Origin: Candidatus Micrarchaeota archaeon
GTDB taxonomy: Archaea > Micrarchaeota > Micrarchaeia > Micrarchaeales > CABMGC01
DNA length: 64,000 nucleotides
NCBI GenBank assembly: GCA_028866995.1
Contig: JAGWHD010000001.1
Span: 636,068-700,067 of the forward strand
Direction of reading: 5' to 3'
In this document: positions 1 through 64,000 of the stretch, in pieces
How the letters are laid out: every line of letters starts with the position of its first letter
How positions within the stretch are numbered: the stretch's first letter is position 1
Position numbers and translations under genes: made by a program
Notes under the pieces: generated by a model
Databases searched by the model: none
Seen by the model: the letters and a program-made list of their open reading frames with translations, nothing else
What the model was told of the DNA's origin: nothing

Positions 1-540
1 TCAGAATAGACCCACAGCCTTCCGGCCATGTTGTAGCTCAGCTCTCCCCTGTTTATCAGGTCTATTATGCTGTAGGCCTTCTTCTTGAAGCTCCTTATCG
101 TTATATCTGCACCGAGCGGCGATTCAACAATGTTGGCCCTTGAGCCGTTTGGCATGTGCACGTCGAAGATATGCTTGCTCGCCATATCCGATGTCGCGTA
201 CATCCTCAGCTTCTTCACGAACATGTTCAGGTCCCTCCTTGTAGGTATCCTCTCCTTTGCCTCTGCTATGCCCTCCCCTGTCTTGAACACGAATATGTTC
301 CTGGTGTTGTTCACCATTATGTCCTCTATGTTCTCGTCGTGGAGGTAGCCATCGATAGGGTCGAACCTCTTCGCATCTGCTATGACCCTGTCTATCTCCT
401 CCTGCGTGATTGCCGGGTTAACTGTCTTGGCTATCGTCTCTATGTTCTTGAGCAGGTCTGCCTCGTCGCTGTACTGGCTCAGCTTGCCCTCCAGTAGCTC
501 AAAGACCCTCCCCTCGAACTGCCTGAAGTCGTCGTCCATT
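1..540 (-). CDS. Type II/IV secretion-family ATPase (archaeal PilB/FlaI/VirB11-like), N-terminal part. The gene runs off the left edge. The start is ambiguous: ATG at 540 requires a frameshift near 480, otherwise TTG at 503.
   Basis: Hand translation of the minus strand, frame with codons starting at 479, 476 and so on: SQYSDEADLLKNIETIAKTVNPAITQEEIDRVIADAKRFDPIDGYLHDENIEDIMVNNTRNIFVFKTGEG...ITIRSFKKKAYSIIDLINRGELSYNMAGRLWVYS. This matches the N-domain and linker pattern of T4P/archaellum assembly ATPases as I remember it. It is absent from the ORF track because it is open at the window edge. Confidence 0.6.
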
Positions 541-585
541 AAACCCGCCTAGTATCACTGATGAATCCCAATTCTTTTATAATGC

Positions 586-1887
586 TTAGTTGTTCGGCAC
601 TATGTTGTCTATGATGAAGTTGGGGTCATAGGCCATGAGATCCGAGTACTTTTCGCCCATTCCGAAGAAGAGTATGGGTATTGTCGTGTCGCTGAGTATC
701 GATATGGTGTTGCCTCCCTTAGCGTCGACGTCAAGCTTGGTGAGTATTATGCCGTCTATCTTTACTGCCTCGTTTATCGCCTTGACCTGGTTCAGGAGCG
801 CATTGCCCGCTATGCCCTCGCCGACGAATATCTTCATGTCAGGAGCCGTGACTCTTGACATCTTCTTGAGCTCCTCTATAAGGCTCTTGTTCGTTTCCTG
901 TCTTCCCGCGCTGTCCATCAGAACGACATCTATCCCGTGAGCCTTCGCGTGGGCTATGGCGTCGAAGGCTATGCTTGCGGGATCAGCGCCATAGGCTCCC
1001 TTTATCACGTTGATGCCCAGTCTCTGCGCGTGTATCGCAGTCTGCTCCATCGCCGCTGCCCTGAATGTGTCGCTTGCAGACATGACGCACGTGAAGCCGT
1101 TGTCGAGCAGCATCCTCGCTATCTTCGCCATTGTCGTGGTCTTGCCTGCTCCATTGGGTCCCAGGAAGAGTATCCTAAAAGGCATCTCCCCGTTCTGCTT
1201 CTTCGCCCTCACCCTTGAGGGCAGGTCCGAATCGTCCCTCTTGGCTATGATGCTGAGTATGGAGCTCCTAACGCTCCTCCTTATCTCGCCTGCTATGTCC
1301 CTTGAGCTGATCTTCTTTCCTATGAGCTCCTTTGAAAGGTTGTCGACCATCCTCTCCGCGACGTCATAATTGACGTCCGATTGCAGCAGGTCCATCTTGA
1401 GACCATCAAGAAATGAGACAACATCCTTCTCCTTTATCTCCACCTGCCCGAAGATGAATCCCTTTATCCTTGTCGTTGCCGAGAGTTTTATCCCGCTCCT
1501 GTCCTCCTGCGGCTTCTGTTTTGGAGCCTCATTGCGCAAAGGCTCGCGCTTATTATCTTCGATTATGGGCCTCGCCTGCTCCGTCTTCTTCTCCTCTTCC
1601 TTTACCATTACCTTTTCGTATTCCTCCTCGTCACTCTCCTCTTCATCCTTCGGCTCAGGAGTTTCGGTTTTTTGGGGAATTGATTGCTTCTCCTCCGGCT
1701 GGAACTCCGCAGGCGCCTGCTTTTCCTCAACTTCGGGCTCCTCGAGTTTTTCCTCGATTTCAGGTTCTTCGGCCTTGGGCTCTTCGATTTTCTGCTCCTT
1801 CTTCTGTTCTTCCCTTATCTCCTCCTTCTCCTTCTTCGTTATGTTGTCTATGAAATTGGAGAACTTCTTCTTGAGCCCCTCAAACAT
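586..1887 (-). CDS. ftsY: Signal recognition particle receptor FtsY
   Basis: 433 aa. SRP-GTPase motifs LFLGPNGAGKTTT, DSAGR and TKLD in the C-terminal NG domain. Long E/K-rich N-terminus. Confidence 0.9.
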   Translation of the reverse strand: MFEGLKKKFSNFIDNITKKEKEEIREEQKKEQKIEEPKAEEPEIEEKLEEPEVEEKQAPAEFQPEEKQSIPQKTETPEPKDEEESDEEEYEKVMVKEEEKKTEQARPIIEDNKREPLRNEAPKQKPQEDRSGIKLSATTRIKGFIFGQVEIKEKDVVSFLDGLKMDLLQSDVNYDVAERMVDNLSKELIGKKISSRDIAGEIRRSVRSSILSIIAKRDDSDLPSRVRAKKQNGEMPFRILFLGPNGAGKTTTMAKIARMLLDNGFTCVMSASDTFRAAAMEQTAIHAQRLGINVIKGAYGADPASIAFDAIAHAKAHGIDVVLMDSAGRQETNKSLIEELKKMSRVTAPDMKIFVGEGIAGNALLNQVKAINEAVKIDGIILTKLDVDAKGGNTISILSDTTIPILFFGMGEKYSDLMAYDPNFIIDNIVPNN

Positions 1888-1899
1888 CGGATTACCTTA

Positions 1900-2340
1900 T
1901 CACTGTCCCGAGAGCTGCTGCTGGAGCGCTCCCATCCTGTAGTTGATGTCCATGAGCTCCTTCTCGAGCTTCTGCTTGTCCGAGACCAGCTTCATGAGAA
2001 CCTCCTCTCCCTTCTTCTGGTTCTCCTCCATGAATGACCTCGCGTCGTCTATGCTCTTCTCTATGAGGTAGCCTGCCCCGACATATGTTATGACGCTCTT
2101 GACATCCCCTATGCTCGCCTCCATGTACAGTCCCGCATCTGGGCTGACAAGGACCTTCGATCCCTTGACGTCGTCCATGCTACCCAGCAGCTCTATGCTC
2201 CTCCTTACCGAGTTGTTCGCTATCGTGTAGCTTGCGAGATTCTCCTCTACGTACTCGTACTGCTGGCTGTAGAGGTTCTGCAGGTACTGCAGCTGCGCGT
2301 ACAGCTCCCTCGGATCAACGTTCTGGTTGTTAGCCTCCAT
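1900..2340 (-). CDS. pfdA: Prefoldin alpha subunit
   Basis: Coiled-coil / beta-hairpin / coiled-coil layout. Sits between ftsY and eIF6 as in the conserved archaeal cluster. ATG at 2340 is preferred over the TTG at 2346 used by the track. Confidence 0.75.
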   Translation of the reverse strand: MEANNQNVDPRELYAQLQYLQNLYSQQYEYVEENLASYTIANNSVRRSIELLGSMDDVKGSKVLVSPDAGLYMEASIGDVKSVITYVGAGYLIEKSIDDARSFMEENQKKGEEVLMKLVSDKQKLEKELMDINYRMGALQQQLSGQ

Positions 2341-2342
2341 CT

Positions 2343-2588
2343 TCAAGCACCATTAGCATGATTGGTCTCTTTCTTGCCAGTCCTTGCGCTGGATTTCAGC
2401 TCTTCCATGCGCGCAATTCTGGCAGCTGCATCGCCGTTCAGGGCCATCCTGGATCTCGATCCCGGGTCTATGCCCTTCCTGAGCATCCTCCTGAGCTCCG
2501 CGCCGTTCATCGCCCTGGGCCTGCTGTCCAGCTCCCTCCTGGGCTTGGGCCTCCTGAATAGCCTCCTCCTGGCTTTCACGTGAGTCAT
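2343..2588 (-). CDS. Small Arg-rich basic protein, function unknown (81 aa from the internal ATG)
   Basis: ORF 2343..2642, with the likely start MTHVKARRRLFRRPKPRR at 2588. Codon usage (AGG, ATA, CTC) matches neighbouring genes. Its stop is 3 nt from the pfdA start. Confidence 0.4.
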   Translation of the reverse strand: MTHVKARRRLFRRPKPRRELDSRPRAMNGAELRRMLRKGIDPGSRSRMALNGDAAARIARMEELKSSARTGKKETNHANGA

Positions 2589-2634
2589 CAGATCCCCATT
2601 AAAAGATGGCGTGCTTGAATTTATAAGACATTGC

Positions 2635-3315
2635 CTATTCAAGGTCGAGGCCTTCTGCTATCCTCGCAAGCTCGAATCCAGTGGTCTCTTCACCTACCAC
2701 TACGCCGTTGGAGTTCGCCACTGCGCACAGTCCTATAGCAGAGGCTCCAAGGTTGGCTGTCGAGTACGATACCGATCCGAAAGCCTTCTTCAGCATGTCG
2801 CTCTCCTCGTCGCTCGCCTTGTTGTTCAGCACCATGCCCTTGTTGGTCATTATGTTGCTCGCGCCAACGGTCTGGAACCCTCCTATGGGCAATCTCATTG
2901 TCTCGACACCTAGGAAGTCCGCAATCTCCTTCTCCTCCCTCCCGCTGTACTCCGGGTTTATGACCGCGATCCTGTCATTCGCAAGTATGTTGTTCTTCAA
3001 CGCGTTCAGGCCTGTCCTCAGCACATGCACCTCGATGCCGTGCGCGGCCTTCCTTATCGCCTCTATCTCGTGCCTCTCCATCATCTCAGGGACCAGCACG
3101 GCCCTGGAATTCGCTACGGTGTATATGCCTACCAGTCCTGAGCCGTTCACAGTTGTCCTGACGACATCCGTCTGCAATGCCTCCCTTATCAGCTCCTCCT
3201 CGTTCTTGGTAGCTGCAGGAGTGAGTATTGTCAACCTGTCGCTTGACGTGGCGAAAGCGCCCACGTAGCTGTTGCCCAGGATGCTGCCCTTTACGATGCC
3301 CATCCTACGCATCAC
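2635..3315 (-). CDS. eif6: Translation initiation factor 6 (aIF6)
   Basis: 226 aa with the repeated GN..VG/VAN pseudo-repeat pattern of eIF6. Conserved cluster position. Confidence 0.9.
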   Translation of the reverse strand: MMRRMGIVKGSILGNSYVGAFATSSDRLTILTPAATKNEEELIREALQTDVVRTTVNGSGLVGIYTVANSRAVLVPEMMERHEIEAIRKAAHGIEVHVLRTGLNALKNNILANDRIAVINPEYSGREEKEIADFLGVETMRLPIGGFQTVGASNIMTNKGMVLNNKASDEESDMLKKAFGSVSYSTANLGASAIGLCAVANSNGVVVGEETTGFELARIAEGLDLE

Positions 3316-3732
3316 CTAGGTCTTGTTCTGGACCTTCTTGTCCTTGGGCTCGTTCTTCAGAGGATTAGGCTTCGGGGGCTCCGGCGCCTTTGCGGGCTTT
3401 ACCGTCTGATTCGCGCTCTCCTTCTCCTTTTGAGTATCCTTCGACTTCTGCTTGTCCTTCTTGTCGTCTGCCTTCTGCTCCTGCGCCGGCTTGACCAGCT
3501 TCACGTTCACGACTGCTCCTGCCTTCTCTACGCTGACGTCTATGGGCTCGATGTTCCTGGAGACTCTTATGGACAGCCGCTGGTTGAGCTCCTTGTCAAG
3601 TTTTACCATGTCCTCGTCCACCTTCTGGTGCATCGCAACGAAGCTCTTGATGAGGCCCGCAGCTTTCGCGTGCCTCCTCGACATGTGCAGCCTGACGAGC
3701 TGCTTCCTTAGGTTTATCCTTATCGCTGCCAT
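3316..3732 (-). CDS. rpl31e: Ribosomal protein L31e with a Lys-rich C-terminal extension
   Basis: N-terminal 85 aa resemble L31e (INLRK...RRHAKAAGLIKSFV...LDKELNQRL). About 55 aa of K/E/P-rich tail follow. Start is ATG 3732 or GTG 3738. Confidence 0.7.
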   Translation of the reverse strand: MAAIRINLRKQLVRLHMSRRHAKAAGLIKSFVAMHQKVDEDMVKLDKELNQRLSIRVSRNIEPIDVSVEKAGAVVNVKLVKPAQEQKADDKKDKQKSKDTQKEKESANQTVKPAKAPEPPKPNPLKNEPKDKKVQNKT

Positions 3733-3734
3733 TT

Positions 3735-3899
3735 TCACAACTCCTTGCTGAGCCTCATCTTCCTGTGCCTCCAGCTCCTCTGGAACCTGTTGTGCTGGAC
3801 GCTCCTGTGCGTCCTGAGCATCGCGAGAGCAGGTATCCTCCTGTTCTGCTTCAGCTTCTTCCCCAAACGCATCTTCAGCTTCTGGCTCTTCTTCGACAT
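3735..3899 (-). CDS. rpl39e: Ribosomal protein L39e
   Basis: From the internal ATG: MSKKSQKLKMRLGKKLKQNRRIPALAMLRTHRSVQHN, typical of L39e. 54 aa. Confidence 0.85.
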   Translation of the reverse strand: MSKKSQKLKMRLGKKLKQNRRIPALAMLRTHRSVQHNRFQRSWRHRKMRLSKEL

Positions 3900-3909
3900 G
3901 TTCTCAACT

Positions 3910-4215
3910 TCACTTGTGCTTGAATTCAATCTTCGCATCCGGCCTGTATGTCAGTCTGGACAGCAGGTCACGGAGCTGCTCGTCGGTCATCTTTCCCTGT
4001 ATGCGGTTCTGCTGCGCCATCGCTATTATCAGGTCAACGAGCTGCGAATACAATTGGTAGTTTGCCACTCGAACATTCATAAGCCTTTCATACGCGTCGG
4101 GCTCCATGAACTTCTGCGCTATACTCCTTTTCTGCTGCTCGACCTGCATGGCGCGCACGCGCCTCTCGAGGGCCTTCCTTGCCTTCATGTCCTGGTTCTC
4201 CTGCTCCTCCGGCAA
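3910..4215 (-). CDS. PDCD5/TFAR19-family DNA-binding protein
   Basis: 101 aa. FMEPDAYERLMNVRV...LVDLIIAMAQQNRI...MTDEQLRDLLSRL matches the archaeal PDCD5-like family. Conserved position between L39e and S19e. Confidence 0.75.
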   Translation of the reverse strand: MPEEQENQDMKARKALERRVRAMQVEQQKRSIAQKFMEPDAYERLMNVRVANYQLYSQLVDLIIAMAQQNRIQGKMTDEQLRDLLSRLTYRPDAKIEFKHK

Positions 4216-4218
4216 GGC

Positions 4219-4638
4219 TTACGCACCCTTGGATATCTCTCCCGCAACCTTGTCGAGGAATGACTTGCCGCTTGATGTTATTATCCTGCCCTTCTTTCCT
4301 TTCTTGACGTATCCCTTCTTCTCCAGTGCGTCGAAAGCGTCCTTGATTATGGAACCTCCCGCCCTTGCATGATGATGCCTGTGCACTGTGTGGTTTACCC
4401 TCGAGCCGTACCTTGTCCTGAGCTTGGACACTCCTATAGGCCCTTCCAGGTATACCTGCCTCAGTATCGACGCGCACCTCATGTACCAGAAGTCGGGGCT
4501 CTGCGGAGGCCTTTCCCTGCTCGCGCCGCTCTTCACGAGATCGACGTACTTGGGCTTGTCCATGCCCCCGCTCTGCTTCAGCCTCTGGGCTGCGCTCTCT
4601 ATCAGCCTCTGTGTGTCAACGTCAAGTATGTTTGCCAT
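4219..4638 (-). CDS. rps19e: Ribosomal protein S19e
   Basis: From MANILDVDTQRLIESAAQRLK. PDFWYMRCASILRQVYLEGPIGVSKLRTRYG is typical of S19e. Confidence 0.9.
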   Translation of the reverse strand: MANILDVDTQRLIESAAQRLKQSGGMDKPKYVDLVKSGASRERPPQSPDFWYMRCASILRQVYLEGPIGVSKLRTRYGSRVNHTVHRHHHARAGGSIIKDAFDALEKKGYVKKGKKGRIITSSGKSFLDKVAGEISKGA

Positions 4639-4756
4639 GTCTAGACCCTGTGAAAATGAAGGAATCTGCAACGTATATAGGCATGCATTAACTATATATA
4701 TTTAAGTATGCTATGCTACCCATATAGCGTTTGCTGCTTATTCAGGGGTATATATC

Positions 4757-5023
4757 TTGAAGCTGAATTTCATAGAAGACGAGGCAAAGAGCCTTACGAT
4801 AGAGTTCGAAGGATTCGACAGGGGCATTCCGGACATGATAAAGGAGAAGCTCCTCGAGAGCAAGGAGGTCGACTTCGCCGGCGTTATAAAGGAGCATCCC
4901 GAGCTCGGAAACCCGAGGCTCGTGGTCAAGTCTGAGAAGAACGCGAGGAACCTTGTGCTTAAGGCTGTCGAGGAGGTACAGGAGGAGCTGAAGGAGATCG
5001 CCTCCCAGGTGCCTAAGAAGTAA
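4757..5023 (+). CDS. rpoL: DNA-directed RNA polymerase subunit L (Rpo11)
   Basis: 88 aa. LTIEFEGFDRGIPDMIKEKLLESKEVDFAGVIKEHPELGNPRLVVK resembles Rpo11/RpoL. TTG start. Confidence 0.7.
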   Translation: MKLNFIEDEAKSLTIEFEGFDRGIPDMIKEKLLESKEVDFAGVIKEHPELGNPRLVVKSEKNARNLVLKAVEEVQEELKEIASQVPKK

Positions 5024-5027
5024 TCTG

Positions 5028-5579
5028 ATGCTGAAGGAAGGCGCAAGAATACTCGTAATCGAGGACTCCCCGTTCAGGAGGACTGACAAATCTGTTTTTG
5101 CACTGGGCATGATAGTCAGAAATGACATCGTAGAGGGCGCCATGTCCTTCATGGTAAAGAAGGACGGCGACGACTCGGCAGACAAGATAATAAGGGCTGT
5201 CAAAAGGTCCAGGTTCAAGGACCAGATAAAGCTCTTAGTCATCAACGGCATCGCCATCGCCGGGCTCAACATCGTCGACATGGCCAAGATAAGGGAGATG
5301 CTGGGCATAGGCTCGATCGCGATAACCAGGAAGAGGCCAAGGCCCAGCCTGCTAAGAAGGGCGATAAGGACCATGACCAAGGACAAGGAGAAGCTCTCGC
5401 TATTCAACAGGCTCTCCAACGAGATAAGCATCTACAGGGCAAACGGCTACTACCTGCAAGCATTTGGCATCGAAAAGAAGGATGCTGTCAAGGTTGCCTC
5501 CTACGCAGTCAAATACCTGAGGCTTGCGCATCTCATAACAGGGGCCGTAGTGAGGGGAGAGAGCAAAGGCAGAATCTAA
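5028..5579 (+). CDS. UPF0215/DUF99 family protein (endonuclease V-like fold)
   Basis: 183 aa. ILVIEDSPF...DGDDSADKII...LLVINGIAIAGLNIVD pattern as remembered for archaeal DUF99. Confidence 0.6.
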   Translation: MLKEGARILVIEDSPFRRTDKSVFALGMIVRNDIVEGAMSFMVKKDGDDSADKIIRAVKRSRFKDQIKLLVINGIAIAGLNIVDMAKIREMLGIGSIAITRKRPRPSLLRRAIRTMTKDKEKLSLFNRLSNEISIYRANGYYLQAFGIEKKDAVKVASYAVKYLRLAHLITGAVVRGESKGRI

Positions 5580-5585
5580 GCATCT

Positions 5586-6449
5586 TCATGATGTCGGCGC
5601 GGAATAGCCCGATTGCCAGTTCGCATTCCATATGGCCTTACTGGCAGCGCCCTGGTTGTTGTTGCCTGAATAGTCGTTCGCGTTCCCGTTCAGCGGCCAC
5701 CATCCCGCGAGATGGTTCGGATCCACAGGAACGCCACCTATGCCTTCAAGGTATAATGCCTTGGCAGTGGCATTGTCTAGCGATGCGTTGTATATCTGGA
5801 CATTCGCCACGTATATCGTCTCGCCGTTCGCACCTTGGGCCAGGATAAGTTGCTGACTTCCTGAGAAGATAGTGAAGGAAACAGAATTGCTTTGAACTTG
5901 TACACCGTCAATGTACAGATAGGCGTTGCCGTTTGAGACGCAGGTTATTACAATGCTGTGCCATCTGCTGTCGTTGTAATTGCCGCTACTGGGCTTTATG
6001 TTTAGCACCGTGTGCTGGGTCCCTAGATTGTCGCTAGGTTCAAACTCATAGGCTCCATTGGAAGCTAGGATGAGATTGTAGTTCTGGTTCGCATTGCTTG
6101 TCCCTTTCTCTAGCATATACTGGCCGTTTACATCCGGACCAACCACCTTTATCCAGAGTGAAACGGTGAAGGCCGTCAGGGCCAGCGCAGATGAAGGCGA
6201 CGAGATCGATGCTGACGTACCGGGACCGAACTGCCCGACGTATTTGGGGATTAGGTTACTGCATTGCCCAGCGAGACTGGTCTGCGCAGCCGTCTTCATT
6301 ACCTGGCAAGATCCCGGAGTCGCGGTAGGTTTGAGGCTTCCAGCATTGAATATGCCAAGGGAATAGAGCGAGACCATGACGATCGCAATGGCAAGGATGG
6401 CCCAGCCATATGTCATCAGGTACTCCATCGCCGACTGCAACTTGCGCAT
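5586..6449 (-). CDS. Class III signal peptide (archaeal type IV pilin-like) protein with a LamG/concanavalin-type lectin domain, dispersed paralog
   Basis: N-terminus MRKLQSAMEYLMTYGWAILAIAIVMVSLYSLGIFN (QSxxEY plus hydrophobic helix). LamG-like FTVSLWIKV, RWHSIVITCVSNGNAYLYIDGVQ, VANVQIYNASLD. Conserved tail WWPLNGNANDYSGNNNQG. Confidence 0.75.
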   Translation of the reverse strand: MRKLQSAMEYLMTYGWAILAIAIVMVSLYSLGIFNAGSLKPTATPGSCQVMKTAAQTSLAGQCSNLIPKYVGQFGPGTSASISSPSSALALTAFTVSLWIKVVGPDVNGQYMLEKGTSNANQNYNLILASNGAYEFEPSDNLGTQHTVLNIKPSSGNYNDSRWHSIVITCVSNGNAYLYIDGVQVQSNSVSFTIFSGSQQLILAQGANGETIYVANVQIYNASLDNATAKALYLEGIGGVPVDPNHLAGWWPLNGNANDYSGNNNQGAASKAIWNANWQSGYSAPTS

Positions 6450-6531
6450 ACAACCCTCTCGCGCATCCCTTATTTATTGTTTTGCGGGTACCATAAGGAA
6501 ACGTTAAATAAGCTATTTGCGAGATGCTATC

Positions 6532-6681
6532 ATGGCTTTGGCAACACCGCAGTCGCAGGCAGGGATACTCAGCTTCTACGATGCACCTGAGAGGGGACCG
6601 TCGCTCAATCCCAGGGCTGTGCTCATAGCAGTGGTCATATTCGCCGCACTTGTCATAATATTCAACCACTTCGTGGTCTAG
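6532..6681 (+). CDS. secG: Preprotein translocase subunit Sec61 beta (archaeal SecG), 49 aa, below the ORF-track size cut-off
   Basis: Hand translation: MALATPQSQAGILSFYDAPERGPSLNPRAVLIAVVIFAALVIIFNHFVV. AG(I/L)xx(F/Y)D, then a P..V motif, then a single C-terminal TM, typical of Sec61beta. Confidence 0.65.
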   Translation: MALATPQSQAGILSFYDAPERGPSLNPRAVLIAVVIFAALVIIFNHFVV

Positions 6682-7517
6682 GCAAGGGCAAAGGTGTCTC
6701 TCTTCTTCTCGCTGACGTCCCCGTTCTCCGACAGAAGGTAAAGCACTCCCCTGACTCCGTCCTCATCCAGTCCAAGAGTGTCCGCTATCTCACCTACCTT
6801 GCTTGACCCTCCCCTTAACTCCTTTATTATCGCACCGCTGTACCTCTCGAAGAATGCCCTAAGGACAACGTAGAACTTCTTGTTGAAGGCCCTCGTGCCC
6901 AATACGATCCCCTGCCTTATCGATTCCTCAAGCGCAAGCGACAGCGTCGCCGCCTCCCCTTCAGTCGTCACCACTACGAACCCGTTCTGCTCCAGGAACC
7001 TGACGTTCGGGTCCTGAGCGCTCTCGGGCTTCTTCTTCAGCATGTAGGTGTACTGCTTCACCACCTTGCTCTCCTTCATGCCCTCATCCTTCTTCTGCTC
7101 CTGCTGCCCCTGCCTCTTCCTCATGAGAAAGGTATCATAGATGCTCTTGGGTATGCTGTACAGCTGCGTACCCTTGCTGTTCTTGAAGAGCGTGACGCGC
7201 TTCTTGTCGAGGAGCTGCTTGAGCGTCGATTTCTCACTATCGTTCAGTATCCTGCTTACATTCTCGGGAGTCCTGTTCATGTACCTGAGCGTATCGAGCT
7301 TCTTCAGCACGCCAAGCTCAGGGTCGGACATGGAAACCTGCTGCGCCGCAGTCATGACCTCGGGCTTCTGCTCCTGCAATGCCTTGCCCCCAACCAGCAT
7401 GCTGGCTATGTCCGACTTCTTTGCGAACGCGAAGGAGCTCTGGTTAAGCTTGATGAAGTCTACCTCGTCCCCGTCCTTGAGCTTGAGCGCGTTGATTACC
7501 TCGAAAGGCAGGTACAC
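6678..7517 (-). CDS. Hypothetical protein with an AbrB/SpoVT-like N-terminus and winged-helix-like middle and C-terminal regions
   Basis: 279 aa. N-terminus MYLPFEVINALKLKDGDEVDFIK. C-terminus GEIADTLGLDEDGVRGVLYLLSENGDVSEKK looks like a wHTH. No family recognised. Confidence 0.45.
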   Translation of the reverse strand: MYLPFEVINALKLKDGDEVDFIKLNQSSFAFAKKSDIASMLVGGKALQEQKPEVMTAAQQVSMSDPELGVLKKLDTLRYMNRTPENVSRILNDSEKSTLKQLLDKKRVTLFKNSKGTQLYSIPKSIYDTFLMRKRQGQQEQKKDEGMKESKVVKQYTYMLKKKPESAQDPNVRFLEQNGFVVVTTEGEAATLSLALEESIRQGIVLGTRAFNKKFYVVLRAFFERYSGAIIKELRGGSSKVGEIADTLGLDEDGVRGVLYLLSENGDVSEKKRDTFALA

Positions 7518-7622
7518 GATCAGCTTGTCCTTTTGCTTGTATATCTTCGAGATGCGAACACCTACAGGAGTTTTAATATATGCTCTAAGATATAGAAATC
7601 AAAGTATAAAAGTGTTTGCGAG

Positions 7623-8534
7623 ATGGCTGCCGACGTTAAAAACAGCGAGGTGAAGGTCGACCTTGCGAGCGAAGCCGACCTGGCGCAGGCGATCTCACCG
7701 AAGAGCGCCTTTTCCGATAAGACTACCAGGGGCATCGTCCTCGTCATAGGCGGCAGCGACAGGTACTACGGTGCCCCTGTCCTCGCATCTAACGCAGCAT
7801 ACAATTCGTTGGTTTCGCTGCGCACATCAGCGGGCTACGCCAAGACATACGTTCCAAAGGGCACCCTTGCACTGACAAGGGGCTTCTCGCCGAATCTGGT
7901 AGTCAACGCTTTGGGTAATAAATCAATAACCCTAAACGGCACCATAAGGAAGGAGATAGAGGGATCCGACGCAGTGGCGATAGGCATGGGGATAGGAAGG
8001 GAGCCTGCGGCGCTGAGATCCGCCTACGGCATAATAAAGCATGCAATGTCGAATGGCAAGAAGGTCGTCGTGGACGCCGATGCGATAGCCTCTGTCAAGG
8101 GGAAGAAGATGTCGAAGGACGTGGTGCTGACCCCGCACGACAGGGAGTTCCTGAAGCTGTCCGGGCTCTCTGTGTCGAAGACAGACATCAAGGACAGGGC
8201 AGCCAAGGCGATGTCCGTAGCAAGGAAGCTGAACGCAAACGTGCTGCTCAAGGGCCATTACACGATAATAACGGACGGGACAAGGGCAAAGGTCAGCATA
8301 CCGAAGACACCTGCCCTGGCTACAATGGGCACCGGGGATGTTCTGTCTGGAATCATAGCCGCGCTAGCCTCCTCAGGAGCCTCTGCATACGACGCGGCAG
8401 TAGCCGGAGCATACGTCCACGGCAGGATAGGCGACGCGCTCTTCGAGGCAAAGGGCGCCCACATACTGGCAGTGGACGTAATAGATATGATACCTTCAGT
8501 GCTAAAGAAATACGACAGGATAACAGGGAGATGA
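7623..8534 (+). CDS. nnrD: ADP-dependent NAD(P)H-hydrate dehydratase (YjeF C-terminal / carbohydrate kinase family)
   Basis: GGSDRYYGAPVLASNAA and GTGDVLSGIIAAL motifs. 303 aa. Confidence 0.85.
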   Translation: MAADVKNSEVKVDLASEADLAQAISPKSAFSDKTTRGIVLVIGGSDRYYGAPVLASNAAYNSLVSLRTSAGYAKTYVPKGTLALTRGFSPNLVVNALGNKSITLNGTIRKEIEGSDAVAIGMGIGREPAALRSAYGIIKHAMSNGKKVVVDADAIASVKGKKMSKDVVLTPHDREFLKLSGLSVSKTDIKDRAAKAMSVARKLNANVLLKGHYTIITDGTRAKVSIPKTPALATMGTGDVLSGIIAALASSGASAYDAAVAGAYVHGRIGDALFEAKGAHILAVDVIDMIPSVLKKYDRITGR

Positions 8535-9782
8535 ATGGCGCTAAAGGTCAAGAAACAGGTCTACGACGACGTCCATGGGTACATAGAGCTGACTGAGCTG
8601 GAGACAAGGATAATCGACACGCCTATATTCCAGAGGCTGAGGCACATAAGCCAGATGGGGCCTGCCCATTATGTCTATCCAGGAGCAACGCACACAAGAT
8701 TCTCGCACTGCATGGGCGCGATGTTCATGATGCAGCAGTTCCTGGACAACGTCAGGAGCGACGGGGAGCTGCTGACCACTGATGACGAAGAGATACAGAA
8801 GCTGAGGCTTGCCGCGCTACTTCACGACGTGGGCCATTATCCGATGTCCCACACCATAGAGGATGGCATAGTCAACAGGCTGAAGGGGATGGGACACGAG
8901 CAGCTCGGGGCCGCTTTCGTGGAAAGGTTCCTGCCAGACAAGCTCGACACGTACAAGCCGCACGAGATAACGGACATATTCACCAAGAAGAGAAAGGGCA
9001 GGTTCTCGCTGCTCATATCCTCTGCGTTCGACGCTGACAAGAGCGACTACCTGCTAAGGGACTCGTACCATACCGGGGTCCTGTACGGAAGGATAAACAT
9101 AGAGAGGCTGATGCGCACCATGAGCATAGAGGACGACAGGATAGTCTTCAGCAAGGACGAGAGCGTAGTGGAGAGCTTCCTCATAGGGAGGTACCACATG
9201 TACAGGTCAGTGTACCACCACAAGACCGCTGTCGGATTCGCCCTGATGGCCGACAGGATATTCGAGATGCTCGTGAAGGAGGGCCGCATAGCCCACCCTA
9301 ACGATCTGCTCAAGTCCAGCGAGCTGGACGCATTCTCGTACAACGACAACATGTTCTATTCAGCAATGCAAGCCTACGTAAGCAATGGAAAGAACAGGTA
9401 CCTGAAGGAGCTTGCAGGGATGTTCCTCCTCAGGAAGCCGTTTGCCGCAGCGCATTTCGATCCACAGCCATCCGAGAAAGGGAAGATCCCCAAAACACCG
9501 CAGCGCATAAAGGAGATAGAAGAAAATGAAAAGGCAAAGCAGGCTTTCGCGCAGAAGTCCGGAGTCGATGAGGAATGGATATTCCCAACGTATCTTAGGC
9601 CGCTCAGCCTTGTCGATGAGAGCAGCAGGATATACACCAGCAGGGAGGGCGGGACGATGCCCCTTTCGGAGAACAGCGGGCTGATACTGGGGATGATAGG
9701 CAAGAAGACGCTTTATGACGCAAGGGTATACACCAAGAAGGAGCACGCTGAGAGGCTCAGGAAGGCGATGAAGGGATGGTGA
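8535..9782 (+). CDS. HD-domain phosphohydrolase (dGTPase/SAMHD1-like, COG1078-type)
   Basis: THTRFSHCMGAM, LLHDVGHYPMSH and DADKSDYLLRDSYHTG motifs. 415 aa. Confidence 0.8.
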   Translation: MALKVKKQVYDDVHGYIELTELETRIIDTPIFQRLRHISQMGPAHYVYPGATHTRFSHCMGAMFMMQQFLDNVRSDGELLTTDDEEIQKLRLAALLHDVGHYPMSHTIEDGIVNRLKGMGHEQLGAAFVERFLPDKLDTYKPHEITDIFTKKRKGRFSLLISSAFDADKSDYLLRDSYHTGVLYGRINIERLMRTMSIEDDRIVFSKDESVVESFLIGRYHMYRSVYHHKTAVGFALMADRIFEMLVKEGRIAHPNDLLKSSELDAFSYNDNMFYSAMQAYVSNGKNRYLKELAGMFLLRKPFAAAHFDPQPSEKGKIPKTPQRIKEIEENEKAKQAFAQKSGVDEEWIFPTYLRPLSLVDESSRIYTSREGGTMPLSENSGLILGMIGKKTLYDARVYTKKEHAERLRKAMKGW

Positions 9783-11668
9783 TGCAGGCCCCAAGCATGG
9801 ATCTCAAGGAAGAGTTCGTATCGATCCTAAAGGAAGCGATATCCAAGGGCTTCCCGGGCTCCGGAATTGGCGATGAGGAGATACTCCTGTCGTTGTCAGT
9901 GCCGAAGCCGGAGAACGGCGATATCAGCTCATCCATATCCTTCAGGATAGCAAAGACAGAGAAGAAGAACCCCAAGGAGATAGCCGAGAGGCTTGCATCT
10001 GGGGTAAAGGGCGCACGATTCATAACAAAGACGGCGGCGCTGAACGGCTACATCAACTCGAGCATAGACGAGAAGGAATACGCAGCGCATGTCCTTGGGA
10101 GCATCAAGAAGCAGAAGGGCTCATACGTAAGGAGCGGGCTCGGCAAGGGAACCAAGGTGATAGTGGAGTCTCCTAGCGTTAATCCAAACAAGCCATGGCA
10201 CATAGGCCACCTCAGGAATGCCCTGCTCGGCGATTCCATATCCAACATGATGGAGGCGTGCTCCTACAAGGTCGAAAGGGAAGATTACATAGACGACCTG
10301 GGCATGCAGGTGGCTGAGAGCTACTGGGGGTACACCAACATAAGCGACAAGCCCGACAAGAAGTTCGATACCTGGTTGGGGGAGCAGTACGTCGAGGTCA
10401 ACAAGCGCCTACAGGACAAAGCGATAGAGGAGCAGGTGAGGAAGACACTGGAGAGGATGGAAGAGGGATCATCAAAGGAGGCCAAAGAAGCAAGGAAGCT
10501 GGCCGAGGAATGCGTTAGGGCGCAGTACCAGACCGCAGGCGACTACTCCGTCTACCACGACGTTCTCGTATGGGAGAGCGACATAGTCAGGGCAAAGCTG
10601 CTTGACAAGGCATTTTCCATCCTGACTAAGAGCGGTGTTGTGAAGAAGGATACGAGCGAGAAGTACAAGGACTGCATAATAGTGGACCTGGAAAGGATAA
10701 AGCAGGTGGCCAAGGACTTCGAGAGCCCAAACGAGGACGTAAAGGTATTGATAAGGAGCAACGGCACCGCGACGTACGTGGCCAAGGACATAGCGTTCCA
10801 CATGTGGAAGTTCGGCCTTCTCGAGGACCCTTTCTCGTACGGCACCTTCATGGAAGGCCAGGGCAATGGCAAGCCGCTCTATACGACTTCAGAGTTCGGG
10901 AAGAGGATGGGATTCGCAGGGGTCAGCATGGCCGTCAATGTAATAGACAACAGGCAGAGGTATCTGCAGCTCATACTCAAGTCGATGTTCATGCTCATGG
11001 GCAGGAAGGACATATCCGATTCGATAATGCACCTCTCCTACGGAAAGGTCGATGTGGAGGGGGGCACGCTCAGCGGAAGGGAAGGCGGATGGATGGGCAG
11101 CGGCAGGAACTATACTGCGGATTCGCTGCTAGCAGAGACCGAGAAGAAGGTAATAGAGATAGTGGAGAACAGCGAGAAGATATCCAACAAGGAGAACGCA
11201 AAGGCGATAGCGAGGGCTGTCGCGATAGGGGCCATAAAGTTCGAGTTCCTGAAGATAGCTCCCGAGAAGAACATAACATTCTCATGGGAGAGAGCGCTCA
11301 AGTTCGAAGGCAACACCGGCCCCTACTGCATGTACACCTACGCAAGGGCTTCCAAGATAATAGAAGGGCAGGAGGTTGGCATGCTGAAAGACATGGATCA
11401 CATGTCAAGGTCCGATGATCTGGAGCTGGTCAAGCTTCTAGGCATGGCTCCAGAGATGCTGGAGAAGGCATGCTCCGAGTACAGGACAAACATAGTAACA
11501 GATTATCTGATAGAGCTGTGCACTGCATTCAGCAGGTTCTACGAGACCATGCCCGTCCTCAAAGGAGGGGGTGCAAAGGAGCTCAGGCTGGCGCTGGTGG
11601 ACTCCACGGCCGAGGTGCTGAAAGAGACCTTGATGCTCCTCGGGATAGCGGTCGTCAAGAGCATGTAA
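9776..11668 (+). CDS. argS: Arginyl-tRNA synthetase
   Basis: 630 aa. PNKPWHIGHLRNA (HIGH region) and a C-terminal anticodon-binding region. Overall ArgRS-like. Confidence 0.9.
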   Translation: MVMQAPSMDLKEEFVSILKEAISKGFPGSGIGDEEILLSLSVPKPENGDISSSISFRIAKTEKKNPKEIAERLASGVKGARFITKTAALNGYINSSIDEKEYAAHVLGSIKKQKGSYVRSGLGKGTKVIVESPSVNPNKPWHIGHLRNALLGDSISNMMEACSYKVEREDYIDDLGMQVAESYWGYTNISDKPDKKFDTWLGEQYVEVNKRLQDKAIEEQVRKTLERMEEGSSKEAKEARKLAEECVRAQYQTAGDYSVYHDVLVWESDIVRAKLLDKAFSILTKSGVVKKDTSEKYKDCIIVDLERIKQVAKDFESPNEDVKVLIRSNGTATYVAKDIAFHMWKFGLLEDPFSYGTFMEGQGNGKPLYTTSEFGKRMGFAGVSMAVNVIDNRQRYLQLILKSMFMLMGRKDISDSIMHLSYGKVDVEGGTLSGREGGWMGSGRNYTADSLLAETEKKVIEIVENSEKISNKENAKAIARAVAIGAIKFEFLKIAPEKNITFSWERALKFEGNTGPYCMYTYARASKIIEGQEVGMLKDMDHMSRSDDLELVKLLGMAPEMLEKACSEYRTNIVTDYLIELCTAFSRFYETMPVLKGGGAKELRLALVDSTAEVLKETLMLLGIAVVKSM

Positions 11669-11696
11669 TTAAAAGGATTAATTCAGGATATGTTTC

Positions 11697-13229
11697 ATGG
11701 CGAAACCCGCAAGGAAGACACAGTCTGCCCTTGAATACCTCTCAATATACGGAGTCGCCATCTTCATCATAGTCGCTGCCGCAGCAGCCCTCTATCTCCT
11801 CGGAGTCTACTCCCCTCAGAACAACGTCATAGGCACGTGCACGTTTTCGGAAGGGTTCAGCTGCTCCGACCTGAGGCTCTCCAGCGGCGGAGTTCTGCAA
11901 CTGGGTCTTGTCAATGCAGGACAGTATCCGATATACGTGAAAGGCATAGGCTGCAACACCAACAGGAGCGTCATCAACGTAGTCAAGACAACTGGATCCA
12001 ACAACAACACTGTCTACATACCTGTAGGCTCGTCATACGCCCTGACTGTGCAGTGCTATAAAGGCTCCAACCTGTTCTCTGCAGGCGTAGGGTCTCCGTT
12101 CACGGGATACCTAATAGTCAACTACACGGACCAATATACCGAGACAAAAACTACGAGCCTGGGAACCATAAACACGAAAGTGGTACAGGGATCAGCGACG
12201 TCCACTACATTCACTACATCCACAACCTCCACCTCCACATCGTCTACCTCAACGACCTCGACATCCACAAGCTCCTCAACGACCTCGACAAGCACGACAT
12301 CTACATCCACCACATCCACGTCTACTTCGACAAGCACGACATCAACCGTGTCGTACGTCTACTGCGTAGGCGGCTACACCGGCAGCTATATTAATAGTGT
12401 CTACTACGCGCCAGTCTCAAGCACAGGAGTCGGCGCCTGGACTGCAACAACCAACTACCCGACACCAATCTATGAACATTGGTGCTCCTCATCAGGTGGC
12501 TATGTCTACTGCGTAGGCGGCTACACTGGTTCAGCTTACTCAAGCACTGTCTATTACGCACCTATCAGCAGCACAGGCATAGGCACTTGGACTTCAACAA
12601 CAAGCTATCCACTTATCGATTCTTATGGCTGGTGCTCAACATCTGGCAGTGACATCTACTGCGTTGCTGGATATACGGGCAGCACGGCTTACAGCAACGT
12701 CTATTACGCACCTATCAGCAGCACAGGAGTTGGTACTTGGACTTCTACGACCAGTTATCCCCTTTCCATTGCATATTCCCATTGCTCCATATCTGGCAGT
12801 GACATCTACTGCGTTGCTGGTTGGGCGGGAGGGACGTCTTACAGCAACGTCTATTATGCACCAATCAGCGCAACGGGAGTCGGCGCCTGGACCTCAACAA
12901 CCAGCTATCCTATTGCATTATACGAACGCCAATGTATCACCTCCGGTGGTTACATCTATTGCATTGCGGGTTCGGGTGCAAGCAAAAACGTCTACTACGC
13001 ACCCATTTCCAGCAGCGGAGTCGGTGCATGGTCCAGCACTACAGCCTACCCACTGGATGTCGGATATCACAGATGTGCTCTATCTGGCAGCTATGTCTAT
13101 TGCGTAGGAGGCAGTGCACTAACTGCCAGCGTCTACTATGCACCCATTTCCAGCACTGGAGTCGGCGCCTGGACCTCAACAACCAGCTATCCAACATCCG
13201 TCTACGGGCAGTGGTGCTCGGCATCATAA
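11697..13229 (+). CDS. Class III signal peptide (pilin-like) protein with a Ser/Thr-rich linker and six Kelch-like repeats
   Basis: N-terminus MAKPARKTQSALEYLSIYGVAIFIIVAAAAALYL. About 50 aa of pure S/T tract. Six repeats of YCV(G/A)GYTGS...VYYAPISSTGVGAWTSTTSYP. Confidence 0.8.
   Translation: MAKPARKTQSALEYLSIYGVAIFIIVAAAAALYLLGVYSPQNNVIGTCTFSEGFSCSDLRLSSGGVLQLGLVNAGQYPIYVKGIGCNTNRSVINVVKTTGSNNNTVYIPVGSSYALTVQCYKGSNLFSAGVGSPFTGYLIVNYTDQYTETKTTSLGTINTKVVQGSATSTTFTTSTTSTSTSSTSTTSTSTSSSTTSTSTTSTSTTSTSTSTSTTSTVSYVYCVGGYTGSYINSVYYAPVSSTGVGAWTATTNYPTPIYEHWCSSSGGYVYCVGGYTGSAYSSTVYYAPISSTGIGTWTSTTSYPLIDSYGWCSTSGSDIYCVAGYTGSTAYSNVYYAPISSTGVGTWTSTTSYPLSIAYSHCSISGSDIYCVAGWAGGTSYSNVYYAPISATGVGAWTSTTSYPIALYERQCITSGGYIYCIAGSGASKNVYYAPISSSGVGAWSSTTAYPLDVGYHRCALSGSYVYCVGGSALTASVYYAPISSTGVGAWTSTTSYPTSVYGQWCSAS
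12198..12347 (+). repeat. Ser/Thr-only low-complexity coding tract (linker, likely O-glycosylation target)
   Basis: aa 168-217 of the 11697..13229 product: TSTTFTTSTTSTSTSSTSTTSTSTSSSTTSTSTTSTSTTSTSTSTSTTST. Confidence 0.9.
12348..13226 (+). repeat. Six tandem coding repeats of about 135-150 nt (Kelch-like blades)
   Basis: Six VYYAP(I/V)S(S/A)(T/S)G(V/I)G(A/T)W units. Exact DNA copies 150 nt apart: 12549..12577 = 12699..12727 and 12641..12670 = 12791..12820. Confidence 0.9.
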
Positions 13230-13282
13230 CCCGATACTCATCGCACCGACAATCTTATATCCTCTCGCTGGTCATTAGTAGC

Positions 13283-13810
13283 ATGGCGCCAAGATCTGGA
13301 AGGCAAAGGACCAAGCTCCAATCCGCTGTGGAGTACCTTACGACATACTCCTGGGCGCTCATAATCATTGCCATAGCTACAACGACATTCGTGGCATTCG
13401 GGATCTTCAACCCCTCGTCGCAGGTGACCTCGTGCAGCTTCCCTGTAGGCATCGAGTGCAAGCAGACGCTCATGTCATCGAACGGCATCCTCTACCTCAG
13501 CATATCGAACGCCAACCAGTACCCTATAAAGATAACCGCCTCAGGCTGCAACACCAACCAGACGGGCATAGTCACGCAGAACCAGAGCCTCGTGATACTC
13601 GGAGGGAGCACAGCAGCCATATCGATGCAGTGCTATTCCGGGTCAAGCGCCTTCGCTGGTAAGATAGGCGCGCTGTTCAGAGGTTCCCTGCAGCTCAACT
13701 ACACTGAGACGCAGACGGGCACGCCCCATGTCATCTACGGACAGCTGCTTGACAAGGTCTCGTCAGCAGTGTCCATAACGACCTCCGTCACCACCACGAC
13801 AACTATCTGA
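13283..13810 (+). CDS. Short class III signal peptide (pilin-like) protein, paralog of the N-terminal domain of the Kelch-pilin
   Basis: Internal ATG of ORF 12821..13810: MAPRSGRQRTKLQSAVEYLTTYSWALIIIAIATTTFVAFGIFNP. CSFPVGIEC...ISNANQYPIKITASGCNTNQ...MQCYSG parallels CTFSEGFSC...VNAGQYPIYVKGIGCNTNR...VQCYKG in the upstream gene. Confidence 0.7.
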   Translation: MAPRSGRQRTKLQSAVEYLTTYSWALIIIAIATTTFVAFGIFNPSSQVTSCSFPVGIECKQTLMSSNGILYLSISNANQYPIKITASGCNTNQTGIVTQNQSLVILGGSTAAISMQCYSGSSAFAGKIGALFRGSLQLNYTETQTGTPHVIYGQLLDKVSSAVSITTSVTTTTTI

Positions 13811-15605
13811 GCTGCGTCAGGTCAAGCTCCTTGGAGGCGATGTACCTCTCATCAAAGGCCGTGACGAATATCTTGGTATGGTTGTTGACCAGCGGAAGCC
13901 GGTAGCTTATGTTGTACGCTACGGATTCGTGAGCCGGCAGCTTCGGCAGCTGCACCGAGAGCACGTAACCCTGCAGGTTCGGGCTCTGGCTCACTATGTA
14001 GAAGGAGACGTTCTGCTGGTAGTCCGCATTGCTCGAGACGTTTATCCTCAGCTCTCCCAGCGCGTAGCCATTCTGGTATCCGTACACTGAGCTGGGATAG
14101 AGCACAGGGGTAATGCTGTCTATGGCGATGGATCTGTTGCGCAGGTACTCATCGTGCGATATTGCGGCAAGGACCAGCGACGCGACTACGACGAAAGCCA
14201 GCGCGTACCTTGCCTTTATCCTATGGCGATGTTCCTTTCCCTTCCTCTCATGCGAGTAATATACTGCAAGTATCAGCGGAACGAAGGAGAGCCCGTATAT
14301 GGATATATTCCTCCACGACAAGAAGAATATCATAGCAGGCATTATCCCGACCAGCGGCCTGAACCTGTCCGGATCAAGATAGAACAGAACCATTATCGAC
14401 AGTATCGTGATTACGGATATTGCCGTAGGGTACCAGTAGCTTACAGGATAGAACGGGACAAGGAACTGCATTATGTTGGTGCCGTAGAACGGCAGTTTTG
14501 TGGCCAAAAGAAGCACGAAGAGGTTGTTCAGTGTCACGTTCGGCGACCAAGCAATGAAGTAAACGTTCACTATGAGGAAGACTAGCGCAGACATGCCTGC
14601 GCACTTAAGCGCATTCCTCATTCCGTGCTCCTTCAACGCAAGTATGTACATCAAAGGCAGGGCGAACCATGCGAGCTGCGTGGTGCTCGCGGCAAGCCCA
14701 AGGAGCGCGCCTGACAGCAACACCCTTCTTCTTTCGAGATATGCAAGCAGCACGAACATGCTAACTGCGAGGTACGGAGTCACGACGCCTATCAGGCCGT
14801 ACGATGCCATGAACCAGAAGAGCATCGGAAGAAGAACTGCGTTGTTGCCTCCAGACCTGTCGTAGACGATGTAAGCCGCAAGCAGGCTCAGGAATATCAC
14901 GATCGCTATGTAGCTCATGAAGGAGGTTATGCCAAGCAGCGGTATGAACGCGAACACGATGAAGCTTAGCGCAGGATAGTCATAGGTGTACTCGTAAGAA
15001 CCGTTGAGCAGGACCGTGGGGAACACCCCGAGCTTGGTCGTTATGTACTCCATGCTTGTGGTGTATGGATTCTGGCCGTGGACGAAGAGGTATGACGCGT
15101 AATAGTTGAAGGCGAGCTCGTCGACGCCGTGCCAGTTCAGCCTTACGAAGGCGTACATTATGAAGTATGCGATCAACGCTATGGCTGCCACGCCGAGGAG
15201 CACCGCAGCGTATCTCCTGTAGCCCTCAAGCTTGCGCACGGACTTCCTGAGATAATGGATTGCTATGATTGAGAATACGGACGCGGCTGACACGAGGAAC
15301 AGCGGAGTCGAGACGCTCTGCACTATGTTGGGCGCAGGCACATCGACAACGAACTCGTAAGCAGAAAGTATCGCTAGAACAATAGCGATCGCTGCGAAGG
15401 CATACAGGACAGCGCCTTCCAGTTTCGCATCCCTGCCTAGTCTTGAAGGAGCGAGGAATGAGACAAGGGCCACGAGCGCTATCGCGAATATGCCCAAGGA
15501 GCCGGACACGGAGAAGTACTGCTGGTTGGTGAAAAGAAGGTACGAAAGGCCCAGGGCCACTACCGCCAGCGCGAGGTATGCCGATCTTGCGTCTATTCGT
15601 GCCAA
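13803..15605 (-). CDS. Polytopic membrane protein, GT-C-type glycosyltransferase-like (GT87/DUF2029-like)
   Basis: 600 aa, more than 12 predicted TM helices, YDYPALSFIVFAFIPLL-type loop. The C-terminal ~120 aa look soluble. Family assignment is from memory only. Confidence 0.5.
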   Translation of the reverse strand: MARIDARSAYLALAVVALGLSYLLFTNQQYFSVSGSLGIFAIALVALVSFLAPSRLGRDAKLEGAVLYAFAAIAIVLAILSAYEFVVDVPAPNIVQSVSTPLFLVSAASVFSIIAIHYLRKSVRKLEGYRRYAAVLLGVAAIALIAYFIMYAFVRLNWHGVDELAFNYYASYLFVHGQNPYTTSMEYITTKLGVFPTVLLNGSYEYTYDYPALSFIVFAFIPLLGITSFMSYIAIVIFLSLLAAYIVYDRSGGNNAVLLPMLFWFMASYGLIGVVTPYLAVSMFVLLAYLERRRVLLSGALLGLAASTTQLAWFALPLMYILALKEHGMRNALKCAGMSALVFLIVNVYFIAWSPNVTLNNLFVLLLATKLPFYGTNIMQFLVPFYPVSYWYPTAISVITILSIMVLFYLDPDRFRPLVGIMPAMIFFLSWRNISIYGLSFVPLILAVYYSHERKGKEHRHRIKARYALAFVVVASLVLAAISHDEYLRNRSIAIDSITPVLYPSSVYGYQNGYALGELRINVSSNADYQQNVSFYIVSQSPNLQGYVLSVQLPKLPAHESVAYNISYRLPLVNNHTKIFVTAFDERYIASKELDLTQLR

Positions 15606-15623
15606 CCAAATGACCCGTTCTCT

Positions 15624-16484
15624 TTACTGGTAAGCTCCAGGGTGCGGCCATTCCACGTCAGCCACGCTGAGCCTGTCGCTGACGCTGGACACCGAGCTCA
15701 TCCTGCTGAAAGCTAGGGCGCCCAAGGCGAAGAGCATTATTACCACTGACACGAGAAGGTTCTGCGTGCCGCTGGTGAGGTATTCATAGCTGAGCAGCAT
15801 CATCGATACTCCGATGACCACGCTGGAGAATATGAACGCCCTGTTTGACTTCGAGAGCGATACAAAAACTGCGATGACGTTGCAGAGAAGTACAAGCGTG
15901 TCCGTCATCGATATGATGTAGCTGTAGTTGTAGTTGCTGATGAGGGCCGATATGCCGGAATTGATCGCGTAGTTGAGTATGTACAATGCCTGCTGGTTGA
16001 AGAGCAGGAAGAGGACCGCAGAATTGACTGCGAATATAGCCGATGCGATGTAGGTGAACATGCTCCTCTGCGTCCTTACCTCCTTCTCCATAGTCGCCTT
16101 GTCTATGTCGGCAAGGCAGTAGTACTTCCCGTTATGTGTCATTATGTCGGCGTAGCAGAACGGGAGCGTGCATACGGAGCATATCGCATATGCGGGCCTC
16201 CAGGGGTGGCTGATGCAGTTCATGTTCTCCACGCTGCCGGGCTTGGGCGCCATCCTGGTCACCTTCTGCTCCAGCTTAGGTTCGGGCTTCGGTTCCTCTC
16301 TAGGCTCTACTTTCTGCTCGGCCTTCGGCTCAGGCTTTGGAACCGGTTTAGGAACAGGCCTTGGTGCTGCTTTCTGGACAGGCTTCGTAGCCTCCGGCGC
16401 TGGCCTGGGCTTCTCCCTTTCCTTCTTGCCCTCTTCGCCCTCCTTCTTTCGCAGCCTGAATATCAGGAGGTCTGAAGAATCCAT
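15624..16484 (-). CDS. Membrane protein with a Pro/Lys-rich repeat region, a Cys-rich (B-box/zinc-ribbon-like) module and about 5 TM helices
   Basis: PKPVPKPEPKAEQKVEPREEPKPEPKLEQK, then CISHPWRPAYAICSVCTLPFCYADIMTHNGKYYCLADI, then a hydrophobic C-terminal half. Confidence 0.5.
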   Translation of the reverse strand: MDSSDLLIFRLRKKEGEEGKKEREKPRPAPEATKPVQKAAPRPVPKPVPKPEPKAEQKVEPREEPKPEPKLEQKVTRMAPKPGSVENMNCISHPWRPAYAICSVCTLPFCYADIMTHNGKYYCLADIDKATMEKEVRTQRSMFTYIASAIFAVNSAVLFLLFNQQALYILNYAINSGISALISNYNYSYIISMTDTLVLLCNVIAVFVSLSKSNRAFIFSSVVIGVSMMLLSYEYLTSGTQNLLVSVVIMLFALGALAFSRMSSVSSVSDRLSVADVEWPHPGAYQ

Positions 16485-16486
16485 GC

Positions 16487-16729
16487 TCAGCCTCGCATGC
16501 CCTGCCTTCTTGCCGCCATCCTTGCGGCCCTCTCGGCCTTCTTCTGGAATATGCCCCTGTGCTTCGCGCAGCTTATGCAGTAGTATACCTTTCTCGTGGA
16601 GAAGTAGCTTACCTCAGCCTCCTTCTGCTCGGTGCTGAACCTTATCGCTTTCTCGTCTACCACAGCCTTGTTCCTCGGTACCGTCCTTCCGCAGCTGCTG
16701 CATGTCACTGGTGGCTCTCGTCCTCTCAA
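16487..16729 (-). CDS. rps26e: Ribosomal protein S26e-like
   Basis: PVTCSSCGRTVPRNKAV and KVYYCISCAKHRG align by eye with the eukaryotic eS26 motifs PIRCTNCARCVPKDKAI and KLHYCVSCAIHSK. Confidence 0.6.
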   Translation of the reverse strand: MRGREPPVTCSSCGRTVPRNKAVVDEKAIRFSTEQKEAEVSYFSTRKVYYCISCAKHRGIFQKKAERAARMAARRQGMRG

Positions 16730-16775
16730 ATGAACACCTTAATTAGCAATCGCCTCTCATATATTTAAACATTAA

Positions 16776-17444
16776 GTGTATAGGTCTATTATCGGTGAGT
16801 CTATAAAGGTACTTCTGTTGAGCAATTTGGAGGGCGGAACTGACAGGATAATGGACGCCCTGGACGAGAACGAGATAAGCATAGTGGCGAAGGAGGTCGA
16901 TACCGACGCGGAGGGCCTTGCATCTACGGCCTCGAAGTTCATGGACAGGAAGGGCTTCGACCTTCTCGTGTGCGTTCCTGACAACCCTTCAGGTGCAGGC
17001 ATAGCGCTTAACAAGTACAACGGGATACGCGCCGTGGTTTGCGCATCTCAGAGCGACATAGAGGAGGCGCTGTCGAACAAGGCCAACGCCATCATATTCA
17101 AGAACATGGGCGCGAGGGACATGCAAGGCGTCCTAGGATACCTGATGAGCAGGCACGAGACTGCAACCGCAACCCCGGCAGCGCCAGCGCAGAGGAGCAG
17201 GCAGCAGCCAAGGCAGCAGGTGCAGGAGCAGCCAAGGCAGCAGCCGCAGCAGCCAAGACAACCACTGTTCAAGGCGCCTTCATTCAGGATGCCTGAGATC
17301 CCTAAGCTCTCGATGCCTGCGCAGAAGGCGAGAGAGGAGCCTGTCCAGGAGAAGGAGAGACAGATGCCCGACAGGCAGCAGAAGGGCAAGAAGAAGGGCA
17401 TGCTCGAGAGGCTCAAGGACGAGCTGGGCATAATAGACGGCTGA
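16776..17444 (+). CDS. RpiB/LacA/LacB-fold domain protein with a Gln/Pro-rich C-terminal tail
   Basis: LLVCVPDNPSGAGIALNKYNGIRAVVCASQSDIEEALSNKANAIIF resembles the RpiB core. The tail carries QQPRQQVQEQPRQQPQQPRQP. GTG start. Confidence 0.45.
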   Translation: MYRSIIGESIKVLLLSNLEGGTDRIMDALDENEISIVAKEVDTDAEGLASTASKFMDRKGFDLLVCVPDNPSGAGIALNKYNGIRAVVCASQSDIEEALSNKANAIIFKNMGARDMQGVLGYLMSRHETATATPAAPAQRSRQQPRQQVQEQPRQQPQQPRQPLFKAPSFRMPEIPKLSMPAQKAREEPVQEKERQMPDRQQKGKKKGMLERLKDELGIIDG

Positions 17445-17472
17445 CGATCCAATTTCAAAACGGGTAATCTAC

Positions 17473-17772
17473 ATGGAGCTTGAATGCGGAAGGATAACAA
17501 GGTTCGTACTCCCTGCTGTAAGGGCGGCGATAGCGGAGAGGATGAGCGTAAGGAGGCACAGGCAGTCTGAGATAGCGGGCAAGCTGGGAATAGTGCAGGT
17601 TGCTGTGAGCAAGTACCTCAACGGAAGATACTCGGACGAGGTAGGCAGGATAAAGAGGTACATAGAGAGCAAGGGGCTGGAGAAGGGCATAGTCGAGAGG
17701 ATAGAGAGGGGAGAGAGCAAAGAGACGATAAATGCCGAGATAGACCAGCTCTGCACCGCTCTCACAAGGTAA
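17473..17772 (+). CDS. Small HTH transcriptional regulator (XRE-like)
   Basis: 99 aa. RQSEIAGKLGIVQVAVSKYLNGR helix-turn-helix. Confidence 0.55.
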   Translation: MELECGRITRFVLPAVRAAIAERMSVRRHRQSEIAGKLGIVQVAVSKYLNGRYSDEVGRIKRYIESKGLEKGIVERIERGESKETINAEIDQLCTALTR

Positions 17773-17790
17773 TGATCATTGGTTGATTGA

Positions 17791-19053
17791 ATGGTAGAAG
17801 AACTTGATCCTTTCAAGATAGCGCAGGAGCAGCTAGACGAGGCCGCGGAGATGATGAAGCTAGACAAGACGGCGCACGAGATACTCAGGGAGCCGATGCG
17901 GACCATATCCGTCAACATACCTGCGAAGATGCGCGACGGCACTGTCAAGGTCTTCAAGGGCTTCAGGGTGCAGTACAACGATGCAAGGGGGCCGGGCAAG
18001 GGGGGCATAAGGTACCATCCTGCGGAGAACCTGAACACAGTCAAAGCGCTCGCTGCGTGGATGACGTGGAAGACCGCGCTTGCCAACATACCTTACGGAG
18101 GCGCAAAGGGCGGCATAATCTGCGACCCCAAGTCGATGAACGACACAGAGCTCGAGAACCTCTCAAGGGCATACATACGCGCGATAGGCAAGTTCATAGG
18201 GCCGAAGGTCGACGTGCCAGCCCCTGACGTATACACGAACCCGCAGATAATGGCGTGGATGATGGATGAGTACAGCAAGCTCGTGGGGCACAACGAGTTC
18301 GGAGTCATAACCGGCAAGCCGCTCGAGGTGTGGGGATCCGAGGGCAGGTTCGATTCTACCGCATTGGGGGGCATGTACGTGCTGAGAGAGGCCGCAAAGA
18401 GGCTGAACCTGGACCCGAAGAAGGCGAAGATAGCGATACAGGGCTTCGGCAACGCCGGAAGGTTCGCGTACGAGCTCTCGCAGAAGGTCTTCGGCGCAAA
18501 GATAGTCGCGATAACAGACTCGAAGGGCGGGGTGTATGACCCTGCAGGGCTTGACTACGATAAGCTGCAGGCAGCTAAGGCCAAGGGCACGGTCGAGGAC
18601 TACAAGGGAGCGGACAGGATAACCAACGAGGAGCTGTTCAAGCTCGACGTCGACATAATAATACCAGCAGCGATAGAGAACCAGATAACCAGGAAGAACG
18701 CGGACAAGATAAAGGCGAAGCTCGTGCTAGAGCTCGCGAACGGGCCCGTCACTCCAGAGGCCGACAAGATCATGTTCGAGAAGGGCATAGTCGACATGCC
18801 TGACTTCCTCGTCAACTCAGGAGGGGTCATAGTCTCGTACTTCGAGTGGGTGCAGAACACCCAGAACTACTACTGGACAGAGCAGGATGTCTATTCAAAG
18901 CTCGACCAGATAATGACGAGGTCCTACAACGACGTAATCGGCACGCAGGATGTTTACAGGAAGAAGGGGAAGAAGATAAGCCCTAGGATGGCGGCATACA
19001 TAGTCGCTGTCGACAGGGTGGCAAGGGCGATGAAGGTCCGCGGCTGGTACTGA
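17791..19053 (+). CDS. gdhA: Glutamate dehydrogenase
   Basis: [15 protein letters not shown] and QGFGNAGRF motifs. 420 aa. Confidence 0.9.
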
Positions 19054-19057
19054 GAAC

Positions 19058-19474
19058 TCACACTGAAGAGTTCTTGCTTGCTGTGACGTTCGCCAGCGGC
19101 ACCACCGTTGTAGTGTAGCACTGGTACTTGTTCACGTTGCCGCATGTCCCTATGAGCTTTGGATAGCACCCTTCAGGGCAGTTGACAGCTGTTGGCGCCG
19201 ATGTCTGGTTGCCCCAGCAGAACGCCGCTCCGCAATCTACTGTCGTGCTCCTCGAAGTCGTAGTGAAAGTGGTCGTAACTGTCGATATGCTCGAGTATGT
19301 GGTCACTGTCGTGGTGCTCCATGTGGTTATGACCGCGCCCCTGTAAAGCTGCTGCTGGCCTGACCCGTAGTTGGAGGTTATGTACTGCGCGCCTATCACG
19401 AAGGCGACTGCCGCAATGACGAATATCGCCACAGAGACAAGTATGGCATCCCTTTCCACGGCCCTAACGTCCAT
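19058..19474 (-). CDS. Membrane-anchored Thr-rich protein with a Cys-rich C-terminal module
   Basis: N-terminal TM ILVSVAIFVIAAVAFVIGA, T-rich stretch, then DCGAAFCWGNQTSAPTAVNCPEGCYPKLIGTCGNVNKYQCY (6 Cys). Confidence 0.45.
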   Translation of the reverse strand: MDVRAVERDAILVSVAIFVIAAVAFVIGAQYITSNYGSGQQQLYRGAVITTWSTTTVTTYSSISTVTTTFTTTSRSTTVDCGAAFCWGNQTSAPTAVNCPEGCYPKLIGTCGNVNKYQCYTTTVVPLANVTASKNSSV

Positions 19475-19515
19475 GAATAGAGATATGCAACAATCCTTAT
19501 ATATCTTATTTCGGG

Positions 19516-21240
19516 CTACCTCTTCAGGAAAGAAAGCAATTCCTTGCAGCCCATGGTGTTAATGACGTCGCCTTTCTCCAGCCATCCCCTTCTTGCGACT
19601 CCTATGCCGTACCTCATGAACGAGAGATGGTCTATCGAGTGTGAATCCGTGTCTATGCAGAACTTGAGCTTATGCTTCCTTGCCCTGAATATGTTCTCGT
19701 CGCTCAGGTCCAGCCTGTCCGGAAATCCGTCTATCTCCATGACCACCCCGTTCCTCTCAGCCGCCTCAAAGACCTTGTCGAAGTCGAAGTTTATCGGCTC
19801 CCTCGCGTTTATGAGCCTGTCTGTGGGGTGCGCCCATATGCTGACATGGCCTGAATCAAACGCCCTGACTATCCTCCTTGTCATCTCCTCCTTGGGCATC
19901 GTCAGGCTGGTATGTATGCTCGCAAGCGTATAGTCCATCATGTCCATCGTCTTGCTGGAGAGATCCAGCGAGCCGTCCTTCAGTATGTCTATCTCAGCCC
20001 CTTTCAGTATCCTTATGCCTTCAGCAGAGTCATTGGCCTTGTCTATCGCCGCAAGGTGCTTCACGAACCTCCTGTCGTCCATCCCGTGGGCAACGTACTC
20101 GCTCTTGCTGTGGTCGCTTATGCCTATGTACTCCCTCCCTAGCTTCTTCGCAGCGTCTGCCATCTCCATTATGCTGTACGACCCGTCGCTCGCAGTGGTG
20201 TGCGTGTGAAGGTCTCCCCTTATCTCATCAAGCTCTATCAACTTAGGCAGTTTGTGCTTGATAGCGAGCTCTACCTCTCCGCGGTTCTCGCGCATCTCAG
20301 GGGGCATGCAGTCCATGCCCAGCTTCTTGTATATGTCCTCCTCACCGTCCTTCGACACGTTCCTGCCCTTCTTGTCGAAGAGCCCGTACTCGTTCAGCTT
20401 GTACCCCTTGCCTATCGCTATCTCCCTCAGCTTCACGTTGTGCTCCTTGTTGCCGGTGAAGTACTGGAGAGCCGCGCCGAAGCTCTCATCATCTACCACT
20501 CTAACGTCGCAGTTGAGGCCTATCTTAAGCCTGACCGTCGTCTTGGTTGGTCCCATCAGCACCACGCTCTCAACCTCGCGCATTCCCGATATGAAATCCA
20601 TGACCCTCTCCGGCTTGCCAGAGGTCAAGAGTATGTCCAGATCACCTACCGTCTCCTTCCTCCTTCTCGTGGACCCTCCGATTACCGCTTCATGCACAAG
20701 CCCTGATCCCTTTATGCTTTTGACAATCCTCTCTGCTTCAGGCAGCGCCCTTCCAAGGAGCATCCTTCCGCTGCTGGATTCGTACTGCTGTATGCCCTTC
20801 AGTATGACCTCTTCGCTCCTTTCTCCGAATCCTTCGAGCTTCATTATCCTGTGCTCCTCTATGGCCTTCTTCAGGCTGCCGAGGTCCTTCACCTTCAGCT
20901 CCTTGTAGAGCCTCGCGGCCTTCTTGGCCCCTAATCCAGGTATCTTGGTGAGGGTGTTGAAGTCTATCGGGAACCTCTTCTTCAGTTCGTCATACTTCCC
21001 TATCCTTCCTGTCTTGATGTACTCCTCGATGTGCTGGCTCGTGGATTTTCCTATTCCTGGCAGCTCCTGCAGCGCCTCGAGCCCTCCCCTGGCGTATATG
21101 TCCTCAACAGGCTCCTGCAGGTCCTGTATCGTCTGCGCCGCCTTCCTGTATGCGAGCACCTCGAACTTCCTGTCGACAGTGTCCAGCTCGAGCATGTCAG
21201 CTATCTCCTCAAATATCTCAGCGATCCTCGAATTGACCAT
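19516..21240 (-). CDS. polX: Family X DNA polymerase with a C-terminal PHP domain
   Basis: From the internal ATG MVNSRIAEIFEEIADMLEL. HhH motifs PGIGKSTSQHI and PGLGAKKA. GSTRRRKETVGDLDIL. PHP motif GDLHTHTTASDG. The track's longer N-terminus reads through the 3' end of the upstream LamG gene in another frame. Confidence 0.85.
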   Translation of the reverse strand: MVNSRIAEIFEEIADMLELDTVDRKFEVLAYRKAAQTIQDLQEPVEDIYARGGLEALQELPGIGKSTSQHIEEYIKTGRIGKYDELKKRFPIDFNTLTKIPGLGAKKAARLYKELKVKDLGSLKKAIEEHRIMKLEGFGERSEEVILKGIQQYESSSGRMLLGRALPEAERIVKSIKGSGLVHEAVIGGSTRRRKETVGDLDILLTSGKPERVMDFISGMREVESVVLMGPTKTTVRLKIGLNCDVRVVDDESFGAALQYFTGNKEHNVKLREIAIGKGYKLNEYGLFDKKGRNVSKDGEEDIYKKLGMDCMPPEMRENRGEVELAIKHKLPKLIELDEIRGDLHTHTTASDGSYSIMEMADAAKKLGREYIGISDHSKSEYVAHGMDDRRFVKHLAAIDKANDSAEGIRILKGAEIDILKDGSLDLSSKTMDMMDYTLASIHTSLTMPKEEMTRRIVRAFDSGHVSIWAHPTDRLINAREPINFDFDKVFEAAERNGVVMEIDGFPDRLDLSDENIFRARKHKLKFCIDTDSHSIDHLSFMRYGIGVARRGWLEKGDVINTMGCKELLSFLKR

Positions 21241-21281
21241 GATAAAAATACGGCTTAGGAATAGATAAATTTTGGCTTTTG

Positions 21282-22169
21282 CTAAGTGGGTCCTGTATAC
21301 GTGCTCTGCCAGTTCGCATTCCATACGACAGGCTGGACGGCACCCCCACCTATGGTGTTCACGCCCTGGTAGTTGTTGCCAGAGTAGTCGTTCATGTTCC
21401 CGTTGAGCGGCCACCACGCGACCGTCTTCTGCGGGTTTATCGGTGCGCCCCCTATGCCCTCATTGTACAGCGAGGTCAATGACGCCTTGTCCAGAGAGAC
21501 GTTGTACACCTGTATATTAGCAAGGTAGCCGGTCCACAGGGAGCCCCCGTTGCCTCCGCCAATGTCTACAACAGTCGACGGGGTGTAGAACAGGTTCCCG
21601 TTGCCGCCGAAGGTCTGCACCGTAGAGTACGTGCCGCTGCTGTTGATTACCGTTATGTTGGCGTTTCCGTTCGTGTTGTTCAGGTTCACGCTGACGAACT
21701 CCCAAGCACGGAAAACGATCGGAGTCAGTTGACCGTAGTTCCCGTAACTGGTCACGTTCTTGAATATGAAAGAAGGGCTGGGGCAGTCCTTCACTCCCAT
21801 TGTCGAACCGTGAAAGCCGCCTGACTGCCATATCGACATGATGACAGTCGGGCTGACGCAGCTTTGCATGTTGTCATATTCCCAGAATGTGAAGGTATAT
21901 GCGCTTCCGGCCTGCGCCCACGAAACGGCAACCTGCGCATTGCCGTTGAACTGCCCTATGTATTTCGGGATGAGATTGCTGCACTGCCCGGCAAGGCTTG
22001 TCTGCGCCGCTGTTCTTACGACTTCGCATGAGCCCGGAGCGGCGACAGGCTGCAGGCTGCCCGAATTGAATATCCCAAGGGAATAGAGCGACACCATGAC
22101 GATTGCAATGGCGAGGATCGCCCATCCATAGGTCATCAGGTATTCCATCGCAGATTGAAATTTTAACAT
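21282..22169 (-). CDS. Class III signal peptide protein with a divergent LamG-like domain (tandem copy A)
   Basis: Start MLKFQSAMEYLMTYGWAILAIAIVMVSLYSLGIFN at 22169. YTFTFWEY, GYLANIQVYNVSLD, tail WWPLNGNMNDYSGNNYQG. Confidence 0.7.
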   Translation of the reverse strand: MLKFQSAMEYLMTYGWAILAIAIVMVSLYSLGIFNSGSLQPVAAPGSCEVVRTAAQTSLAGQCSNLIPKYIGQFNGNAQVAVSWAQAGSAYTFTFWEYDNMQSCVSPTVIMSIWQSGGFHGSTMGVKDCPSPSFIFKNVTSYGNYGQLTPIVFRAWEFVSVNLNNTNGNANITVINSSGTYSTVQTFGGNGNLFYTPSTVVDIGGGNGGSLWTGYLANIQVYNVSLDKASLTSLYNEGIGGAPINPQKTVAWWPLNGNMNDYSGNNYQGVNTIGGGAVQPVVWNANWQSTYTGPT

Positions 22170-22188
22170 CCGAATCACGATGAAGGGG
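22151..22188 (-). repeat. 38-nt gene-junction repeat, copy 1 (identical to 23014..23051)
   Basis: cagattgaaattttaacatccgaatcacgatgaagggg occurs exactly at both LamG gene junctions. It spans the start codon, a 5-nt spacer and the preceding stop. Confidence 0.9.
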
Positions 22189-23032
22189 TGGTATATCCAG
22201 ACTGCCAGTTGGCATTCCATGTAACATTGAATGGCGTGCCTTGCCTGTTGCTTCCAGAATAGTCGTTGGCGTTGCCGTTGAGCGGCCACCACCCCACAAC
22301 GTGCTGTACATCTATCGGTGCTCCCCCTATCCCTTCCATGTATAGGGCCTTTACAGAAGAGTTGTCAAGCGATACATTGTAAATCTGCGCGTTTGCCACC
22401 AATCCGTTGAATCCCCTGCCTATATAGTAAGGATTGGTGCTGTTGGAACACATGCCTGACTGCAATGTGCTCGATCTCTTCACGCCGTCGATGTAAAGAG
22501 TTACTGTCGATCCGTTGTAGGTCGCCAAGGCCTGGTGCCATCTCTTATCCGTTATCGAAACGCTGCCAGTGGCCGCAAACAAAGAACCGTCGCAGGTCGG
22601 ATACTTGCCGAATTCAACGTAAACAAGAGCTCCCCAGTTGTTGGTTCTTATGGCCGAATAGTAATGGCTGTCACGACTCGCAGAAGCTCCAACTAGATAA
22701 GGCCACTGTGAAAGCGTTGAGTTGCCTGCATATCTTACCCATACTGAATAGGTGAAATTGCCTCCGTATGCCATCGGCACCCCAACATTAATGTTCGAAT
22801 TGTACTTGTTGTAATTGGCTGTGTACTTGGGTATGATATTGCCGCACTGCCCGGCAAGGCTTGTCTGTGCCACTGTCCTCACGACCTGGCAGGATCCTGG
22901 AGTAGCTGTCGGCTGCAGGTTTCCCGTGTTGAATATGCCAAGCGAATAGAGCGATACCATGACGATCGCAATGGCGAGGATGGCCCATCCATAGGTCATC
23001 AGGTACTCCATTGCAGATTGAAATTTTAACAT
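22175..23032 (-). CDS. Class III signal peptide protein with a LamG lectin-like domain (tandem copy B)
   Basis: MLKFQSAMEYLMTYGWAILAIAIVMVSLYSLGIFN. FTYSVWVRY, RWHQALATYNGSTVTLYIDGVK, VANAQIYNVSLD, WWPLNGNANDYSGSNRQG. An alternative GTG start lies at 23041. Confidence 0.75.
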   Translation of the reverse strand: MLKFQSAMEYLMTYGWAILAIAIVMVSLYSLGIFNTGNLQPTATPGSCQVVRTVAQTSLAGQCGNIIPKYTANYNKYNSNINVGVPMAYGGNFTYSVWVRYAGNSTLSQWPYLVGASASRDSHYYSAIRTNNWGALVYVEFGKYPTCDGSLFAATGSVSITDKRWHQALATYNGSTVTLYIDGVKRSSTLQSGMCSNSTNPYYIGRGFNGLVANAQIYNVSLDNSSVKALYMEGIGGAPIDVQHVVGWWPLNGNANDYSGSNRQGTPFNVTWNANWQSGYTTPSS

Positions 23033-23051
23033 CCGAATCACGATGAAGGGG
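23014..23051 (-). repeat. 38-nt gene-junction repeat, copy 2
   Basis: Exact copy of 22151..22188. Confidence 0.9.
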
Positions 23052-23904
23052 CGGCATACCCGCTCTGCCAGTTCGCGTTCCAGTTTACGTTCGTCGGTGT
23101 GCCTTGGTTGTTGTTTCCGGAATAATCATTCACATTGCCGTTCAGCGGCCACCACCCTACTAAATGCTTTACATCTATGGGTACGCCACCAATCCCTTCC
23201 TGATAAAGGGCTTTCACTGCTGCACTATCAAGAGAGGTATTGTAAACCTGGACATTCGATATCGAACCATTATAGCCATAGCCGACATAATACGGCGTAC
23301 TGCCTGGGCATAAACCAGATTGTGATGCGCTGTTCTGTTTGATGCCATCGACATAAAGGACTAACGCAGAGCCGTTGTAGGTCCCGACTGCTTGGTGCCA
23401 TTTCCCGTCTGAAATCGACACGCCTCCGGCGTTAGTGTAGCTTGTGCCATCGCATGTCGGATACTTTCCATACTCCAGGAAGACGCTAGCTCCCCAATTG
23501 GACGTCCTCAGTGCTGACCATTCGTGGCTTCCCTGCCCTGCAGATGCGCCGAGGATGGTCGGCCATTGGGAGACTGTTTTATTAGAAAGGTACTTGATCC
23601 AGATGACATAGGTGAAGTTACCGCCAAAAGGCATCGGGGTGCCGACAGTAATAAGCGACGAATACCCGACCCTTCCCACATACTTCGGGATGAGGTTGTT
23701 GCACTGCCCTGCGAGGCTCGTCTGCGCAGCCGTCCTCACGACCTGGCAGGATCCAGTTGTTGCTGTAGGCTGCAAATTCCCAGTATTGAATATCCCCAAC
23801 GAGTATAAGGAAACCATGACAATGGCAATGGCGAGTATGGCCCATCCATAGGTCATCAGGTACTCCATCGCTGACTGCAACCTTGTCTTTTTCAGGATGG
23901 CCAT
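23038..23904 (-). CDS. Class III signal peptide protein with a LamG lectin-like domain (tandem copy C)
   Basis: MAILKKTRLQSAMEYLMTYGWAILAIAIVMVSLYSLGIFN. FTYVIWIKY, KWHQAVGTYNGSALVLYVDGIK, ISNVQVYNTSLD, WWPLNGNVNDYSGNNNQG. Confidence 0.75.
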   Translation of the reverse strand: MAILKKTRLQSAMEYLMTYGWAILAIAIVMVSLYSLGIFNTGNLQPTATTGSCQVVRTAAQTSLAGQCNNLIPKYVGRVGYSSLITVGTPMPFGGNFTYVIWIKYLSNKTVSQWPTILGASAGQGSHEWSALRTSNWGASVFLEYGKYPTCDGTSYTNAGGVSISDGKWHQAVGTYNGSALVLYVDGIKQNSASQSGLCPGSTPYYVGYGYNGSISNVQVYNTSLDSAAVKALYQEGIGGVPIDVKHLVGWWPLNGNVNDYSGNNNQGTPTNVNWNANWQSGYAAPSS

Positions 23905-23971
23905 GTCATTTCCACTATATGTCGTTTTTTGCAAAGCTATTTATTATTGCCATACGTCATTACACTGAGGC

Positions 23972-25018
23972 ATGGGCATGTACGGCGAGACGATTAAGAA
24001 TGCAAACTTCGACATAAACGACTTCGAGGCGTTCAAGCCTAGGATAGGCGTTGTCGGAGTAGGCGGAGGGGGGAACAACACTGTGGAGAGGCTAAGCAGG
24101 CTCGATGTGAGAGGCGCAAGGCTGTTCGCATTCAATACCGATGCAAAGCAGATAAACATGATACCCCCGAACATCACAAAGCTCATGCTGGGCAAGTCAC
24201 TGACCCACGGCCTCGGGGCGGGAGGATATCCTGAGATAGGCGAGAAGGCAGCGGACCTCTCGGGCCACGACATAGAGGTGCTGATAAAGGACCTGAACAT
24301 GGTCTTCCTGACCGCTGGAATGGGCGGAGGGACAGGGACCGGAGCCGCTCCTGTAGTGGCAAGGATAGCGAGGGAGAACGGAGCCATAGTCATAGGCGTT
24401 GTCACGATACCATTCTCGCTGGAGAGGGTGAGGCTGGAGACAGCAAGGAAGGGGATAAAGAAGCTCAGGGAGCAGGTAGACACGCTCATAATAATAGACA
24501 ACCAGAAGCTGGTCCAGGTGTACCCTAACCTGCCGATAGAGAAGACGTTCGCGATAGCCGATGACATAACCGCAAAGGCTGTCAGGGGCATAACCGAGGC
24601 CATAACGCAGCCCAGCCTGATAAACCTGGACTTCGCGGATGTCAGGAGCATAATGAGGAGAGGCGGACTGGCTATGATAAGCGTGGGCTCGGCCCACGGC
24701 TCGAACAGGGTAGAGGACGTGGTCCACGACACGCTGAAGAACAAGCTGCTTGATGTTGATTACAGCGACGCGAAAGGGGTCCTGCTCCACATTACGGGAG
24801 GGCCCGACCTTACGCTCGGAGACGCCAACCAGATAGGCGAGAAACTGACGTCAAGCTCTGCGCCGAACGCAGAGGTGATATGGGGCGCAAGGCTCGACAG
24901 GGACTTCTCGGGAAGGACCGAGGTAATAGCGATCTTCACAGGGGTCAAGGGAGGAGCCTCTGTAATGGGCCACGATGAGGCGCCGCAGGGCAACGACCTC
25001 GGATTCGGAATGATCTGA
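23972..25018 (+). CDS. ftsZ: Cell division protein FtsZ
   Basis: GVGGGGNN and GMGGGTGTGAAPVVA tubulin/FtsZ signatures. 348 aa. Confidence 0.95.
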   Translation: MGMYGETIKNANFDINDFEAFKPRIGVVGVGGGGNNTVERLSRLDVRGARLFAFNTDAKQINMIPPNITKLMLGKSLTHGLGAGGYPEIGEKAADLSGHDIEVLIKDLNMVFLTAGMGGGTGTGAAPVVARIARENGAIVIGVVTIPFSLERVRLETARKGIKKLREQVDTLIIIDNQKLVQVYPNLPIEKTFAIADDITAKAVRGITEAITQPSLINLDFADVRSIMRRGGLAMISVGSAHGSNRVEDVVHDTLKNKLLDVDYSDAKGVLLHITGGPDLTLGDANQIGEKLTSSSAPNAEVIWGARLDRDFSGRTEVIAIFTGVKGGASVMGHDEAPQGNDLGFGMI

Positions 25019-25021
25019 AGC

Positions 25022-27331
25022 TCAGACCTCAGCGATCCTTGTCTGCTCGTGCTCGTCCTTGTTCCTGTTCAGCATGTATATCCTGGCGTTGCTGACCTGC
25101 TTAAGCGCCTCGTCATGGGTTATTATGAATGTCTGGTCTATTATCCTGGGTATGGCGTCGTTAAGCACCTCGACGAACTTGCCTATCCCTTCCCTGTCTA
25201 TGTTGTGGGTCGGCTCGTCCAGTATCAGCCACTTCAGGTTCGGGACCAGTACAAGGGCTATGGCTATCCTCATCGTGAGGCATGCGGTGCTGCGCTCCCC
25301 TCCGCTCGCTATCTCCTCCACTCCTTGCCAGACCTCCTGGTTGTCGACGACGGACCTCAGCTTGAGCACGTAGTCGTTCTCCATCGCGTCGAGCATTATG
25401 CTCGTATAGTCGCCGTAGGGGTATATCTGCGGCCATATCTCGTGCATTATCTCGTTGACGGACCCGACGAGCCTGCTCCTCAGGACCACCTGCGTCTCCT
25501 CCAGCGAGCTCCTGAACAATGCAAGGTTCTCCACAAGCATCTTCTTCCTCTTTACAGTCTCGTATATCCTCTCAACCTTTGCAATCTCCTGCATCTTACC
25601 GTCTATCTGCCTCTGCTTCTCGGACGCATACCTCGCGCTGGCCTCGAGCTCCGCGCCTATCTTGCCCAGCTCGGAGCTCCTATCGGAGAATTCAGCCTGC
25701 AGCCTGTCAAGCTTCTTCTGGTCCATCCCTATCCCCTGCTCCTCCTCCTTTCTCTCCTGCATCTCATTGCCTATCTTCGCTGACTCCGCAACATGCGCCT
25801 CCATCCTCTTGACCATGTCCAGCGATGACTTCAGCAGCGACAGCGCGTCCCTCGCATTCAGTGACCTCTCCTTAACGGCCTCGTATTCCTTCCTCGCGGC
25901 TTCAGCATCGGCCGATGACCTCACTATTCCGGCATCAAGCTCCCTTATCCTCGCCTCTATCCCTGCATACTCCTTGAGCCTCTCCAGCGCCATCTCAACC
26001 CGTTTCAGCTGCTCGGCAACTGTGTCCTTCTCTTTTCTCTTTGAACCGTCCATGGACTTGAGCTCATCAACCCTCTTGCCGGCGTTCATGATCTCCTCCT
26101 CGTTCTTCCGCGTCAGCCTCTGCCTCATCTCTTCTGTAAGCTCCCTCTCGCAGACAGGGCATTTGCCAACGTGCTTCCTAAGCTCGGCCAACGCCTTCTC
26201 CTTCTCCTCCAGCATCGCCTTAGACGACGCGCTCTCCTTCATCGCATCCTCTATCTCCCTGGTCAGCGCCTCGTGCCTTCTCCTGAACTCTTCAACGCTC
26301 TTCCCCTGTGACTCCTTCTCGAGTCTCTCCTTCTCAGCCAGGTCCTTCCTGGCCCTCTGCAGCTCGGTCTCGAGCTTTGTCTTGGCGTTCTGCGCCGCCT
26401 GCAGCCTGTCCGAAGCCATCTTCTCATCGCCTGCAGATGCCTTTACCTGCCTTTCAGCGTCGTCCATGTCCTTCTCTATCGCGCTCCTATCCTTCAGCCC
26501 TTTCCTCTTCGCATCCTCTATCTCCGTCTTCAGGGCCGACAGCCTTCCGCTCATCTCCTGTATCTGCTTCTCGAGCCTGATCTTCCTGTCGTACAGCTCC
26601 TTCGCTTCCTTGAGCTCCTTCTCTACGCTATCCTTCCCCTTCTCGACCTCACGCCTCCTCTCCTTGGCATCGACCTCAGCCTTCCTGTGCTGCTCCAGCT
26701 CCGCAGATAACGATGCGAGCTGCTCGTTCAGCTGCTTCACGTCGAACTCCTCCGCGATGTGCTCGTCAGATGCAGCCGTCCTGTTCAGGTCGTTTATCAC
26801 CCCCTTCGCGTTATCGAGCGCGTTGACGAACCTGTCCAGCCCGAGGAAGCCGTCTATCCTCTTCTTCCTCTCCCTGGGGTCTATGCTTAGGAAGTAGTCA
26901 AGGCCGTTCTGCTCAGAGTATATCGCCTTGGAGAACAGGTCGTAGTCTATCCTCAGCGCCCTCTCTATCTCCTCAGTGACCCTCTTCGGCTGCGACTGCA
27001 GGTAAGCCCCGTTCTTCTTCAGTTCCGCAGCCGAAGGCCCTTCAAGAGATATCCTCCTCTCGACAGAGTACTCGTCGTCGCCGCTAGTGAATTCGAGCCT
27101 CACAGTCGCCTCGCGCTTCTGAGAGGGCTTGTTCCTTATCAGGCCGCTGACGCTCCCCCTGCCCATCGACGGGAATGTGCCGAAAAGCGCGAACGATATC
27201 GCATCCATTATGGAGCTCTTCCCTGCGCCCATCTGGCCTATGAGCAGGTTGGTGCCCTTCGCGAAATTGAGCTTGGTTGAGCCATGGGTCTTCCAGTTGA
27301 CAAGCTCTATGGATTTTATCATCATGACCAC
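25022..27331 (-). CDS. rad50: Rad50-type SMC-like ATPase
   Basis: Walker A GQMGAGKSS. Long coiled coil with a central CPVC zinc hook. Signature SGGERS. Walker B LILDEPT. 769 aa. Confidence 0.85.
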   Translation of the reverse strand: MVMMIKSIELVNWKTHGSTKLNFAKGTNLLIGQMGAGKSSIMDAISFALFGTFPSMGRGSVSGLIRNKPSQKREATVRLEFTSGDDEYSVERRISLEGPSAAELKKNGAYLQSQPKRVTEEIERALRIDYDLFSKAIYSEQNGLDYFLSIDPRERKKRIDGFLGLDRFVNALDNAKGVINDLNRTAASDEHIAEEFDVKQLNEQLASLSAELEQHRKAEVDAKERRREVEKGKDSVEKELKEAKELYDRKIRLEKQIQEMSGRLSALKTEIEDAKRKGLKDRSAIEKDMDDAERQVKASAGDEKMASDRLQAAQNAKTKLETELQRARKDLAEKERLEKESQGKSVEEFRRRHEALTREIEDAMKESASSKAMLEEKEKALAELRKHVGKCPVCERELTEEMRQRLTRKNEEEIMNAGKRVDELKSMDGSKRKEKDTVAEQLKRVEMALERLKEYAGIEARIRELDAGIVRSSADAEAARKEYEAVKERSLNARDALSLLKSSLDMVKRMEAHVAESAKIGNEMQERKEEEQGIGMDQKKLDRLQAEFSDRSSELGKIGAELEASARYASEKQRQIDGKMQEIAKVERIYETVKRKKMLVENLALFRSSLEETQVVLRSRLVGSVNEIMHEIWPQIYPYGDYTSIMLDAMENDYVLKLRSVVDNQEVWQGVEEIASGGERSTACLTMRIAIALVLVPNLKWLILDEPTHNIDREGIGKFVEVLNDAIPRIIDQTFIITHDEALKQVSNARIYMLNRNKDEHEQTRIAEV

Positions 27332-27389
27332 GCAGAGGAAACACTAGCATATGACGGAAAAACAATATAATTCCTCTGTAGAAAAAGGG

Positions 27390-27629
27390 CTATAGGAGGC
27401 TCTCCTCCTCTACCTCGACTTCCTTCACGCCCTCGATTCCCTTGAGCCTGTCCTCGAAGACGTTGCTCCCTTCGGAATCCTCATGGACGAACATGACCTT
27501 TATGACCTTGATCCCGAAAGCGATCTCCATAAGCTGCAACGACTTCGGCTTCAGCCTCTCCTTTATCGCCTTCGCAGCGGCATCGGTATCGTCAGAATAA
27601 ACCTTGAACACTGTGGCTACAAGTCCCAT
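27390..27629 (-). CDS. ef1b: Elongation factor 1-beta (aEF-1beta)
   Basis: From the internal ATG MGLVATVFKVYSDDTD...IAFGIKVIKVMFVHEDSEG...GVKEVEVEEESLL. Typical size (~79 aa) and pattern. Confidence 0.8.
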   Translation of the reverse strand: MGLVATVFKVYSDDTDAAAKAIKERLKPKSLQLMEIAFGIKVIKVMFVHEDSEGSNVFEDRLKGIEGVKEVEVEEESLL

Positions 27630-27796
27630 TACGGTCCCTCGAACTCGCACTTCGTGCACCTGTACTTCGTGTGCTTCTCCCTGCAGCCGTAGCACCTTAT
27701 TATGTTGCCCTCACCGCAGTTCGGGCACTTGAACTCGACATACTGGTTGCTAAGCCTGCCGCATGAAACGCAAATCTTCCCCGGATTGTCTGCCAT
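27629..27796 (-). CDS. Small zinc-ribbon protein (four CxxC pairs)
   Basis: MADNPGKICVSCGRL...KCPNCGEG...RCYGCREKHTKYRCTKCEFEGP. Its TAA overlaps the EF-1beta ATG by 1 nt. This pairing is common in archaea. Confidence 0.65.
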   Translation of the reverse strand: MADNPGKICVSCGRLSNQYVEFKCPNCGEGNIIRCYGCREKHTKYRCTKCEFEGP

Positions 27797-27869
27797 ATGC
27801 TCACGATGGTGAAAACCAATGACGAGTATTAAGCTATTAAATAACAATATATAAAAAGATATGTAGCCT

Positions 27870-27944
27870 GGGCATGTGGTGTAACTTGGATAGCACGTCG
27901 GCTTGCGGAGCCGTTGGTTGCGGGTTCAAATCCCGTCATGCCCG
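27870..27944 (+). tRNA. tRNA-Arg (anticodon GCG), no intron
   Basis: Hand-folded cloverleaf: acceptor GGGCATG/CATGCCC, D arm GTGT/GCAC, anticodon loop TTGCGGA, T arm GCGGG-TTCAAAT-CCCGT, discriminator G. 75 nt. One U-U at 27:43. Confidence 0.8.
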
Positions 27945-28040
27945 TCTACTAAAAGATCCTCGGCAGGTATCTCGAAATGAACCACGCTATCCATCGCATC
28001 CATCTACCAACATCGGCTCACAGAATCTAAATATCGATTG

Positions 28041-28517
28041 TTAGAACCTGTTCGACTTCCTGTCGGTTATTGCCTCGTCTACAGAATGCCTCTTTATCAC
28101 AAGCGCCTTTATCCTGTCGACGTCCTGCACGTGCCTCTCCTTCGCTATCTTCTCGGCCTGCTTGAGCTTGTTGGCGTAGGAGTTGTACGCGATCATCGCA
28201 GCGGCCAGCGCGTCCCTCTCGTGCAGGTTCTCGAGCTCCCTGCCATGTGCAATCTGCTGCTTCCTGTCGACGCTTACGTCGGCATCAGGCGTGAATATCG
28301 AGGAACCGAATATCGCAGCGAGCCTGTGCACCAGCGACTGCGCGTTCCGCTTGTCGCTCGCTATGACAACCGGGGTGCCCTTCTCACGTATCCTGTCGAC
28401 GAACCATTCCAGGCCCACGAACCTCCCCGTGTCTATTCCTACGACGTTGCCGTCAAGGTCTATTGACACTACCGCTGCGGTCTTCCCCGAGTCTATCCCT
28501 ATTATCGTGTGCTTCAT
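28041..28517 (-). CDS. RNase H-fold nuclease-like protein (RuvC/YqgF/DUF460-like)
   Basis: MKHTIIGIDSGKTAAVVSIDLDGNVVGI...PVVIASDK pattern. ATGA overlap with the upstream gene's stop. The start could also be 28523. Confidence 0.45.
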   Translation of the reverse strand: MKHTIIGIDSGKTAAVVSIDLDGNVVGIDTGRFVGLEWFVDRIREKGTPVVIASDKRNAQSLVHRLAAIFGSSIFTPDADVSVDRKQQIAHGRELENLHERDALAAAMIAYNSYANKLKQAEKIAKERHVQDVDRIKALVIKRHSVDEAITDRKSNRF

Positions 28518-29566
28518 GAGCATATTCCGCTTCCGGAATGGCATATCGCGTTCCTTGCGGTCTGCGGCAGCGCCATGTACTGGCAGTCTGCCACGGCTAT
28601 CGGTGTTGATGTTATGTTGTAGTACTTGGCCAGAAGCGCCTGCGAGTTTATCGGATTCTGCGACGACGCCAGGCACGAATTGAGCCTCACCGTGTCCAGT
28701 TTCGAGATGTTAGCTATGCTTGCGAGAGTCGCAGGCGAGATGTATCCGTTGAACGCTGCAAGGCTTCCGGAAAAGTTCGCGAAGTTCTGCTGTGAAGAGG
28801 CGCAGAAGAGATACTTGCCAAGCTGCGCTGCGTTGTCCTGGCCGTGCGCGCCGCCTATGCCCTGCGAGTACTGGCTGTACAGTATCTCCAGGCTCATGTT
28901 GACCTTGCTGCCATAATCATGCTCGAGCTGCGTGTAGTTAGCGAGACTGCCCAACGCGCCAGGCGCATAAGGGTCCATGAACCAGTACACCGGCACGGTC
29001 CCGTTGGCCTGCAGGCATGGCACCTTCCCGTAGAGTTTGACGACTCCTGCGGAGACCACCTGGTTCTGCGAGAGCGGAGTGGGGTTAACTGTCTCCTGGA
29101 ACGGCATGACTACCGAGCCGTTGGCATCGTCTATTATCGCGGAGATGTTGAAGCTCTGGTTCGTGATCGGGTTGCTCGCCCTGACCGAAACGTACCACTG
29201 CCTTGCGCTAGGCATGTACTCGGCCTGTATCGCGCTTACGTTGGTTATGTACGGTATGAGCGCAAGCGTGCTGTTCATGCTGGCATAGCTCGCGAGCAGC
29301 CTCTCGGCTATGCCCTTTACCTGGCTTGCGTTGTAGTTGGGACTTATGCAGGTGCCGTTGTAAGCGCCGTAGGCGCACGAGCCGTTCGGGGAGATGTTCT
29401 GTACAAGAACCGGTCTGTTGTAGGCGATGGCCAGGAGCAGAAGCACCAGCACGATGACAAGGATGACAAGAGCCATGTGTATGCTGTCAAGGCCGCCGAA
29501 CCTCGACAGGGGCTTTACTATGATGCTGGGCTCCTTTATGTCAGCCGTTTTGCTCTTCTTGGCCAT
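28514..29566 (-). CDS. Membrane-anchored DsbA/thioredoxin-like domain protein lacking the CxxC motif
   Basis: N-terminal TM ALVILVIVLVLLLLAIA. VPVYWFMDPYAPGALGS sits where DsbA-like proteins carry D..CP.C. GKYLFCASSQQNFANF resembles the qgkf..f helix. Many N-x-S/T sequons. Confidence 0.45.
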   Translation of the reverse strand: MAKKSKTADIKEPSIIVKPLSRFGGLDSIHMALVILVIVLVLLLLAIAYNRPVLVQNISPNGSCAYGAYNGTCISPNYNASQVKGIAERLLASYASMNSTLALIPYITNVSAIQAEYMPSARQWYVSVRASNPITNQSFNISAIIDDANGSVVMPFQETVNPTPLSQNQVVSAGVVKLYGKVPCLQANGTVPVYWFMDPYAPGALGSLANYTQLEHDYGSKVNMSLEILYSQYSQGIGGAHGQDNAAQLGKYLFCASSQQNFANFSGSLAAFNGYISPATLASIANISKLDTVRLNSCLASSQNPINSQALLAKYYNITSTPIAVADCQYMALPQTARNAICHSGSGICS

Positions 29567-29577
29567 GGTAATCATTA

Positions 29578-29713
29578 CGGGTCCGACGGGATTTTCATTA
29601 ATACCTTACCGTTCATTTTTAAAAAGGTAAGGATTTATTTTGAACCCGTGACCATCACCTTGATCCTTTCGGATTAGGACGGTGCTGCTCTATCCAAGCT
29701 GAGCTACGGACCC
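29578..29713 (-). tRNA. tRNA-Arg (anticodon CCT) with two introns: about 14 nt at the canonical 37/38 site and about 47 nt in the T-loop
   Basis: Hand fold of the reverse complement: acceptor GGGTCCG/CGGACCC, D arm GCTC/GAGC, anticodon stem GCACC/GGTGA enclosing 21 nt (GTCCTA+14+A), T stem ACGGG/CCCGT enclosing 54 nt (TTCAAA+47+T). The mature length sums to 75 nt. Confidence 0.7.
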
Positions 29714-29753
29714 TTGGTAAGATATTTGCATGCAAGCAATTAAAAACAGTTCT

Positions 29754-30167
29754 TTATGCAAGAACCTTGCGCATCCATACGGCCTCGTTGGGCTCCTCGT
29801 ATCCCTGCTTCATGTAGAACGACTTGACCTTCCTGTTTGTGTGGTTCACGAAAAGCAGCACCTTCCTCGCACCCTCGCCTTTCAGCGCATTCTCCGCTCT
29901 TCTGAGCAGGGCGGTGCCAACGCCCTTTCCCTGCATGGCGGGGTCGACTGCCAGGTGGTGTATCCAGGCCCTCCTGCCGTTGTAAACGCCGAATATGGTT
30001 CCTACTACCCCCTTCTCCACGGCGACAAAGCAGGTCTTGGGGTTTATCCTCAGCATCTCCCCTGCCTCGTATCTCTCGTCCGCGATGCCGTTCAGGTCAA
30101 GGCCGGCCCTTTTCCACACTTTGTACATGGCATTGAAGTCACCGATGCGCATGCTCCTTATCCTCAT
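29754..30167 (-). CDS. GNAT-family N-acetyltransferase (137 aa)
   Basis: Acetyl-CoA binding motif HHLAVDPAMQGKGVGTALL. Last gene of the argG-argH string. Confidence 0.8.
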   Translation of the reverse strand: MRIRSMRIGDFNAMYKVWKRAGLDLNGIADERYEAGEMLRINPKTCFVAVEKGVVGTIFGVYNGRRAWIHHLAVDPAMQGKGVGTALLRRAENALKGEGARKVLLFVNHTNRKVKSFYMKQGYEEPNEAVWMRKVLA

Positions 30168-30180
30168 ATCCCATCGAACC

Positions 30181-30510
30181 TTAGACTATCCTGAGCATGC
30201 GCTGCATCTGGCCTTCCATGTTGGCGTAGTGGCTCTCCTCGGCAGCAGCTGTGTATGCGCACCAGAGCTTCCTGTCCTCATCTGTCGCATGCCCTCCCTC
30301 GTTCTCCAGCCTCGATATCCTCTCATCGAGCCTGGCAAGATTCTTGGACGACATGTCGACGACTTTTGGCGAGGCAAGCGGATACTGCTCCGCAAGCATC
30401 TGCCTGTGCCTCTCCACACGCTCCTTGAAAGAAGCTGGAGGCCTGAGCAGCACCATTATCTCCTTGTCCGTGACAATCAGGAGAGGCTTGGTCTCTACCA
30501 TTGCAGCCAT
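30181..30510 (-). CDS. Hypothetical protein (109 aa)
   Basis: ORF is 8 nt downstream of argH and 13 nt upstream of the GNAT gene. No recognisable family. Confidence 0.4.
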   Translation of the reverse strand: MAAMVETKPLLIVTDKEIMVLLRPPASFKERVERHRQMLAEQYPLASPKVVDMSSKNLARLDERISRLENEGGHATDEDRKLWCAYTAAAEESHYANMEGQMQRMLRIV

Positions 30511-30518
30511 GGCATCAT

Positions 30519-31694
30519 CTAATACTTCTTCGCCACCTTCTTGTAGGCGTCGCGGAACGGAACGCCCTTCTTCACAAGAAGATAGGCCTGCTGCGTGGCG
30601 AACAGCTCTTCAGTCATCGCCTTCTTGCATGCGTTCTTATCCACCTTTATGGCGTTCACCATCGCGCCGGCTACTGCCAGCGACGTCTCCGCCGTATCAA
30701 ACGCCTTCATCGCAGGCTCCTTGGTGAGCTGGAAGTCCCGGTTGTATCCTGAAATCAGGTTCGAGATTATGCCCTTTATCTGGAACTCGCAGGAGCTGAC
30801 CACATGATAGCTTGCCCGCAGCAGCTCCAGCGCATCAGGATTCCTCTTGTGCGGCATCATCGAGCTTCCAGTAGTGAATTCCTTGGGTATTGTGAAATAG
30901 CCGAACTCGGGCATGCTGAATGTTATGAGGTCCTGCGCCATCTTGTTCAGATCAAGCATGACCATGGAAAGTGCGTGGGCCATCTCAGCCTCGAACTTGC
31001 CCCTGCTGTTCTGGACGTATATGGGGTTCTCCTGGACCTTCGCGAAGCCGAGCTCCTTTGCTGTGGACTGCCTGTCTACCTTTATCGGGACTCCGTATCC
31101 TGCGCCAGTGCCAAGCGGCGACTGGTCTATCATGGAGTAAGCGCCCTTCAGCAGCGAAATGTTGTCCTCCATCGACTCGATGAAGGCGCCTGCCCAGAGC
31201 CCTGCCGATGACGGCATCGCCTTGCGCGTGTGCGTGTATCCTGGCATCGCGATGCTGCCGTACTTCTTGCTGAAGGACTTCAGCGACTTTATGAAAGAGC
31301 CGCAGAGAAGCTCGCATTTCTTCAGTTCGTCCTTGTAGTAGAGGCGCAATGCAACAGCCACCTGGTCGTTCCTTGACCTTCCTGTATGTATCTTCTTGCC
31401 GACGTCGCCCAGCTTCCTGGTCAGGTAGTTCTCTATTGCAGTATGGCAGTCCTCGTCCTCCTTCCTTATCTGGAACTTGCCCTTCTCGTCGAGCCCGATT
31501 ATCTCCTCAAGCACCGACACCAGCTTCTTGACCTCTGTTGCGCTGAGCACGCCCACCTTGCCCAGCATCCTCGCGTGCGCTATCGACGCCTTGCAGTCGT
31601 ACTTGAGCAGCTTCATGTCCAGCAGGTAGTCGTTGCCGGTCGTGAATTCCTCAACGGCCTTGTCTATGTTGTAGCCCTTGTCCCAGAGTTTCAT
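30519..31694 (-). CDS. argH: Argininosuccinate lyase
   Basis: Fumarate-lyase signature GSSMMPHKRNP. 391 aa (short form). Confidence 0.9.
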   Translation of the reverse strand: MKLWDKGYNIDKAVEEFTTGNDYLLDMKLLKYDCKASIAHARMLGKVGVLSATEVKKLVSVLEEIIGLDEKGKFQIRKEDEDCHTAIENYLTRKLGDVGKKIHTGRSRNDQVAVALRLYYKDELKKCELLCGSFIKSLKSFSKKYGSIAMPGYTHTRKAMPSSAGLWAGAFIESMEDNISLLKGAYSMIDQSPLGTGAGYGVPIKVDRQSTAKELGFAKVQENPIYVQNSRGKFEAEMAHALSMVMLDLNKMAQDLITFSMPEFGYFTIPKEFTTGSSMMPHKRNPDALELLRASYHVVSSCEFQIKGIISNLISGYNRDFQLTKEPAMKAFDTAETSLAVAGAMVNAIKVDKNACKKAMTEELFATQQAYLLVKKGVPFRDAYKKVAKKY

Positions 31695-31700
31695 CGCATC

Positions 31701-32972
31701 TCACTTCACAGCTTTCTTGGCTTTCTTAGTGCGCCATGCGTAGGGGTCCTTCTCCCCCAATGCCACGTAGTGCGCCTTGAGCCTTATGGCGCTGACGTTG
31801 ATGAAGCCCTTCGAGTCCTCGGCGTTGAAGCCTCCCTCCTCGTGCATGCTGGAGAACTTCTGGTCGTAGAGCTTCCTGTCGCTCTCCCTCCCGACAGTCA
31901 TGACGTTGCCCTTGTAGAGCGCTACTGTCACCTTGCCGTCTATGGCCTCCTGGCTCTTGTTGAACGCGTTCATCAGGAAATCCATCTCAGGGGAGAACCA
32001 GAATCCGTTGTACACCAACTCGGAGAACTTCTGCGTGAGCATGTCCCTTATGTGCATGACCTCACGGTCCATCGCAAGCCCTTCGAGATCGCGATGAGCG
32101 GTCCAGAGTATCGTGGCTCCAGGTGTCTCATAGACTCCCCTTGACTTTATCCCTATGTAACGATTCTCGACCATGTCAAGCCTTCCGACCCCGTTCTCGC
32201 TGCCCACCTTGTTAAGGTACATGAACAGCTCCAGCGGGTCCGTCTTCGTAACCTTGTTGGTCTTGTCCACCACCTTTACCGGTATGCCGTCATTGAAGTG
32301 TATCTCGACAACTGTCTCCTTGTCAGGGGCCTTCTGCAGCGATGTCGTCCTGTTGAAGACATCCTCGGCCGGCCTGAGCAAAGGATCCTCGAGTATGCCT
32401 GCCTCGTGGCTTATGTGCATCAGGTTCTCGTCCTCGCTGTACGGCTTGGCAACAGATGCCTTTACCTGTATCCCGTACTTCTTCGCATACGCTATAAGGT
32501 CATCACGTCCTTTGAACTGGTTCAGGAACTCCTTGTCCCTCCAAGGCGTTATCACCTTTATCTTGGGATCAAGCGCGAAGTACGACAGCTCGAACCTCAC
32601 CTGGTCGTTGCCCTTGCCCGTGGAGCCGTGCGAGACATACTGGGCCCCTTCCTTGTTCGCTATCTCTATCTGCTTCTTCGAGAGCAGCGGCCTTGCAAGT
32701 GACGTGCCCATCAGGTACCTGCCCTCGTATAGCGCGTTGCACTTGAGCGCAGGGAATATGAAATCGGTGACAAACTCCTTCTTGAGGTCCTCGACGTAGA
32801 CCTTGGAGGCGCCTGTCGCTATCGCCTTCTTCCTTATCGCCTCGAAGTCCTCGTGCTGCCCTATGTCACCTACGAAGCAGATGACCTCAAGGCCCTTGTT
32901 CACCAGCCACTTGAGTATGACCGATGTGTCAAGACCTCCGCTGTATGCCAATACAATCTTCTCCTTCGCCAT
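31701..32972 (-). CDS. argG: Argininosuccinate synthase
   Basis: AYSGGLDTS and [13 protein letters not shown] signatures. 423 aa. Confidence 0.95.
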
Positions 32973-33039
32973 GTTCTCATCTATTTTTCCAATAAGCGCA
33001 ACAGGCCAGCGGCACCCCTGCCGCTGTCCTTATCAGAAT

Positions 33040-33900
33040 TCATTTCCTTGCCAGCTCCTGCCAGACTATAGATGCGCACGTCAGGCTGCCGTTGAGTATC
33101 TGCGTCTGGCTCGTAGGCGCCTGCTGCACCTTCGATTCGTCGTAGTACTGCAGCGCGAGGTTGTACACAGTCTGGAACTCCTTGGGCACAACCACTCCTC
33201 CGTTCACCTGCAGCACGTTCGCTGCGTAAGCGTCCTTGGGATCGAGCTCTATCACCTTCTTGCCGGCTATGTATTCCACAATGTCAGCTGTCAGGTGCGG
33301 GCTCTTAAGGAAGACCTCCTTAGTGAGGGGAGTCATGCCTGTTGTAAGGTGGAGCACACCCTCTATGTTCTGCAGCTGGAATGACGTTATGCTCGGGTCT
33401 ATCCTTCGCGCCTCTCGCATGAAGGACATGGCCCCCTCGAAGTTGGTCCTTTCGGACAGCCCTATGATCATGGTGTTCCCCACCCTCTCAACGTCTCCGA
33501 ACTCTATGAACGTGCCCTTGCCCTTTATCTTTATCGTCTCTATGCCAAGCGATCCGACGAACTCCTTGATCTCCCCAACCTCCTTCCGCCTGTCTGGATT
33601 CCCTGGATTGGCTATTATCGCGATGGGCTTCCAGTCGGAGCCGGATCCCGCCATTATGTAGGCGGTGTCCTGCACGTATACGCTGTCAGGATGCTTGCTC
33701 TTCGGTATCTCCATGACATGGCCGCCGGCATCGCGTATCGCCTGCTTGTAGGCCGCATGCTCTCGGCTCGCGAGCTCCAGGTCAACCTTCTCCATCCTGC
33801 CGCTGCTCCTTATGCCCTTGTTCATGGTGTCTGGAACATCTGCCCTTACCAGGACCTTGGTCACCAGCGCAGGCTTCTGCTTCTCCCCAATAGCAGTCAC
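33040..33900 (-). CDS. Guanidino-group modifying enzyme, dimethylarginine dimethylaminohydrolase (DDAH)/amidinotransferase-like
   Basis: KVLVRADVPDTMNKGI..., HPDSVYVQDTA, VLHLTTGMTP, AANVLQVNGGVVVP and C-terminal NGSLTCASIV (catalytic Cys context) parallel DDAH by eye. My proposed GTG start at 33900 trims the track's 33993 start, which runs into the divergent promoter. Confidence 0.6.
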   Translation of the reverse strand: MTAIGEKQKPALVTKVLVRADVPDTMNKGIRSSGRMEKVDLELASREHAAYKQAIRDAGGHVMEIPKSKHPDSVYVQDTAYIMAGSGSDWKPIAIIANPGNPDRRKEVGEIKEFVGSLGIETIKIKGKGTFIEFGDVERVGNTMIIGLSERTNFEGAMSFMREARRIDPSITSFQLQNIEGVLHLTTGMTPLTKEVFLKSPHLTADIVEYIAGKKVIELDPKDAYAANVLQVNGGVVVPKEFQTVYNLALQYYDESKVQQAPTSQTQILNGSLTCASIVWQELARK

Positions 33901-33928
33901 TATAATTACCAGACATATTGGGCGATAC

Positions 33929-33941
33929 CTATATATATTAA
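33929..33941. promoter_or_regulatory. AT-rich TATA-like element in a divergent intergenic region
   Basis: ctatatatattaa lies between the DDAH-like gene (minus) and the ACT-domain gene (plus), about 30-40 nt from the proposed GTG at 33900. Confidence 0.3.
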
Positions 33942-33994
33942 CCTTGCGCCATATTTGATGCAAATTGAGCTTAAAATGTATCAAATGGGACAAA

Positions 33995-34597
33995 ATGGCC
34001 GAGACGAAGATCGCAGATCTGGTAAGGACCTACCTGAAGAACAAGCCATACACGATGGAGGCATTGGAGAGCGGCATAGTCAACTTCAGCTCCCTCTCAA
34101 GGCTTGTGCAGAAGGAGCTGAACATAGGCAGCTACCAGGCAGTGAAGGCAGCAGTCAGGAGGTACGCCGCGCAGATAGGCAGCATGAAGGGAACCATAGA
34201 GAAGCGCGCCCTCGAAGTGCTGAAGGAGAACCGGATAACCCTCCTTGACGGCGTCTACGTGATAATATCAAGCCAGAAGATGGACATAGACAACAAGGCG
34301 GAGGTCAAGGTCGATTCCTATTACGTGTACCTCACTGACAAGAACGCATTCAAGTCCATGACGAGGAAGCAGAAGTCGTCGCTGATAAAGGTGCACGAGA
34401 ACTGCTCCGCGATAATAATATACTCCGAGGAGAAGCTGGAGAACGTCTCAGGAGTGCTCGCATTCGTGACTTCGCTGCTTGCGGAGAGGAGCATCAACGT
34501 GATAGAGTTCATATCCTGCTACACCGAGACCATGCTCATAGTCAGCAAGGAGGACGCGCTCAGGAGCTACGAGGCATTGTCCGAAATAATAAGATGA
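33995..34597 (+). CDS. ACT-domain protein (predicted amino-acid metabolism regulator, COG2150-like)
   Basis: From MAETKIADLVRTYLKNKPY (HTH-like N-terminus). C-terminal ACT-like VSGVLAFVTSLLAERSINVIEFISCYTETMLIV. Confidence 0.55.
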   Translation: MAETKIADLVRTYLKNKPYTMEALESGIVNFSSLSRLVQKELNIGSYQAVKAAVRRYAAQIGSMKGTIEKRALEVLKENRITLLDGVYVIISSQKMDIDNKAEVKVDSYYVYLTDKNAFKSMTRKQKSSLIKVHENCSAIIIYSEEKLENVSGVLAFVTSLLAERSINVIEFISCYTETMLIVSKEDALRSYEALSEIIR

Positions 34598-35506
34598 TCA
34601 GGCTACCGAGGCGATAATCCCGTCGATGATGCCGTGGACGCCTATCCCCCCTGTCGACCTTACAGTCATCCTGTGGCTCAGCACCGGCTTGGCCAGGAAC
34701 CTTATGTCGTCCTTTGTTACCTCGTTCCTTCCGTTTATCAGCGCCCTCGCCTTGGAGCACTGCATGAAAGCGATGTCGGCCCTCGGGCTCGCGCCCATGA
34801 CCACGTGCAGGTCCTTCCTGCTCTCAGCCACTATCTGAGCTATGAACCTTGCGACATCATCCGGCAGCTTGACGCCCTTTGCCTGGGCCTGGAAATCCAG
34901 GACATCGTTAGTGGCTATGATCTTGTTCGTCAGCACCTTCTCCTCCGCTTCCTTTATCCTGAGCATGCTCACCTCCTCCTCCATCGAGGGATAATCAACG
35001 TCTATCTTCATCACGAACCTGTCCGCAAGCACCTTCGGCAGCTGCTCAGTGCCCTCGATCCTGAGAGGGTTCTGCGTCGCAAGCGCGGTGAAAGGCTTCA
35101 TCAGCGGCATGTTGACGCCTCCAACGGTCACCATGCGCTCCTCAAGGGTCTCGAGGAAAGCGGCCATGGTCTTAGGGGGGCTCCTGTTGAGCTCGTCGAC
35201 AAGGAGTATGTTAGTGAAGATGGGCCCTTTCTTGAACTGGGTCTCGTTCTGGCTGTCGAGGTAAGCCTCGCCTATGATGTCGCTGGGCACAAGGTCAGGC
35301 GATCCCTGTATCCTCTTGAAGTCAGCCTGTATGCAGTCCGCGAGCGCCTTGGACATGGTGGTCTTTGCAACTCCCGGGACTCCCTCAAGGAGCGCGTGCC
35401 CGTTGGCCACGACCGTTGTGAAAAGCAGCTCTATCGTCTCCTCCTTGCCCGCTATGTGCTTCTTCATCTCCTCCTTTACCTTGAGATATGCGTCGCGGGC
35501 GTCCAT
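34598..35506 (-). CDS. MoxR-family AAA+ ATPase
   Basis: Walker A EGVPGVAKT, Walker B ILLVDELNR, ATQNP...EGT..LP.A..DRF pattern. 302 aa. Confidence 0.85.
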   Translation of the reverse strand: MDARDAYLKVKEEMKKHIAGKEETIELLFTTVVANGHALLEGVPGVAKTTMSKALADCIQADFKRIQGSPDLVPSDIIGEAYLDSQNETQFKKGPIFTNILLVDELNRSPPKTMAAFLETLEERMVTVGGVNMPLMKPFTALATQNPLRIEGTEQLPKVLADRFVMKIDVDYPSMEEEVSMLRIKEAEEKVLTNKIIATNDVLDFQAQAKGVKLPDDVARFIAQIVAESRKDLHVVMGASPRADIAFMQCSKARALINGRNEVTKDDIRFLAKPVLSHRMTVRSTGGIGVHGIIDGIIASVA

Positions 35507-35579
35507 TCCGTCACACTAACCTTATACCAAACAATACATTTAAATTAAGGTATTCAGCAATAATATCTACGGGGTACTT

Positions 35580-35921
35580 ATGATTGGAAAGAAGCAGACT
35601 GCCTCAAAGATGGTCTCGATCGCAGACGTGCTGGACATACTCGAGGATAGGCAGAAGGACGGCGAGCTCGGGTACGAGCAGCAGATAGAGCTGGAGCATG
35701 CGAAGAAGTTCTCTAAGCTGGGCAAGAAGGAGGCGGAGAAGATGAAGGAGGAGCTGATGGAGAACGGCATGGGCGAGAAGACTGCCACAAAGACCGTAGA
35801 GATAATGCCGATAGACATCACGCAGCTGAAGCTGATACTTGTCATGGACAGGCTCACCCTTGACGACGAGGCCTGCAAGAAGCTGATGGGCATAGTCGAG
35901 AGCCACAGGGGAAAGCAATAA
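35580..35921 (+). CDS. rpoF: DNA-directed RNA polymerase subunit F (Rpo4)
   Basis: 113 aa. VLDILEDRQKDGELGYEQQIELEHAKKFSKL...TATKTVEIMP resembles Rpo4/RpoF. Followed by a DUF655 gene, as is typical in archaea. Confidence 0.7.
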   Translation: MIGKKQTASKMVSIADVLDILEDRQKDGELGYEQQIELEHAKKFSKLGKKEAEKMKEELMENGMGEKTATKTVEIMPIDITQLKLILVMDRLTLDDEACKKLMGIVESHRGKQ

Positions 35922-35939
35922 GGCTTCATTTGGGAGAGC

Positions 35940-36521
35940 ATGGAGGAGACGGAACAGAGGAGAGAGGGTCTTGAGGAATACGCAATAGTGCTAGACTATC
36001 TGCCTACTGGCAGGTCATCGTCCATCAAATCGGAGCCGCTGGTGCAGCTGCTTGGGGAGCAGAGGTTCACGCTCCTCGAAGCGGTAGCGAAGGACGGCGA
36101 CATCAAGACAGCAGAGAGGGTTTACATAGGAAAGGGGGACAGGGACAAGATATCGCTGATAAAAGGCAGGCTCTCGTACAGCGAGCTGACTGAAGGCGCA
36201 AAGAACGAGCTGATGCCTGCGATCTACAAGATAATCAAGGGCAACGAGAAGCATTTCGTCGAGATGTTCAACACCGCTTCGCCGCTCAACATAAGGATGC
36301 ACTCATTGGAGCTGCTTCCTGGGATAGGCAAGAAGCACCTCACCGCGATACTCGACGCTAGGGAGGACAAGCCCTTCGAGAGCTTCGAGGACATAACTAA
36401 GAGGGTGCCGCTGCTGCAGGATCCTGTAAAGCTGCTCGCAGAGAGGGTGGTCATGGAGCTGAAGGGCGACAGCAGGTTCTACATACTTACGAGGCCCTCT
36501 TTCCATCACGAAGGCTACTGA
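35940..36521 (+). CDS. DUF655-family nucleic-acid-binding protein (OB-like plus HhH)
   Basis: EEYAIVLDYLPTGR...RFTLLEAV...LELLPGIGKKHLTAILDAREDKPFESFEDI. Confidence 0.65.
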   Translation: MEETEQRREGLEEYAIVLDYLPTGRSSSIKSEPLVQLLGEQRFTLLEAVAKDGDIKTAERVYIGKGDRDKISLIKGRLSYSELTEGAKNELMPAIYKIIKGNEKHFVEMFNTASPLNIRMHSLELLPGIGKKHLTAILDAREDKPFESFEDITKRVPLLQDPVKLLAERVVMELKGDSRFYILTRPSFHHEGY

Positions 36522-36529
36522 ACTGTTTT

Positions 36530-37945
36530 TCAGATCGTCGCGAGCCCCAATATTGACCATCTGTTAGAGACCGTAGTCTGTACCACTCCAAGGGTATTGG
36601 CAACCTCGCGCTGCGTCCTGTACCCTACCTCTTGGTCGATGTACCTTGCATGCGCATCCTTGTAGTCTTCGTCGGCAAGCTCCTTCCGGGGCTTGCGGAC
36701 TTTCTTCTCCACAAGGCCTAGTTTCCTGACTCTTGCGGACATCGCACCCTGCGTCAGGCCCACCCTATTGCCCATCTCAGCCTGAGTGCCTCCAAGCCTG
36801 AACGCCGCTATTATCTCGTCGTCGCTCACCCCGCCGTTGGATAAGGGCACCTCCAGTTCCAACTCCCCGGCTCTCTTGCGGTAGACTTGATGGCTGATGC
36901 CGATCTCTTTCCTCGCCTGCGGCGCCGTCAAGCCCCTCGAAATTGCATCGGTTATCTGCTCGTCGCTGTATGCCTTTCTCCTATTCGGCATGAGTTCCAG
37001 CTTTCTCATCCTCGAATATACTGCCCATCTGCTCATCCTGTACTCAGAGGCTATCTCCTCCGGCATCTTTCCGGCCTCATGCGCTGCAATGAGCTGTTCA
37101 TTCGTGATCTTTTGGAAACGTCCCTTGGCAATCCTGTGCGCTGCCTGACGCTTCTCCGGCCTGTTCGGCTCCAGTTCCAGCCTGTTTAGCAGCACACGTA
37201 CCCAGTTCTGGCCTATGCCAAACAATGCAGCCATCTCCGATACGGTCTTTCCTTCGCGCTGCGCAGTTATGAGTTGCTCGTCAGTTACCTTTCTTCTCCC
37301 AGCTCTTTTTCCTTTGCGTTCGGATTCATGTGCTGGTCCATTCCTCGCAGGTCTGTTGGGCTGGAGCCCCATCTTCCTGAGTCTAGGGTAGAATGTGTTG
37401 GGATGCAGGTTGCATTCTGCAGCCATCTCAGCTACAGTCTTGCCGTCCGCATGCATCTCCCTTATCTTCTGTTCGCTGACCTTTCCGTTGCCGGCCGGAG
37501 AACCACCGTTTCTCCGTCTGAGATAGCTCCTCTCGAACTCCTCGTCGCTTAGGCGCTGCGCTTCTCTAATTGCAGCCGCTTCAGCTTCCCTGCCGTGCTC
37601 TACTACAACGTCCGGATACCTCTTTGCAAGCATCTCCTTGTACGCGCTGTTGCCTATGTCAAGCGCGGGCCTGACGCCGTTCGCTGTCACGTTCAACGTG
37701 CTCAGCATTAGCTTCTTCTCGACCTCGACTCTCCTGCACTCGAACAGCGCCTGCAGCTCCTTCGGGAGCTTGCTGTAGTTCGCGGGCTCGCTGATGCTTC
37801 CGAATTCCCCCTCCACTCTTCTCAAAAGCTCGAAATAGGGCCTGCTCCTGTCGAGGAGCCTGTGTACCTTCTCCTCACCGCCCTTGCCCCCGAACATTGA
37901 CTGGGCGCTGTTAGGGCTCGTCCTATAAGCATCAGAACCTGCCAT
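36530..37945 (-). CDS. Protein with six tandem helix-turn-helix modules after a ~155-aa N-terminal domain of unknown function
   Basis: Five repeats of (V/I)(S/T)(D/E)EQ(I/L)...G(K)T..E(M/I)A...(HTH)...L.L.PNR, plus a sixth variant RTQREVANTLGVVQTTVSNRWSILGL. Confidence 0.6.
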   Translation of the reverse strand: MAGSDAYRTSPNSAQSMFGGKGGEEKVHRLLDRSRPYFELLRRVEGEFGSISEPANYSKLPKELQALFECRRVEVEKKLMLSTLNVTANGVRPALDIGNSAYKEMLAKRYPDVVVEHGREAEAAAIREAQRLSDEEFERSYLRRRNGGSPAGNGKVSEQKIREMHADGKTVAEMAAECNLHPNTFYPRLRKMGLQPNRPARNGPAHESERKGKRAGRRKVTDEQLITAQREGKTVSEMAALFGIGQNWVRVLLNRLELEPNRPEKRQAAHRIAKGRFQKITNEQLIAAHEAGKMPEEIASEYRMSRWAVYSRMRKLELMPNRRKAYSDEQITDAISRGLTAPQARKEIGISHQVYRKRAGELELEVPLSNGGVSDDEIIAAFRLGGTQAEMGNRVGLTQGAMSARVRKLGLVEKKVRKPRKELADEDYKDAHARYIDQEVGYRTQREVANTLGVVQTTVSNRWSILGLATI

Positions 37946-37996
37946 GGTGAGATAGGGGACTGATTCTGGTATTTAAATTTGCCGCTGAGGAAAAGT

Positions 37997-38284
37997 TCAG
38001 GCGCTGTCAAGATGCATCTGCGGCACTATGAGCTTTCTGATGGTCGACTTGCTCGTGTGTATCTCAACGACATAAGCATCGCCCCTCTTCTCTATGACCG
38101 TTCCCACCCTGCCCCTGTACCTCGGGTGCGGTATGTTGTTGAAGTTGCCCTTAGGCGCTATCAGTACCTTCGCGCCTATGCTGAAGTTCTTAAGGAGCTT
38201 GCTTATGCCTAGCCTTGATGGCGGATTGTGCCTTGCTAGTTGCCTTGTCCTTCCTACGAAGAGACCGTGCGACCTTCCAGTCAT
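37997..38284 (-). CDS. rpl21e: Ribosomal protein L21e
   Basis: MTGRSHGLFVGRTRQL...PHPRYRGRVGTVIEKRGDAYVVEI is typical of L21e. Confidence 0.9.
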   Translation of the reverse strand: MTGRSHGLFVGRTRQLARHNPPSRLGISKLLKNFSIGAKVLIAPKGNFNNIPHPRYRGRVGTVIEKRGDAYVVEIHTSKSTIRKLIVPQMHLDSA

Positions 38285-38373
38285 GCTAATTACCTCTGAA
38301 CAGATTAGGAATATTTATACTTTGCTTTATAAACCTTTATAAACACTTGCTTTTCAATAGTAGTGTGAATCGC

Positions 38374-38700
38374 ATGGCGAAGAACGCTAAATCGGGTAAG
38401 AGGGTAGAACTCAAGCCTGTCTTCAAGATTGAGAACATCGTTGCAAGCGCAGACCTGGGGGTCGAGCTCGACCTTTACGGCATAGCAAAGGCGTCTCCAG
38501 ACGTCGACTACGAGCCCGAGCAGTTCCCTGGTGCCATATGCAAGATACACGATCCCAAGACCGCGTTGCTCCTGTTCAAGAACGGAAAGATAATCTGCAC
38601 TGGCGCGAAGACAGAGGCAGACATAAAGCGGGCTATAGACCAGGTCATAAAGATAGTCAGGAACTACATAATAGAGCACAAGGAGACCGAATCAAAGTAG
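38374..38700 (+). CDS. Single-repeat (half-size) TATA-box binding protein homolog, 108 aa
   Basis: IENIVASADLGVELDLYGIAKASPDVDYEPEQFPGAICKIHDPKTALLLFKNGKIICTGAKTEADIKRAI equals one TBP repeat. The ORF stops after KETESK and is flanked by minus-strand genes. Confidence 0.7.
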   Translation: MAKNAKSGKRVELKPVFKIENIVASADLGVELDLYGIAKASPDVDYEPEQFPGAICKIHDPKTALLLFKNGKIICTGAKTEADIKRAIDQVIKIVRNYIIEHKETESK

Positions 38701-38713
38701 CTCCTCTAATCCT

Positions 38714-39343
38714 TCATCCTTTTCTGATGTGCCTTGCCGCAAGCGAGTATACCACATAAAGGGCTATCAGGAACAGCGCAATGGCGACAATGCTTATCGT
38801 CAGGCTTCCTGTGGATAGCGCGTAGTACCCGAACGCCATGAGCGCTATCTCCCAGATGAAAGCGCCAATCATCGAATATGCGATGAACTTGCCCAGCGGC
38901 ATCTCCGCGAACCCTGCGGGGAAATTGATGAGCCCCCTCACTCCTGGGAGCAGCCTGGACACGAAGACCGCGAACGGGCCGTTCCTCAAGAACCACCTGT
39001 CGAAGGCCTCTATGCTCTCCCTCTTTATGCTGAACAGGCCGAGGTGCTTGTAGACGACCTCCTTCCCTATGTAATAGGCTATCGTGTAGTCTATGAGATA
39101 GCCGGTGAGGCTCGCGAGAAGCACGTCTGCAGCTGCAAGGTAAGGGTTCAATTGCCCGGTGTACACGAAGTGCCCGACAGCAGGCAGCACCACCTCGCTC
39201 GGTATGGGGAACGATGCGGACTCAAGCGTCATGAGTACGAATATGCCTACGTAGCCGTATTGCGATATGATGGAGTTGATGGCGCCGGCTGCGCCGCTGA
39301 GTATCTGGAAGCCTGTCTGCAGAATCAGCATCTCGAGAAGCAT
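38714..39343 (-). CDS. dedA: DedA/SNARE-associated family membrane protein
   Basis: YVGIFVLMTLESASFPIPSEVVLP motif, 4-5 TM, 209 aa. Confidence 0.8.
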   Translation of the reverse strand: MLLEMLILQTGFQILSGAAGAINSIISQYGYVGIFVLMTLESASFPIPSEVVLPAVGHFVYTGQLNPYLAAADVLLASLTGYLIDYTIAYYIGKEVVYKHLGLFSIKRESIEAFDRWFLRNGPFAVFVSRLLPGVRGLINFPAGFAEMPLGKFIAYSMIGAFIWEIALMAFGYYALSTGSLTISIVAIALFLIALYVVYSLAARHIRKG

Positions 39344-39351
39344 ACGGCCAC

Positions 39352-39879
39352 CTAGTACTTGACGAGGACCTTGATGTCCCTGTTCCCAAGGGCGCCTCTT
39401 CCGTTCAGTGCCTCAAGCTCTATCACAAACGCGAACCCCGCGACATGCCCTCCCACGGACTCTACCATCTCGGCTGCGGCCTTGGCAGTGCCTCCTGTCG
39501 CGAGAAGGTCGTCTACCAGCAATGCCCTCTGGCCGCTGGCAAGCGCGTCATGGTGCATCTCTATCGTGGCTGTGCCGTATTCGAGGGCGTACTCCTTGCT
39601 TATCCTCTTGTACGGCAGCTTGCCCATCTTCCTTATTGGTATGAACCCTTTCCCGAGCTTGTACGCCAGCGCGGCCCCTATTATGAAGCCCCTTGCCTCT
39701 ATCCCTACGACGTAATCGAAGTCCATGCCCTTGACGCTCTCCGCCATCCCGTCTATGCAGAGCGCGAATGCCTTGCCGTCCTTGAGCAGAGGCGTGATGT
39801 CCCTGAAAAGTATGCCCTCCTTCGGGTAGTCGGGTACGTCCCTTATCCTGCCCTTCAGCGTGCTCTCTACGTCTTCCAT
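39352..39879 (-). CDS. apt: Adenine phosphoribosyltransferase
   Basis: PDYPKEGILFRDITPLL and PRPP motif ALLVDDLLATGGTA. 175 aa. Confidence 0.9.
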   Translation of the reverse strand: MEDVESTLKGRIRDVPDYPKEGILFRDITPLLKDGKAFALCIDGMAESVKGMDFDYVVGIEARGFIIGAALAYKLGKGFIPIRKMGKLPYKRISKEYALEYGTATIEMHHDALASGQRALLVDDLLATGGTAKAAAEMVESVGGHVAGFAFVIELEALNGRGALGNRDIKVLVKY

Positions 39880-39967
39880 GATATCGCTTTGGCAGGTCTA
39901 ATTTATAACGCTTAAGTATGCCGTCGCCAATGGACATATCTTTATATAGATTCATCAGATAGTATAA

Positions 39968-40675
39968 GTGAATTTGATGGCCTTCAGGTTTTTACCAAAG
40001 ACGATAGCCCTGATACCCGACGGCAACAGGCGCTGGGCCAGGAAGCACAGCATGTCCGTTTTCAACGGGTACGAATTAGGCGTAAGGAAGTTCATAGACT
40101 TCAGCAGATGGTGCATGGGCTATGGCATAAACAACCTCAGCGTGTGGGCGCTCTCGCCCGAAAACCTGGGCAGGAACCCTATAGAGGTCAGGGCGCTTTT
40201 CACCATATACAAGAACGTCGCGACGGATCAGGAGATGCTCGAGATGGTCCACGATAACAGGGCGCGCATAAGGATAGTCGGGGACAGGAAGATACTGCCC
40301 AAGGACCTCAACAGGGCGCTGCGCAAGCTCGAGACGGACACCGAGCATTACAAGGATAAGTCGATAAACCTGCTAATAGGCTACGGCGGCAGGGAGGACA
40401 TACTCCAGGCCGCAAAGAACTTCGCCGGCAGCGTCAGGAAAGGACTGAACGGGACTGTGGAGAAGTTCCAGTCTGAGCTGATATCGTCTGCGGTGCCTGA
40501 CCTTGACCTCATAATAAGGACGAGCGGCGAGAGAAGATTATCGGGGTTCATGCCCTGGCAGTCATACTATTCTGAGCTCTACTTCTCGGACAAGCTCTGG
40601 CCCGACTTCACGAAGCGCGACCTGAACCTTGCTTTGGCAGACTATGGCAAGAGGGACAGGCGCTACGGAAAGTAG
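39968..40675 (+). CDS. uppS: cis-Prenyltransferase (undecaprenyl/dolichyl diphosphate synthase)
   Basis: IPDGNRRWARKH, IRTSGERRLSGF and C-terminal RDRRYG motifs. Start is GTG 39968 or ATG 39977. Confidence 0.9.
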   Translation: MNLMAFRFLPKTIALIPDGNRRWARKHSMSVFNGYELGVRKFIDFSRWCMGYGINNLSVWALSPENLGRNPIEVRALFTIYKNVATDQEMLEMVHDNRARIRIVGDRKILPKDLNRALRKLETDTEHYKDKSINLLIGYGGREDILQAAKNFAGSVRKGLNGTVEKFQSELISSAVPDLDLIIRTSGERRLSGFMPWQSYYSELYFSDKLWPDFTKRDLNLALADYGKRDRRYGK

Positions 40676-40683
40676 GTTTTTTG

Positions 40684-42525
40684 ATGCCTGCTCGAAAGGG
40701 CGACCTGACAAAGTACGCTACATACTTCAACATGTCTGTGCCAGGCATAGTGGCGCAGCTCGCCATGGTCCTTCTCCTCGGCGCGCTCTTCGGCATCCTC
40801 GCAGTGCTCATAGTGCACATCGGCAGCCTTGATGGCATACTCAACCTCTCGCTCTACGGGGTCAGCTCCGGCATATTTGTCATAAGCATGCCCGCGATCC
40901 TCACAGTCATAACGATAAAGGGCATGAAGAGGAGCCTGAGGATGAAGCACGCGATGTTCGCGGCCCTTGCCATATCGTCAGCATACTCGTTGTTCCTGCT
41001 TGCAGGCTACCTCCTCTACCTCGTCACCGGCATACAGTCCATAGCGTACCTGCTGCTCCTGCTCGGCAATGTTGCTGTCTACGGCTACTGGTTCTTCATA
41101 AACAAGCTCGCAGTGGGGCAGAGGAAGAGCGCCCCAATCACCGCGTCGGTGCAGCCGCTCCTCAACGTCATCTTCTACATACCGTTCGGCAGCCGCATAC
41201 TGGACTTCAACATGCCCATCGAGGCCACTCTTATCAAGCTCTCCGCAGGCATGCTCGTCTTCGCCGCAGTGGGCTACGCCGTCATATACATAATCGACAG
41301 GCCCGCCAAGAAGCAGCTGGACGTGAGCAGCGTCGCGCTGTTCGGCTCCATGGTGAGCCAGCTGCTCTACGAGTTCACCAGGGACACCAAGATACTGGGC
41401 AGCGGCGGGGTGAAGCGCGACGTCAACATCGACATACTCGTGCTCAAGAGGAGAAGCAGCTTCAAGGCCGTCTTCGTCAAGCCTGACCTGCACTACGGCC
41501 CGTTCGCCAACATAGGCGGCAGCGTCATAACGGAGCATCTCGGCAGGCACATAATATCCGACTTCAAGGCCAGCCCATTCATAGTGCACGGGGCCGTAAA
41601 CATAGACGACAACCCGATAAGCACCACGCAGGTGGAGGGCCTGAACAGGCAGGTCATAGACAGGATAGCCTCGATCAGGGAGGGCAGCTTCAGGCCCGCA
41701 TTGGGCAGCATAGGCTTCGGGAGGGACGGCCAGTGCAGGTCGATAAACGTGAAGATAAACTCTGTCAACCTCCTCACCGTAACCAAGGCGCCATCCGTCA
41801 CGGAGGACATATCAAGGAACATGGGCCTCAGACTGGAGAGGGCTGCTGCGCTGAACGGCGCCTCAAGGACCATGCTCATCGATGCACACAACTCCAGGTA
41901 CGAATCGGCACCGCCAGACGACCTGAAGGGCATATACGACGGAAGCCCCTATGTCGCCAGGTACGAGAGGGCGATAAGGCAGTCTGTCAGGGCCCGCGGA
42001 GCGTCAAAGATGCTGTTCGGCTCATCCGCCAGGAGGCTCTCCTCGCTGCTGAGCGGCGCAAGGGACCTCGGCAGCGGCTACAGCTGCGTATGCGTATTCT
42101 CGTCCAAAGAGAGGAAGTTCTGCATGGTCTACTTCGACGCAAACAACATGCTCCCTGCCTTCCGCAAGGCCGTGATAGGGCACGTGAAGGACAGGTTCGG
42201 GCTTGACGCGGAGCTCTACACGACCGACACGCATTCTGTCAACTCGCTCGCAATGTCGGCAAGCAACTCGCTGGGGAGGTACACTAGGGCAAGCGAGGTG
42301 ATGCCTATACTCGACGGGATGGTGGAGGAGGCACTCAAGGACCTGGGCCCGGTAAGCAGCGCCTACGTGTCAGCGACTGTTAAGGACTTCAAGACCTGGG
42401 GGACGGGCTCAGAAGCCCTCATAACAAAGGTCGGCATGGACATAATAAGGATGAGCAAGCGCTACGTCCCGTTCATAATCGTGCTCGGCTTCATAATAGC
42501 CGCATGGCTAATCTACATAGTGTGA
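40684..42525 (+). CDS. Large membrane protein, DUF2070-like (N-terminal ~7 TM plus a ~380-aa soluble domain)
   Basis: Architecture and size fit the archaeal DUF2070 family as I remember it. No catalytic motif recognised. Confidence 0.45.
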   Translation: MPARKGDLTKYATYFNMSVPGIVAQLAMVLLLGALFGILAVLIVHIGSLDGILNLSLYGVSSGIFVISMPAILTVITIKGMKRSLRMKHAMFAALAISSAYSLFLLAGYLLYLVTGIQSIAYLLLLLGNVAVYGYWFFINKLAVGQRKSAPITASVQPLLNVIFYIPFGSRILDFNMPIEATLIKLSAGMLVFAAVGYAVIYIIDRPAKKQLDVSSVALFGSMVSQLLYEFTRDTKILGSGGVKRDVNIDILVLKRRSSFKAVFVKPDLHYGPFANIGGSVITEHLGRHIISDFKASPFIVHGAVNIDDNPISTTQVEGLNRQVIDRIASIREGSFRPALGSIGFGRDGQCRSINVKINSVNLLTVTKAPSVTEDISRNMGLRLERAAALNGASRTMLIDAHNSRYESAPPDDLKGIYDGSPYVARYERAIRQSVRARGASKMLFGSSARRLSSLLSGARDLGSGYSCVCVFSSKERKFCMVYFDANNMLPAFRKAVIGHVKDRFGLDAELYTTDTHSVNSLAMSASNSLGRYTRASEVMPILDGMVEEALKDLGPVSSAYVSATVKDFKTWGTGSEALITKVGMDIIRMSKRYVPFIIVLGFIIAAWLIYIV

Positions 42526-42529
42526 GCAT

Positions 42530-43471
42530 ATGGATACGTACCAATTTGCAGCAATAGCATTCTATGCCGTCATCGCGCTGCTTTCCGCTGACAGGATAAG
42601 GGGATACGGAAGGAAGCAGCTGGCATCGCTGCTATTCTTCGTCATCCTTGGCGCCGTAGTCTTCGTCGGCGAGTCGATCCCGCTGTACGGCATCGTCGAG
42701 CTTGAGATAGGCATACTGGTGTTCAGCTGCGTCCTCGGCTCAAGCATCCCGTCGCAGAGGCTGCTGTACCTGATGGCGGGCACAGCATACATCGCAGTGA
42801 ACATGTTCTCTTACACTAACTTCCTGCTGCAGTCCGTCCTCTTCGGCATGATCGGCTCGGTCATATACAAGGAGTCGGCGCGCACAGCGAATGTCGAGAA
42901 GAACAAGGAGGAGAAGCGCGATATACTCCACTTCCTTGTCGGCGTCCTCCTAATCGCTATCTTCTTCGCGTTCAGGGAGAGCGTCGCATCGATGATACTC
43001 ATGCTGCTCGTGGTCTTCATGACCTATGTCGTCGTGCTGTCCGAGACGTTCAAGAGGAATGCATTCTCCAGGTTCGTCTACAGCTTCGAGAGGAGGGGAA
43101 GCATACTGGGGCATGGCGCGATATGGCTGGCCATAGGCTCCATGCTCGTTGCGTCCTTCCTGTCCGGCCCTTTCGTCATCGCGGCGCTGATAGCGATATT
43201 CATAGGCGACCCGATAGCGACATTCGTGGGGCTAAGGCTGGGAGGCCCTCGCCTGCCGTACAACAGGAAGAAGACCGTATCAGGAACGGCCGCATACCTC
43301 TGCTCAACCCTCGCGCTCTCGTACCCGTTCATAGGGTACTACTCCGTGCCGCTGTCGCTGATAGCTGCGGCTGCAGAGGGCCTCGATGTCAAGATGGACG
43401 ACAACTTCACGGTTGCGCTAATACTCGTAATCGTAATACTGATCGCAAGGCACACTGGAATAGGGTACTAG
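42530..43471 (+). CDS. Dolichol/polyprenol kinase-like (CTP-dependent, cytidylyltransferase-fold) membrane protein
   Basis: C-terminal IGDPIATFVGLRLGGPRLPYNRKKTVSGTAAYL...AAAEGL pattern of the SEC59/DolK/phytol-kinase family. Confidence 0.55.
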   Translation: MDTYQFAAIAFYAVIALLSADRIRGYGRKQLASLLFFVILGAVVFVGESIPLYGIVELEIGILVFSCVLGSSIPSQRLLYLMAGTAYIAVNMFSYTNFLLQSVLFGMIGSVIYKESARTANVEKNKEEKRDILHFLVGVLLIAIFFAFRESVASMILMLLVVFMTYVVVLSETFKRNAFSRFVYSFERRGSILGHGAIWLAIGSMLVASFLSGPFVIAALIAIFIGDPIATFVGLRLGGPRLPYNRKKTVSGTAAYLCSTLALSYPFIGYYSVPLSLIAAAAEGLDVKMDDNFTVALILVIVILIARHTGIGY

Positions 43472-44871
43472 CCGAGCAGCACGAACGGCAGCACCCCTAG
43501 GACTACTGAGGCTGCGATGAGCAGCACCGCGCCGGCCATGACCTCCCTGTCTATGGCGTTGTAGGGCTCGGTGACCCTCGAGCTCCTGAAGAAGGTCGTC
43601 TCAGCCACCCAGAAGAGCGCAGCGCCGACTACCGCGAGGCCGAGCAGCGGCAGCAGCGAGACGAACTTGAATGTTGAGAACGATCCTATGAAGACGAGGA
43701 CATCCCCTACGAACCCTGCTGTCAGGGGCAGCCCGAGGAGCATGAAGGCCCCTGCGACGAAGAGGTACGCAAGCCACGGGAAGTTCCTGACGACGCCGCC
43801 TATCTTGCTTATCTCCATGGTCCCGTAGAGCTCGTCGAGCGTGCCAGCTATCAGGAAGAGGAGCGACACTGCTATGCCGTGCGCCAGCATCAGGAACAGC
43901 GCACCTGATACGCCTATCTGGCTGCCCGACGCAATCCCCATGCCTACTATCCCCATGTCGGTTATGCTCGTATATGCTATCATCCTCTTGATGTTGGTCT
44001 GCCTGAGGGTGAGTATCGCCGCGTATGTGGATGAGAGTATGAACAGGAGCGCCATGTGCAGAGCGTAGTGCCGTGCAAGCGGCAGCAGCAGGAACATGAG
44101 GAAGAGGCCGTAGCCTCCGAACTTGAGCAGCACCCCTGCCAGAATCATGCTTCCTGTGGTGGGAGCCTCTGTGTGCGCGTCAGGGAGCCACGTGTGCAAC
44201 GGGAACACGGGCATCTTTATCAGGAAGGAGCCAAGCATCAGCGCTATTATCGCGAGCTGCACCTCATTCGGTATCGAGTTCGCGAAGGTGCGCAGCTCCG
44301 AGATGCTGAATGTGTGGACTGATGAGCCAGTGTATATGAGTATTATCGCTATCAGAAGCATGAGGCTCGAGACTATTGAATAGAGTATGAACTTGAGCGA
44401 CGCGTACCTCCTGTTGAAGCCTCCGTACAGGAATATGATGAAGAACATCATGACCTCGCCGATCTCCCAGAAGAGGTAGAACAGGAAGAGGTTGCCCGAG
44501 AGGAAGACCCCGAGCGACGACCCCTCGGCAAGCAGGAAGATGATGCTGTATATCCTCTCGCGCTCCCGTATGAAGTACCTTCCGACAACCGATGCCGCGA
44601 GGAATACCACGCTCGTCATGACAGCGAGCATCAGCCCCGCGCTCGTGAGCCCGAACTCGAAGCCTATCCCTAGCTCCTTTATGTAGGCGCTGTTGAAGGA
44701 TAGCGAATCGAGGCCGTTCGCGTACGCGAGATACGCCATAAGCGCGACCAGCGCAAACGTGGCTATCGAAGCGCCGAGCGCGACATCATGGGCGCGCCTC
44801 CTGTCGAACACGAGCAGCGGGACTATCGCAGCGAGAGGCACAAGCACTATCAGGGGCAGTAGTGGCAGCAT
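43468..44871 (-). CDS. NuoM/ND4/MrpD-type proton-conducting antiporter-like subunit (orphan)
   Basis: FPLHTWLPDAHTEAPTTGSMILAGVLLKFGGYGL signature. About 14 TM. The ATG overlaps the upstream AAA gene's TGA (TGATG). An alternative GTG lies at 44874. Confidence 0.75.
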   Translation of the reverse strand: MLPLLPLIVLVPLAAIVPLLVFDRRRAHDVALGASIATFALVALMAYLAYANGLDSLSFNSAYIKELGIGFEFGLTSAGLMLAVMTSVVFLAASVVGRYFIRERERIYSIIFLLAEGSSLGVFLSGNLFLFYLFWEIGEVMMFFIIFLYGGFNRRYASLKFILYSIVSSLMLLIAIILIYTGSSVHTFSISELRTFANSIPNEVQLAIIALMLGSFLIKMPVFPLHTWLPDAHTEAPTTGSMILAGVLLKFGGYGLFLMFLLLPLARHYALHMALLFILSSTYAAILTLRQTNIKRMIAYTSITDMGIVGMGIASGSQIGVSGALFLMLAHGIAVSLLFLIAGTLDELYGTMEISKIGGVVRNFPWLAYLFVAGAFMLLGLPLTAGFVGDVLVFIGSFSTFKFVSLLPLLGLAVVGAALFWVAETTFFRSSRVTEPYNAIDREVMAGAVLLIAASVVLGVLPFVLLG

Positions 44872-47684
44872 CACTTACCCCCATGGAGCGCGAGGAAGTT
44901 TATGTACCTTCCAAGCACCGATTCAGGAGCGGATGGCCTTATCGTGTCAAGCGCCTTCAGCAGCTCCTTCATCGTTATCTTCGATTCCTGCGCCGTCGAC
45001 AGGTCCTTCTCGAGAGCTGACATCTTGCACTGCCTGCAGACGTTCGCGATGTCTGCGCCGGTGTATCCTACCGTCATGGAAGCCAGTTTCTCGAAATCGA
45101 CGTCGTCAGACAGCGCCACCTTCCTCAGATAATGCTTGAACAGCTGCTCCCTGTCATCCTTGCCCGGAGGCGCCACGAATATCAGCCTGTCGAACCTGCC
45201 TCCCCTGAGCATTGCTGAGTCGAGCTGGTCCGGCCTGTTCGTGACGCCGACGACCACTATGCCTGAGCTAGGCTTTATGCCGTCGAACTCCTGAAGGAAC
45301 TCCCCGACTATTCCTACTCCGAGCTCGCTTGCGCTGTCCCTTCCTGGCAGCAGCGCGTCTATCTCATCTATGAATACTATCGCAGGCGCGTTCTCCTTGG
45401 CCCTGTTGAACGTCTCCTTGACTGTGAAGACGGCACGCTCGAGCCCCAGCCTGCTGACGTCTGCTCCAGACAGTATCACCATGTGCACGTCTCCAAGCTC
45501 GTTGGCTATCGCGCGCATCAGCATCGTCTTTCCCGTTCCCGGAGGGCCGAACAGCAGTATGCCCTTGGTCTCCGGCACGTCGTACTTCTTGACGAGGTTC
45601 GGATGCAGTATCGGCACCTCGACAGCCTCGTACAGCGCCTTCTTCGCGCTCTCCAGCCCTATGACATCGTCTATGCTGATCGTGCTCTCGCGCCTGTCGA
45701 GCATCTCCGGATGGGTCCTCCTCTCGTAGTCCATCTTGAAGGTGTTGTACTGGTCTATCCTGGACAGCGACGTCGAGGGCTTCGTTATCTTTATGACGTT
45801 GAGCAGGTCGGCGGTGTTCATCTGCAGCACCTTCGCCTCCTTCACCGCCTCGTCCGCGACCTTCCTGGCAGCTTCCTCGCAGACGTTCTTTATGTCCGCT
45901 CCGGTGTACCTGTTCGTCAGCGAGGTCAGCTTGTCGAAGTCTACGCTCTTGCTGACTGGCAGGTTCCTGAGATAATGCCTGAAGATCTTCTCACGCCCGT
46001 CCTTGTCCGGCAATTCCATGTATATTATCTTGTCGAACCTCCCCGGCCTGAGTATGCTCGGGTCCAAAAGGTTGGGCACGTTGGTCGAGCCGACTATCAC
46101 GACCCCCTCTATCTTCTGGAACCCGTCCATCTCGCTGAGGAGCGTCGACAGCAGCTGCCTGTCCCCGGCGGCCGTCTGCAGCTCCCTGTTGCCCGCTATC
46201 CCGTCTATCTCGTCGAAGAAGAGGACCGCTGGAGCGTGCTTCTTCGCCGTCGCGAATATCCTCGAAAGGGTCTGGGAGCTCTCCCCCATGTAGGGCGAGA
46301 GCAGCGAGCTTGTCTTTACGTAGAAGAACCTCGCGCGCAGCTCGTTGGCTATCGCGCGCATCAGCATGGTCTTTCCCGTTCCCGGAGGGCCGAAGAGAAG
46401 GATTCCCTTCGCCGGCTTTATGTTGTAGGCTCCGGATATCTCCCTGTGCTCTATCGGCGCGAGTATCGCCTCGCGCAGCTCCTTCTTGGTCTCCTCATAA
46501 TCGGCAACGTCGTCCAAGGTTTCCCTTGAGCCGCTGGTCAGGTCCTCGAACGCCTCGCCGAACTTCCCCAGGAAGTCCTTCTTCATGACCTCCAGGGCCT
46601 TGACAACTCCTATGTTGTTGAACTCGAGGAAGAATATGACTATCGGCGCGGCTATGAACCCGAATACCACGAAATAGTCGAAGCTTGAGTTGGAGACGTA
46701 AGAGAGCACAGCGTAGTTGGCTAGCAGTATCACCGAGAAGAGGCTCGCAACGGTGCCCTTGTACGCGGACCTGCTGTTTATCACGTACATCGTCATGGCC
46801 GACACGACTACGAGCCACACGGCCATCTCGATGAGCCTGAGCGGGAGGTTGAAGATTACGGCAGATATGACAGCGTCGAAGGCGTTGTATATGTTGCTCG
46901 CGACATCCGGTTTCACCATGTCTCCGAACGCGCCTGAGACCGCATCGGGGAAGCCGAGGAGGCTTGAGATGCGCATCGAAGGGGCCATGAACTGCACTGC
47001 AGGGTTGGATGACATGGCGGCGTGCGCGGCCAATCCGTCATAGATGAACGGCCCGTTCAGCGCCACGCCAGTAACGCCGGACAGGATGCTCAGCATCACC
47101 AGTATCGCGACGACAGATATCATCGCCCTCCTGTAGCCTATGTACAGCACCCCGATTATGAATGCCGGGAGCTCGAGGAAGGAGCCCAGGAAGGAGAGCG
47201 GCAGCATCGACAGCGTGTATACGAACGTTATGCTCCTGTAGTGCTTGTAGCCCAGGAAGAGCGCCACGCTGATGAATAGCGTCATGACCCAGGCGAGCAG
47301 CGGCGCCTGGTACATGAACATGAGCAGGGTCTCGAACAGCAGCCCCATGAGGCCGAGAAGCGGCGAGAGCAGGGTCAGCACGAACGTGCCTATCAGCAAC
47401 GGTATCAGTATCACGTAAGGGAAGAAGGGGAACGCTATGGCTATGCTCGCAGCCGAGAAGACTATGGCCAGCGCGTCAGGGAAGTTCTCATGGCTCACGA
47501 ACTGCCTGAGCACGTCCTTGAGCCAGTAGAACGACAGGGGCACGTGCGTGTATCTCTGGTGCTTCTGCGGTGTCCCGTCAACATCCTCGGGCACCGAGCC
47601 TGCGGTCTCCTCACTCCCCGACAGCAGGTTGGGCATCTTCGCCTTGGGAGACGCTCTCCTACCATCAGCTCCTTTAGCAGGCAT
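44871..47684 (-). CDS. Membrane-anchored tandem AAA+ ATPase (Cdc48/VAT-like D1-D2 preceded by a ~390-aa polytopic membrane domain)
   Basis: 937 aa. About 8-10 hydrophobic helices in the N-terminal 390 aa. Two AAA modules, each with GILLFGPPGTGKTMLMRAIANEL (Walker A), FFDEID/FIDEID (Walker B) and second-region-of-homology-like RPGRFD/RGGRFD. Confidence 0.8.
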   Translation of the reverse strand: MPAKGADGRRASPKAKMPNLLSGSEETAGSVPEDVDGTPQKHQRYTHVPLSFYWLKDVLRQFVSHENFPDALAIVFSAASIAIAFPFFPYVILIPLLIGTFVLTLLSPLLGLMGLLFETLLMFMYQAPLLAWVMTLFISVALFLGYKHYRSITFVYTLSMLPLSFLGSFLELPAFIIGVLYIGYRRAMISVVAILVMLSILSGVTGVALNGPFIYDGLAAHAAMSSNPAVQFMAPSMRISSLLGFPDAVSGAFGDMVKPDVASNIYNAFDAVISAVIFNLPLRLIEMAVWLVVVSAMTMYVINSRSAYKGTVASLFSVILLANYAVLSYVSNSSFDYFVVFGFIAAPIVIFFLEFNNIGVVKALEVMKKDFLGKFGEAFEDLTSGSRETLDDVADYEETKKELREAILAPIEHREISGAYNIKPAKGILLFGPPGTGKTMLMRAIANELRARFFYVKTSSLLSPYMGESSQTLSRIFATAKKHAPAVLFFDEIDGIAGNRELQTAAGDRQLLSTLLSEMDGFQKIEGVVIVGSTNVPNLLDPSILRPGRFDKIIYMELPDKDGREKIFRHYLRNLPVSKSVDFDKLTSLTNRYTGADIKNVCEEAARKVADEAVKEAKVLQMNTADLLNVIKITKPSTSLSRIDQYNTFKMDYERRTHPEMLDRRESTISIDDVIGLESAKKALYEAVEVPILHPNLVKKYDVPETKGILLFGPPGTGKTMLMRAIANELGDVHMVILSGADVSRLGLERAVFTVKETFNRAKENAPAIVFIDEIDALLPGRDSASELGVGIVGEFLQEFDGIKPSSGIVVVGVTNRPDQLDSAMLRGGRFDRLIFVAPPGKDDREQLFKHYLRKVALSDDVDFEKLASMTVGYTGADIANVCRQCKMSALEKDLSTAQESKITMKELLKALDTIRPSAPESVLGRYINFLALHGGK
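45496..45551 (-). repeat. 56-nt intragenic repeat, copy in AAA module D2
   Basis: agctcgttggctatcgcgcgcatcagcatCgtctttcccgttcccggagggccgaa. One mismatch to 46339..46394. Confidence 0.9.
46339..46394 (-). repeat. 56-nt intragenic repeat, copy in AAA module D1
   Basis: agctcgttggctatcgcgcgcatcagcatGgtctttcccgttcccggagggccgaa. Confidence 0.9.
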
Positions 47685-47745
47685 ATGGATATTCTAGCGA
47701 TTGCATATATATAAATAATATTACACAATCTCTATAGTTGCTAAT

Positions 47746-47844
47746 CCCGTTGTAGCTCAATGGCTAGAGCGGCCGCCTGTAGTTCGTAGCAGCACTTACG
47801 TGTTGGAAAGCGGCAGGTTGGGTGTTCGACTCACCCCAACGGGA
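47746..47844 (+). tRNA. tRNA-Tyr (anticodon GTA) with a 26-nt canonical intron (47783..47808)
   Basis: Hand fold: acceptor CCCGTTG/CAACGGG (C1-G72, as expected for archaeal tRNA-Tyr), D arm GCTC/GAGC, anticodon stem GCCGC/GCGGC enclosing CTGTAG+26+A, T arm GGGTG-TTCGACT-CACCC, discriminator A. Confidence 0.8.
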
Positions 47845-47859
47845 CATAGGTGTTAACGC

Positions 47860-48309
47860 ATGGCTGAAAGCTGCCTGTTCTGCAGGATAGTCAACGGAGA
47901 GCTCCCTTCGTACAGGATATACGAGGACAAAAGGCACATCGCGTTCCTGGACATATTCCCCAACATCAAGGGGCAGACGCTTGTAATACCAAAGGGGCAC
48001 AGGGAGAGCTACGCGTTCGACATAGATGACGAAGAGCTCAAGGAGTTCATGATGGCCGTGAAAAGGGTGTCAAAGCAGATCGAGAGGAAGCTCAACGTGG
48101 GGAGGGTGCACATGGTGCTCGAAGGCACAGGGGTCAACCATCTCCACGCAAAGCTATATCCTGCGATAGGCACCGATAAGGGCTTCAAGGAGCACATTGC
48201 CAAGGAGAATGTCCACTTCGATTCCTATCCGGGATACGTAACTACGCTAATGGGCCCTCGCGCCGATGACAATTATCTCAAGGAGCTGCAGAAACTGCTC
48301 ACTGAATGA
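47860..48309 (+). CDS. HIT-family nucleotide hydrolase/transferase
   Basis: CLFCRIVNGELPSYRIYEDKRHIAFLDIFP and histidine-triad region GVNHLHAKLYP. 149 aa. Confidence 0.85.
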   Translation: MAESCLFCRIVNGELPSYRIYEDKRHIAFLDIFPNIKGQTLVIPKGHRESYAFDIDDEELKEFMMAVKRVSKQIERKLNVGRVHMVLEGTGVNHLHAKLYPAIGTDKGFKEHIAKENVHFDSYPGYVTTLMGPRADDNYLKELQKLLTE

Positions 48310-48339
48310 TGCTGTTAAAAGTGCCTATATGGTGCTTTA

Positions 48340-49080
48340 ATGAAACGATTAACCGCTTATCAAAGGATTATGATAAGGGAACTCGCCAAGACAGGCAGCC
48401 TGAATGAGATTTATACTCGTCTTTCCCTACCAAAATCAACCGTTCAGTATTGGTACAGCGATTACTCTAACTATGTTGCCCCGAAGAGTTTGCGATTTGA
48501 CCTAGGTTCTAACCTGTCAGTAGGTGAATTCATGGGTGCGTTTGCAGGCGATGGTAATTACACAAAAGACCGTGCATACAAGCACCAGATAAGGATTTAC
48601 ATAAACCGAGCAGACACTGGATACATAAACCATCTGAAAGGGCTTATGTTTTCTTTGTTCGGTAAAAATCCAAGCATCTTTATAGATACTAAAAAGAATG
48701 TGGCTGTGCTGCGTTTAGTCTCTGCGGATTTAATAGCGTTTATCCGGACATATCTCAGATGGGAGCATACAAAGACAAAAACAGTGCGATTGGCTCCTGG
48801 AGTAAAGAGAACCAAAGGTTTCATTACCGGTTTTCTAAAGGGGTTAATGGATACTGACGGATACATTAACAAGAAACAACATGTGGCGGTCTTCTCAACG
48901 ATATCCAGTAACCTGGCTAGGGATATAGGAACCTCATTAAGGGGACTTGGGATAAAGTATAATTGCTATAAGAACATTGATAAAAGACCAAATTATAATC
49001 CAATATTCAGGGTTGCTGTGCGACAAGATTTCCTAAAATTCATTAACATTATTAAGCCCTACCATGCAAATAACTTCTAG
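48340..49080 (+). CDS. Free-standing LAGLIDADG-type endonuclease with an N-terminal HTH
   Basis: Two dodecapeptide-like motifs: VGEFMGAFAGDGNY and ITGFLKGLMDTDGYI. N-terminal IMIRELAKTGSLNEIYTRLSLPKSTVQYW (HTH). AT-rich codon usage unlike its neighbours. Confidence 0.7.
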   Translation: MKRLTAYQRIMIRELAKTGSLNEIYTRLSLPKSTVQYWYSDYSNYVAPKSLRFDLGSNLSVGEFMGAFAGDGNYTKDRAYKHQIRIYINRADTGYINHLKGLMFSLFGKNPSIFIDTKKNVAVLRLVSADLIAFIRTYLRWEHTKTKTVRLAPGVKRTKGFITGFLKGLMDTDGYINKKQHVAVFSTISSNLARDIGTSLRGLGIKYNCYKNIDKRPNYNPIFRVAVRQDFLKFINIIKPYHANNF

Positions 49081-49082
49081 AT

Positions 49083-49209
49083 GCCTTGGTCGTCTAGTGG
49101 TTAGGATGCGAGCCTGTCAACACACTTGTTGTGTGGCAGGGCGCTTGCGAGTTTTTGTGAGTTTATTCACAAAGGCCAAGAAACCCGGGTCCGAATCCCG
49201 GCCAAGGCG
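49083..49209 (+). tRNA. tRNA-Asp (anticodon GTC) with two introns: ~22 nt at 37/38 and ~32 nt in the variable region
   Basis: Hand fold: acceptor GCCTTGG/CCAAGGC, D arm GTCT/GGAT, anticodon stem CGAGC/GCTTG enclosing CTGTCA+22+C. 37 nt lie between the anticodon stem and the T stem (4-5 expected), containing the hairpin TTTGTGA/TCACAAA. T arm CCGGG-TCCGAAT-CCCGG. Confidence 0.65.
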
Positions 49210-49268
49210 TCCTATTCTGAAAAACAAAAGACATTTAATAACATTATACGGAATGTATCCGTGATTGG

Positions 49269-50066
49269 GTGGCAAACAACCTAATGGTAGCTGGAATAGC
49301 TATCGTAATAGTAGTGGTGGCAGCGGGAGCGTTTTTGTACACATCCTCTAGCTCTTCTGGAGGGCTCCATTCTGGAACCAACGGCAACGCGGCCTCGACC
49401 GGAACAACAGGATCGGGAAATGGGGCCCAGGCAAGCACGACCATGCTGCAGACAGGGGCCCAAGGCTCAACAGCAGCAAACGCAAGCGCTGCAGGAGCAG
49501 GCAGCAGTCCGTCTGGAACCCAGCAGCAGTCCTCAGGGACGCTCTCAGGATATCAGCCGGCGCAGTGCGGCTCCGGCAATTCGTGCGTAAGCAACAGCGA
49601 AGCTGTGTCGCTCATAGGCTCAGGCGGCAACTACCAGTCAGGCTATCTCCCTGACTTCGCATCATCGATGGCCAAGGCCGAGGCTGTAAGTGGAGGGAAC
49701 TACAGCGACTACGTTTACACAAACAACATAACCTCGTTGTACGTCGTAGTGTACAATTTCACCCCGACGAACAGCTCTCCGCAGGCATACCTCAAGGCAA
49801 AGTCCCTGATCGAGACAGTATTCGTATCGCCCCATCCGAAGGCGCTGTACGACTACAACCTCAACCAGAGCTTCGGGTACTTCAACGTGACCAACGCGAC
49901 GCTCAACGGTCTGACATACTCGTATCTGGGCTCGAACGGCCAGTACGGCTTCAGCTCGTCAGAGCTCATAGGCTATAAGAACGGCGAGTTCGTGTCGTTC
50001 ATATCGCCCAACGCGTACATAGACCCTACGACCCTCGCGACTGTGGTATCCAAGGACATGCCGTAA
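49269..50066 (+). CDS. Membrane-anchored or secreted protein with a Gly/Ser/Thr/Ala-rich linker
   Basis: N-terminal TM LMVAGIAIVIVVVAAGAFLY, about 90 aa of low-complexity region, then a ~150-aa domain with several N-x-S/T sequons. Start is GTG 49269 or ATG 49284. Confidence 0.5.
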   Translation: MANNLMVAGIAIVIVVVAAGAFLYTSSSSSGGLHSGTNGNAASTGTTGSGNGAQASTTMLQTGAQGSTAANASAAGAGSSPSGTQQQSSGTLSGYQPAQCGSGNSCVSNSEAVSLIGSGGNYQSGYLPDFASSMAKAEAVSGGNYSDYVYTNNITSLYVVVYNFTPTNSSPQAYLKAKSLIETVFVSPHPKALYDYNLNQSFGYFNVTNATLNGLTYSYLGSNGQYGFSSSELIGYKNGEFVSFISPNAYIDPTTLATVVSKDMP

Positions 50067-50165
50067 CGCGCCAAATAGCGCTTGCGGCGCGCTAAAAGCC
50101 CTAGCGATAGCAAGGAACATGCAAGGCCGCGTTACATTTAAAACCTTGAACGCTGAGAGTAATCC

Positions 50166-51236
50166 ATGCCGACAATATCGAACGGAATAGCATCAAGAGG
50201 CTATGCGACAAGGAGCCCCAATGGCAAGCTTGCGCCGTTCAACTTCATGCGCAGGCCCGTAGGAAAGGCCGACGTGCTCATAGACATAATGTACTGCGGG
50301 ATATGCCATTCGGACATACACTCGGCAAGATCCGAATGGAGAGGATCCGCGTATCCGGTCGTTCCGGGCCATGAGATTGTAGGGAAGGTCTCTGCAGTGG
50401 GCCAATCCGTCAGGAAGTTCAGGAAAGGCGACATAGTGGGCGTAGGGTGCATGGTCGGCTCGTGCGGAAAATGCAAATACTGCAAGGAAGGTCACGAATA
50501 CAACTGCGTAGAAGGCGGACCAATCTGGACATATGGTTCCTACGACAAGCATACCAAAGGACATACCTTCGGCGGATACTCCAACAACATAGTCGTTGAC
50601 CAGGGATTCGTCCTCAGGATACCCAAGGGGATGGACCTTGCGAGGACAGCGCCGCTCATGTGCGCAGGCACGACGACATACACCCCATTGAGCTACTGGA
50701 AGGTCAAGAAGGGGCAGACTGTAGGGGTCCTCGGACTAGGAGGCCTCGGCCACGTCGCGGTCAAGATAGCGAAATCGATGGGCGCAAAGGTGATTGTGCT
50801 GACATCCTCAAAGAACAAGGTAAAGGACGCGTTGAGGCTGGGAGCAAGCGCAGCGCTGCTCACAAGCGACAGGAAGCAGATGGAGAGGCACAATGACAGC
50901 TTCGACCTGATAATAGACACTGTATCTGCAGACCACGATGTCAACTCGTTCATGCCATTGCTGAAGCTTGACGGCAAGCTGGTGCTGGTAGGGCTTCCGA
51001 GCAGTCCGCTGAAGGTGGCAGCTTTCTCGATAGTCGGAGGGCATAGGGCGCTTGCGGGATCTGGGCTAGGGGGAGTCGAGGAGACGCAGCAGATGCTGGA
51101 CTACTGCGCCAAGCACGGGATAGCTGCTGACATAGAGCTCATACCGATACAGAAAGTAAACGAGGCGTACGACAGGATCGTAAAAGGAGACGTCAAGTAC
51201 AGGTTCGTGATAGACCTGAAGTCGCTGAAGAAATGA
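50166..51236 (+). CDS. adh: Zinc-dependent alcohol dehydrogenase (cinnamyl-ADH/YahK-like)
   Basis: CGICHSDIH, GHEIVGKV, structural-zinc Cys cluster CGKCKYCKEGHEYNC, and NAD(P) motif GLGGLGH. Confidence 0.85.
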   Translation: MPTISNGIASRGYATRSPNGKLAPFNFMRRPVGKADVLIDIMYCGICHSDIHSARSEWRGSAYPVVPGHEIVGKVSAVGQSVRKFRKGDIVGVGCMVGSCGKCKYCKEGHEYNCVEGGPIWTYGSYDKHTKGHTFGGYSNNIVVDQGFVLRIPKGMDLARTAPLMCAGTTTYTPLSYWKVKKGQTVGVLGLGGLGHVAVKIAKSMGAKVIVLTSSKNKVKDALRLGASAALLTSDRKQMERHNDSFDLIIDTVSADHDVNSFMPLLKLDGKLVLVGLPSSPLKVAAFSIVGGHRALAGSGLGGVEETQQMLDYCAKHGIAADIELIPIQKVNEAYDRIVKGDVKYRFVIDLKSLKK

Positions 51237-51419
51237 AATGCCCTGCAGAAGATTTATATACCACATCGTGCTACACAATCTCAAGGATAACATGACAGCA
51301 CAAGAATCGGGCTACCTGTCCTGTGCAAGCATCAGTGTTATCTCCGGTTCTTCTTCATCCTCAGGAAGCTCAGCTTCATGCTAATTGGCATAAAGCTGGA
51401 ATAATTTTAAGGTGTCTTT

Positions 51420-52418
51420 ATGCCAATAACAAAACCCCTAGATAGAATGCCAGGTGCAGCGCAAGCCGCATTGAACGCCATAGTAGTTGACAAGGTCGAC
51501 AAGGAGATAGTCAGGGCACTGCGGAGAGAAGGCGTGCGCGTGAGAGAGGTACCTGGGATAAAGCGCGTCGAGCTGCTGAAGGAGATAGCGGGATACGAGA
51601 TACTGATAGGCAGGACGAGGCTTGCGGTGGACAGCGAGATGATAGAGCAGGGGAAGCGCCTCAGGATAGTGGGAAGGGCGGCTGTCGGGACCGACAACAT
51701 AGACTTCAAGACAGCTGAAAGGAACGGCATAAAGGTAGTCAACGCGCCTGGGGCTGCAACCGAATCGGTCGCAGAGCTTGCGCTGACGCTCACGTTCATG
51801 GCATTAAGAGGGGTATACAACGGCTCCGCGAAATTGAAGAACGGCGAGTTCCTCAAGAACAGCGGCCTGGAGCTTGCAGGCAAGACAATAGGCATAGTCG
51901 GCTTCGGAAGGATAGGTTCGAGGTTCGCGGAGCTGCTGCGCCCGTTCAACGTCACGATACTGGTCAACGACATCGCAAAGATGAACGGAGAGATAAAGAA
52001 CGCAGGAGCCACGTCCGTCGAGATGCATGAGCTGCTCGCGAGATCCGACATAGTCAGCCTTCACGTCAACATGGAGGTCAACAACGGAGCAATAATGGAT
52101 GATTCCTCTTTCGGAATCATGAAGGACGGTGCCATACTTGTGAATACGGTGAGGGCAAAGGCTGTCGACATGCACGCGCTGCAGAGGGCCCTGGACATCG
52201 GCAGGCTCGGGTTCTACGCGTCTGACGTGCTCTGGAATGAGCCGCCGAAGGAACCAGCAGAGCTGGAGATAATACAAAGAGAAAACGTCCTGATAACGCC
52301 GCACATAGGCGCGCAGACGACGGAAGCACAGGCAAGAGTCGCCGAGGTGATGATACCCGGCCTGCTTGAAGCGCTAAAAGGATTGGCCAGGGAAGAGGTC
52401 GTAATGGGGTTCGCGTAG
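51420..52418 (+). CDS. D-isomer-specific 2-hydroxyacid dehydrogenase (phosphoglycerate dehydrogenase-like)
   Basis: NAD-binding GIVGFGRIGS, a catalytic R/E/H-type region, and ITPHIGAQT. 332 aa. Confidence 0.8.
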   Translation: MPITKPLDRMPGAAQAALNAIVVDKVDKEIVRALRREGVRVREVPGIKRVELLKEIAGYEILIGRTRLAVDSEMIEQGKRLRIVGRAAVGTDNIDFKTAERNGIKVVNAPGAATESVAELALTLTFMALRGVYNGSAKLKNGEFLKNSGLELAGKTIGIVGFGRIGSRFAELLRPFNVTILVNDIAKMNGEIKNAGATSVEMHELLARSDIVSLHVNMEVNNGAIMDDSSFGIMKDGAILVNTVRAKAVDMHALQRALDIGRLGFYASDVLWNEPPKEPAELEIIQRENVLITPHIGAQTTEAQARVAEVMIPGLLEALKGLAREEVVMGFA

Positions 52419-52440
52419 CCTTTTAATCCCTCAGCATCAA

Positions 52441-52995
52441 ATGTCTGTCATGGACCGAGTTTACATACTGCACGGATGGGAAGGCAGCCCTGATGGCAAC
52501 TGGTTCCAGTGGTTGAAGACCAAGTTGGAGGAGCGCGGCATCGAAGTCGATGTACCCTCATTTCCAGATCCAGCGCATCCGGACATGGACGCGTGGCTCG
52601 TAAAGCTGCGCGAGGCGGTGGGGAAACCAGATGGCAGATGCTATTTCGTGGGCCACAGCCTTGGCAGCATAACCATACTCAGATACCTTGAAGCTCTAGA
52701 TGGTGATGCGCATATAGGAGGATCGGTCCTTGTTGCAGGCTTCACCGATGACCTCGGCATCAAGGAGCTGGCCGGCTTCTACAGGAAACCGATAGAATGG
52801 GACAGGATAAGGGGCGCGTGCGGCAGGTTCGTCGTGATAGCCTCTGACGACGACCAATACGTGCCACTCAGGCACGCTGACATCCTTGAGAATGAGCTGC
52901 GCGCAAAGAAGATAATAGAGCCAAACATGGGGCACTTCAACATGAAGGAGCTGCATGTTGTCCTCAACGAGCTGCTGAAGATAATGCAGGGCTAG
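52441..52995 (+). CDS. YdeN/RBBP9-family alpha/beta serine hydrolase
   Basis: VYILHGWEGSPDGNWFQWL and nucleophile elbow GHSLGS. 184 aa. Confidence 0.7.
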   Translation: MSVMDRVYILHGWEGSPDGNWFQWLKTKLEERGIEVDVPSFPDPAHPDMDAWLVKLREAVGKPDGRCYFVGHSLGSITILRYLEALDGDAHIGGSVLVAGFTDDLGIKELAGFYRKPIEWDRIRGACGRFVVIASDDDQYVPLRHADILENELRAKKIIEPNMGHFNMKELHVVLNELLKIMQG

Positions 52996-53588
52996 CGCTT
53001 CTTCTTTCCGCTCTTAGCGAAGGACCACCATTCCTTGTAGTGTGTGTTTCCTGCAAGCTTCATAAGCTTCCTTCCAGACTTTGTCTTGACCAGGGAATCA
53101 GAGTTGTCCTTCCATTCCTTCAGCGCCTGCTTCGGATATCCCTGCAGCTCATACTCGTGCGCCTGGAGAAACATCTCTACCTTGTCGGCGTCCATCGCCA
53201 CCCTAGCCTCCTTTGTCTTTGCGGCGTGCCATTCGTCAAGCAACTGCCCCATCTCTTTCCTCATCCCGCTCGGAAGCGACCTTACGAAATCCTTCTCGGC
53301 CTTCAGTTCTCCTTCATTCTTGCCCAAGTAGTAAATGTTCACTATGTTCAAGTCCGATATTCTCGCCTCGGCGAAGTCATGCACAAGGCACATCTTGACA
53401 ACTTTGTCCGCATCAGCGCCCTCCATATCAGCGAGGACCCACCCTACCAGGGCAGTCCTCATGCTGTGGTCCGCGACGCTTTCAGGAATCCTGACCCCGA
53501 GCTTCATCCATCCGCTCCTTGGAGTGTTCTTGAGTGAACCCGCCTCGAAAAGAAAATTCACTATGCCTCTCATACCTGCGTCATCCAT
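52992..53588 (-). CDS. HD-domain 5'-deoxynucleotidase (YfbR-like)
   Basis: LKNTPRSGW, ESVADHS and LVHDFAEARISD motifs. 198 aa. Confidence 0.75.
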   Translation of the reverse strand: MDDAGMRGIVNFLFEAGSLKNTPRSGWMKLGVRIPESVADHSMRTALVGWVLADMEGADADKVVKMCLVHDFAEARISDLNIVNIYYLGKNEGELKAEKDFVRSLPSGMRKEMGQLLDEWHAAKTKEARVAMDADKVEMFLQAHEYELQGYPKQALKEWKDNSDSLVKTKSGRKLMKLAGNTHYKEWWSFAKSGKKKR

Positions 53589-53732
53589 TGCAAAACCAGG
53601 CGCAACTGATTGCGCAGAAATATTTCAATATCCACGATTATTAACCTTGCGAGCGCATGCGCGCGAAGCCGTTTCTGCAGAATAGCTTTAAAAACGTATT
53701 TCCATCTACATCTTTCTGGATTGGCGACCAAA

Positions 53733-54170
53733 ATGGTAGAAGCAGTTGTTCAATTACGAAGACCCACCAAGGAGTATAACGGATCCAGGGATCCTTACCT
53801 TCAGCTAAACCTGCGTCTTGCAAACCAGACCAAAGACCTCTTCACTGCCAACAAGTACAGGCGCGAGGTTATAAGGAGGGCCGACGAGCTAGGCTACAAG
53901 CCGCCCAAAAAGATGCTCGAGCACTTTGCCAAATGCTTCTACTGGGAGGGTTACCTGCGCGAGCAAAGACATGCGCTGCTGCAGGCTGCCGATGCCTATG
54001 ATATCGCATCGAACCTTGCAAGCAGGATAGGGAAAGCAGAGCTCATTAGAAAATACGATGCGAACGCCAAGAGGCTGTCCAGGATAAGGGACGAAATACT
54101 CCTCAAAGAAATAAGACGAGGACGCGGGGATACGACCCAAGCCGCTGGAGAGTATCTAGACGCTGCTTAA
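53733..54170 (+). CDS. Hypothetical protein (145 aa from the internal ATG)
   Basis: ORF 53610..54170. The ATG at 53733 (MVEAVVQLRRPTKEY) follows an AT-rich ctttaaaaacg element. No family recognised. Confidence 0.35.
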   Translation: MVEAVVQLRRPTKEYNGSRDPYLQLNLRLANQTKDLFTANKYRREVIRRADELGYKPPKKMLEHFAKCFYWEGYLREQRHALLQAADAYDIASNLASRIGKAELIRKYDANAKRLSRIRDEILLKEIRRGRGDTTQAAGEYLDAA

Positions 54171-54172
54171 TG

Positions 54173-56128
54173 CTACTTGAAGCGTATAGAGTCCAGGTTC
54201 ATCGGCGCCCTTGACTCCACTCTCATCATGTTGCCGACCGTCCTTGCGAGGTCCTCGCACTTTGACTCCTCTCCGTGCATGGTGAATATCTTCTTCGCGT
54301 AAGGCCTCAGGTTCCTTACGAAATCGAGCAGCTGCGCCCTGTCGCTGTGCCCCGAGAATCCTTCAACGGTCCTTACCTGCATGTTTATCTTGAAGTTTGT
54401 CAGCTTTCCGTCCTCGCCAGGCAATGCGACCTCGCGCAGCCTGTTCTGTATCCTCCTCCCAAGCGAGTTCGAGCTGTTGAACCCCACGAAGACTATCATG
54501 TTCTTCTGGTCCTCTGCAAGGCTCTTGAAGTACTCGAGGCTCGCGCCTCCGTTGAGCATGCCACCGCTCGCGAGTATGACGGAAGGGCCCTTGTCCAGTA
54601 TCTCGCTCTTCTCCCCTTTCGCTATCTGGAATATCTCGCTCTCAAAAGGAGAGTTGTTGTTGAGTATCCTCTGCTGTATGCCCATCTTAAGGTACTCTGG
54701 ATATGCTGTGTGTATCGCGCTCGCCTCAAGGATCATCCCGTCGAGGTATATCGGAGCGTCTATCTTGTACTTGGGGTTGTTGGTCATGTAGCTCTCGAGC
54801 ACAAGCTGCAGCTCCTGGCTCCTTCCCACTGCGAACAGCGGTATCAGCACCTTGCCGCCGTTCATGACCGTGTTCTTTATCGCCTCGAGCAGCTCTATCT
54901 CAGCGTTCTTCCTGTTGGGCGTTATGTCGTTAGGACCGCCGTATGTGCTCTCCATGAAGAGCGCGTCTATCCTTGGATACCTCGTATCGGCCTCGTCCAG
55001 AAGCCTCGTGAAGCCGTACTTCATGTCTCCGGTGCTGACTATGTTGTACAGGCCGTCCCCTATGTGGAGGTGGACTGTACCGCTGCCGAGTATGTGGCCG
55101 GCGTTGTGGTATGTCAGCTTTATCTCATCGGTGACATTGGTGACCTCGCCGTAATCCCTGGTTATCGTATGCATGAGCATTGTCTTGACGTCCTTCTCGT
55201 TGTATAGCGGAGTCCCTCCGGTCTTGTTGACCAGCCTCACGTAGTCGTAGAGCAGCAGCGCCGCTATGTCCCTGGTAGGCGGCGTGCAGTAGACGGGTCC
55301 TGTGTACCCGAACTTGTAGAGGTACGGAACGAACCCTATGTGGTCCATGTGCCCGTGCGTGAGTATGACTGCGTCTATGTCATTCATGGTGAGGTTGACG
55401 TTGCTGAGATACGGGTACGCCTTGTTCTCCCCGTTGCCTGACGCGTTGGCGTCAGCGCCCTTTATCCCCGGCTCGGGGCTTATGCCGCAGTCCACAAGTA
55501 TCTTGGAATGGTTGGTCTCTATGAGCAGGCACGACCTTCCCACCTCCTTGAAGCCTCCCAGAGCGGTGGCCTTTATCCACTCGTTCTTGACAACTACCCT
55601 GTTTATCTTCTTGCCTATAGTCGTCAGGAACTTCTTCCTGAAGGGGCTCTCCTTGAACATGAGCTGCCTGACGCCCTTTATGACGTCGCTGTTCATCGTC
55701 GGTATCCTGAGCACCTTCGGTATCCATCCTGTCTCGGTTATTATCTTGACCAGCGTCGAGCCCTGCTTGCCTATGACAAGCCCTGGCTTCATCGCCTCTA
55801 TGTAGACTTCGCAGAACTCGGGGGAGAACCTTATGCCCTCCTCGTTGACTCCGGCATCCTCGGGCAGCAGCTCCTTTATCTTCTTCCTCGCATCCTCAGG
55901 ATCCATCAGCTTGTTGGCCTTTGACCTGACGATGAGCCTCTTCTTTACCGCTACCGATATGTTCCTTATCGTGTTCTCGTCGCGGTAGACCGCTGCGACG
56001 TTCTCCACGTAGACGGCCACATCGGGCCCCTCGAACTCGACGTCTATGTTGCCGGCTTCTGAGGGCATCAGCCCCTTTACCTTCTCCAGAATCTCTTTGT
56101 TGTACTCTTCCTCGCCCACTTTCATCAC
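54173..56128 (-). CDS. Archaeal CPSF1-type beta-CASP ribonuclease with N-terminal KH domains (aCPSF1/FttA)
   Basis: 651 aa. Metallo-beta-lactamase motif THGHMDHIG, beta-CASP region, N-terminal KH-like ~180 aa. Confidence 0.9.
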   Translation of the reverse strand: MMKVGEEEYNKEILEKVKGLMPSEAGNIDVEFEGPDVAVYVENVAAVYRDENTIRNISVAVKKRLIVRSKANKLMDPEDARKKIKELLPEDAGVNEEGIRFSPEFCEVYIEAMKPGLVIGKQGSTLVKIITETGWIPKVLRIPTMNSDVIKGVRQLMFKESPFRKKFLTTIGKKINRVVVKNEWIKATALGGFKEVGRSCLLIETNHSKILVDCGISPEPGIKGADANASGNGENKAYPYLSNVNLTMNDIDAVILTHGHMDHIGFVPYLYKFGYTGPVYCTPPTRDIAALLLYDYVRLVNKTGGTPLYNEKDVKTMLMHTITRDYGEVTNVTDEIKLTYHNAGHILGSGTVHLHIGDGLYNIVSTGDMKYGFTRLLDEADTRYPRIDALFMESTYGGPNDITPNRKNAEIELLEAIKNTVMNGGKVLIPLFAVGRSQELQLVLESYMTNNPKYKIDAPIYLDGMILEASAIHTAYPEYLKMGIQQRILNNNSPFESEIFQIAKGEKSEILDKGPSVILASGGMLNGGASLEYFKSLAEDQKNMIVFVGFNSSNSLGRRIQNRLREVALPGEDGKLTNFKINMQVRTVEGFSGHSDRAQLLDFVRNLRPYAKKIFTMHGEESKCEDLARTVGNMMRVESRAPMNLDSIRFK

Positions 56129-56191
56129 AGAATATGCTTTGGCATCTGGTTAGCAACGTTTCAGAATCGTCATGGCGCTGCGCACCGCCGC

Positions 56192-56833
56192 TTACTTCGC
56201 AGTGTTGAGCTTGTCAAGCTCCTCTTTAGTGTACTCCTTGAAGCCCTTCTTCGATATGGACACTATCCTCGTGCCGTCGCCCGTGGCAGCATCGCGCTTC
56301 ATCGCTATCCTGAGAGCCTTGGACACGTGCCTTACCGCTTCCTGCGTTGTCAACTCGCTGTTGTATACGCTCTCTATGTATCCCAGGGCCGTCGGGGAGC
56401 CGCTTCCCGTCGCTGTGAACTTGCTCTCCTTGGTGTATCCCCCGACCATGTCAATGTTGAATATCTCATGAGCGCCCTTGTTCACCCCTCCTATGACCAG
56501 GCCGACGAAGAACGGGTACATCTTGTTCTCCTGGAGTATGAGCGACAGCAGTGAGGTCGCTGAGGTCGGCGAAAGCGGCCTTCCCTCGTTCATCCTGTAC
56601 ATCTCGTCGTGCATCTTGAGCAGCTTTACCAGGTACTCCGCATCGCCTACTCCTCCAGCAATGGTCATCGCGAGGCCGTCATTGATCTTGTATATCTTTA
56701 TCGCCTCGGAGCTGGATATGAAAGTATCCATCGTCGCCCTTGCGTCAGCGCCCATCACGACGCCGTCGCTGCAGACTATCCCAATCGTTGTCGTACCCTT
56801 CTTTATTGCTTCGTAGTGTTCCCTATCAACCAT
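56192..56833 (-). CDS. psmB: Proteasome beta subunit
   Basis: Propeptide followed by the active-site TTTIGIVCSDGVVMGADARAT. 213 aa. Confidence 0.9.
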   Translation of the reverse strand: MVDREHYEAIKKGTTTIGIVCSDGVVMGADARATMDTFISSSEAIKIYKINDGLAMTIAGGVGDAEYLVKLLKMHDEMYRMNEGRPLSPTSATSLLSLILQENKMYPFFVGLVIGGVNKGAHEIFNIDMVGGYTKESKFTATGSGSPTALGYIESVYNSELTTQEAVRHVSKALRIAMKRDAATGDGTRIVSISKKGFKEYTKEELDKLNTAK

Positions 56834-56874
56834 TTAGACACCATGAAATAGAAAATGAAAAATAAAAATAACCG

Positions 56875-57111
56875 TTATACTAATAGAGTACCATTACCTA
56901 TAAAAGGCTTGCTATTATCCGTCGGCTCGGCGTACGCGAACGCCTCATGGGTCTTCGTTATCCTCACCTTGTACGTCTTCCCTATCCTTGACTTCGCGTT
57001 CCTGACGAAGACAACGATGTTGTTTATCCTTCCTATCCCTTCACCATGAGGATTCTTTGCAGAGATCTTCAGGTCGTACATTTCGCCCTCTACCAATTCT
57101 TCCATTCCCAT
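56875..57111 (-). CDS. TRAM-domain protein
   Basis: 78 aa. GEMYDLKISAKNPHGEGIGRINNIVVFVRNAKSRIGKTYKVRITKTHEAFAYAE is a typical stand-alone archaeal TRAM. Confidence 0.75.
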   Translation of the reverse strand: MGMEELVEGEMYDLKISAKNPHGEGIGRINNIVVFVRNAKSRIGKTYKVRITKTHEAFAYAEPTDNSKPFIGNGTLLV

Positions 57112-57223
57112 TTCTCACACCTATAAGCATTTACCCAATGCCCTAATACCCGAATGATAAAACGCAAAGAAGCTATTTAAAGCTATTCTGCAGGTCTAGG
57201 CATTGACGTCGGAACAGATGGCG

Positions 57224-59569
57224 TCAGGATGCGCTGCGCGATACGGTTATGTTTCTCATCCCGAACTGGAAGTAGGAAGATGTGCTGCTCTGGTTGATGC
57301 CGAATAAGGAAGTGCCGTTGGTGACGAGGAACGCAATCTGGCTGTATCCCTGCGGCAGCACGACGTCGACAGAATAGCCCACGCTCCTGTTGGTCAGCTG
57401 CACGCTGCCCACCTGCTGGTTGGCCAGGTATATGCCCAGCTGCGCGCTTCCTGTGTAAGAAGCCGCTTGGAACGATACCTTGGCCTTTGTGACTCCGGGA
57501 GCGTATACGCCTATGCCCCTATATCCGTTGCCGAACCACATGGTCTCTGTATCCGTATTGCAGTACAATGCCTGGCACACTGCGAATCCAGGCTGCCAGT
57601 TGCCGAGCGCATACGAGACTATGGCGTTGCCCGTCATGTTGGCTATCGCGGCGCTGGTCTCGAACACGAATGTTGTGTTGTCCTGGTACACAGGCGCGCC
57701 CATCATGCCATAGAGGTACGAGTATAGCATCTGCTGCTCGGAGAGCGTGTATGCGCTCCTTGCAACTGCGACATACGCGACCCTGTCGTTCAGGATCCAG
57801 AAGAGGGTAGCGTTCGTAACGTTCTGCGATATAGGGGACGGATAGACGAGCCCCTGCCCATACTGCAGGTACAGCGCCTGCACCGCAAGCGGTATGTACT
57901 CTACTGAAAGCTGCTGCGAGGTGTTGACCCTTGTGGCGTAGCCGCCGATTATCGGCTTCTTGAGATCCGTGACATAGTAAGTTGCTATTCCTGGATATAA
58001 CTGCGGCGTAGAGGAGTTCTGGTTCGTTATTATCGGTAACTGCAATACGGAGAAGTTGCCCTGCACATGCCCTATCTCGGCATATGCCTTGGGTATGATT
58101 GTGGACATCGTCAGCGAGTTGGCGAAGGAGCCCGAGAGCGGCATGCCGTTGTATTCAATAAGTATAATGACTGCGATTATCGCCATGTACTTGAGCGAGT
58201 CGGTCTTGCTCCTGTTCTTGGATATGTGCGAGAAGCCCATGGCTGCGAGTATCGCAAGCGCAACAGTAGCTACGATATCGAACCTTCCAGGCTCTCTTAT
58301 CAGGTTGAATATCGGTATGTGCGAGTAGAGCGCGTATATTCCCGGTATGGTAGTGGCATTGGAGTAGACCTGGAGATAGGGTCCTAGCGAGAGGAGCGCA
58401 TAAACAGCAAGCGTCACTATCCATAGAACCGAGTTCCTCAGTTTGTGGTGCTTGTAGTCGTAGTATATGGCTATCAGGATCAGCGCAAGCACAGAGTATC
58501 CTACATAAGATGTCCTTTCCGCTATGTCTGGCAGCGACGTAGCCCCTGCAATTGTCAGGCTGTATATCTTGCCTGCGTAAGAGGCGCTTAGGCCATGGAA
58601 TATGCCGTTGTAATATCCCGGAAGGAAGAACGAGGCAAGGTCGTTGCTCCATAGCATGCTGCTTATGGTGGAGGTGCCTGCCTGCGCCGTGCCCAGCTGC
58701 GAGCCTACATTTGGAAGTATGAACACCAGGAACGGAGAGGCGATTACCAGGAAAGACAACGGTATGACTGCGAGCCTTGTAACCGTCTGAACGTTGAGCA
58801 GCATCTCGCGGTAGCGCTTCATCGCCAGCATTATGGCGAGAGTCGTTATCGTGAAGAACGCTACGAGCACGCCCTGCTGAAGGTCTCCCATGAAACTGAC
58901 CAGGACCAAGGAAAGGCCTGCAAGCAGAGGATACTCGAACCTTTTCTCCTCAACGGTCTTGAACAGAAGGAGCGCGTACAGCGGTATCCACTCTATGATC
59001 GTCCAGTCGAGGTGCGCATACGCGTGCGCTATGTGTATCGGGCTGAACGCGTAGACAAGGCCTGCGAGGAACGCCGCGTGCCTGTTCCTGATGAAGTGCT
59101 CAGAGAGCATGAACATGAATATGCCTGAAAGGGCGAAGCTGGTGAAGAATAAAACGTTGTACGCCAGCGCGCTGCTGACCCACCATACAGGAGCGACCAG
59201 TATGCCAGCCAAAGGAGTCATCGTCTGCGTCACGAAGTTCGCGCCGATAGGATAGTACAGGAGGCTGGTGAAGTATGGCGACTGGTGCAGGCTGAATATC
59301 GAGTACGGGACCCACCAGAGGTTGAAGAGGCTCTGGTACCCGTCCGCAGTGGCGTTGACTATCCTGGAAGTGGCATTCACGGTGACCTGCCAGAACATGA
59401 CGAGCGCGATGAGAAGATACAATCCGAAGGCTACGTAATAGGTCCTGTTCCTGGAGATGTGGTGGCGAATCCCTACTTGCCTGTGCGCCTCGTGCGCCTG
59501 CGGCGCCTCGGAAGTCTCGGCCGTATGCGTCACATGCCCAGCATTAGTCTCTTCCATGGTAACCTTCAC
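57224..59569 (-). CDS. Large polytopic membrane protein, GT-C glycosyltransferase-like (YfhO-like), with a ~300-aa extracytoplasmic C-terminal domain
   Basis: 781 aa, more than 12 TM. No WWDYG motif, so probably not AglB/STT3. The family call is tentative. Confidence 0.4.
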   Translation of the reverse strand: MKVTMEETNAGHVTHTAETSEAPQAHEAHRQVGIRHHISRNRTYYVAFGLYLLIALVMFWQVTVNATSRIVNATADGYQSLFNLWWVPYSIFSLHQSPYFTSLLYYPIGANFVTQTMTPLAGILVAPVWWVSSALAYNVLFFTSFALSGIFMFMLSEHFIRNRHAAFLAGLVYAFSPIHIAHAYAHLDWTIIEWIPLYALLLFKTVEEKRFEYPLLAGLSLVLVSFMGDLQQGVLVAFFTITTLAIMLAMKRYREMLLNVQTVTRLAVIPLSFLVIASPFLVFILPNVGSQLGTAQAGTSTISSMLWSNDLASFFLPGYYNGIFHGLSASYAGKIYSLTIAGATSLPDIAERTSYVGYSVLALILIAIYYDYKHHKLRNSVLWIVTLAVYALLSLGPYLQVYSNATTIPGIYALYSHIPIFNLIREPGRFDIVATVALAILAAMGFSHISKNRSKTDSLKYMAIIAVIILIEYNGMPLSGSFANSLTMSTIIPKAYAEIGHVQGNFSVLQLPIITNQNSSTPQLYPGIATYYVTDLKKPIIGGYATRVNTSQQLSVEYIPLAVQALYLQYGQGLVYPSPISQNVTNATLFWILNDRVAYVAVARSAYTLSEQQMLYSYLYGMMGAPVYQDNTTFVFETSAAIANMTGNAIVSYALGNWQPGFAVCQALYCNTDTETMWFGNGYRGIGVYAPGVTKAKVSFQAASYTGSAQLGIYLANQQVGSVQLTNRSVGYSVDVVLPQGYSQIAFLVTNGTSLFGINQSSTSSYFQFGMRNITVSRSAS

Positions 59570-59646
59570 GAAACAGTTATCGGGAACTATTGTTAATGCG
59601 AATCACAATTTATATATCTATACATGGATAGAGATGTGGGGGTAAA

Positions 59647-60540
59647 GTGAAGAACGTCATATCCTCGAGCGACTTCACTAGAAAGGAGATAGAGGAGATA
59701 TTTTCAGTTGCGGATTCTATAAAGAAGGGAAAGAGACCTAAGGTAAAAGGGGACAAGGTGGTCGCGCTGGCATTCTTCGAGCCGAGCACAAGGACATTCA
59801 CGAGCTTCGACGTTGCAGCGAAGAGGCTGGGGTTCCAGACTACGGGCTTCAGGTCCGAGCACGAGACCTCTGTGGCCAAGGAGGAGTCCTTCGCGGACAC
59901 GATGCGCATGCTCTCGTCATACGCGGACTGCCTCGTAATAAGGCACAGGTACGACGGCGCCGCGAAGTTCGCGTCGCAGATAACCGACAAGCCCGTGATA
60001 AACGCGGGAGACGGGAAGAGGGAGCATCCAACGCAGTCCCTCATGGACCTATATACTATAAGGGACGCTTTCGGCAAGATAGACGGACTCACGATCGGCA
60101 TAGTCGGGGACCTGAAGTACGGCAGAACGGTCCACAGCCTCATGTCGATGCTGACAGCGTTCAAGCCAAAGCGCGTGCACCTCGTGTCGCCGCTGCAGCT
60201 CATGCTCCCGCGCAACTTCCTGAAGGGGCTCAACTACCCTTACTCTGAGACGTCTGACCTCGGGAAGGTGATAGCGGATGTCGACGTATTGTATGCGACG
60301 AGGATACAGAAGGAGAGGTTCCCTGACGAGATGGAGTACAACAAGGTGAAGGAGAGCTACAGGATAGACTGCGAGACCGTCAAGAGGATGAAGGAGCGCG
60401 CCATAATACTGCACGCACTGCCCAGGATCACGGAGATAGCGAGGGAGGTCGACAGGACGAAGAACGCAAAATACTTCGAGCAGGCGCGCAACGGCGTGCC
60501 GATACGCATGGCCCTGTTCAGCAAGGTGCTGGGTGCATAG
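59647..60540 (+). CDS. pyrB: Aspartate carbamoyltransferase catalytic subunit
   Basis: FFEPSTRTFTSF, REHPTQSLMDL and HALPR motifs. GTG start. Confidence 0.95.
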   Translation: MKNVISSSDFTRKEIEEIFSVADSIKKGKRPKVKGDKVVALAFFEPSTRTFTSFDVAAKRLGFQTTGFRSEHETSVAKEESFADTMRMLSSYADCLVIRHRYDGAAKFASQITDKPVINAGDGKREHPTQSLMDLYTIRDAFGKIDGLTIGIVGDLKYGRTVHSLMSMLTAFKPKRVHLVSPLQLMLPRNFLKGLNYPYSETSDLGKVIADVDVLYATRIQKERFPDEMEYNKVKESYRIDCETVKRMKERAIILHALPRITEIAREVDRTKNAKYFEQARNGVPIRMALFSKVLGA

Positions 60541-61008
60541 ATGGACGACACCATAATGATAAACAAGATAAAGGAAGGGACTGTCATAGACCACATACCG
60601 GTAAGGAAGGCGATGCTCATACCTAGGATACTCGGGCTTGCAGACGGCAAGGACACAATAGCCATACTCGTGAACGCGAAGAGCAGGCTCATGGGCTTCA
60701 AGGACATAGTCAAGATAGAGAACAGGATACTAAAGGACGACGAGGTCAATATGCTGTCACTGATCGCGCCAGGCGCCACGATAAACCTAATCAAGGACTA
60801 CAAGATTGCAGGGAAGAAGAGCGCGGTCATACCCAAGATGATAGAGGGACTGCTCAAGTGCCCCAATGGCCATTGCATAACCAACCACGACCCCGAAGCA
60901 CGTACCGTATTCGACCTCGTGGCCAAAGAACCTCTTGAGATGCGATGCGGGTACTGCGACATAGCGCTTGGCGAGCAGGAGGCTCTCAAGCAGGTCTCGG
61001 GAGAATAG
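60541..61008 (+). CDS. pyrI: Aspartate carbamoyltransferase regulatory subunit
   Basis: IKEGTVIDHIP, and C-terminal zinc domain CPNGHCIT...RCGYC. 155 aa. Confidence 0.9.
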   Translation: MDDTIMINKIKEGTVIDHIPVRKAMLIPRILGLADGKDTIAILVNAKSRLMGFKDIVKIENRILKDDEVNMLSLIAPGATINLIKDYKIAGKKSAVIPKMIEGLLKCPNGHCITNHDPEARTVFDLVAKEPLEMRCGYCDIALGEQEALKQVSGE

Positions 61009-61977
61009 ATGAGGCACATAGACCCGCACGTGCACTGCAGGGACTGGGGCCAATCCTACAAGGCGACGATAAAATCCACGATGGAGCTCGCAAGGAACCA
61101 GGGAGTCGTCGCGATTTTCGACATGCCGAACACAGACCCGCCGATATTCACAAAGGAGCTTGCCGAGAGAAGGCTCAGGACCGCGATCGAGGAAGGGTGC
61201 ATCGACGGCTATTATCTTTACATGGGCATAACAAGCAGGCCTGATCAGATAAGGGAGGCCGTAGATACATACAACTCAAACCCGAAGGTCATCGGCTTCA
61301 AGATGTACGCGGGCAAGTCGACAGGAGAGCTGCAGATATCGGAGCCTGAGAAGCAGAAGATCGTGTACGAGACGCTCGCAGAGTGCGGATACGGTGGAGT
61401 GCTTGCGGTGCATTGCGAGAAGGACAGCTTGGCGAGGATGGACCTGTGGGATCCGAAGAGGCCGCAAACTTGGAGCCTTGCGAGGCCAAAGGAGATGGAG
61501 ACGGAATCCGTAAAGGAGCAGGTAGCGCTGGCCAAGGGGAGCGGCTTCTCCGGAACTCTCCATGTCGCGCACGTCACCACTGACGAAGCGGTGTCGATAG
61601 TGGAACGGGAGAGGAGAAACATGGACATAACCTGCGGGGTGACTCCGCACCACGTGACGCTCTCAACAGATGAGATGGACGGGGCAGAGGGGATGTCGTA
61701 CAAGGTCAATCCCCCGCTAAGGGACAGGAAAACCGTCAAGAGGATGAAAGAGCTTCTGATGGAAGGCAAGATAGACTGGATAGAGACCGACCATGCGCCG
61801 CACAGCCAAGAGGAGAAGTCCTATCCTGGCAACGGGGCATTCATGTCCGGCATACCGAGCCTTGCATCATATTCCAGTTTCATCGACGGCCTTATCGGTC
61901 ACGGTTTCAAGGAAAGTCAGATAGAGGACCTTACTTACAACAACATCAAAGGAAGGTTCACTAAGGTTGCGGATTAA
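61009..61977 (+). CDS. pyrC: Dihydroorotase (compact form)
   Basis: IDPHVHCRDW, FKMYAGK, HCE, HVAHVTT and ETDHAPH metal-ligand pattern. 322 aa. Confidence 0.8.
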   Translation: MRHIDPHVHCRDWGQSYKATIKSTMELARNQGVVAIFDMPNTDPPIFTKELAERRLRTAIEEGCIDGYYLYMGITSRPDQIREAVDTYNSNPKVIGFKMYAGKSTGELQISEPEKQKIVYETLAECGYGGVLAVHCEKDSLARMDLWDPKRPQTWSLARPKEMETESVKEQVALAKGSGFSGTLHVAHVTTDEAVSIVERERRNMDITCGVTPHHVTLSTDEMDGAEGMSYKVNPPLRDRKTVKRMKELLMEGKIDWIETDHAPHSQEEKSYPGNGAFMSGIPSLASYSSFIDGLIGHGFKESQIEDLTYNNIKGRFTKVAD

Positions 61978-63166
61978 TTCCCTGCCTTGCCTTTGCCTGC
62001 AGCTCCTCAATGCTGGCAAACCCATCCTTTTTCATCCTTTCCATGACGCCTTTCTGTATCTCTCCAAGCAGGCCTAGCCCGTAGAACGTATACGGCGTAT
62101 ATCCCTCTACCAGGTCGGCACCGTTCATGAAAGCGTCGTACGCGTCATCCCCGCTGTATATGCCGCCGGTGGCTACTATTACCGAATCAGGGAACGCGGC
62201 CCTGAGCTCCCTCACGGACCTTGTCATGTAGGGCTTCAGGAATCTCCCGCTCCTTCCAGCTGATTGGTATCCCCATTCAGCTGCAGGGATCTCGCTCCTG
62301 GGGAACATCTTGGTATTCGTAGTGACTATTCCGTTGCCTCCGGCTTCCATGAATCCGCCGACAAAATCGAATACAGGCTCTTTATCCTGAGGCTCGTAGG
62401 GCCATATCTTGATGAGCCTCAGCTTGTCCGGGGCCATCTCCTTCATCATGGCCGATGTCGCGTGCGCTATCTCCCTGGTCCTCAGCGTCTTCAGCGCCTC
62501 TGTGTTGGGCGAGGCGCAGTTCCAGACGAAACCGTCGACATACGGCGTCAGCCTCTTCAGCAGCTCCCTCATCTCGTCCATGGCTATCTGTATCGCGTTG
62601 TCAGCTGACGTCGGCATGCCGCACAGGTTGACGTATACCGGCGTCTTCCCGCCCCTCTTCCTGTAATTTGCTATGTTCCTCATGAAGTAGTCTATGCCGT
62701 TGCACGGGAAGCCCTGCGCGTTGTAAAGGTCGAGGTTCTTCTCGTCGACCGCCACTCTCGGCCTGCTGTTACCGGCCCTGAAATTCAGCGTCAGCGTCCC
62801 CGGCTCGAGGAACCCGAAGATGCCAGACAACGGAAGCAGCGCGTCGCCGTTCTTGTCAAGTCCCGCCGCGGTGCCGAAGGGAAACACGCTCCTTCCATTG
62901 ATCTTCACGAAGAGCTCTTTCTCCTGCTTCAGCAAGCGCGACAGCATGCTCACGCCAAAAGCGTTGCTGCGCATCTGGGCAAGCACCAGTTCGTGGACTG
63001 CCTCCGGATCATTATTCGCTATACTGTACAGCTCCGGCCTAACCGAGTTCCTGAATACGTCGGTGCTGAACATGGACCTTGCAAGGTTGATCTTTGTGAG
63101 TATTCCAACTGCTGGTTTGCCGTTCGTGTCGACTCCTCGATCATGCGCTGGACTTGGCAGCCGCAT
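61961..63166 (-). CDS. pyrD: Dihydroorotate dehydrogenase (class 2-like)
   Basis: FGTAAGLDKNGDAL...FGFLEPGTLTLNFRAGNSRPRV and IVATGGIYSGDDAYD. The start may be the internal ATG at 63073, because 63166 overlaps pyrE by 26 nt. Confidence 0.85.
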   Translation of the reverse strand: MRLPSPAHDRGVDTNGKPAVGILTKINLARSMFSTDVFRNSVRPELYSIANNDPEAVHELVLAQMRSNAFGVSMLSRLLKQEKELFVKINGRSVFPFGTAAGLDKNGDALLPLSGIFGFLEPGTLTLNFRAGNSRPRVAVDEKNLDLYNAQGFPCNGIDYFMRNIANYRKRGGKTPVYVNLCGMPTSADNAIQIAMDEMRELLKRLTPYVDGFVWNCASPNTEALKTLRTREIAHATSAMMKEMAPDKLRLIKIWPYEPQDKEPVFDFVGGFMEAGGNGIVTTNTKMFPRSEIPAAEWGYQSAGRSGRFLKPYMTRSVRELRAAFPDSVIVATGGIYSGDDAYDAFMNGADLVEGYTPYTFYGLGLLGEIQKGVMERMKKDGFASIEELQAKARQGINPQP

Positions 63167-63899
63167 CCTTCAGCCTATCCTGGACAGCTTTGTCCTGGTA
63201 CTTCTGCGGATCCTTTAGATAGTCCGTTATCGTATCATACTCGGTCTGCGAGAACCTCTCCTTGAGCCATCCTATGCCCTTGGACGAGAAAGGTATCAGC
63301 GCATGCAGCTCGAAGCCCGCCGCCTTCGCCTTCTCCGTCCCTCCCTGCTCCCTGTCAACGAGGACTATGACATCCTTCATCGACACATTCACCCCTCGCT
63401 TTACGGCTTCCTGCTTCACTTGGCTTATCGCCAGCAGCTTGCTGTCGAACCTTGTCACAAGGTCGTCTATTATCGCGAGCGTATCCCCTTCTTTCATCTC
63501 CCCTTCTACCAGAGCCTTCTGCCCGTGCCCCTTTATGTAAGCGTCAAGCTCATCAGGGGTCTTGACCTCCTCAGGCAGCTTTCTCGTGTACAATGAGGGT
63601 ATGCCCTTCTGCAGCGTGACCGCGTTGGCGAAAGGTATCCCTGCCATGGCGATGCCTACCACCCTGTGCTTTCCGTCTGCCTTGAACCCGATCTCGTCGA
63701 GAAGCATGCCTATGCCATCCGCGGCGAGCCTGTACAGTTCGGCGCTTGCTCCTGATATGAGCCTGAGGTTGAGGTAAAAAGGGCTCCATAGGCCGCTGGC
63801 AAGCGTCCAGCCTTCGGGCCTGTCCCTGTACCACGTGAGTATCATCCTCTCGTTGTACAAACCTTCCATTATCCTTTTCCCTATCTCCTCCTTGTCCAT
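63141..63899 (-). CDS. pyrE: Orotate phosphoribosyltransferase-like
   Basis: LASGLWSPFYLNLRLI and PRPP motif LAIIDDLVTRFDSKL. 252 aa (longer than typical). Confidence 0.7.
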   Translation of the reverse strand: MDKEEIGKRIMEGLYNERMILTWYRDRPEGWTLASGLWSPFYLNLRLISGASAELYRLAADGIGMLLDEIGFKADGKHRVVGIAMAGIPFANAVTLQKGIPSLYTRKLPEEVKTPDELDAYIKGHGQKALVEGEMKEGDTLAIIDDLVTRFDSKLLAISQVKQEAVKRGVNVSMKDVIVLVDREQGGTEKAKAAGFELHALIPFSSKGIGWLKERFSQTEYDTITDYLKDPQKYQDKAVQDRLKDAAAKSSA

Positions 63900-63902
63900 T
63901 GC

Positions 63903-64000
63903 TCATTCACCCAGTAACTGCGAGCACATCTCCTCAGCTGCTTTCCGCATGTCCTTCGCCTGGTATATTCCCCTGCCCACTATCGCATGGAAGGACTCGC
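63903..64000 (-). CDS. pyrF: Orotidine 5'-phosphate decarboxylase, C-terminal end (gene continues beyond the window)
   Basis: Hand translation: ...ESFHAIVGRGIYQAKDMRKAAEEMCSQLLGE*. IVGRGIY..A.D...AA is the typical PyrF C-terminus. It sits 3 nt upstream of the pyrE start. Confidence 0.55.
   Translation of the reverse strand, partial: ESFHAIVGRGIYQAKDMRKAAEEMCSQLLGE

Follow-up and report, generated by a model that had tools for sequence, protein, structure and literature searches.

Modular type IV pilins, in the sense of Raynaud et al. 2021, consist of a complete pilin module (an α1 helix and a β-sheet) linked to an extra functional module. Those of bacteria carry PF13385 or lectin modules, and PilC of S. 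sanguinis, which binds glycans, has been modelled at the tip of the pilus (PMC8179133; PMC9934059); the combination of IPR012902 with PF13385 is common in CPR bacteria. In archaea, the substrates of the M. maripaludis peptidase EppA have Gln at position +1 and Glu at position +5 in common (PMC3875500), class III signals are also established on non-pilin surface proteins (bindosome references cited in PMC3875500), and TafC, which contains a LamG domain and is present at about 1 copy per 100 major subunits, has been proposed as the tip adhesin of the haloarchaeal Tat-fimbriae (PMC11821415). For the Micrarchaeota genome Mia14, passages of PMC5498576 describe an expansion of LamG proteins, some of it associated with T4P loci, as well as both T4P systems and one FlaK-like peptidase. 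The family described here bears on the question of how DPANN archaea recognize their hosts and attach to them.

The window, a 64-kb stretch of DNA from a Micrarchaeota (DPANN) archaeon, contains four genes whose products combine a near-invariant type IV pilin-like N-terminal helix with a highly variable LamG head. All four open reading frames, designated A to D, were found where a sequence-only reading of this DNA had placed them:

5586..6449, minus strand: gene D, a dispersed paralog of 287 aa, leader MRKL; Laminin_G_3 (1.4e-14) and Toxin_R_bind_N (2.8e-7)
21282..22169, minus strand: gene A, 295 aa, leader MLKF; the most divergent core, without a Pfam match; product 100% identical to database protein P0069, "hypothetical protein KGH69_03795"
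22150..22188, minus strand: A/B junction, comprising the last codons and stop codon of B, the 5-nt spacer and the first codons of A
22175..23032, minus strand: gene B, 285 aa, leader MLKF; Laminin_G_3 (3.4e-15); 100% identical to database protein P0001
23013..23051, minus strand: B/C junction, a second exact copy of the 39-nt A/B junction
23038..23904, minus strand: gene C, 288 aa, at the head of the triplet; leader MAILKKTRL, QSAMEYL... helix, disulfide hairpin, LamG head and WWPL tail; Laminin_G_3 (1.2e-12)

The products of A to D are interpreted, with moderate confidence, as modular type IV pilin-like surface lectins for adhesion to a host or to glycans; judging from these sequences, the family probably lets a tiny symbiont stick to the sugars on the surface of its host. 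The family is most likely the same as that of the LamG expansion in Micrarchaeota and other DPANN archaea (Mia14, PMC5498576; arCOG07813, Undinarchaeota, PMC7414124), for which passages in these papers likewise report a jelly-roll LamG domain and the location of some genes near T4P loci, and propose a role in host interaction; those passages contain no mention of a pilin-type N-terminus, of conserved ends, of how old the paralogs are or of a permuted tail. The sequence-only reading had presented the fusion of a pilin helix to a lectin head as out of the ordinary, which was an overstatement, since bacterial lectin-pilins (PMC8179133; PMC9934059) and, in 2017, the LamG expansion in Micrarchaeota (passages of PMC5498576) have already been published.

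In the alignment of A to D, the segment from Q5 to N35 (QSAMEYLMTYGWAILAIAIVMVSLYSLGIFN) is invariant in all four proteins, where an almost invariant N-terminus had been noted from the sequence, and Q5, E9 and Y10 (corresponding to Gln+1, Glu+5 and Tyr+6) are invariant across 105 sequences. Position −2 is occupied by K or R in 102 of 106 homologs, and the AlphaFold2 models of A and B predict a helix at residues 7–30, which forms a hydrophobic helix of roughly 25 residues. The DUF361/Epd pilins of M. maripaludis, which are processed by EppA, are similar in their short basic leader, +1 Gln, +5 Glu and scattered genes, and some of them are large (200–299 aa; PMC3875500). Whereas the Epd leaders end in Gly and match PF04021, the Micrarchaeota family has F, L, S or A at −1 and fails to match PF04021; it also has Tyr+6, as in Flp pilins, and the LamG head. 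Position −1, canonically G or A, is F, F, L and L in the products of A, B, C and D, respectively, and is S in 47, L in 32, A in 11 and G in 2 of 106 sequences family-wide. A search with PF04021 (Class_IIIsignal), which the earlier reading had suggested as a check, gave no match at E ≤ 1 for the full proteins or at E ≤ 10 for the isolated N-terminal peptides, and the NCBIfam pilin models gave no match to A to D; a bona fide operon pilin in locus L013 scores 22 bits with PF04021, against a cut-off of 23.7. Pilins inside Micrarchaeota T2SSE operons (L013 and L017) bear the same motif, [KR]-x/Q-x-x-[LM]-E (the slash preceding Gln+1), and one operon-encoded Micrarchaeota pilin has M instead of G or A at −1. 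It follows that the prepilin peptidase of this lineage may tolerate a wider range of residues at −1, which would be new information on the specificity of archaeal prepilin peptidases. The proposed pilin or class III layout is thus upheld by the motif (K/R at −2, Q+1, E+5, Y+6 and the hydrophobic helix, as in the operon pilins), but neither by the PF04021 profile nor by the residue at −1.

The LamG-pilin family comprises at least 25 copies in the source genome, which is small (roughly 0.85 Mb or more), and accounts for about 2–3% of its genes; in public data, it forms more than 600 clusters at 50% identity. With about 25 paralogs in a genome of roughly 0.85 Mb, the family differs from the bacterial modular pilins, in which one minor pilin is involved. 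The pattern of conserved ends and a variable middle, recognized in the sequence-only reading, holds both in A to D and across 105 homologs, in which residues 5–35 have an entropy of 0.42 bits and the tail one of 1.2 bits, compared with 2.73 bits at residues 71–222. Synonymous differences between the copies amount to a proportion of 0.46–0.88 in all regions, even in the invariant N-terminus; the synonymous sites are thus saturated and the copies are old, which rules out the recent tandem duplication that had been deduced from the duplicated junction. With synonymous sites saturated, dN/dS of the N-terminus is 0.03–0.09. By these comparisons, A to D are long-diverged paralogs subject to strong purifying selection, and only the junction looks locally converted. 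The genes of the triplet are indeed separated by spacers of 5 nt, and the junction is exactly duplicated, although its extent is 39 nt (22150–22188 = 23013–23051) and not 38 nt as claimed. As this exact match stands against a background of about 80% nucleotide identity, we read it as the result of local gene conversion and/or a translational-coupling constraint. The closest paralogs are B and C, with 69% amino acid identity; in the database search, B matched protein P0002 at 69%.

A two-sheet jelly-roll LamG fold was confirmed for the heads by Pfam for B, C and D and by AlphaFold and Foldseek for A and B, in agreement with the LamG-like centre that had been perceived in the sequence. The Laminin_G_3 (PF13385) scores of B, C and D (56.9, 48.7 and 54.9 bits) lie above the gathering cut-off of 27.6, and gene A gave no Laminin_G_3 match in the Pfam search, so that this proposed profile check succeeded for three of the four proteins. 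In the AlphaFold monomer check that had also been suggested, the models of B (pLDDT 83.4, pTM 0.83) and of A (pLDDT 82.1, pTM 0.81; built from the family alignment) both fold as a LamG/pentraxin sandwich with the same strand pattern. Foldseek searches of the PDB with these models retrieved the LamG domain of PAPP-A (4.5e-10 for A), pentraxins, neurexin LNS domains and BoNT Hc with E-values of 1e-8 to 1e-10, and a profile search against the PDB also supports the LamG fold. Across the 105 sequences, the invariant columns are all located in the N-terminal 70 residues, in the last strand and helix, and in the tail; no residue of the LamG core is invariant family-wide. The heads may act as lectins.

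The C-terminal tail pointed out in the sequence-only reading (WWPLNGN.NDYSG.N.QG...WNANWQS.Y) is conserved in the alignment of all four window proteins and, in a comparison with multi-LamG homologs, matches the N-terminal element of canonical LamG units. As judged by this comparison, a LamG edge element is supplied from the C side, which represents a circular permutation; a search of PDB sequences with a tail-only profile gave nothing significant. The bacterial modular pilins resemble the Micrarchaeota family in having a class III-type helix with Glu5, a short pilin moiety and a ConA/LamG-type module, in the Kelch-type and other heads found on the same stem, and in the adhesion to glycans from T4P that has been proposed for them. 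The Micrarchaeota family differs from them in that it is archaeal, has the Q+1/E5/Y6 motif without an N-methylation motif and a non-Gly residue at −1, and bears a LamG edge element permuted to the C-terminus; in addition, the head is predicted to be preceded only by the helix and a Cys48–Cys63 disulfide hairpin, without a full pilin globular module. TafC (NF052521) also combines a filament-subunit domain with a C-terminal LamG domain, and B and C match its model weakly, with 29.7 and 23.9 bits against a cut-off of 410 and over the LamG part only, so that they are not members; TafC has a twin-arginine signal and donor-strand assembly, whereas the leaders in the window contain no RR motif.

Two other pilin-like genes are located in the window:

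11697..13229, plus strand: modular pilin-like protein of 510 aa with the N-terminus RKT/QSALEYL, a pilin globular module, a Thr/Ser linker and a Kelch-type β-propeller (motif scan and Kelch Pfam)
13283..13810, plus strand: short pilin-like protein of 175 aa with the N-terminus TKL/QSAVEYLTTYSWA... (motif scan)

Both proteins have the same type of N-terminus as A to D, which supports the pilin-like reading of the family. The N-terminal module of the Kelch protein is homologous to short pilins, and the protein as a whole, with its pilin module, linker and propeller, agrees with the modular-pilin definition of Raynaud et al. 2021. The short protein is homologous to 158–159-aa proteins in loci L013 and L014 and is a candidate for the major or core subunit of the LamG-pilin system. 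No ATPase, platform protein or peptidase was found within the window. The source contig (726,952 bp) encodes the T2SSE ATPase P0123, which is 88% identical to the ATPase of locus L001; a LamG-pilin gene lies 13 nt downstream of this ATPase in locus L004, and a short pilin lies directly upstream of it in locus L014. A conserved ATPase–pilin operon was ruled out, since this 438-aa ATPase is mostly an orphan adjoining sdhA with variable neighbours and abuts pilin genes only sporadically. None of the best 120 matches for the operon-type ATPase (about 500 aa) came from the source contig.

In the proposed mechanism, the short basic leader and the hydrophobic helix would lead to membrane insertion, and a FlaK/EppA-type prepilin peptidase would cut the protein before Gln+1. 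The shared module for assembly would be the near-invariant helix, which has Glu5 and Tyr6 in common with the Flp/Tad and Epd pilins; through it, a T4P/Tad-like ATPase and platform would position the protein either within a pilus-like structure or at its tip, and the LamG head could bind glycans or glycoproteins of the host or of a biofilm matrix. The conserved residues 36–70 and 211–285 are taken as the base of the head, on which the hypervariable core would confer differing specificities, and the approximately 25 old paralogs per genome would equip a single common stem with a repertoire of heads. Confirmation that pili present these proteins as lectins would turn the family into a set of concrete candidate adhesins and would carry the modular pilin principle from bacteria to archaea. 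A speculative and rather doubtful extension is that the invariant stem and about 25 interchangeable lectin heads constitute a combinatorial host-recognition system, with mosaic or alternately expressed lectin-coated filaments that include the short pilin and the Kelch-pilin, and with heads that would decide to which host cells or matrix glycans the symbiont attaches; the head repertoire would then be a genetic determinant of the host range of DPANN archaea.

The same N-terminus would also be expected if it were cleaved and a T4P-like system tethered the lectins in a short structure of the envelope or S-layer, as a pseudopilus or "bindosome"-like display, without an extended filament. This possibility, which is considered unlikely, is consistent with the occurrence of one N-terminus under diverse heads (LamG in about 25 copies, Kelch and the short form), with the scattering of the family's genes among housekeeping genes outside pilus operons (the neighbours of the triplet appear, from their ORF translations, to encode PolX, FtsZ and Rad50), and with the class III signals on non-pilin surface proteins of archaea (references in PMC3875500). 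The bindosome solute-binding proteins likewise present a class III-type N-terminus on a ligand-binding body that is not a pilin fold, but they belong to ABC transporters and have a dedicated Bas system, whereas the window proteins have a LamG lectin fold and Bas-like accessory genes were not observed; the extreme conservation of the helix fits this display and the filament model equally well.

This conservation is an argument against the idea that the proteins are uncleaved signal-anchor lectins, the helix being a Sec/SRP-inserted TM anchor of the LamG head that acts without a peptidase or pilus machinery. The missing PF04021 match, the non-canonical −1 residue and the lack of pilus machinery in the window would all be compatible with such an anchor, and in other studies of DPANN archaea, proteins of the LamG or lectin-like kind whose N-terminus is a TM helix or signal peptide have been described as Sec substrates (PMC9563170; bioRxiv 10.1101/2023.10.27.564410). 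However, a near-invariant helix despite saturated synonymous sites is what is typically seen where helices are packed into the core of a filament and would be unneeded in a plain membrane anchor; the 31 invariant residues in old paralogs, the charged Glu+5 invariant within a hydrophobic segment, the likewise invariant Gln+1 after K/R-x and the identity of the N-terminal motif to that of operon-encoded pilins are left unexplained, which makes an uncleaved anchor improbable. That the heads are enzymes of the glucanase, lyase or sialidase type that degrade glycans of the host envelope or EPS is very improbable: the ConA-like superfamily contains glycoside hydrolases, and Pfam and the PDB gave weak similarities to lectin domains associated with sialidases and to an arabinanase module, but the best matches in sequence and structure are to domains without catalytic activity (LamG, pentraxin, neurexin LNS, BoNT Hc and CBM-like), and the core has no family-wide invariant residue suggestive of a catalytic site.

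At the nucleotide level, A and B are 95% identical across the first 60 nt, and the identity decays beyond this point. Upstream of gene C, a AATAATAAATAG box at 23937–23948, about 33–44 nt from the gene, is a candidate archaeal TATA box, and gene D is preceded by its own AATAAATAA box at a distance of about 21–29 nt.

All four open reading frames described in the sequence-only reading were recovered, as a tandem triplet (A, B and C) and a dispersed paralog (D):

21282-22169, minus strand: gene A
22175-23032, minus strand: gene B
23038-23904, minus strand: gene C
5586-6449, minus strand: gene D

An alignment of the four proteins bore out the common ends, with Q5-N35 identical in all and the C-terminal tail also kept, and the spacers of the triplet are 5 nt each. 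The duplicated junction is exact, as had been claimed, but extends over 39 nt (22150-22188 = 23013-23051) rather than 38 nt. In database searches, proteins A and B were 100% identical to P0069 (KGH69_03795) and P0001, respectively, and the best matches are 'Candidatus Micrarchaeota archaeon' MAG proteins with KGH69_ tags from a 726,952-bp source contig; all related loci likewise originate from Micrarchaeota MAGs. A word-indexed search returned 2,400 homologs, the named matches being from Micrarchaeota without exception; at least 21 are encoded on the 726,952-bp contig, and four further homologs, also with KGH69_ tags, on a 119,919-bp contig. Exhaustive phmmer among 1.84 billion representatives gave 8,646 matches at E<=1e-3, of which 2,156 reached E<=1e-10 and 628 reached E<=1e-30. 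The tags of members annotated as 'hypothetical' (KGH69_01130, 03345, 03450, 03560, 03795, 04710 and 04770) are widely spread, indicating that copies are dispersed through the genome, and tandem pairs of family genes occur in four related loci (L005, L006, L007 and L009).

The window (G+C ~54%) carries for the most part housekeeping genes, including those for ArgRS, FtsY, Cdc48 and arginine and pyrimidine biosynthesis, and the neighbors of the triplet, read from ORF translations, are PolX, FtsZ and Rad50-like ORFs. The PolX ORF as called mechanically (19516-21417, minus strand) has a GTG start that falls within gene A; translation most likely begins from the ATG at 21240 (MVNSRIAEIF...), leaving a gap of 41 nt after A, so that C-B-A-PolX may form a single transcription unit.

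The stem of these proteins resembles that of pilins at the motif level. Relative to a putative cleavage site before Gln+1, Gln+1, Glu+5 and Tyr+6 are invariant in the family, K/R occupies position -2 in 102 of 106 homologs, and the AlphaFold model has a hydrophobic helix in the N-terminus. The same motif is found in pilins within Micrarchaeota T2SSE operons (KA|QGSLEYI, RA|QLSLEL, KA|QMSLEV and RM|QASLEF; loci L013 and L017), and EppA substrates of M. maripaludis likewise have +1Q and +5E (PMC3875500). Two further proteins in the window begin in this way, and the likeness of the LamG proteins to them is confined to the first ~45 residues:

11697-13229, plus strand: Kelch protein, 510 aa, with a pilin-type N-terminus, pilin module, T/S-rich linker and Kelch-like propeller
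13283-13810, plus strand: short pilin-like protein, 175 aa, with a pilin-type N-terminus as in A-D, its gene adjoining that of the Kelch protein

The short pilin is homologous to 158-aa proteins adjoining T2SSE ATPases in relatives.

The LamG core was detected by Pfam Laminin_G_3 above the gathering score in B, C and D, as had been proposed, and A had no match to this profile. A profile of 105 homologs searched against the PDB matched LamG, pentraxin, sialidase-lectin and BoNT Hc chains. The AlphaFold models of A (pLDDT 82.1, pTM 0.81) and B (pLDDT 83.4, pTM 0.83) consist of a helix (residues 7-30), a hairpin (48-61) bracketed by invariant Cys48 and Cys63, a ~12-strand sandwich, a helix (224-233) and confidently predicted tail strands. 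Foldseek placed both among LamG-type domains (top match PAPP-A LamG; E 4.5e-10 for A and 7e-9 for B); thus, by Pfam matches and models together, all four proteins, including A, have LamG heads. Per-site entropy among the 105 homologs is 0.42 bits in residues 5-35, 1.31 bits in 36-70, 2.73 bits in 71-222 (strands 2.58, loops 2.91), 1.08 bits in 223-240 and 1.20 bits in the tail.

The origin of the tail is suggested by larger homologs. P0361 and P0364 (~1,100 aa) open with a class III-like N-terminus (K-I/L|QIALEY/F), behind which lie four LamG units. Unit 1, coming after the N-terminal domain, has the WWPL...W motif behind it; units 2-4 have the motif in front, and the final unit ends without it. 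P0362 (623 aa) carries the N-terminus QSAMEYLMTYGW and a pair of LamG units that both bear a tail on the C-terminal side, with a repeat domain intervening. All three look like giant multi-lectin pilin-like proteins. When the tail of B or D was placed before its own core and aligned to a canonical internal LamG unit, the alignment ran end to end (residues 0-215 of 218), and the permuted order outscored the native one (229 vs 175, 182 vs 130, 205 vs 150 and 158 vs 98). These alignments therefore indicate that the tail is the element that normally forms the N-terminal edge of a LamG unit, here coming from the C side; this amounts either to a circular permutation or to an excerpt of a LamG array shifted in phase. 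With the tail alone as a profile, nothing was matched in the PDB.

The proposed recent tandem duplication was not upheld. Pairwise comparison of the first 66 codons shows 20-29 synonymous codon differences vs only 4-8 non-synonymous ones (dN/dS 0.03-0.09), and Nei-Gojobori pS, at 0.46-0.72 in this block and 0.66-0.88 elsewhere, is saturated. These values point to old paralogs whose near-invariant N-terminus is kept by strong purifying selection. Signs of a recent event are limited to the exact junction and to the first 60 nt of A and B, which are 95% identical; we read these as the outcome of gene conversion over a short tract or of constraint on a tightly coupled stop/start region.

The family is probably best explained as modular pilin-like lectins, in which a single conserved assembly stem would bear variable LamG heads adhering to glycans of the host or host matrix. 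Micrarchaeum depends on the galactose- and mannose-rich biofilm matrix of its host (PMC8975820), which agrees with the lectin reading as context only. Two observations count against a pilin signal, namely that PF04021 (Class_IIIsignal), put forward as a check in the earlier reading, matched neither the whole proteins nor the isolated N-terminal peptides, and that position -1 is F/L in A-D and chiefly S/L/A family-wide. That the proteins are uncleaved membrane anchors seems distinctly unlikely. A bindosome-like display in the envelope is somewhat less improbable, and an enzymatic role is very improbable.

As to assembly, no pilus machinery was found within the 64-kb window. A T2SSE ATPase of 438 aa is strongly conserved in Micrarchaeota, and its source-contig copy (P0123) is 88% identical to that of locus L001:

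L001 163-1479; L004 2556-3875; L014 10001-11317; L019, L021 and L023 4001-5330: T2SSE/CpaF-like ATPase, 437-443 aa

A LamG-pilin gene begins 13 nt downstream of this ATPase in L004, and a short pilin gene lies immediately upstream of it in L014; in other genomes it adjoins sdhA and unrelated genes, so the linkage is sporadic. The ATPase, unusually conserved (60-88% identity across Micrarchaeota), is mostly stand-alone, divergent from sdhA and outside pilus operons, and PMT_2-type glycosyltransferases lie near it in L001 and L019. Among the best 120 matches, there was no operon-type ATPase (~500 aa) on the source contig. A published report on Micrarchaeon Mia14 describes two T4P systems, one FlaK-like peptidase and LamG genes linked in part to T4P loci (PMC5498576).

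Pilins with lectin modules are known in bacteria (PMC8179133, PMC9934059), haloarchaeal Tat-fimbriae have a proposed tip subunit with LamG (PMC11821415), and LamG expansions have been described in DPANN (PMC5498576, PMC7414124). A full-text literature search found no paper describing a pilin-type stem fused to LamG in archaea or DPANN. The new details are that a LamG family bears an archaeal pilin-type stem, that position -1 is relaxed and the tail permuted, and that there is evidence for old paralogs and extreme constraint on the stem.

Further features of the window are as follows:

13803-15605 and 57224-59569, both minus strand: large polytopic membrane proteins, ~600 and 781 aa, no Pfam match
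47746-47844, plus strand: tRNA, 99 nt (Rfam, 56 bits; not called by ARAGORN)
36530-37945, minus strand: 471-aa protein with many separate weak helix-turn-helix Pfam matches (positions ~160-460)
15624-16484, minus strand: 286-aa protein with a Lys/Pro/Glu-rich repetitive N-terminus (KPEPK-type), no Pfam match
28514-29575, minus strand: 353-aa protein with one N-terminal TM helix, no Pfam match

The two polytopic proteins, which may be glycosyltransferases for surface proteins, have 6-11 predicted TM segments and an extracytoplasmic C-terminal part; the gene at 13803-15605 is convergent with the short pilin/Kelch pair. The tRNA is probably an intron-containing archaeal tRNA, and the 471-aa product looks like an unusual multi-HTH protein. 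In the 286-aa protein, a Cys-rich segment is accompanied by four predicted TM helices. The 353-aa protein, likely another glycosylated surface protein, has many N-x-S/T sequons and several Cys.

Follow-up and report, generated by a model that had tools for sequence, protein, structure and literature searches.

The minus strand of positions 29578-29713 of the window (the whole 64-kb stretch of DNA that was analyzed) very probably carries a functional gene for the AGG-decoding tRNA-Arg(CCU) that is interrupted by two introns of the endonuclease type, i.e., of the bulge-helix-bulge (BHB) class. Read from 29713 to 29578, the 136-nt precursor consists of three exons with an insert at each of the two exon boundaries (inserts in brackets): GGGTCCG TA GCTC AGCTTGGATA GAGC A GCACC GTCCTA[ATCCGAAAGGATCA]A GGTGA TGGTC ACGGG TTCAAA[ATAAATCCTTACCTTTTTAAAAATGAACGGTAAGGTATTAATGAAAA]T CCCGT CGGACCC G. 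A first-pass annotation made from the letters had proposed a minus-strand cloverleaf with 14 nt inserted after position 37 (29661-29674) and 47 nt inserted in the T loop (29592-29638), and our mapping reproduced all of its coordinates. The exon lengths of 39, 22, and 14 nt sum to exactly 75 nt, as proposed; the acceptor stem (GGGTCCG/CGGACCC) and the T stem (ACGGG/CCCGT) are perfect, and the 7-bp hairpin CCTTACC/GGTAAGG described for the longer insert is present. The parts of the locus are as follows.

29739..29746, minus strand: TATA-like box TTTTTAAT, -33 to -26 from the tRNA 5' end; a putative archaeal promoter, its function predicted from sequence and position
29675..29713, minus strand: exon 1, 39 nt, tRNA positions 1-37 (5' strand of the acceptor stem, D arm, 5' strand of the anticodon stem, anticodon CCT); from sequence reading, ARAGORN, and mapping
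29661..29674, minus strand: intron 1, 14 nt, ATCCGAAAGGATCA, at the canonical 37/38 site, drawn as a relaxed bulge-helix-loop with GUCC (32-35) opposite GGAU and a 3' bulge CA/A (the slash within a bulge marks the splice point, here and below); from ARAGORN in intron mode without the T-loop insert
29639..29660, minus strand: exon 2, 22 nt, positions 38-59 (3' strand of the anticodon stem, variable loop TGGTC, 5' strand of the T stem ACGGG, T-loop TTCAAA); from sequence reading, ARAGORN, and mapping
29592..29638, minus strand: intron 2, 47 nt, at T-loop site 59/60; from minimum-free-energy (MFE) and ensemble folding and from same-site inserts in orthologues
29578..29591, minus strand: exon 3, 14 nt (U60, 3' strand of the T stem CCCGT, 3' strand of the acceptor stem CGGACCC, discriminator G73); from sequence reading, ARAGORN, and mapping

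The mature anticodon loop, GUCCUAA, is 7 nt long with U33 and A37 and holds CCU at positions 34 to 36 (CCT at 29678-29676), which identifies the CCU isoacceptor of tRNA-Arg. The D loop, AGCUUGGAUA, includes GGA; an A at position 20 of the D loop, a known Arg identity element, was counted toward the tRNA-Arg(CCU) identity.

Gene finders and folding of the precursor

Applied to the 64-kb window, ARAGORN called only tRNA-Arg(GCG) and reported nothing at 29578-29713, and its intron mode made no call on the full 136-nt precursor. When the T-loop insert alone was removed in silico, the program reported tRNA-Arg(cct) with a 14-nt intron, and the fully spliced sequence was called as a 75-nt tRNA-Arg(cct), so that splicing restored the cloverleaf. 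Rfam/Infernal, run at the gathering threshold and at an E value of <=10 over 29300-30000, gave no tRNA match and only chance miRNA and snoRNA matches below threshold. The expectation of the first pass that standard finders would miss such a gene was borne out for ARAGORN and for Rfam/Infernal, for the latter even at an E value of <=10. Because both programs miss the gene, automatic annotation would wrongly report that the main arginine tRNA is absent, and a missed AGG-decoding tRNA distorts estimates of completeness and codon capacity for DPANN genomes.

The 136-nt RNA folded at -50.3 kcal/mol (z = -5.7), and none of 200 shuffled sequences was as stable; the structure of the locus exceeds chance expectation. 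Both the acceptor stem (7 bp) and the T stem ACGGG/CCCGU are retained in the MFE fold. The same fold contains a helix, ACCGUC/GAUGGU, from which an alternative cloverleaf with a different anticodon can be drawn; this candidate was rejected, since it would require a 3-nt spacer from the D stem to the anticodon stem and a variable loop of 1 nt.

The T-loop junction and its orthologues in Micrarchaeota

RNA folding, which the first-pass annotation had proposed as a means of finding BHB motifs, located a near-strict 3-4-3 motif at the T-loop junction. In the MFE structure, UUCA of the T loop (tRNA positions 54-57; 29644-29641) pairs with UGAA of the intron (29597-29594) and forms a central helix of 4 bp. 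The 5' bulge, AA/A (29640-29638), comprises A58, A59, and the first intron base, and the 3' bulge, AA/U (29593-29591), comprises the last two intron bases and U60. The inner helix (h') of the 47-nt intron is made of UAA/UUA and the 7-bp hairpin CCUUACC (29632-29626)/GGUAAGG (29610-29604), and the T stem serves as the outer helix of the hBHBh' arrangement; h' opens with one extra bulged A. In the unconstrained ensemble, the four pairs of the central helix had probabilities of 0.58 to 0.64 (~0.6), and the T stem had probabilities of 0.86 to 1.0. The T-loop intron thus has the 3-nt bulges around a 4-bp helix that define the BHB class, and the motif is kept in orthologues.

The ArgH protein encoded in the window is 83% identical to that of the Micrarchaeota metagenome-assembled genome (MAG) REEA6, and its next best matches are also from Micrarchaeota. 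The argH gene lies ~800 bp upstream of tRNA-Arg(CCU) on the same (minus) strand, and the window and REEA6 share the order argH, GNAT, tRNA, membrane protein. By this 83% ArgH identity and the conserved synteny with REEA6, the host is assigned to the Micrarchaeota (DPANN). The neighboring genes in the window are archaeal housekeeping genes as judged by Pfam (SRP54/FtsY, eIF6, S19e, ArgRS, Rad50, EF-1β, FtsZ, Cdc48, aCPSF1/FttA, and proteasome). The remark in the first-pass annotation that T-loop introns are known from a few ultrasmall archaea agrees with this placement, the host being one of the Micrarchaeota and 59/60 introns being documented for ARMAN-2 (PMC3239211).

At the same place in REEA6 (locus L001) there is an orthologous tRNA gene that is 92.6% identical, carries both introns, and has an exon 1 that is the same letter for letter. 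Two other Micrarchaeota MAGs (L005 and L011) have an orthologue without the anticodon intron and with a shorter T-loop insert. The set was widened by scanning metagenome contigs with the conserved 5' exon as the pattern. The T-loop site is likewise occupied by an insert in about 12 to 13 distinct orthologues from the genomes or metagenomes of other Micrarchaeota; the insert lengths at that site are 13 (two variants), 14, 15, 28, 29, 30, 32 (two variants), 41, and 47 nt, the last in the window and L001. The 14-nt anticodon intron is found only in the window and L001 and is absent from the 13 other distinct orthologous sequences. The interiors of the 59/60 introns are unrelated in sequence, and all of these introns start with A. 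UGAA followed by two bulge bases stands at the 3' end in 11 of the 13 intron-bearing sequences, and three of the four positions match in the other two. The 32-nt introns of L082 and L094 end in UGCAUA and UGUAUA, respectively, and not in UGAAAA, so that U55 of the central helix is mismatched with C or U; the BHB motif of these two is predicted to be more relaxed than that of the other orthologues. One orthologue (L096, 1438-1512, minus strand) has no intron, and ARAGORN calls it directly as tRNA-Arg(cct). Its exons are identical to those of L091 and L098, both of which carry a 13-nt 59/60 intron, and the comparison points to a very recent and precise loss or gain of the intron. Two tRNA-Arg(CCU) genes that are more distant but share the 5' exon (L085, from 702, and L090, from 2337) have an intact T loop; their anticodon-loop (37/38) introns are long (roughly 125 and 70 nt, respectively), and the acceptor stem of each is mismatched at U6·U67. 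Orthologues with 0 to 47 nt at one site should be useful for the study of gain, growth, and loss of BHB introns.

In each bulge, the archaeal splicing endonuclease cleaves between the second and third nucleotides, a rule that also yields 37/38 for the canonical introns of the window. Since the motif has 3-4-3 geometry, this rule places the T-loop junction at 59/60. That the gene is real but has its T-loop intron at 56/57, 57/58, or 58/59 instead is very unlikely in our estimation. The A run does allow each of these junctions in the window sequence taken alone, where all three give the same mature sequence as 59/60, and the ambiguity that the first-pass annotation had ascribed to the A runs is, to that extent, real; the BHB geometry and the orthologues settle it. 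In L001 (...UGAAAU/U) and L089 (...UGAAAC/U), the T loop UUCAAAU is obtained from 59/60 only, whereas the other junctions change A59 and give UUCAAUU or UUCAACU. For L082 and L094, the conserved A58 would be lost if the junction were at 57/58. UUCAAAU is the T loop of the intronless L096, matched by 59/60 only, and is also that of the window's own tRNA-Arg(GCG).

The anticodon-loop intron presented a different picture. It can be drawn as a relaxed bulge-helix-loop (BHL) in which G32-C35 (GUCC) pairs with GGAU of the 14-nt intron, with a 3' bulge CA/A38 and the 5' cut inside a 10-nt loop. However, this pairing has a probability of ~0 in the ensemble of the free RNA, where an intron-internal hairpin, AUCC-GAAA-GGAU, dominates (p ~0.99). 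The folding that the first pass had called for at both junctions therefore gave a motif at the anticodon junction that is drawable but disfavored in free RNA, and membership of this junction, taken alone, in the BHB/BHL class is weakly supported. The first-pass annotation had also held that the T-loop intron needs a splicing endonuclease (EndA) of relaxed specificity. This was refined here: the T-loop motif is a near-strict hBHBh', and it is the 14-nt intron at 37/38, not the T-loop intron, that needs a relaxed reading. An endonuclease of broad specificity is accordingly called for less by the T-loop motif itself than by the 14-nt intron and by the noncanonical position of the other intron.

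Exon conservation, codon demand, and predicted processing

A competing view is that the locus is a pseudogene, i.e., a tRNA-Arg(CCU) inactivated by its two insertions, with AGG being read by another tRNA, e.g., tRNA-Arg(UCU) or a second CCU copy elsewhere. Such a view is in keeping with the failure of standard finders to recognize the locus, with a free-RNA anticodon region that does not form the required BHL, and with the fact that only 64 kb of the genome is visible. Yet the exons are 100% identical between the window and REEA6 (0/75 differences), while the introns differ at 10/61 positions; 7 of these 10 differences lie in the 15-nt loop of the intron hairpin and none in its 7-bp stem. Across 11 distinct spliced orthologues, 94.4% of the cloverleaf cells are paired, compared to 23 to 44% when the partners are slid. 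Compensatory changes at six pairs, half of them in the acceptor stem and half in the T stem flanking the intron, preserve both stems, and none of 500 shuffles reached the covariation score. Because columns 7 to 38 of the exon alignment were the search pattern, and are hence invariant by construction, the covariation support is limited to the acceptor and T stems. The G27·A43 non-pair in the anticodon stem and G32 are unusual yet invariant among the orthologues. Within the introns, UGAA and the 3-nt bulges are conserved though the interiors, in introns of 13 to 47 nt, are unrelated. Most orthologues also keep an A/T-rich, TTTAWA-like (TATA-like) box at approximately -26 to -35 upstream, which is a putative promoter. 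Finally, AGG accounts for 452 of the 574 Arg codons (79%) in the 25 Pfam-supported genes of the window, which implies heavy demand for a dedicated AGG decoder. Exon conservation, covariation, BHB conservation, and codon demand exclude the pseudogene in practice, and we accord it only a very small probability.

We consider it less likely still that the T-loop insert is the scar or attachment site of a mobile element, or that the tRNA is split or permuted, and that no cis-spliced intron is present. The 3' halves of tRNA genes are common integration targets, and an ORF of the LAGLIDADG type adjoins another tRNA gene in the window. The insert, however, is just 47 nt long and has no ORF, the 3' tRNA segment is not duplicated, the flanks are contiguous and collinear, and the same site holds inserts down to 13 nt in relatives. 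No other copy of the insert occurs in the window; a search of the window for copies of either intron, as a test for intron transposition, returned only self-matches. Group I and group II introns have a catalytic RNA core of hundreds of nucleotides, and this class was rejected for inserts of 14 and 47 nt with no match to an Rfam intron family. A C/D-box sRNA within the 47-nt intron was likewise rejected, as the intron contains no CUGA/UGAUGA box pair.

The favored reading thus remains that of a functional tRNA-Arg(CCU) gene with two endonuclease-type introns. From the anatomy, the conservation of site and motif, the exon covariation, and the codon demand, which are the features seen directly, we infer that the precursor is transcribed, cleaved, and ligated. 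Transcription from the TATA-type promoter ~30 nt upstream would give a two-intron precursor of ~136 nt. In its T arm, the T stem would act as the outer helix and U54-A57 would pair with intron UGAA as the 4-bp central helix; the two 3-nt bulges would consist of A58-A59-i1 and i46-i47-U60 (i, intron position), and h' would be made up of UAA/UUA and the 7-bp hairpin. The archaeal splicing endonuclease would then cut the T arm after A59 and before U60, and the 14-nt intron would be cut at 37/38 by way of the relaxed BHL (G32-C35/GGAU, with 3' bulge CA/A38). An RtcB-type RNA ligase would join the three exons into a tRNA of 75 nt whose T loop, UUCAAAU, is normal, and addition of CCA would follow ligation. 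Because the intron lies in the T loop, the precursor would be without the tertiary interaction between T loop and D loop until it is spliced. Among about 70 ORFs of the 64-kb window that were scanned with Pfam, neither a splicing endonuclease (tRNA_int_endo) nor RtcB was found. As no EndA gene lies within the window, the enzyme type is assumed from ARMAN-2 (PMC3239211, PMC12397907), and by that analogy the endonuclease of the host is probably of the ε2 type.

A more speculative scenario, which we regard as improbable but less so than the rival readings above, is that the 59/60 intron of tRNA-Arg(CCU) is ancient in the Micrarchaeota and shared across the lineage, that its interior has been remodeled time and again (0 to 47 nt), that the branch leading to the window and REEA6 grew a selectively maintained 7-bp hairpin and gained the second intron, and that the long intron has a role of its own. 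If this were true, the long intron might, e.g., persist as a stable or circular RNA after excision, guide an intron-dependent modification, or shield the major AGG-decoding tRNA gene from integrating elements, and the orthologue series would offer a natural system in which to study how tRNA introns arise, grow, and are precisely lost.

Known tRNA introns and other features of the window

The closest parallels are in ARMAN-2 ("Ca. Micrarchaeum acidiphilum"), in which 56% of tRNA genes are disrupted (Fujishima et al. 2011, NAR 39:9695, PMC3239211). There, pre-tRNA-Cys(GCA) has a 13-nt intron of the hBH/BHL type at 59/60, pre-tRNA-Pro(GGG) has two T-arm introns of the strict hBHBh' type at 53/54 and 59/60, and the three-unit ε2 EndA cleaves the 59/60 intron of tRNA-Cys(GCA) in vitro (PMC3239211). 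The broad specificity of the ARMAN enzyme has been tied by later structural work to an ARMAN-specific loop (PMC3488258, PMC12397907). The gene described here shares with these cases the phylum-level lineage, the 59/60 site, and the T stem as the outer helix of the BHB, and the orthologous introns of 13 to 15 nt (L011, L091, L081, and L097) match the 13-nt hBH/BHL type that is cut in vitro by the ARMAN-2 ε2 EndA. With introns in three of its four tRNA genes, compared to the 56% disrupted in ARMAN-2, the window fits the ARMAN-2 pattern. Unlike the ARMAN-2 cases, the tRNA is tRNA-Arg(CCU), and its 59/60 intron is much longer (47 nt) and is a near-strict hBHBh' with a 7-bp inner hairpin. Here the 59/60 intron is paired with one at 37/38, whereas in ARMAN-2 tRNA-Pro(GGG) it is paired with one at 53/54, and the host belongs to a Micrarchaeota lineage other than ARMAN-2, with a GC content of ~54%. 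By analogy, the gene would work as the ARMAN-2 cases do and fits in their class. Because such introns have been described for ultrasmall (Micrarchaeota/ARMAN-like) archaea since 2011, the gene is a further, clean instance of a known phenomenon. It widens the known Micrarchaeota habit of 59/60 T-loop introns, which now takes in one more tRNA and numerous uncultured lineages, and it leaves the current understanding of archaeal tRNA splicing unchanged. Its value is chiefly practical, since common finders overlook the main AGG-decoding tRNA.

Genes for tRNAs with multiple or noncanonical introns in Thermoproteales and other Crenarchaeota were reportedly described by Sugahara et al. in 2007 and 2008 and by Fujishima et al. 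in 2010. Outside the ARMAN-like archaea, multiple and noncanonical tRNA introns are typical of Thermoproteales (PMC4033280). Thermoproteales and other Crenarchaeota resemble the present case in having up to three BHB introns per tRNA, noncanonical positions, relaxed motifs (HBh' and hBH/BHL), and an EndA of broad specificity (PMC4033280). They differ in that their enzyme is an (αβ)2 heterotetramer with a crenarchaeal-specific loop (PMC4033280); the lineage here is DPANN. Crenarchaeal intron families also show evidence of transposition between tRNAs (PMC4033280), whereas neither intron has a second copy in the window. Compared to the canonical 37/38 hBHBh' introns of the window's tRNA-Tyr and tRNA-Asp, the 59/60 intron is the structural equivalent in the T arm, with a 5-bp stem, four loop nucleotides that act as the central helix, and a cut two nucleotides farther on; it differs in that the insert sits in the T loop.

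Four tRNA genes were found in the window. Three of these have introns, and two of the three, those for tRNA-Arg(CCU) and tRNA-Asp, have two introns each. Our own scan of the 64-kb window for hidden tRNAs, in which T-loop inserts were allowed, returned just these four and spurious matches within coding regions. Besides tRNA-Arg(CCU), they are as follows.

27869-27946: tRNA-Arg(GCG), no intron; called by ARAGORN
47746-47844, plus strand: tRNA-Tyr(GUA), intron of ~24 nt at 37/38; 56 bits in Rfam, missed by ARAGORN
49083-49209, plus strand: tRNA-Asp(GUC), two introns; missed by ARAGORN and by Rfam with default filters, 36.5 bits in permissive Rfam only

The intron of tRNA-Asp(GUC) at 37/38 is 22 nt long and forms a strict hBHBh' with a CUGU/GCAG central helix and CACAC/GUGUG as h'. 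Its second intron, of 33 nt, lies at about 45/46 in the variable region, with a CUUG/CAAG central helix and an h' of 10 bp. The T loop of this tRNA reads UCCGAAU, with C at position 55. An ORF of 246 amino acids with a LAGLIDADG_3 domain of the homing-endonuclease type (48340-49080, plus strand) begins ~500 nt after tRNA-Tyr and ends 3 nt before tRNA-Asp; it appears to be free-standing, outside any intron or intein.

A gene for a membrane or secreted protein (28514-29575, minus strand; N terminus ...EPSIIVKPLSRFGGLD..., with many N-x-S/T sites and no Pfam match) begins 2 to 15 nt past the 3' end of tRNA-Arg(CCU) in the window and at most orthologous loci (L001, L011, and L081-L099) and is followed by a DUF460 gene. 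This tight linkage suggests a tRNA-mRNA cotranscript in which the 5' end of the mRNA would be made by 3' processing of the tRNA. The window also holds an arginine-related cluster within ~25 kb, comprising arginyl-tRNA synthetase, two tRNA-Arg genes, argH, argG, and a weak arginine-deiminase-like ORF; the clustering is possibly a coincidence. Its members lie at the following positions.

9776-11668, 27869-27946, 29578-29713, 30519-32972, and 33040-33993: arginine-related cluster

Three paralogous ORFs on the minus strand (5586-6449, 22175-23041, and 23038-23934) have a Laminin_G_3/concanavalin-like lectin domain and, judging from that domain, probably encode surface proteins.

Follow-up and report, generated by a model that had tools for sequence, protein, structure and literature searches.

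The TATA-binding protein (TBP) serves as a textbook example of a pseudo-symmetric protein and is thought to descend from a homodimer by gene duplication and fusion. To our knowledge, no organism has been shown to run its general transcription on a TBP with a single lobe. Two kinds of monopartite TBP-domain proteins have been described in Archaea, and both exist alongside full-length TBPs (Brindefalk et al. 2013; PMC3597702). The halobacterial TbpA of Halobacterium NRC-1, encoded on plasmid pNRC100, is closely copied from the resident TBPs (PMC3597702) and stands beside five two-lobed TBPs (PMC2121645, PMC3597702). The monopartite proteins of the Thermococcales (about 91–97 aa, P. furiosus NP_578195) are barely TBP-like, form a separate cluster and yield short local alignments (PMC3597702). 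Surveys of DPANN archaea merely score TBP as present (PMC8407392), and no published one-lobe TBP from Micrarchaeota or DPANN was found in a literature search that was thin on subscription journals.

The gene described here is located at positions 38374..38700 on the plus strand of the window, as the whole analysed stretch of 64 kb is called in the following, and encodes a protein of 108 aa with an ATG start and a TAG stop. PF00352 is found once only (residues 17–98, model positions 2–85 of 85) with 103.8 bits, well above the curated Pfam cut-off of 22.9 for the lobe; two tandem lobes in one polypeptide are found neither in this protein nor in its orthologues. An earlier note on this DNA had described the ORF as a single repeat that aligns with both halves of Pyrococcus TBP. 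Both statements are confirmed, the latter by near-equal matches to the two lobes of Pyrococcus woesei TBP (1pcz; 76.9 and 79.1 bits). It had also placed the stop 20 aa behind the peptide which it quoted, while the actual distance is 13 residues (…VIKIV, then RNYIIEHKETESK and the stop codon). The best matches among solved structures are archaeal TBPs (1pcz, E=2e-45), and the identity of the lobe to each of the Pyrococcus TBP lobes is 43–48 %.

The protein is composed of three parts. A basic N-terminal tail, MAKNAKSGKRVELKPV (38374..38421, plus strand), corresponds in the alignment to the linker between the lobes of two-lobed TBPs; query residues 8–104 align to the linker and C-lobe of 1pcz, with GKRVELKPVF as the arm. 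The end of the tail, ‘(V/I)xLxPxF’, is kept across orthologues, and P15 is nearly invariant. The TBP lobe proper follows at 38422..38667 (plus strand, residues 17–98 according to Pfam) with the elements S1-H1-S2-S3-S4-S5-H2 and carries N21, V23, E47, E49, F51, F68 and T76. Behind helix H2 there is a C-terminal tail (38668..38697, plus strand) whose length and sequence differ between orthologues.

A model computed with AF2 from 46 one-lobe sequences reached a pLDDT of 81 (86–91 over the lobe) and superposes on archaeal TBPs at 1.3 Å over 81 residues; in comparison with archaeal and eukaryotic TBP lobes the rmsd ranges from 1.3 to 1.7 Å over about 81 residues. All of the 44 fold matches with E≤0.001 are TBPs, and all of them have E≤1e-5. 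The N-domains of OGG1 follow as the next fold class, with no better than E~0.2 and with TM scores of 0.3–0.4. A TBP domain of the RNase HIII or DNA glycosylase type was therefore rejected, as the protein stands alone and only true TBPs are found among the fold matches below E=1e-5. Membership in a non-TBP branch of the superfamily, which the earlier note had named as a way in which its reading could fail, gives way to a genuine TBP lobe.

The functional residues are almost completely conserved. V23, E47, E49, F51, P52, G53, F68 and G71 show no change in 55 family-A and 178 family-B sequences, the two main groups of one-lobe proteins (see below). N21 is altered in just one family-B sequence among all 233, and T76 is retained in 54 of 55 and 175 of 178, respectively (229/233 in total). 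The DNA-kinking phenylalanines and the central minor-groove residues are thus present (F51, F68, N21 and V23), F68 corresponding to the universally conserved L5.1 phenylalanine (PMC7221094). The glutamates E47 and E49 of the YEPEQF motif, found in 233 of 233 sequences, correspond to C.L3.2 and C.L3.4, which touch an arginine and a threonine of TFB/TFIIB (PMC7221094). The sequence of the window lobe thus contains all the residues needed for DNA kinking together with the adapter-binding signature of a C-lobe. An AF2 prediction for a head-to-tail fusion of two copies, run with no alignment, reached a pLDDT of 37.5.

In comparison to the canonical archaeal TBP (Pyrococcus woesei, 1PCZ/1AIS; PF00352 twice) the protein therefore has the same fold (1.3–1.7 Å), the same DNA-kinking phenylalanine pair, the same central Asn/Val and the same TFB-contact glutamates. 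However, it has only one lobe per polypeptide, so that two chains are needed for a saddle, whose symmetry would be exact. The closest sequences are the two-lobed TBPs of other Micrarchaeota (P0002, P0001 and P0106), which are 61–68 % identical per lobe and occupy the same locus. These types possess YEPEQFPG in both lobes and resemble quasi-symmetric ‘covalent homodimers’; in contrast to their covalently linked lobes, the window protein has only the linker-like N-terminal arm. With TbpA it shares a single lobe that is clearly derived from a bona fide TBP, but TbpA is a recent plasmid paralogue, whereas the window gene belongs to an old and wide family at the canonical TBP locus, and no co-resident TBP was detected in the window, at the loci or among the matches listed in the scan of genomes. 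The Thermococcales proteins are similar in being stand-alone archaeal TBP-domain proteins of about 100 aa. The divergence which is typical of them (PMC3597702, Table 3 and Fig. 5) is not found here, given 43–48 % identity to the Pyrococcus lobes and E=2e-45.

The neighbourhood of the gene is well conserved. Upstream and divergent from it is the gene of ribosomal protein L21e (37997..38284, minus strand), which serves as a conserved anchor for the TBP locus of Micrarchaeota. Further upstream the plus strand encodes a probable RpoF/Rpo4 (Rpb4-like; 35580..35921), with 21.2 bits for Pfam Rpb4 and thus under the cut-off, whose homologue at locus L004 is annotated PF03874, and a DUF655 protein (35940..36521) as a further member of the conserved L21e-RpoF-DUF655 cluster. 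The window DUF655 protein is 100 % identical to NCBI MDE1851800.1 on a contig of 726,952 bp; a search with DUF655 listed 120 matches, all of them 68–100 % identical and several on contigs known to be of the A-type. A gene-position index contained no exact match to the TBP, L21e or DUF655 products of the window. Downstream and convergent is a DedA/VTT membrane protein gene (38714..39343, minus strand), the conserved neighbour on this side in family A1, the group to which the window gene belongs. That the gene is bracketed by L21e and DedA on the minus strand, with no second half adjacent, had been stated before; Pfam confirms both neighbours, and the distance between the stop codons of TBP and DedA is just 13 nt. 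Between L21e and DedA there is neither room for a second lobe nor a remnant of one. The TBP–DedA gap measures 3–209 nt at the A1 loci and is below 65 nt everywhere except at L015, and no lobe-like ORF lies 3′ of TBP at any of them.

The divergent L21e/TBP promoter region contains two palindromic TATA octamers (CTTTATAAAC twice, 38326..38343, no strand assigned), the second about 31–38 nt 5′ of the TBP ATG. The sequence TTTATAAA occurs only twice in the 64 kb, both times here (expected 0.19), and the doublet is also found 5′ of TBP at L001, L019 and L012. The octamers are putative promoter elements; boxes rich in A/T are frequent in the window about −30 to −40 from the start codons.

The one-lobe gene is not restricted to this contig. 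A protein search returned 17 clusters of one-lobe proteins of 103–130 aa, 81–95 % identical to the query and exclusively from Micrarchaeota. Cluster P0006 was traced to three contigs and P0085 to at least 24, from NCBI, ENA and Logan, with a constant gene order on all of them: RpoF, DUF655, L21e (minus), TBP (plus), DedA (minus). Altogether this one-lobe gene, in unchanged synteny, is present on more than 30 contigs of independent assemblies (NCBI, ENA, Logan and JGI). A scan of species-representative genomes adds at least six such loci (L015–L020), including two Nanopore MAGs (L018 and L019) with contigs of 243 and 659 kb, the latter from CAWBCT01. GCA_027317905.1 and GCA_028867135.1 are further assemblies of family A. 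Furthermore, the lobe is under very strong purifying selection. Between the window and L001 lobes dS is 0.77 and dN 0.005; dN/dS is 0.06–0.14 against the other orthologues with unsaturated dS and 0.007–0.14 overall. In the comparison with L004 the identity of TBP amounts to 79 % for the complete ORF and 93 % for the 82-aa lobe, in contrast to 67 % for L21e, 77 % for DUF655 and 46 % for DedA; the TBP lobe exceeds the neighbouring housekeeping genes in conservation.

These data bear on two explanations that concern the nature and the age of the gene. A collapsed tandem repeat, a frameshift or a decaying gene could simulate a one-lobe TBP, a collapse is plausible in isolated cases such as L048 (see below), and the PGAP annotation of the source MAG lacks this protein. 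The silence of PGAP is explained by the NCBIfam models for the TBP equivalog and subfamilies: the protein reaches at best 97.6 bits and remains below every one of their cut-offs (181–347) because it has half the length, and one-lobe genes are labelled ‘hypothetical protein’ since a single lobe yields only about 98 bits. The same cut-offs may also be behind the absence of the window gene from the protein collection, in which its DUF655 neighbour is present. The identical architecture in dozens of assemblies made independently from short or long reads, the intact ORF with its conserved MAK start, a dN/dS far below 1 despite dS near saturation and the short, lobe-free gap to DedA at the A1 loci rule out the frameshift or contig break about which the earlier note had warned. 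For family A an artefact is already refuted by the comparative data, and for the window gene it is left with next to no probability. The earlier note had further seen in a half-TBP the postulated ancestral state, which would mean a lineage without any two-lobed TBP in its past that still shows the condition before the duplication. The evidence speaks against it. In an NJ tree of 199 lobe representatives the N-lobes, C-lobes and one-lobe units of the Micrarchaeota type form one clade of 169 units (bootstrap 84), which leaves out the N- and C-lobes of Thermoplasmata, Pyrococcus and others; the deeper nodes of this tree are weakly supported. The grouping of N- and C-lobes would also fit a phylum ancestor with one lobe and later re-duplications. 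However, the window lobe is nested among the Micrarchaeota lobes, sister lineages carry two-lobed genes at the same locus, the lobe is 43–48 % identical to both Pyrococcus lobes and bears the TFB signature of a C-lobe, and two lobes are the established condition in all other Archaea and in eukaryotes (PMC3597702). A primordial relic is therefore very improbable and would at most amount to a one-lobe stage at the level of the phylum, not to a survivor predating the archaeal ancestor. Because of its nesting in the Micrarchaeota lobe clade and the two-lobed TBPs of relatives at the same locus, the gene is read as a secondary reduction.

The orthology of the gene follows from its position. P0002 and P0005 (182 aa, two-lobed), which are among the closest two-lobed TBPs, are both divergent from L21e-RpoF-DUF655(-KsgA), and at no fewer than 16 two-lobed TBP loci of Micrarchaeota the immediate upstream neighbour is L21e, on the opposite strand. 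The same placement of L21e is found for the one-lobe genes of the window and of L001–L009, L015–L023, L025, L033, L041, L048, L057 and L059. The window gene is likewise divergent from L21e(-RpoF-DUF655), which makes it the orthologue of the canonical TBP by position. Compared with other Micrarchaeota, RpoF-DUF655 shows the same inversion in A1 (the window type) and in A2, in agreement with their grouping in the lobe tree.

A route for the loss of a lobe is suggested by the two-lobed relatives themselves. In 104 two-lobed TBPs of Micrarchaeota the N- and C-lobes are 53–92 % identical, compared with 43 % in Pyrococcus, YEPEQFPG is present in both, and the lobes of P0002 share 99 % of their DNA sequence over 201 bp. 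Such similar lobes are unusual and point to recombination between the lobes as the route of lobe loss; they also indicate that a symmetric TBP is tolerated in Micrarchaeota. A single Micrarchaeota lobe clade would be expected from gene conversion or from repeated loss and re-duplication. At L048 a one-lobe gene at the L21e locus has a first half 95 % identical to the N-lobe of P0030 and a second half 95 % identical to its C-lobe, with the junction inside 28 residues that are identical in both P0030 lobes. This is the product that would be expected of unequal inter-lobe recombination or, as there is a single contig, alternatively of an assembly collapse. In addition, P0449 is a three-lobed archaeal TBP with the lobes N, N and C, the first two nearly identical. 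Lobe number is thus labile in Micrarchaeota. Whether the window lobe was originally an N- or a C-lobe has no clear answer in the comparison with the two-lobed TBPs, as it is 61–68 % identical to both.

One-lobe TBPs are widespread in Micrarchaeota. Among the matches listed in the six-frame HMM search of species-representative genomes, about 40 of 80 loci have a one-lobe ORF, and identity among one-lobe relatives goes down to about 47 %. The one-lobe genes comprise the groups A1, A2 and family B (names given in this analysis), two smaller groups, one of them in MAGs labelled Iainarchaeota, and several singletons. Family B is tight (bootstrap 100 in the lobe tree) and is characterised by the pattern IKIQNIVVSADLHA...DYEPEQFPGAIFRI...IILFKNGK...SKYVI. 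A search with a B-type query found at least 269 proteins, nearly all of 90–144 aa. Its locus is not that of family A but is also conserved and consists of nuo/mrp genes and a GGR-like gene (minus), TBP (plus), GT4 (minus) and SRP54/SecY; one family-B gene lies on a contig of 940,636 bp, JAKBSM010000001.1 of assembly GCA_021844905.1. An SRP54-like gene of the window, considered as an anchor of B-locus synteny, was discarded as it is FtsY in the usual FtsY-prefoldin-eIF6-S19e cluster. Families A and B both occur in MAGs labelled Micrarchaeales/Micrarchaeaceae, and GC content does not discriminate between them, since A-type and B-type loci overlap.

Two further explanations presuppose another TBP in the same cell. 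In the first of them the TBP would be split: the products of the A-type gene next to L21e and of another one-lobe gene elsewhere (e.g. of the B-type) would form a heterodimer equivalent to the N- and C-lobes. It finds support in the existence of two well-separated one-lobe families in MAGs with the same taxonomic label, in the group of 39 tips which A and B form in the lobe tree with a bootstrap of 32 and which fits duplication as well as speciation, and in the 2-kb contig L101 of ERZ27236996. The latter combines a B-type upstream and an A-type downstream neighbour with a sharply mosaic TBP (B-front, A-back), just what an inversion between co-resident paralogues would yield. However, A and B genes share 23–29 identical nucleotides at the YEPEQFPG codons, which is where the junction lies, and GC3 jumps there from 0.26–0.40 to 0.56–0.58, so that a chimeric assembly joined from two co-occurring organisms is likelier and the mosaic was rejected as proof of co-resident paralogues. 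Moreover, 16 A-type and 20 B-type WGS prefixes do not overlap, no assembly with both types was seen, and the NCBI locus-tag prefixes, names being available for a fraction of the proteins, show zero overlap as well (4 family-A, 25 family-B). In one project with both types (MDE18xxxxx) no known B accession falls inside the inferred accession block of an A-type MAG. On the 659-kb A-type contig of L019 there is a single locus, with no second TBP and no B-type locus among the matches listed. A division of labour between A and B is not indicated either, because both families keep the same TFB-contact motif, and a split TBP is considered quite unlikely. The other explanation was raised in the earlier note: an accessory or regulatory half-TBP beside a two-lobed TBP, either a competitor for TATA boxes or TFB or a specialised factor, similar to halobacterial TbpA. 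It has the sole precedent in the literature on its side, as the monopartite TBP-domain proteins known so far have full-length TBPs beside them (PMC3597702). Against it, the gene occupies the canonical TBP position of at least 16 two-lobed lineages, while a displaced paralogue should lie elsewhere, and its conservation is higher than that of L21e next to it. The 80 scan loci listed derive from 80 different contigs of 80 different assemblies, and no two-lobed TBP among them comes from an A- or B-type assembly. Since two-lobed Micrarchaeota TBPs score far inside the cut-off, a co-resident one would have been listed if sampled; the species with P0200 lay outside the matches listed. Searches of the 64-kb window with two-lobed TBPs (tblastn, E≤10) revealed no other TBP-like sequence, nor was a second TBP found within ±10 kb of any scanned locus. 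P0002 and P0005 belong to other lineages, because each of them sits at its own L21e locus. An accessory function is thus unlikely, and judged by the sequences covered the A-type gene may be the sole TBP of its genome.

The window gene is therefore probably the general TBP of its lineage, secondarily reduced to one lobe and acting as a homodimer. The suggestion of the earlier note that a half-TBP would have to homodimerise remains the best-supported mechanism; positional orthology and the retention of all contact residues stand behind it, while the dimerisation itself is presumed. Two chains of 108 aa would pair through their S1 strands, and the basic N-terminal arm would stand in for the inter-lobe linker and pack on the partner. 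The result would be a ten-stranded saddle as in ordinary TBPs, though with a two-fold symmetry that is exact, and this saddle is predicted to bind and kink TATA boxes with four phenylalanines, F51 and F68 of each subunit. Such a dimer would offer two identical stirrups for TFB (E47/E49). The orientation of the archaeal TBP-TFB-DNA complex relies on the contact between TFB and BRE and not on TBP asymmetry (Bell et al. 1999, reviewed in PMC7289017). For this reason the BRE would choose which of the two sites is used by TFB, and the direction of transcription would be set by the TFB-BRE contact alone. The one-lobe gene may have arisen from a two-lobed ancestor at the same locus via recombination or slippage between near-identical lobes.

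On balance, though with slightly less assurance than for the window gene itself, this may be extended to the order: the sole TBP in a large part of the Micrarchaeales would be a symmetric one-lobe homodimer, with its polarity set by TFB and BRE and with a lobe number (1, 2 and occasionally 3) that toggles by recombination between near-identical lobes. Genomes of this kind can seem to lack a TBP, because annotation pipelines label the one-lobe genes ‘hypothetical protein’ or skip them. The best reading of the data is that a secondary reduction has recreated the postulated ancestral architecture of TBP. If the sole TBP is indeed such a homodimer, this would be the first natural case of the architecture postulated for the TBP ancestor and would show that the fusion of the TBP lobes is reversible. 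These Micrarchaeota would then provide a natural, testable model of the pre-fusion TBP as well as a clean system for studying how a fully symmetric TBP gives directional transcription.

One-lobe TBPs are not confined to the lineage of the window. A second large family of such proteins (family B) comprises at least 269 members, and its genes (L030, L035–L040, L042, L046, L049, L051–L054, L061, L073 and L094–L100) reside in a conserved locus which differs from that of the A lineages: nuo/mrp, GGR-like, TBP, GT4 and SRP54/SecY follow one another, in one case on a contig of 940,636 bp (JAKBSM010000001.1). Furthermore, L043, L047 and L066 are one-lobe TBP loci from MAGs that bear the labels Nanobdellati, Iainarchaeum or Diapherotrites. 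In the first of these loci (9749–10249 of L043, WALL01000027.1) a long lysine/alanine repeat (AKKKAVKKKPAAKKK, three copies) lies in open frame 5′ of the lobe and is possibly an N-terminal extension of the TBP.

The gene at 9941–10643 of L067 is no true half-TBP: a two-lobed TBP is broken there across two frames by a frameshift or an assembly gap, and its second lobe contains a masked N-run. The one-lobe gene at 1034–1318 of L048 (CAZLIX010000034.1) is an exact join between the front of the N-lobe and the back of the C-lobe of a two-lobed TBP resembling the protein P0030; it represents either a fresh recombinational deletion of a lobe or a repeat collapsed during assembly. Protein P0472, encoded at 1100–1483 of L101 (ENA ERZ27236996 k141_903115), is a mosaic with a B-type front and an A1-type back, and its flanks are mixed as well, with GGR-like, the neighbour typical of family B, on the upstream side and DedA, which accompanies the A-type gene, on the downstream side. 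This arrangement could be a real recombinant between paralogues or between lineages; however, L101 is probably an assembly chimera because GC3 jumps at the junction of the mosaic.

Among the two-lobed TBPs of Micrarchaeota, P0001 and P0106 show a protein identity of 89–92 % between their lobes, and the lobes of P0002 (L010, 3577–4125) share 99 % DNA identity over 201 bp. Judged from the sequences, this near-identity indicates concerted evolution or a very recent re-duplication of the TBP lobe. The number of lobes can apparently also increase, as in P0449, an archaeal TBP of 272 aa that is built from three lobes in the order N, N, C and whose two N lobes are almost identical. P0450 and P0535, eukaryotic (plant-like) gene models with four lobes, are probably fused tandem genes.

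The surroundings of the TBP gene vary too. In the window, a minus-strand gene for a 471-aa protein with about six tandem helix-turn-helix modules (36530–37945) is inserted between DUF655 and L21e; the same interval holds a 226-aa gene with zero Pfam matches in the close relative L001, and no gene corresponding in place to the insertion in L004. RpoF-DUF655 is inverted in A1 and A2, on the strand opposite to L21e (window 35580–36521 versus L010, L012, L024 etc.), whereas L21e-RpoF-DUF655 are co-directional in other Micrarchaeota; the inversion may be a synapomorphy that unites A1 and A2. Between L21e and the TBP gene lies a TATA-like tandem of two CTTTATAAAC units (38326–38343). Its palindromic octamer TTTATAAA is absent from the rest of the 64 kb window (0.19 expected), and the doublet TTTATAAA-NN-TTTATAAA recurs 5′ of TBP in L001 and L019 as well as in L012, where the TBP is two-lobed. 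The doublet may constitute paired TATA boxes for L21e and TBP, which are transcribed divergently, or a site through which TBP regulates its own gene.

The products of the window TBP gene (38374–38700) and of L21e are absent from the protein and gene collections; the adjacent DUF655 of the same MAG is deposited (MDE1851800.1, 726,952-bp contig). The NCBIfam cut-offs for TBP range from 181 to 347 bits; the one-lobe TBP with 98 bits fails them, as does the two-lobed P0002 (186 versus 255). Annotation pipelines may therefore report such genomes as lacking a TBP.

Follow-up and report, generated by a model that had tools for sequence, protein, structure and literature searches.

How does a LAGLIDADG endonuclease gene come to stand free in an archaeal chromosome and directly against a tRNA gene? 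Homing endonucleases of archaea have been described in rRNA introns and in inteins. The stretch of DNA analysed here (the window; 64,000 nucleotides of a Candidatus Micrarchaeota archaeon) contains such a gene between a HIT-family hydrolase gene and a tRNA-Asp gene (Table 1). The ORF is intact, running from an ATG start to a TAG stop, and an identical protein from a Micrarchaeota MAG in NCBI is named 'LAGLIDADG family homing endonuclease'. A preliminary description of the locus gave the gene as 48310-49082. The ORF is real, but these limits are too wide, including the 30-nt spacer after the HIT gene and 2 nt after the TAG. For comparison we used 33 family members, distinct at a clustering threshold of 90% identity, whose contigs derive from Micrarchaeota or from other lineages that are presumably DPANN; most of the loci, numbered here with the prefix L, are metagenome contigs.

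Table 1. Features of the endonuclease locus and its surroundings (positions in the window).
Feature	Position	Strand	Basis
Membrane-anchored double AAA+ ATPase gene, host marker	44871..47684	-	ORF
tRNA-Tyr(GUA) gene with intron, syntenic marker	47746..47844	+	Rfam 56.1 bits; anticodon from sequence
HIT-family hydrolase gene, upstream neighbour	47860..48309	+	Pfam HIT 49.4 bits
Free-standing, single-chain LAGLIDADG endonuclease gene, 246 aa	48340..49080	+	ORF list, Pfam, AF2
N-terminal three-helix bundle, putative helix-turn-helix, residues 6-43	48355..48468	+	Inferred from AF2 model
LAGLIDADG motif 1 FMGAFAGDGNY, residues 64-74, catalytic D71	48529..48561	+	G70-D71-G72 invariant in family
LAGLIDADG motif 2 FLKGLMDTDGYI, residues 165-176, catalytic D173	48832..48867	+	Inside Pfam match
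TATA-like ATTATTAA in last ORF codons, candidate tRNA-Asp promoter	49048..49055	+	Read from sequence
tRNA-Asp(GUC), 127 nt, two intervening sequences	49083..49209	+	Rfam model, alignment with intronless relatives
Intron 1 of tRNA-Asp, after position 37	49120..49141, +/-2 nt	+	Alignment against 73-nt intronless alleles
4-nt variable loop and intron 2 (~33 nt), just before T stem	49148..49184, splice points approximate	+	Alignment

The ORF had been assigned to the single-chain LAGLIDADG class on two motifs about 100 aa apart, and this assignment stands. The motifs are spaced by 101 aa. Pfam LAGLIDADG_3 (PF14528) matches residues 161-236 with 51.4 bits (cut-off 22.5, E 1.3e-13), whereas no Pfam model matches the first, N-terminal LAGLIDADG domain, which is recognised by its motif and predicted fold only. 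In the family alignment, G70-D71-G72 is invariant (31/31 members), as is G174 (31/31), and 30/31 members have D173. The acidic residues at the ends of both motifs are conserved, and the enzyme is predicted to be catalytically competent; enzymes of this class cut both strands site-specifically at long targets (14-40 bp). The AlphaFold model (pLDDT 87.8) consists of two pseudo-symmetric alpha-beta-beta-alpha-beta-beta-alpha domains that would form a DNA-binding saddle. Structurally, it matches best with the endonuclease domain of the TliVMA intein, I-DmoI (TM 0.77 on target), I-SceI, and PI-SceI, with a Foldseek probability of 1.00 to the last three when the predicted structure is the query; WhiA is also among the matches. 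At the sequence level there is a weak match to PI-PfuI and to intein-bearing NCBIfam models. The helix-turn-helix proposed for the N-terminus corresponds in the model to three predicted helices (residues 6-16, 21-28, and 32-43), but no profile matches it. Residue Y37 in the third helix is invariant in the family alignment, and K32, T34, and V35 are nearly so.

As modelled, the ORF product is a monomeric two-domain LAGLIDADG homing endonuclease with a putative N-terminal helix-turn-helix and a predicted I-DmoI-like fold. It resembles I-DmoI, I-Tsp061I, TliVMA, and PI-PfuI in its single-chain, two-domain architecture with one catalytic acidic residue per motif. However, it shares only 16-22% sequence identity with these enzymes and carries a predicted three-helix extension at the N-terminus. 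In addition, enzymes of this type sit in rRNA introns or inteins, whereas the present gene is free-standing and touches the tRNA from outside.

The adjoining tRNA-Asp is placed by the sensitive mode of Rfam (36.5 bits, gathering 29, E 1.5e-5; MFE z-score -4.1), with one insertion after position 37 and another before the T stem. It is missed by ARAGORN in default mode and by Rfam at the gathering threshold with fast filters. The gap between the TAG and tRNA position 1 is 2 nt (AT), exactly as first described for a tRNA-Asp with two introns. A homologue of intron 1 is present in L006, L164, and L166, and also in L067, which has no endonuclease gene. The insertion site of intron 2 is also used in L003, L005, and L131b, but in 0/41 Micrarchaeota tRNA-Asp loci free of the endonuclease gene. 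The canonical second bulge is absent at intron 2, where the MFE fold is a helix, a 3-nt bulge, and a hairpin. The TATA-like ATTATTAA is positioned at -35..-28 from tRNA position 1, and A/T-rich boxes at similar distances occur in L001, L003, L005, and L006 and in the promoters of loci lacking the gene. Judged by its position, ATTATTAA is a candidate promoter of tRNA-Asp.

Since I-DmoI and like archaeal LAGLIDADG enzymes are encoded within rRNA introns, and tRNA genes are classic integration sites, the gene could be the remnant of an ORF-bearing archaeal intron, as the preliminary description suggested, or cargo of a tRNA-targeting integrase-type element. The predicted fold, closest to rRNA-intron enzymes (I-DmoI) and intein endonucleases, is consistent with the former, and the use of tRNA genes as integration sites with the latter. 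Yet downstream of the ORF the whole tRNA, positions 1 to 73, is present, and in all loci the tRNA is complete and the ORF external to it. We also considered the ORF as an excisable, intron-like leader and rejected it: the duplex formed by its flanks (-15.7 kcal/mol) is no better than that of shuffled sequences (-14.1 +/- 3.3 kcal/mol). As for an integrase, the insertion of ~770 bp carries no integrase, repeats, or other element genes, and it lies at the 5' edge of the tRNA rather than in its 3' half. Both origins are therefore very improbable.

The base composition of the gene is distinct from its surroundings, as noted from the outset. The GC content of the ORF is 0.398 (window, 0.541), the lowest among all 741-nt windows (mean 0.541, sd 0.026), and its GC3 is 0.42, compared with 0.68-0.81 in five neighbouring genes. 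The endonuclease genes of eight related Micrarchaeota loci are likewise placed against tRNA-Asp, are only 45-65% identical, and are likewise poor in GC (8/8; 0.33-0.40, against 0.46-0.53 in flanking DNA). Because low GC is found in all eight close-relative loci, it is no sign of a recent arrival, and the suggestion of a recently mobilised gene finds no specific support. A selfish gene that is under weak selection or moves horizontally would be expected to have such low GC and GC3 across loci.

We searched related genomes for empty sites and found them in several syntenic Micrarchaeota genomes, which retain AAA, tRNA-Tyr, (HIT), and tRNA-Asp without the endonuclease gene. In L060, a HIT gene (67% identical) is followed after 24 nt by tRNA-Asp, and in L055, too, tRNA-Asp is the next gene after the HIT orthologue. 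Sites like that of L060 occur in L055, L046, and L063, and further empty sites in L066 and L111; altogether, the arrangement of a minus-strand AAA gene upstream of tRNA-Asp without the endonuclease gene is found at ten loci. Set against the empty sites, the loci with the gene have an insertion of ~770 bp that consists of this one ORF. The gene is missing from 41/41 sampled Micrarchaeota species representatives: tblastn against 120 tRNA-pattern loci, 41 of them from Micrarchaeota, returned no close relative, and a profile of the family detected neither intact nor decayed copies in six-frame translations of the 41 empty Micrarchaeota loci; the same search found distant LAGLIDADG pieces in other phyla only (L014, L021, and L114).

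The host markers show the same patchiness. AAA+ ATPase orthologues flank tRNA-Asp in loci with and without the gene alike, and tRNA-Tyr is common to L001, L003, L005, L006, and L131. In the AAA tree, loci with the gene pair with loci free of it at 100% bootstrap (window and L066; L006 and L046; L003 and L111), and monophyly of the loci with the gene is recovered in 0/100 replicates. The endonucleases of the window, L001, and L003 group against those of L005 and L006, whereas in the AAA tree the window lies far from L003, L005, and L006. The deep branches of the AAA tree are short, however, and identities are 38-65% throughout. The pairwise identities are 45-65% for the endonuclease, 50-63% for HIT, and 38-45% for AAA. 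As those of the endonuclease are not clearly above the others, the comparison of identities does not demonstrate a recent horizontal transfer. The patchiness can also stem from a single old insertion that was lost many times. The gene is not present as orthologues everywhere; it occurs in a scattered subset of genomes, and its composition is never native.

The contact with tRNA genes extends to the whole family. A tRNA gene is found at the 3' end of the ORF in 32/33 distinct members, with gaps of -135 to +41 nt, and the ORFs of L008, L131, L152, L154, L161, and L164 have their stop codons within the tRNA. The adjoining tRNAs are Asp, Gly, Ala-like, Arg, and His, in co-directional or convergent orientation. 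A Micrarchaeota clade adjoins co-directional tRNA-Asp (window, L001, L003, L005, L006, L131, L164, L166, and L167), a brine/hypersaline clade adjoins convergent tRNA-Asp or tRNA-Gly, and the remaining members adjoin His, Arg, or Ala-like tRNAs. This distribution suggests that the family at tRNA edges in DPANN archaea is a selfish element using tRNA genes as landing sites. No viral carriers were found, a search of IMG/VR contigs having returned no relative. A literature search of incomplete coverage turned up no account of LAGLIDADG genes that abut tRNA genes in DPANN archaea.

In every case the ORF points towards the tRNA, a constancy that is left unexplained by homing alone. It would suit an old resident gene, inherited vertically and repeatedly lost, whose domesticated LAGLIDADG product binds DNA or RNA and serves tRNA-Asp expression or processing as a WhiA-like regulator or maturase-like helper. 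The same could be said of the likely tRNA promoter within the ORF, of the putative N-terminal helix-turn-helix, of the intact ORF in nearly all family members, and of the position kept in the conserved region from AAA and tRNA-Tyr to tRNA-Asp even though the AAA proteins are only ~40% identical. The bacterial transcription factor WhiA, one of the structural matches, also combines a LAGLIDADG scaffold with a helix-turn-helix. WhiA, however, is a conserved housekeeping regulator with a C-terminal helix-turn-helix and has lost the catalytic residues, whereas here the putative helix-turn-helix is N-terminal, the two catalytic Asp residues have been kept, and the gene occurs patchily. Moreover, the closest sister lineages evidently manage without the gene although they have the same tRNA-Asp, the GC3 of the gene departs strongly from host usage in all lineages, and family members adjoin five tRNA species in two orientations. 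Domestication is therefore improbable, and the earlier idea of a DNA-binding regulator is not upheld, given the conserved catalytic residues and the absence of the gene from sister lineages.

Instead, the gene probably encodes a free-standing homing endonuclease and is an active, selfish element with tRNA genes as its target or its vehicle, by analogy with SegB of phage T4. In a genome lacking the gene, the enzyme would cut in or beside the tRNA-Asp gene, the sequence of which would be conserved enough to be available in every potential recipient. The break would then be repaired from a copy carrying the gene, and the ~770-bp ORF would thereby be copied in along with adjoining tRNA sequence, a mode of intron-less homing like that of SegB. 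The tight contact with the tRNA (0-2 nt) would give maximal co-conversion at small cost to the host, the TATA-like box of the tRNA now presumably lying in the A/T-rich codons at the end of the ORF. Protection of the resident tRNA-Asp allele from cleavage probably comes from the insertion itself, from the introns, or from a variant T loop.

SegB is a free-standing GIY-YIG endonuclease gene in a tRNA gene cluster of T4; its recognition site includes the conserved T-psi-C stem-loop motif of a tRNA gene, and it spreads by gene conversion together with neighbouring tRNA DNA (PMC2330249). The present gene is likewise free-standing among tRNA genes. It differs in encoding a LAGLIDADG enzyme and in residing on a cellular archaeal chromosome, and abutment to a tRNA within 10 nt is unreported for SegB.

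Where the enzyme cuts bears on the introns. Its target may lie within tRNA-Asp, either close to the T arm and variable loop or at the anticodon loop; the resident bulge-helix-bulge introns or a U55C change in the T loop would then interrupt the target and confer self-immunity, and the gene and the ORF-less tRNA introns would spread jointly. Such collaborative homing is a refinement of selfish homing at tRNA genes and does not exclude it. Precedents exist: F-CphI with the psbA intron of cyanophage S-PM2 and mobE with I-TevIII of T4, in which the intron interrupts the target of the endonuclease and travels with its gene (PMC6083498, PMC2790892), and the T-arm recognition of SegB. As in these pairs, a free-standing endonuclease gene here lies beside an intron-containing gene, and tRNAs linked to it are enriched in introns. 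The phage introns, however, are self-splicing group I introns, whereas those here are short, protein-spliced archaeal tRNA introns, and the association here has exceptions.

The tRNA-Asp next to the gene contains one or more introns in 8/9 loci of the Micrarchaeota clade, compared with ~10/40 loci free of the gene (Fisher p = 7e-4, ignoring shared ancestry of the loci). Intron 2 before the T stem occurs in four loci with the gene and in 0/41 without, and 'intron 2 or U55C' in 7/8 and 3/41, respectively (p = 1e-5, again ignoring shared ancestry). In the sister pair L006, with the gene, and L046, without it, the 5' half of the tRNA is shared, whereas intron 1, the variable loop, and position 55 differ. 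Many other tRNAs linked to the gene have two introns or T-loop introns. A rule framed post hoc requires every tRNA-Asp beside the gene to have an intron and, in addition, either intron 2 or U55C. Of three new loci on which it was tried, L164 conforms, and L166 does so up to the contig end, but in L167 the tRNA-Asp abutted by the gene is canonical, lacks introns, and has a normal T loop. The strict rule therefore fails and remains a statistical tendency. Also speaking against collaborative homing are intronless tRNAs linked to the gene in L007, L135, and L148 (Asp), L138 (Gly), and L008 (His), as well as intron 1 without the gene in L067, L060, and L071. On balance, joint spread of this kind is somewhat unlikely. 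Separately, immunity mutations at the exon level in the D arm were considered and discarded, as the variants track host clades and not the presence of the gene.

We know of no enzyme that has been assigned to the spread of short archaeal tRNA introns. LAGLIDADG endonucleases at tRNA edges could be this missing engine of intron mobility, although we regard it as unlikely: intronless or canonical T-arm tRNA alleles would be cut, and repair would bring in the endonuclease gene together with short bulge-helix-bulge introns that shield the donor allele. If true, this would explain why tRNAs adjacent to the gene are so rich in introns, among them non-canonical ones within the T arm or just ahead of it. 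The family is also a testable candidate for the spread of short, protein-spliced tRNA introns between archaeal genomes. Its presence accounts for local GC troughs and for tRNA genes missed by standard annotators (ARAGORN default, Rfam fast), and enzymes that recognise highly conserved tRNA gene sequences, as these may do, could serve as rare cutters. A free-standing lineage docking at five tRNA species in several apparently DPANN lineages would represent a new cellular lifestyle for this class of enzymes and the archaeal counterpart to the SegB-type elements of phages.

The endonuclease gene (HEG) encodes a protein in which both LAGLIDADG motifs are present, at residues 64–74 and 165–176. The Pfam family LAGLIDADG_3 covers residues 161–236 (51.4 bits; cut-off 22.5). 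The class is known, and the exact protein is already named 'LAGLIDADG family homing endonuclease' in NCBI (identical sequence, Candidatus Micrarchaeota MAG, 727-kb contig). An AlphaFold model computed with ten family sequences as input (pLDDT 87.8) is composed of an N-terminal three-helix bundle (residues 6–43) followed by two alpha-beta-beta-alpha-beta-beta-alpha domains. The top solved-structure matches to the model are the TliVMA intein endonuclease domain, I-DmoI (TM 0.77 on target), I-SceI, PI-SceI, and I-Tsp061I, with WhiA ranked lower; sequence-only searches match PI-PfuI and intein-bearing models weakly. Of 31 family members, all 31 have the motif 1 catalytic Asp and 30 have that of motif 2, which argues for a working nuclease and not a WhiA-like binder.

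Features of the window around the endonuclease gene
Feature	Position	Strand	Basis
937-aa protein (AAA)	44871-47684	-	
tRNA-Tyr(GUA), intron-bearing	47746-47844	+	Rfam; anticodon read from sequence
LAGLIDADG ORF, 246 aa, intact	48340..49080	+	ATG start, TAG stop
tRNA with anticodon GUC (tRNA-Asp), two insertions	49083-49209	+	Rfam sensitive mode, 36.5 bits, E 1.5e-5
tRNA-Asp intron 1, after position 37	about 49120-49141	+	alignment with intronless relatives
tRNA-Asp intron 2, about 33 nt, variable loop/T stem boundary	within 49148-49184	+	alignment with intronless relatives
tRNA-Asp T arm	49185-49201		
265-aa ORF	49269-50066	+	

The tRNA-Asp is reported neither by ARAGORN (default) nor by Rfam at the gathering threshold, and its introns were positioned by alignment to 73-nt intronless relatives. 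Only 2 nt separate the TAG of the ORF from tRNA position 1. The preliminary description, with its two-motif ORF, low GC, and abutted intron-bearing tRNA-Asp, is thus borne out on every point of observation. Its proposal that the ORF is the remnant of an intron that once carried it is not supported: the downstream tRNA is complete, the ORF flanks pair no better than shuffles, and the ORF does not lie inside an intron. The A/T-rich last codons of the ORF contain a TATA-like box, ATTATTAA, 28–35 nt 5' of tRNA position 1, and TTTAAA-type boxes lie at a matching distance in loci without the ORF. Judging from this placement, the tRNA promoter is probably retained because the final codons provide the box. 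The T loop of the tRNA reads TCCGAAT, with C at position 55, which is almost universally U (pseudouridine) in tRNAs.

The tRNA-Tyr, a conserved syntenic companion of tRNA-Asp (14 nt apart in locus L111; L-numbers denote loci from other genomes or metagenome contigs), has an intron of about 26 nt 3' of the anticodon and is missed by ARAGORN default. The 937-aa protein beside it, whose N-terminal half is a multi-pass membrane region and which has two AAA+ ATPase modules, is conserved next to both tRNAs across Micrarchaeota and serves as a host marker. The 265-aa ORF has a hydrophobic segment at its N-terminus and a long stretch rich in Ser/Thr/Gly/Ala/Gln; Pfam gives no match and tblastn none in other loci, and the ORF is absent from L001, where ADH directly follows tRNA-Asp.

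The GC content of the endonuclease ORF is 0.398, against 0.541 for the window, and is the minimum among all 741-nt stretches of the 64 kb (mean 0.541, sd 0.026). Its GC3 is 0.42, as compared with 0.68–0.81 for the surrounding AAA, HIT, 265-aa, ADH, and dehydrogenase genes. The same trough appears in 8/8 related loci with the gene (HEG+; ORF 0.33–0.40, flanks 0.46–0.53), whose proteins are 45–65% identical to one another and to the window protein. Therefore, low GC is a standing property of the gene, compatible with weak codon-usage selection or ongoing movement among hosts, and does not speak for the recent mobilisation suggested earlier. The gene appears to be neither a recent arrival nor dead.

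GTDB species genomes were scanned with the tRNA-Asp 3' part, yielding 120 loci, of which 41 carry the label Micrarchaeota. A close ORF relative is found by tblastn in 0/120, and a family-profile search of the 41 finds no endonuclease relative; none was found in viral contigs either. The syntenic order is AAA(-), tRNA-Tyr, a variable gene set, and tRNA-Asp. In L060, tRNA-Asp comes 24 nt after a HIT orthologue (67% identical to that of the window); L055, L046, and L063 resemble it, and in ten other loci the AAA gene is followed by tRNA-Asp without the ORF. Compared with these empty (HEG-free) sites, the insertion amounts to one ORF, about 770 bp long, placed between tRNA-Asp and its upstream gene. 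Since nothing but the ORF is extra, it is not the cargo of an integrase element.

In a neighbour-joining tree of the AAA protein (486 ungapped columns), HEG+ loci pair with HEG-free sisters at 100% bootstrap (window and L066, L006 and L046, L003 and L111) or 58% (L005 and L126), and HEG+ loci are monophyletic in 0/100 replicates. This interspersion implies either several gains or many losses, both of which are consistent with a homing endonuclease life cycle but not with a housekeeping gene. The endonuclease gene is not fixed as a resident. Because it is missing from sister lineages that have the same tRNA, and because its nuclease residues are conserved, domestication as a tRNA-related factor is unlikely; the same absence, together with the conserved catalytic Asp, counts against the DNA-binding regulator once considered. 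Recent horizontal transfer is not demonstrated, since HEG identities (45–65%) are not clearly above those of AAA (38–45%) and HIT (50–63%) for the same locus pairs.

In L021 (Aenigmarchaeota), two neighbouring frame-shifted fragments of a distant LAGLIDADG ORF (about 446–1013, opposite strand) lie about 300 nt 5' of tRNA-Asp (1317–1390), oriented away from it, and may be a decaying copy. In L114, a C-terminal LAGLIDADG piece runs into an intron-bearing tRNA. In the Micrarchaeota loci L096 (3' end at oriented position 6786) and L017 (594), only the T arm and acceptor of tRNA-Asp are recognisable; the 5' half was not found in the preceding 140 nt or the rest of the 8-kb and 2.4-kb tiles, and the tRNA gene may be split or have a very long intron.

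Abutment on a tRNA gene is a trait of the family. Only ten relatives (30–65% identity) are present in a large protein database; we surveyed their contigs plus 35 further loci from JGI metagenomes, using ARAGORN intron mode and the Rfam tRNA model. For 32 of 33 distinct proteins (clustered at 90% identity), a tRNA gene lies at the ORF 3' end, with gaps of -135 to +41 nt. Close relatives precede a same-strand tRNA-Asp(GUC) (gaps: window 2, L001 2, L003 1, L005 10, L006 0, L131 -15, L164 -15, L166 0, and L167 9 nt). In a brine/hypersaline clade (gaps 0–41 nt), the ORF runs convergently towards the 3' end of tRNA-Asp (L007, L134, L135, L139, L146, L148, L150, L151) or tRNA-Gly(GCC) (L153, L155, L157). 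Others converge on tRNA-Gly(UCC) (L138, L141, L143, L145) or tRNA-Arg(GCG) (L133), and still others run co-directionally into tRNA-His(GUG), tRNA-Gly(CCC), tRNA-Arg(GCG), or tRNAs with a G3:U70 pair, which is typical of tRNA-Ala. The stop codon lies within the tRNA in L008, L131, L152, L154, L161, and L164. The sole member without a detectable downstream tRNA is L140/L142, where, as in L131, a 5S rRNA gene precedes the ORF. As a rough estimate, the 3' end of a random gene lies within 45 nt of a tRNA in a few per cent of cases; given this, and since the family uses several tRNA species and both orientations, the docking is not due to chance.

In the metagenome lineage of L131 (2490–3711), the order is tRNA-Tyr, 5S rRNA, HEG, and tRNA-Asp, and the protein lacks the N-terminal helix bundle; in a second metagenome lineage, that of L140 (2792–3783), the HEG is likewise directly 3' of 5S rRNA. 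Non-canonical intron sites cluster in HEG-linked tRNAs. The tRNA-Gly(UCC) of L141, L143, and L145 has an insertion of about 27 nt within the T arm, just past the T-stem 5' strand, and two of the three also have an anticodon-loop intron.

The first six Micrarchaeota-clade HEG+ loci all carry tRNA-Asp intron(s), and in 4/6 a second intron precedes the T stem, an intron that occurs in 0/41 HEG-free Micrarchaeota loci. The two without it (L001 and L006) carry the rare U55C, as does the window tRNA; U55C occurs in 3/41 HEG-free loci. The change is also seen in L164 and in two HEG-free loci, L066 and L095. The distribution of intron 2 and U55C suggested that the target lies close to the variable loop and T arm and is protected by an intron or U55C. 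This would be an archaeal form of collaborative homing, in which a neighbouring gene's intron interrupts the target of a free-standing HEG (PMC6083498, PMC2790892). We tried this idea, which we hold to be doubtful, on three newly fetched loci. L164 agrees (intron 1, AAAC variable loop, U55C), as does L166 over the portion of the tRNA that its contig covers. However, the tRNA-Asp of L167, 9 nt away from the gene, is canonical, has no intron, and has a normal T loop, and the HEG-linked tRNA is intronless in several distant family members. By raw counts that ignore shared ancestry, tRNA-Asp introns occur in 8/9 HEG+ versus about 10/40 HEG-free loci (p = 7e-4), and intron 2 or U55C in 7/8 versus 3/41 (p = 1e-5). 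The association is strong in raw counts but not absolute.

We propose that the endonuclease would cut a HEG-free chromosome within the tRNA gene or at its edge, and that repair by recombination with a HEG+ copy would install the ORF plus adjoining tRNA DNA. Close abutment would keep the gene within the co-conversion tract. Among systems already worked out, the closest is T4 SegB, a free-standing endonuclease encoded within a cluster of tRNA genes; its 27-bp site includes a tRNA gene's T-psi-C stem-loop motif (PMC2330249). Our literature search found no account of a free-standing archaeal LAGLIDADG lineage docking on tRNA genes, or of a link between such a lineage (Micrarchaeota and other, presumably DPANN, archaea) and intron-rich tRNAs. 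The link between the endonuclease gene and tRNAs may bear on the unexplained spread of archaeal tRNA introns.
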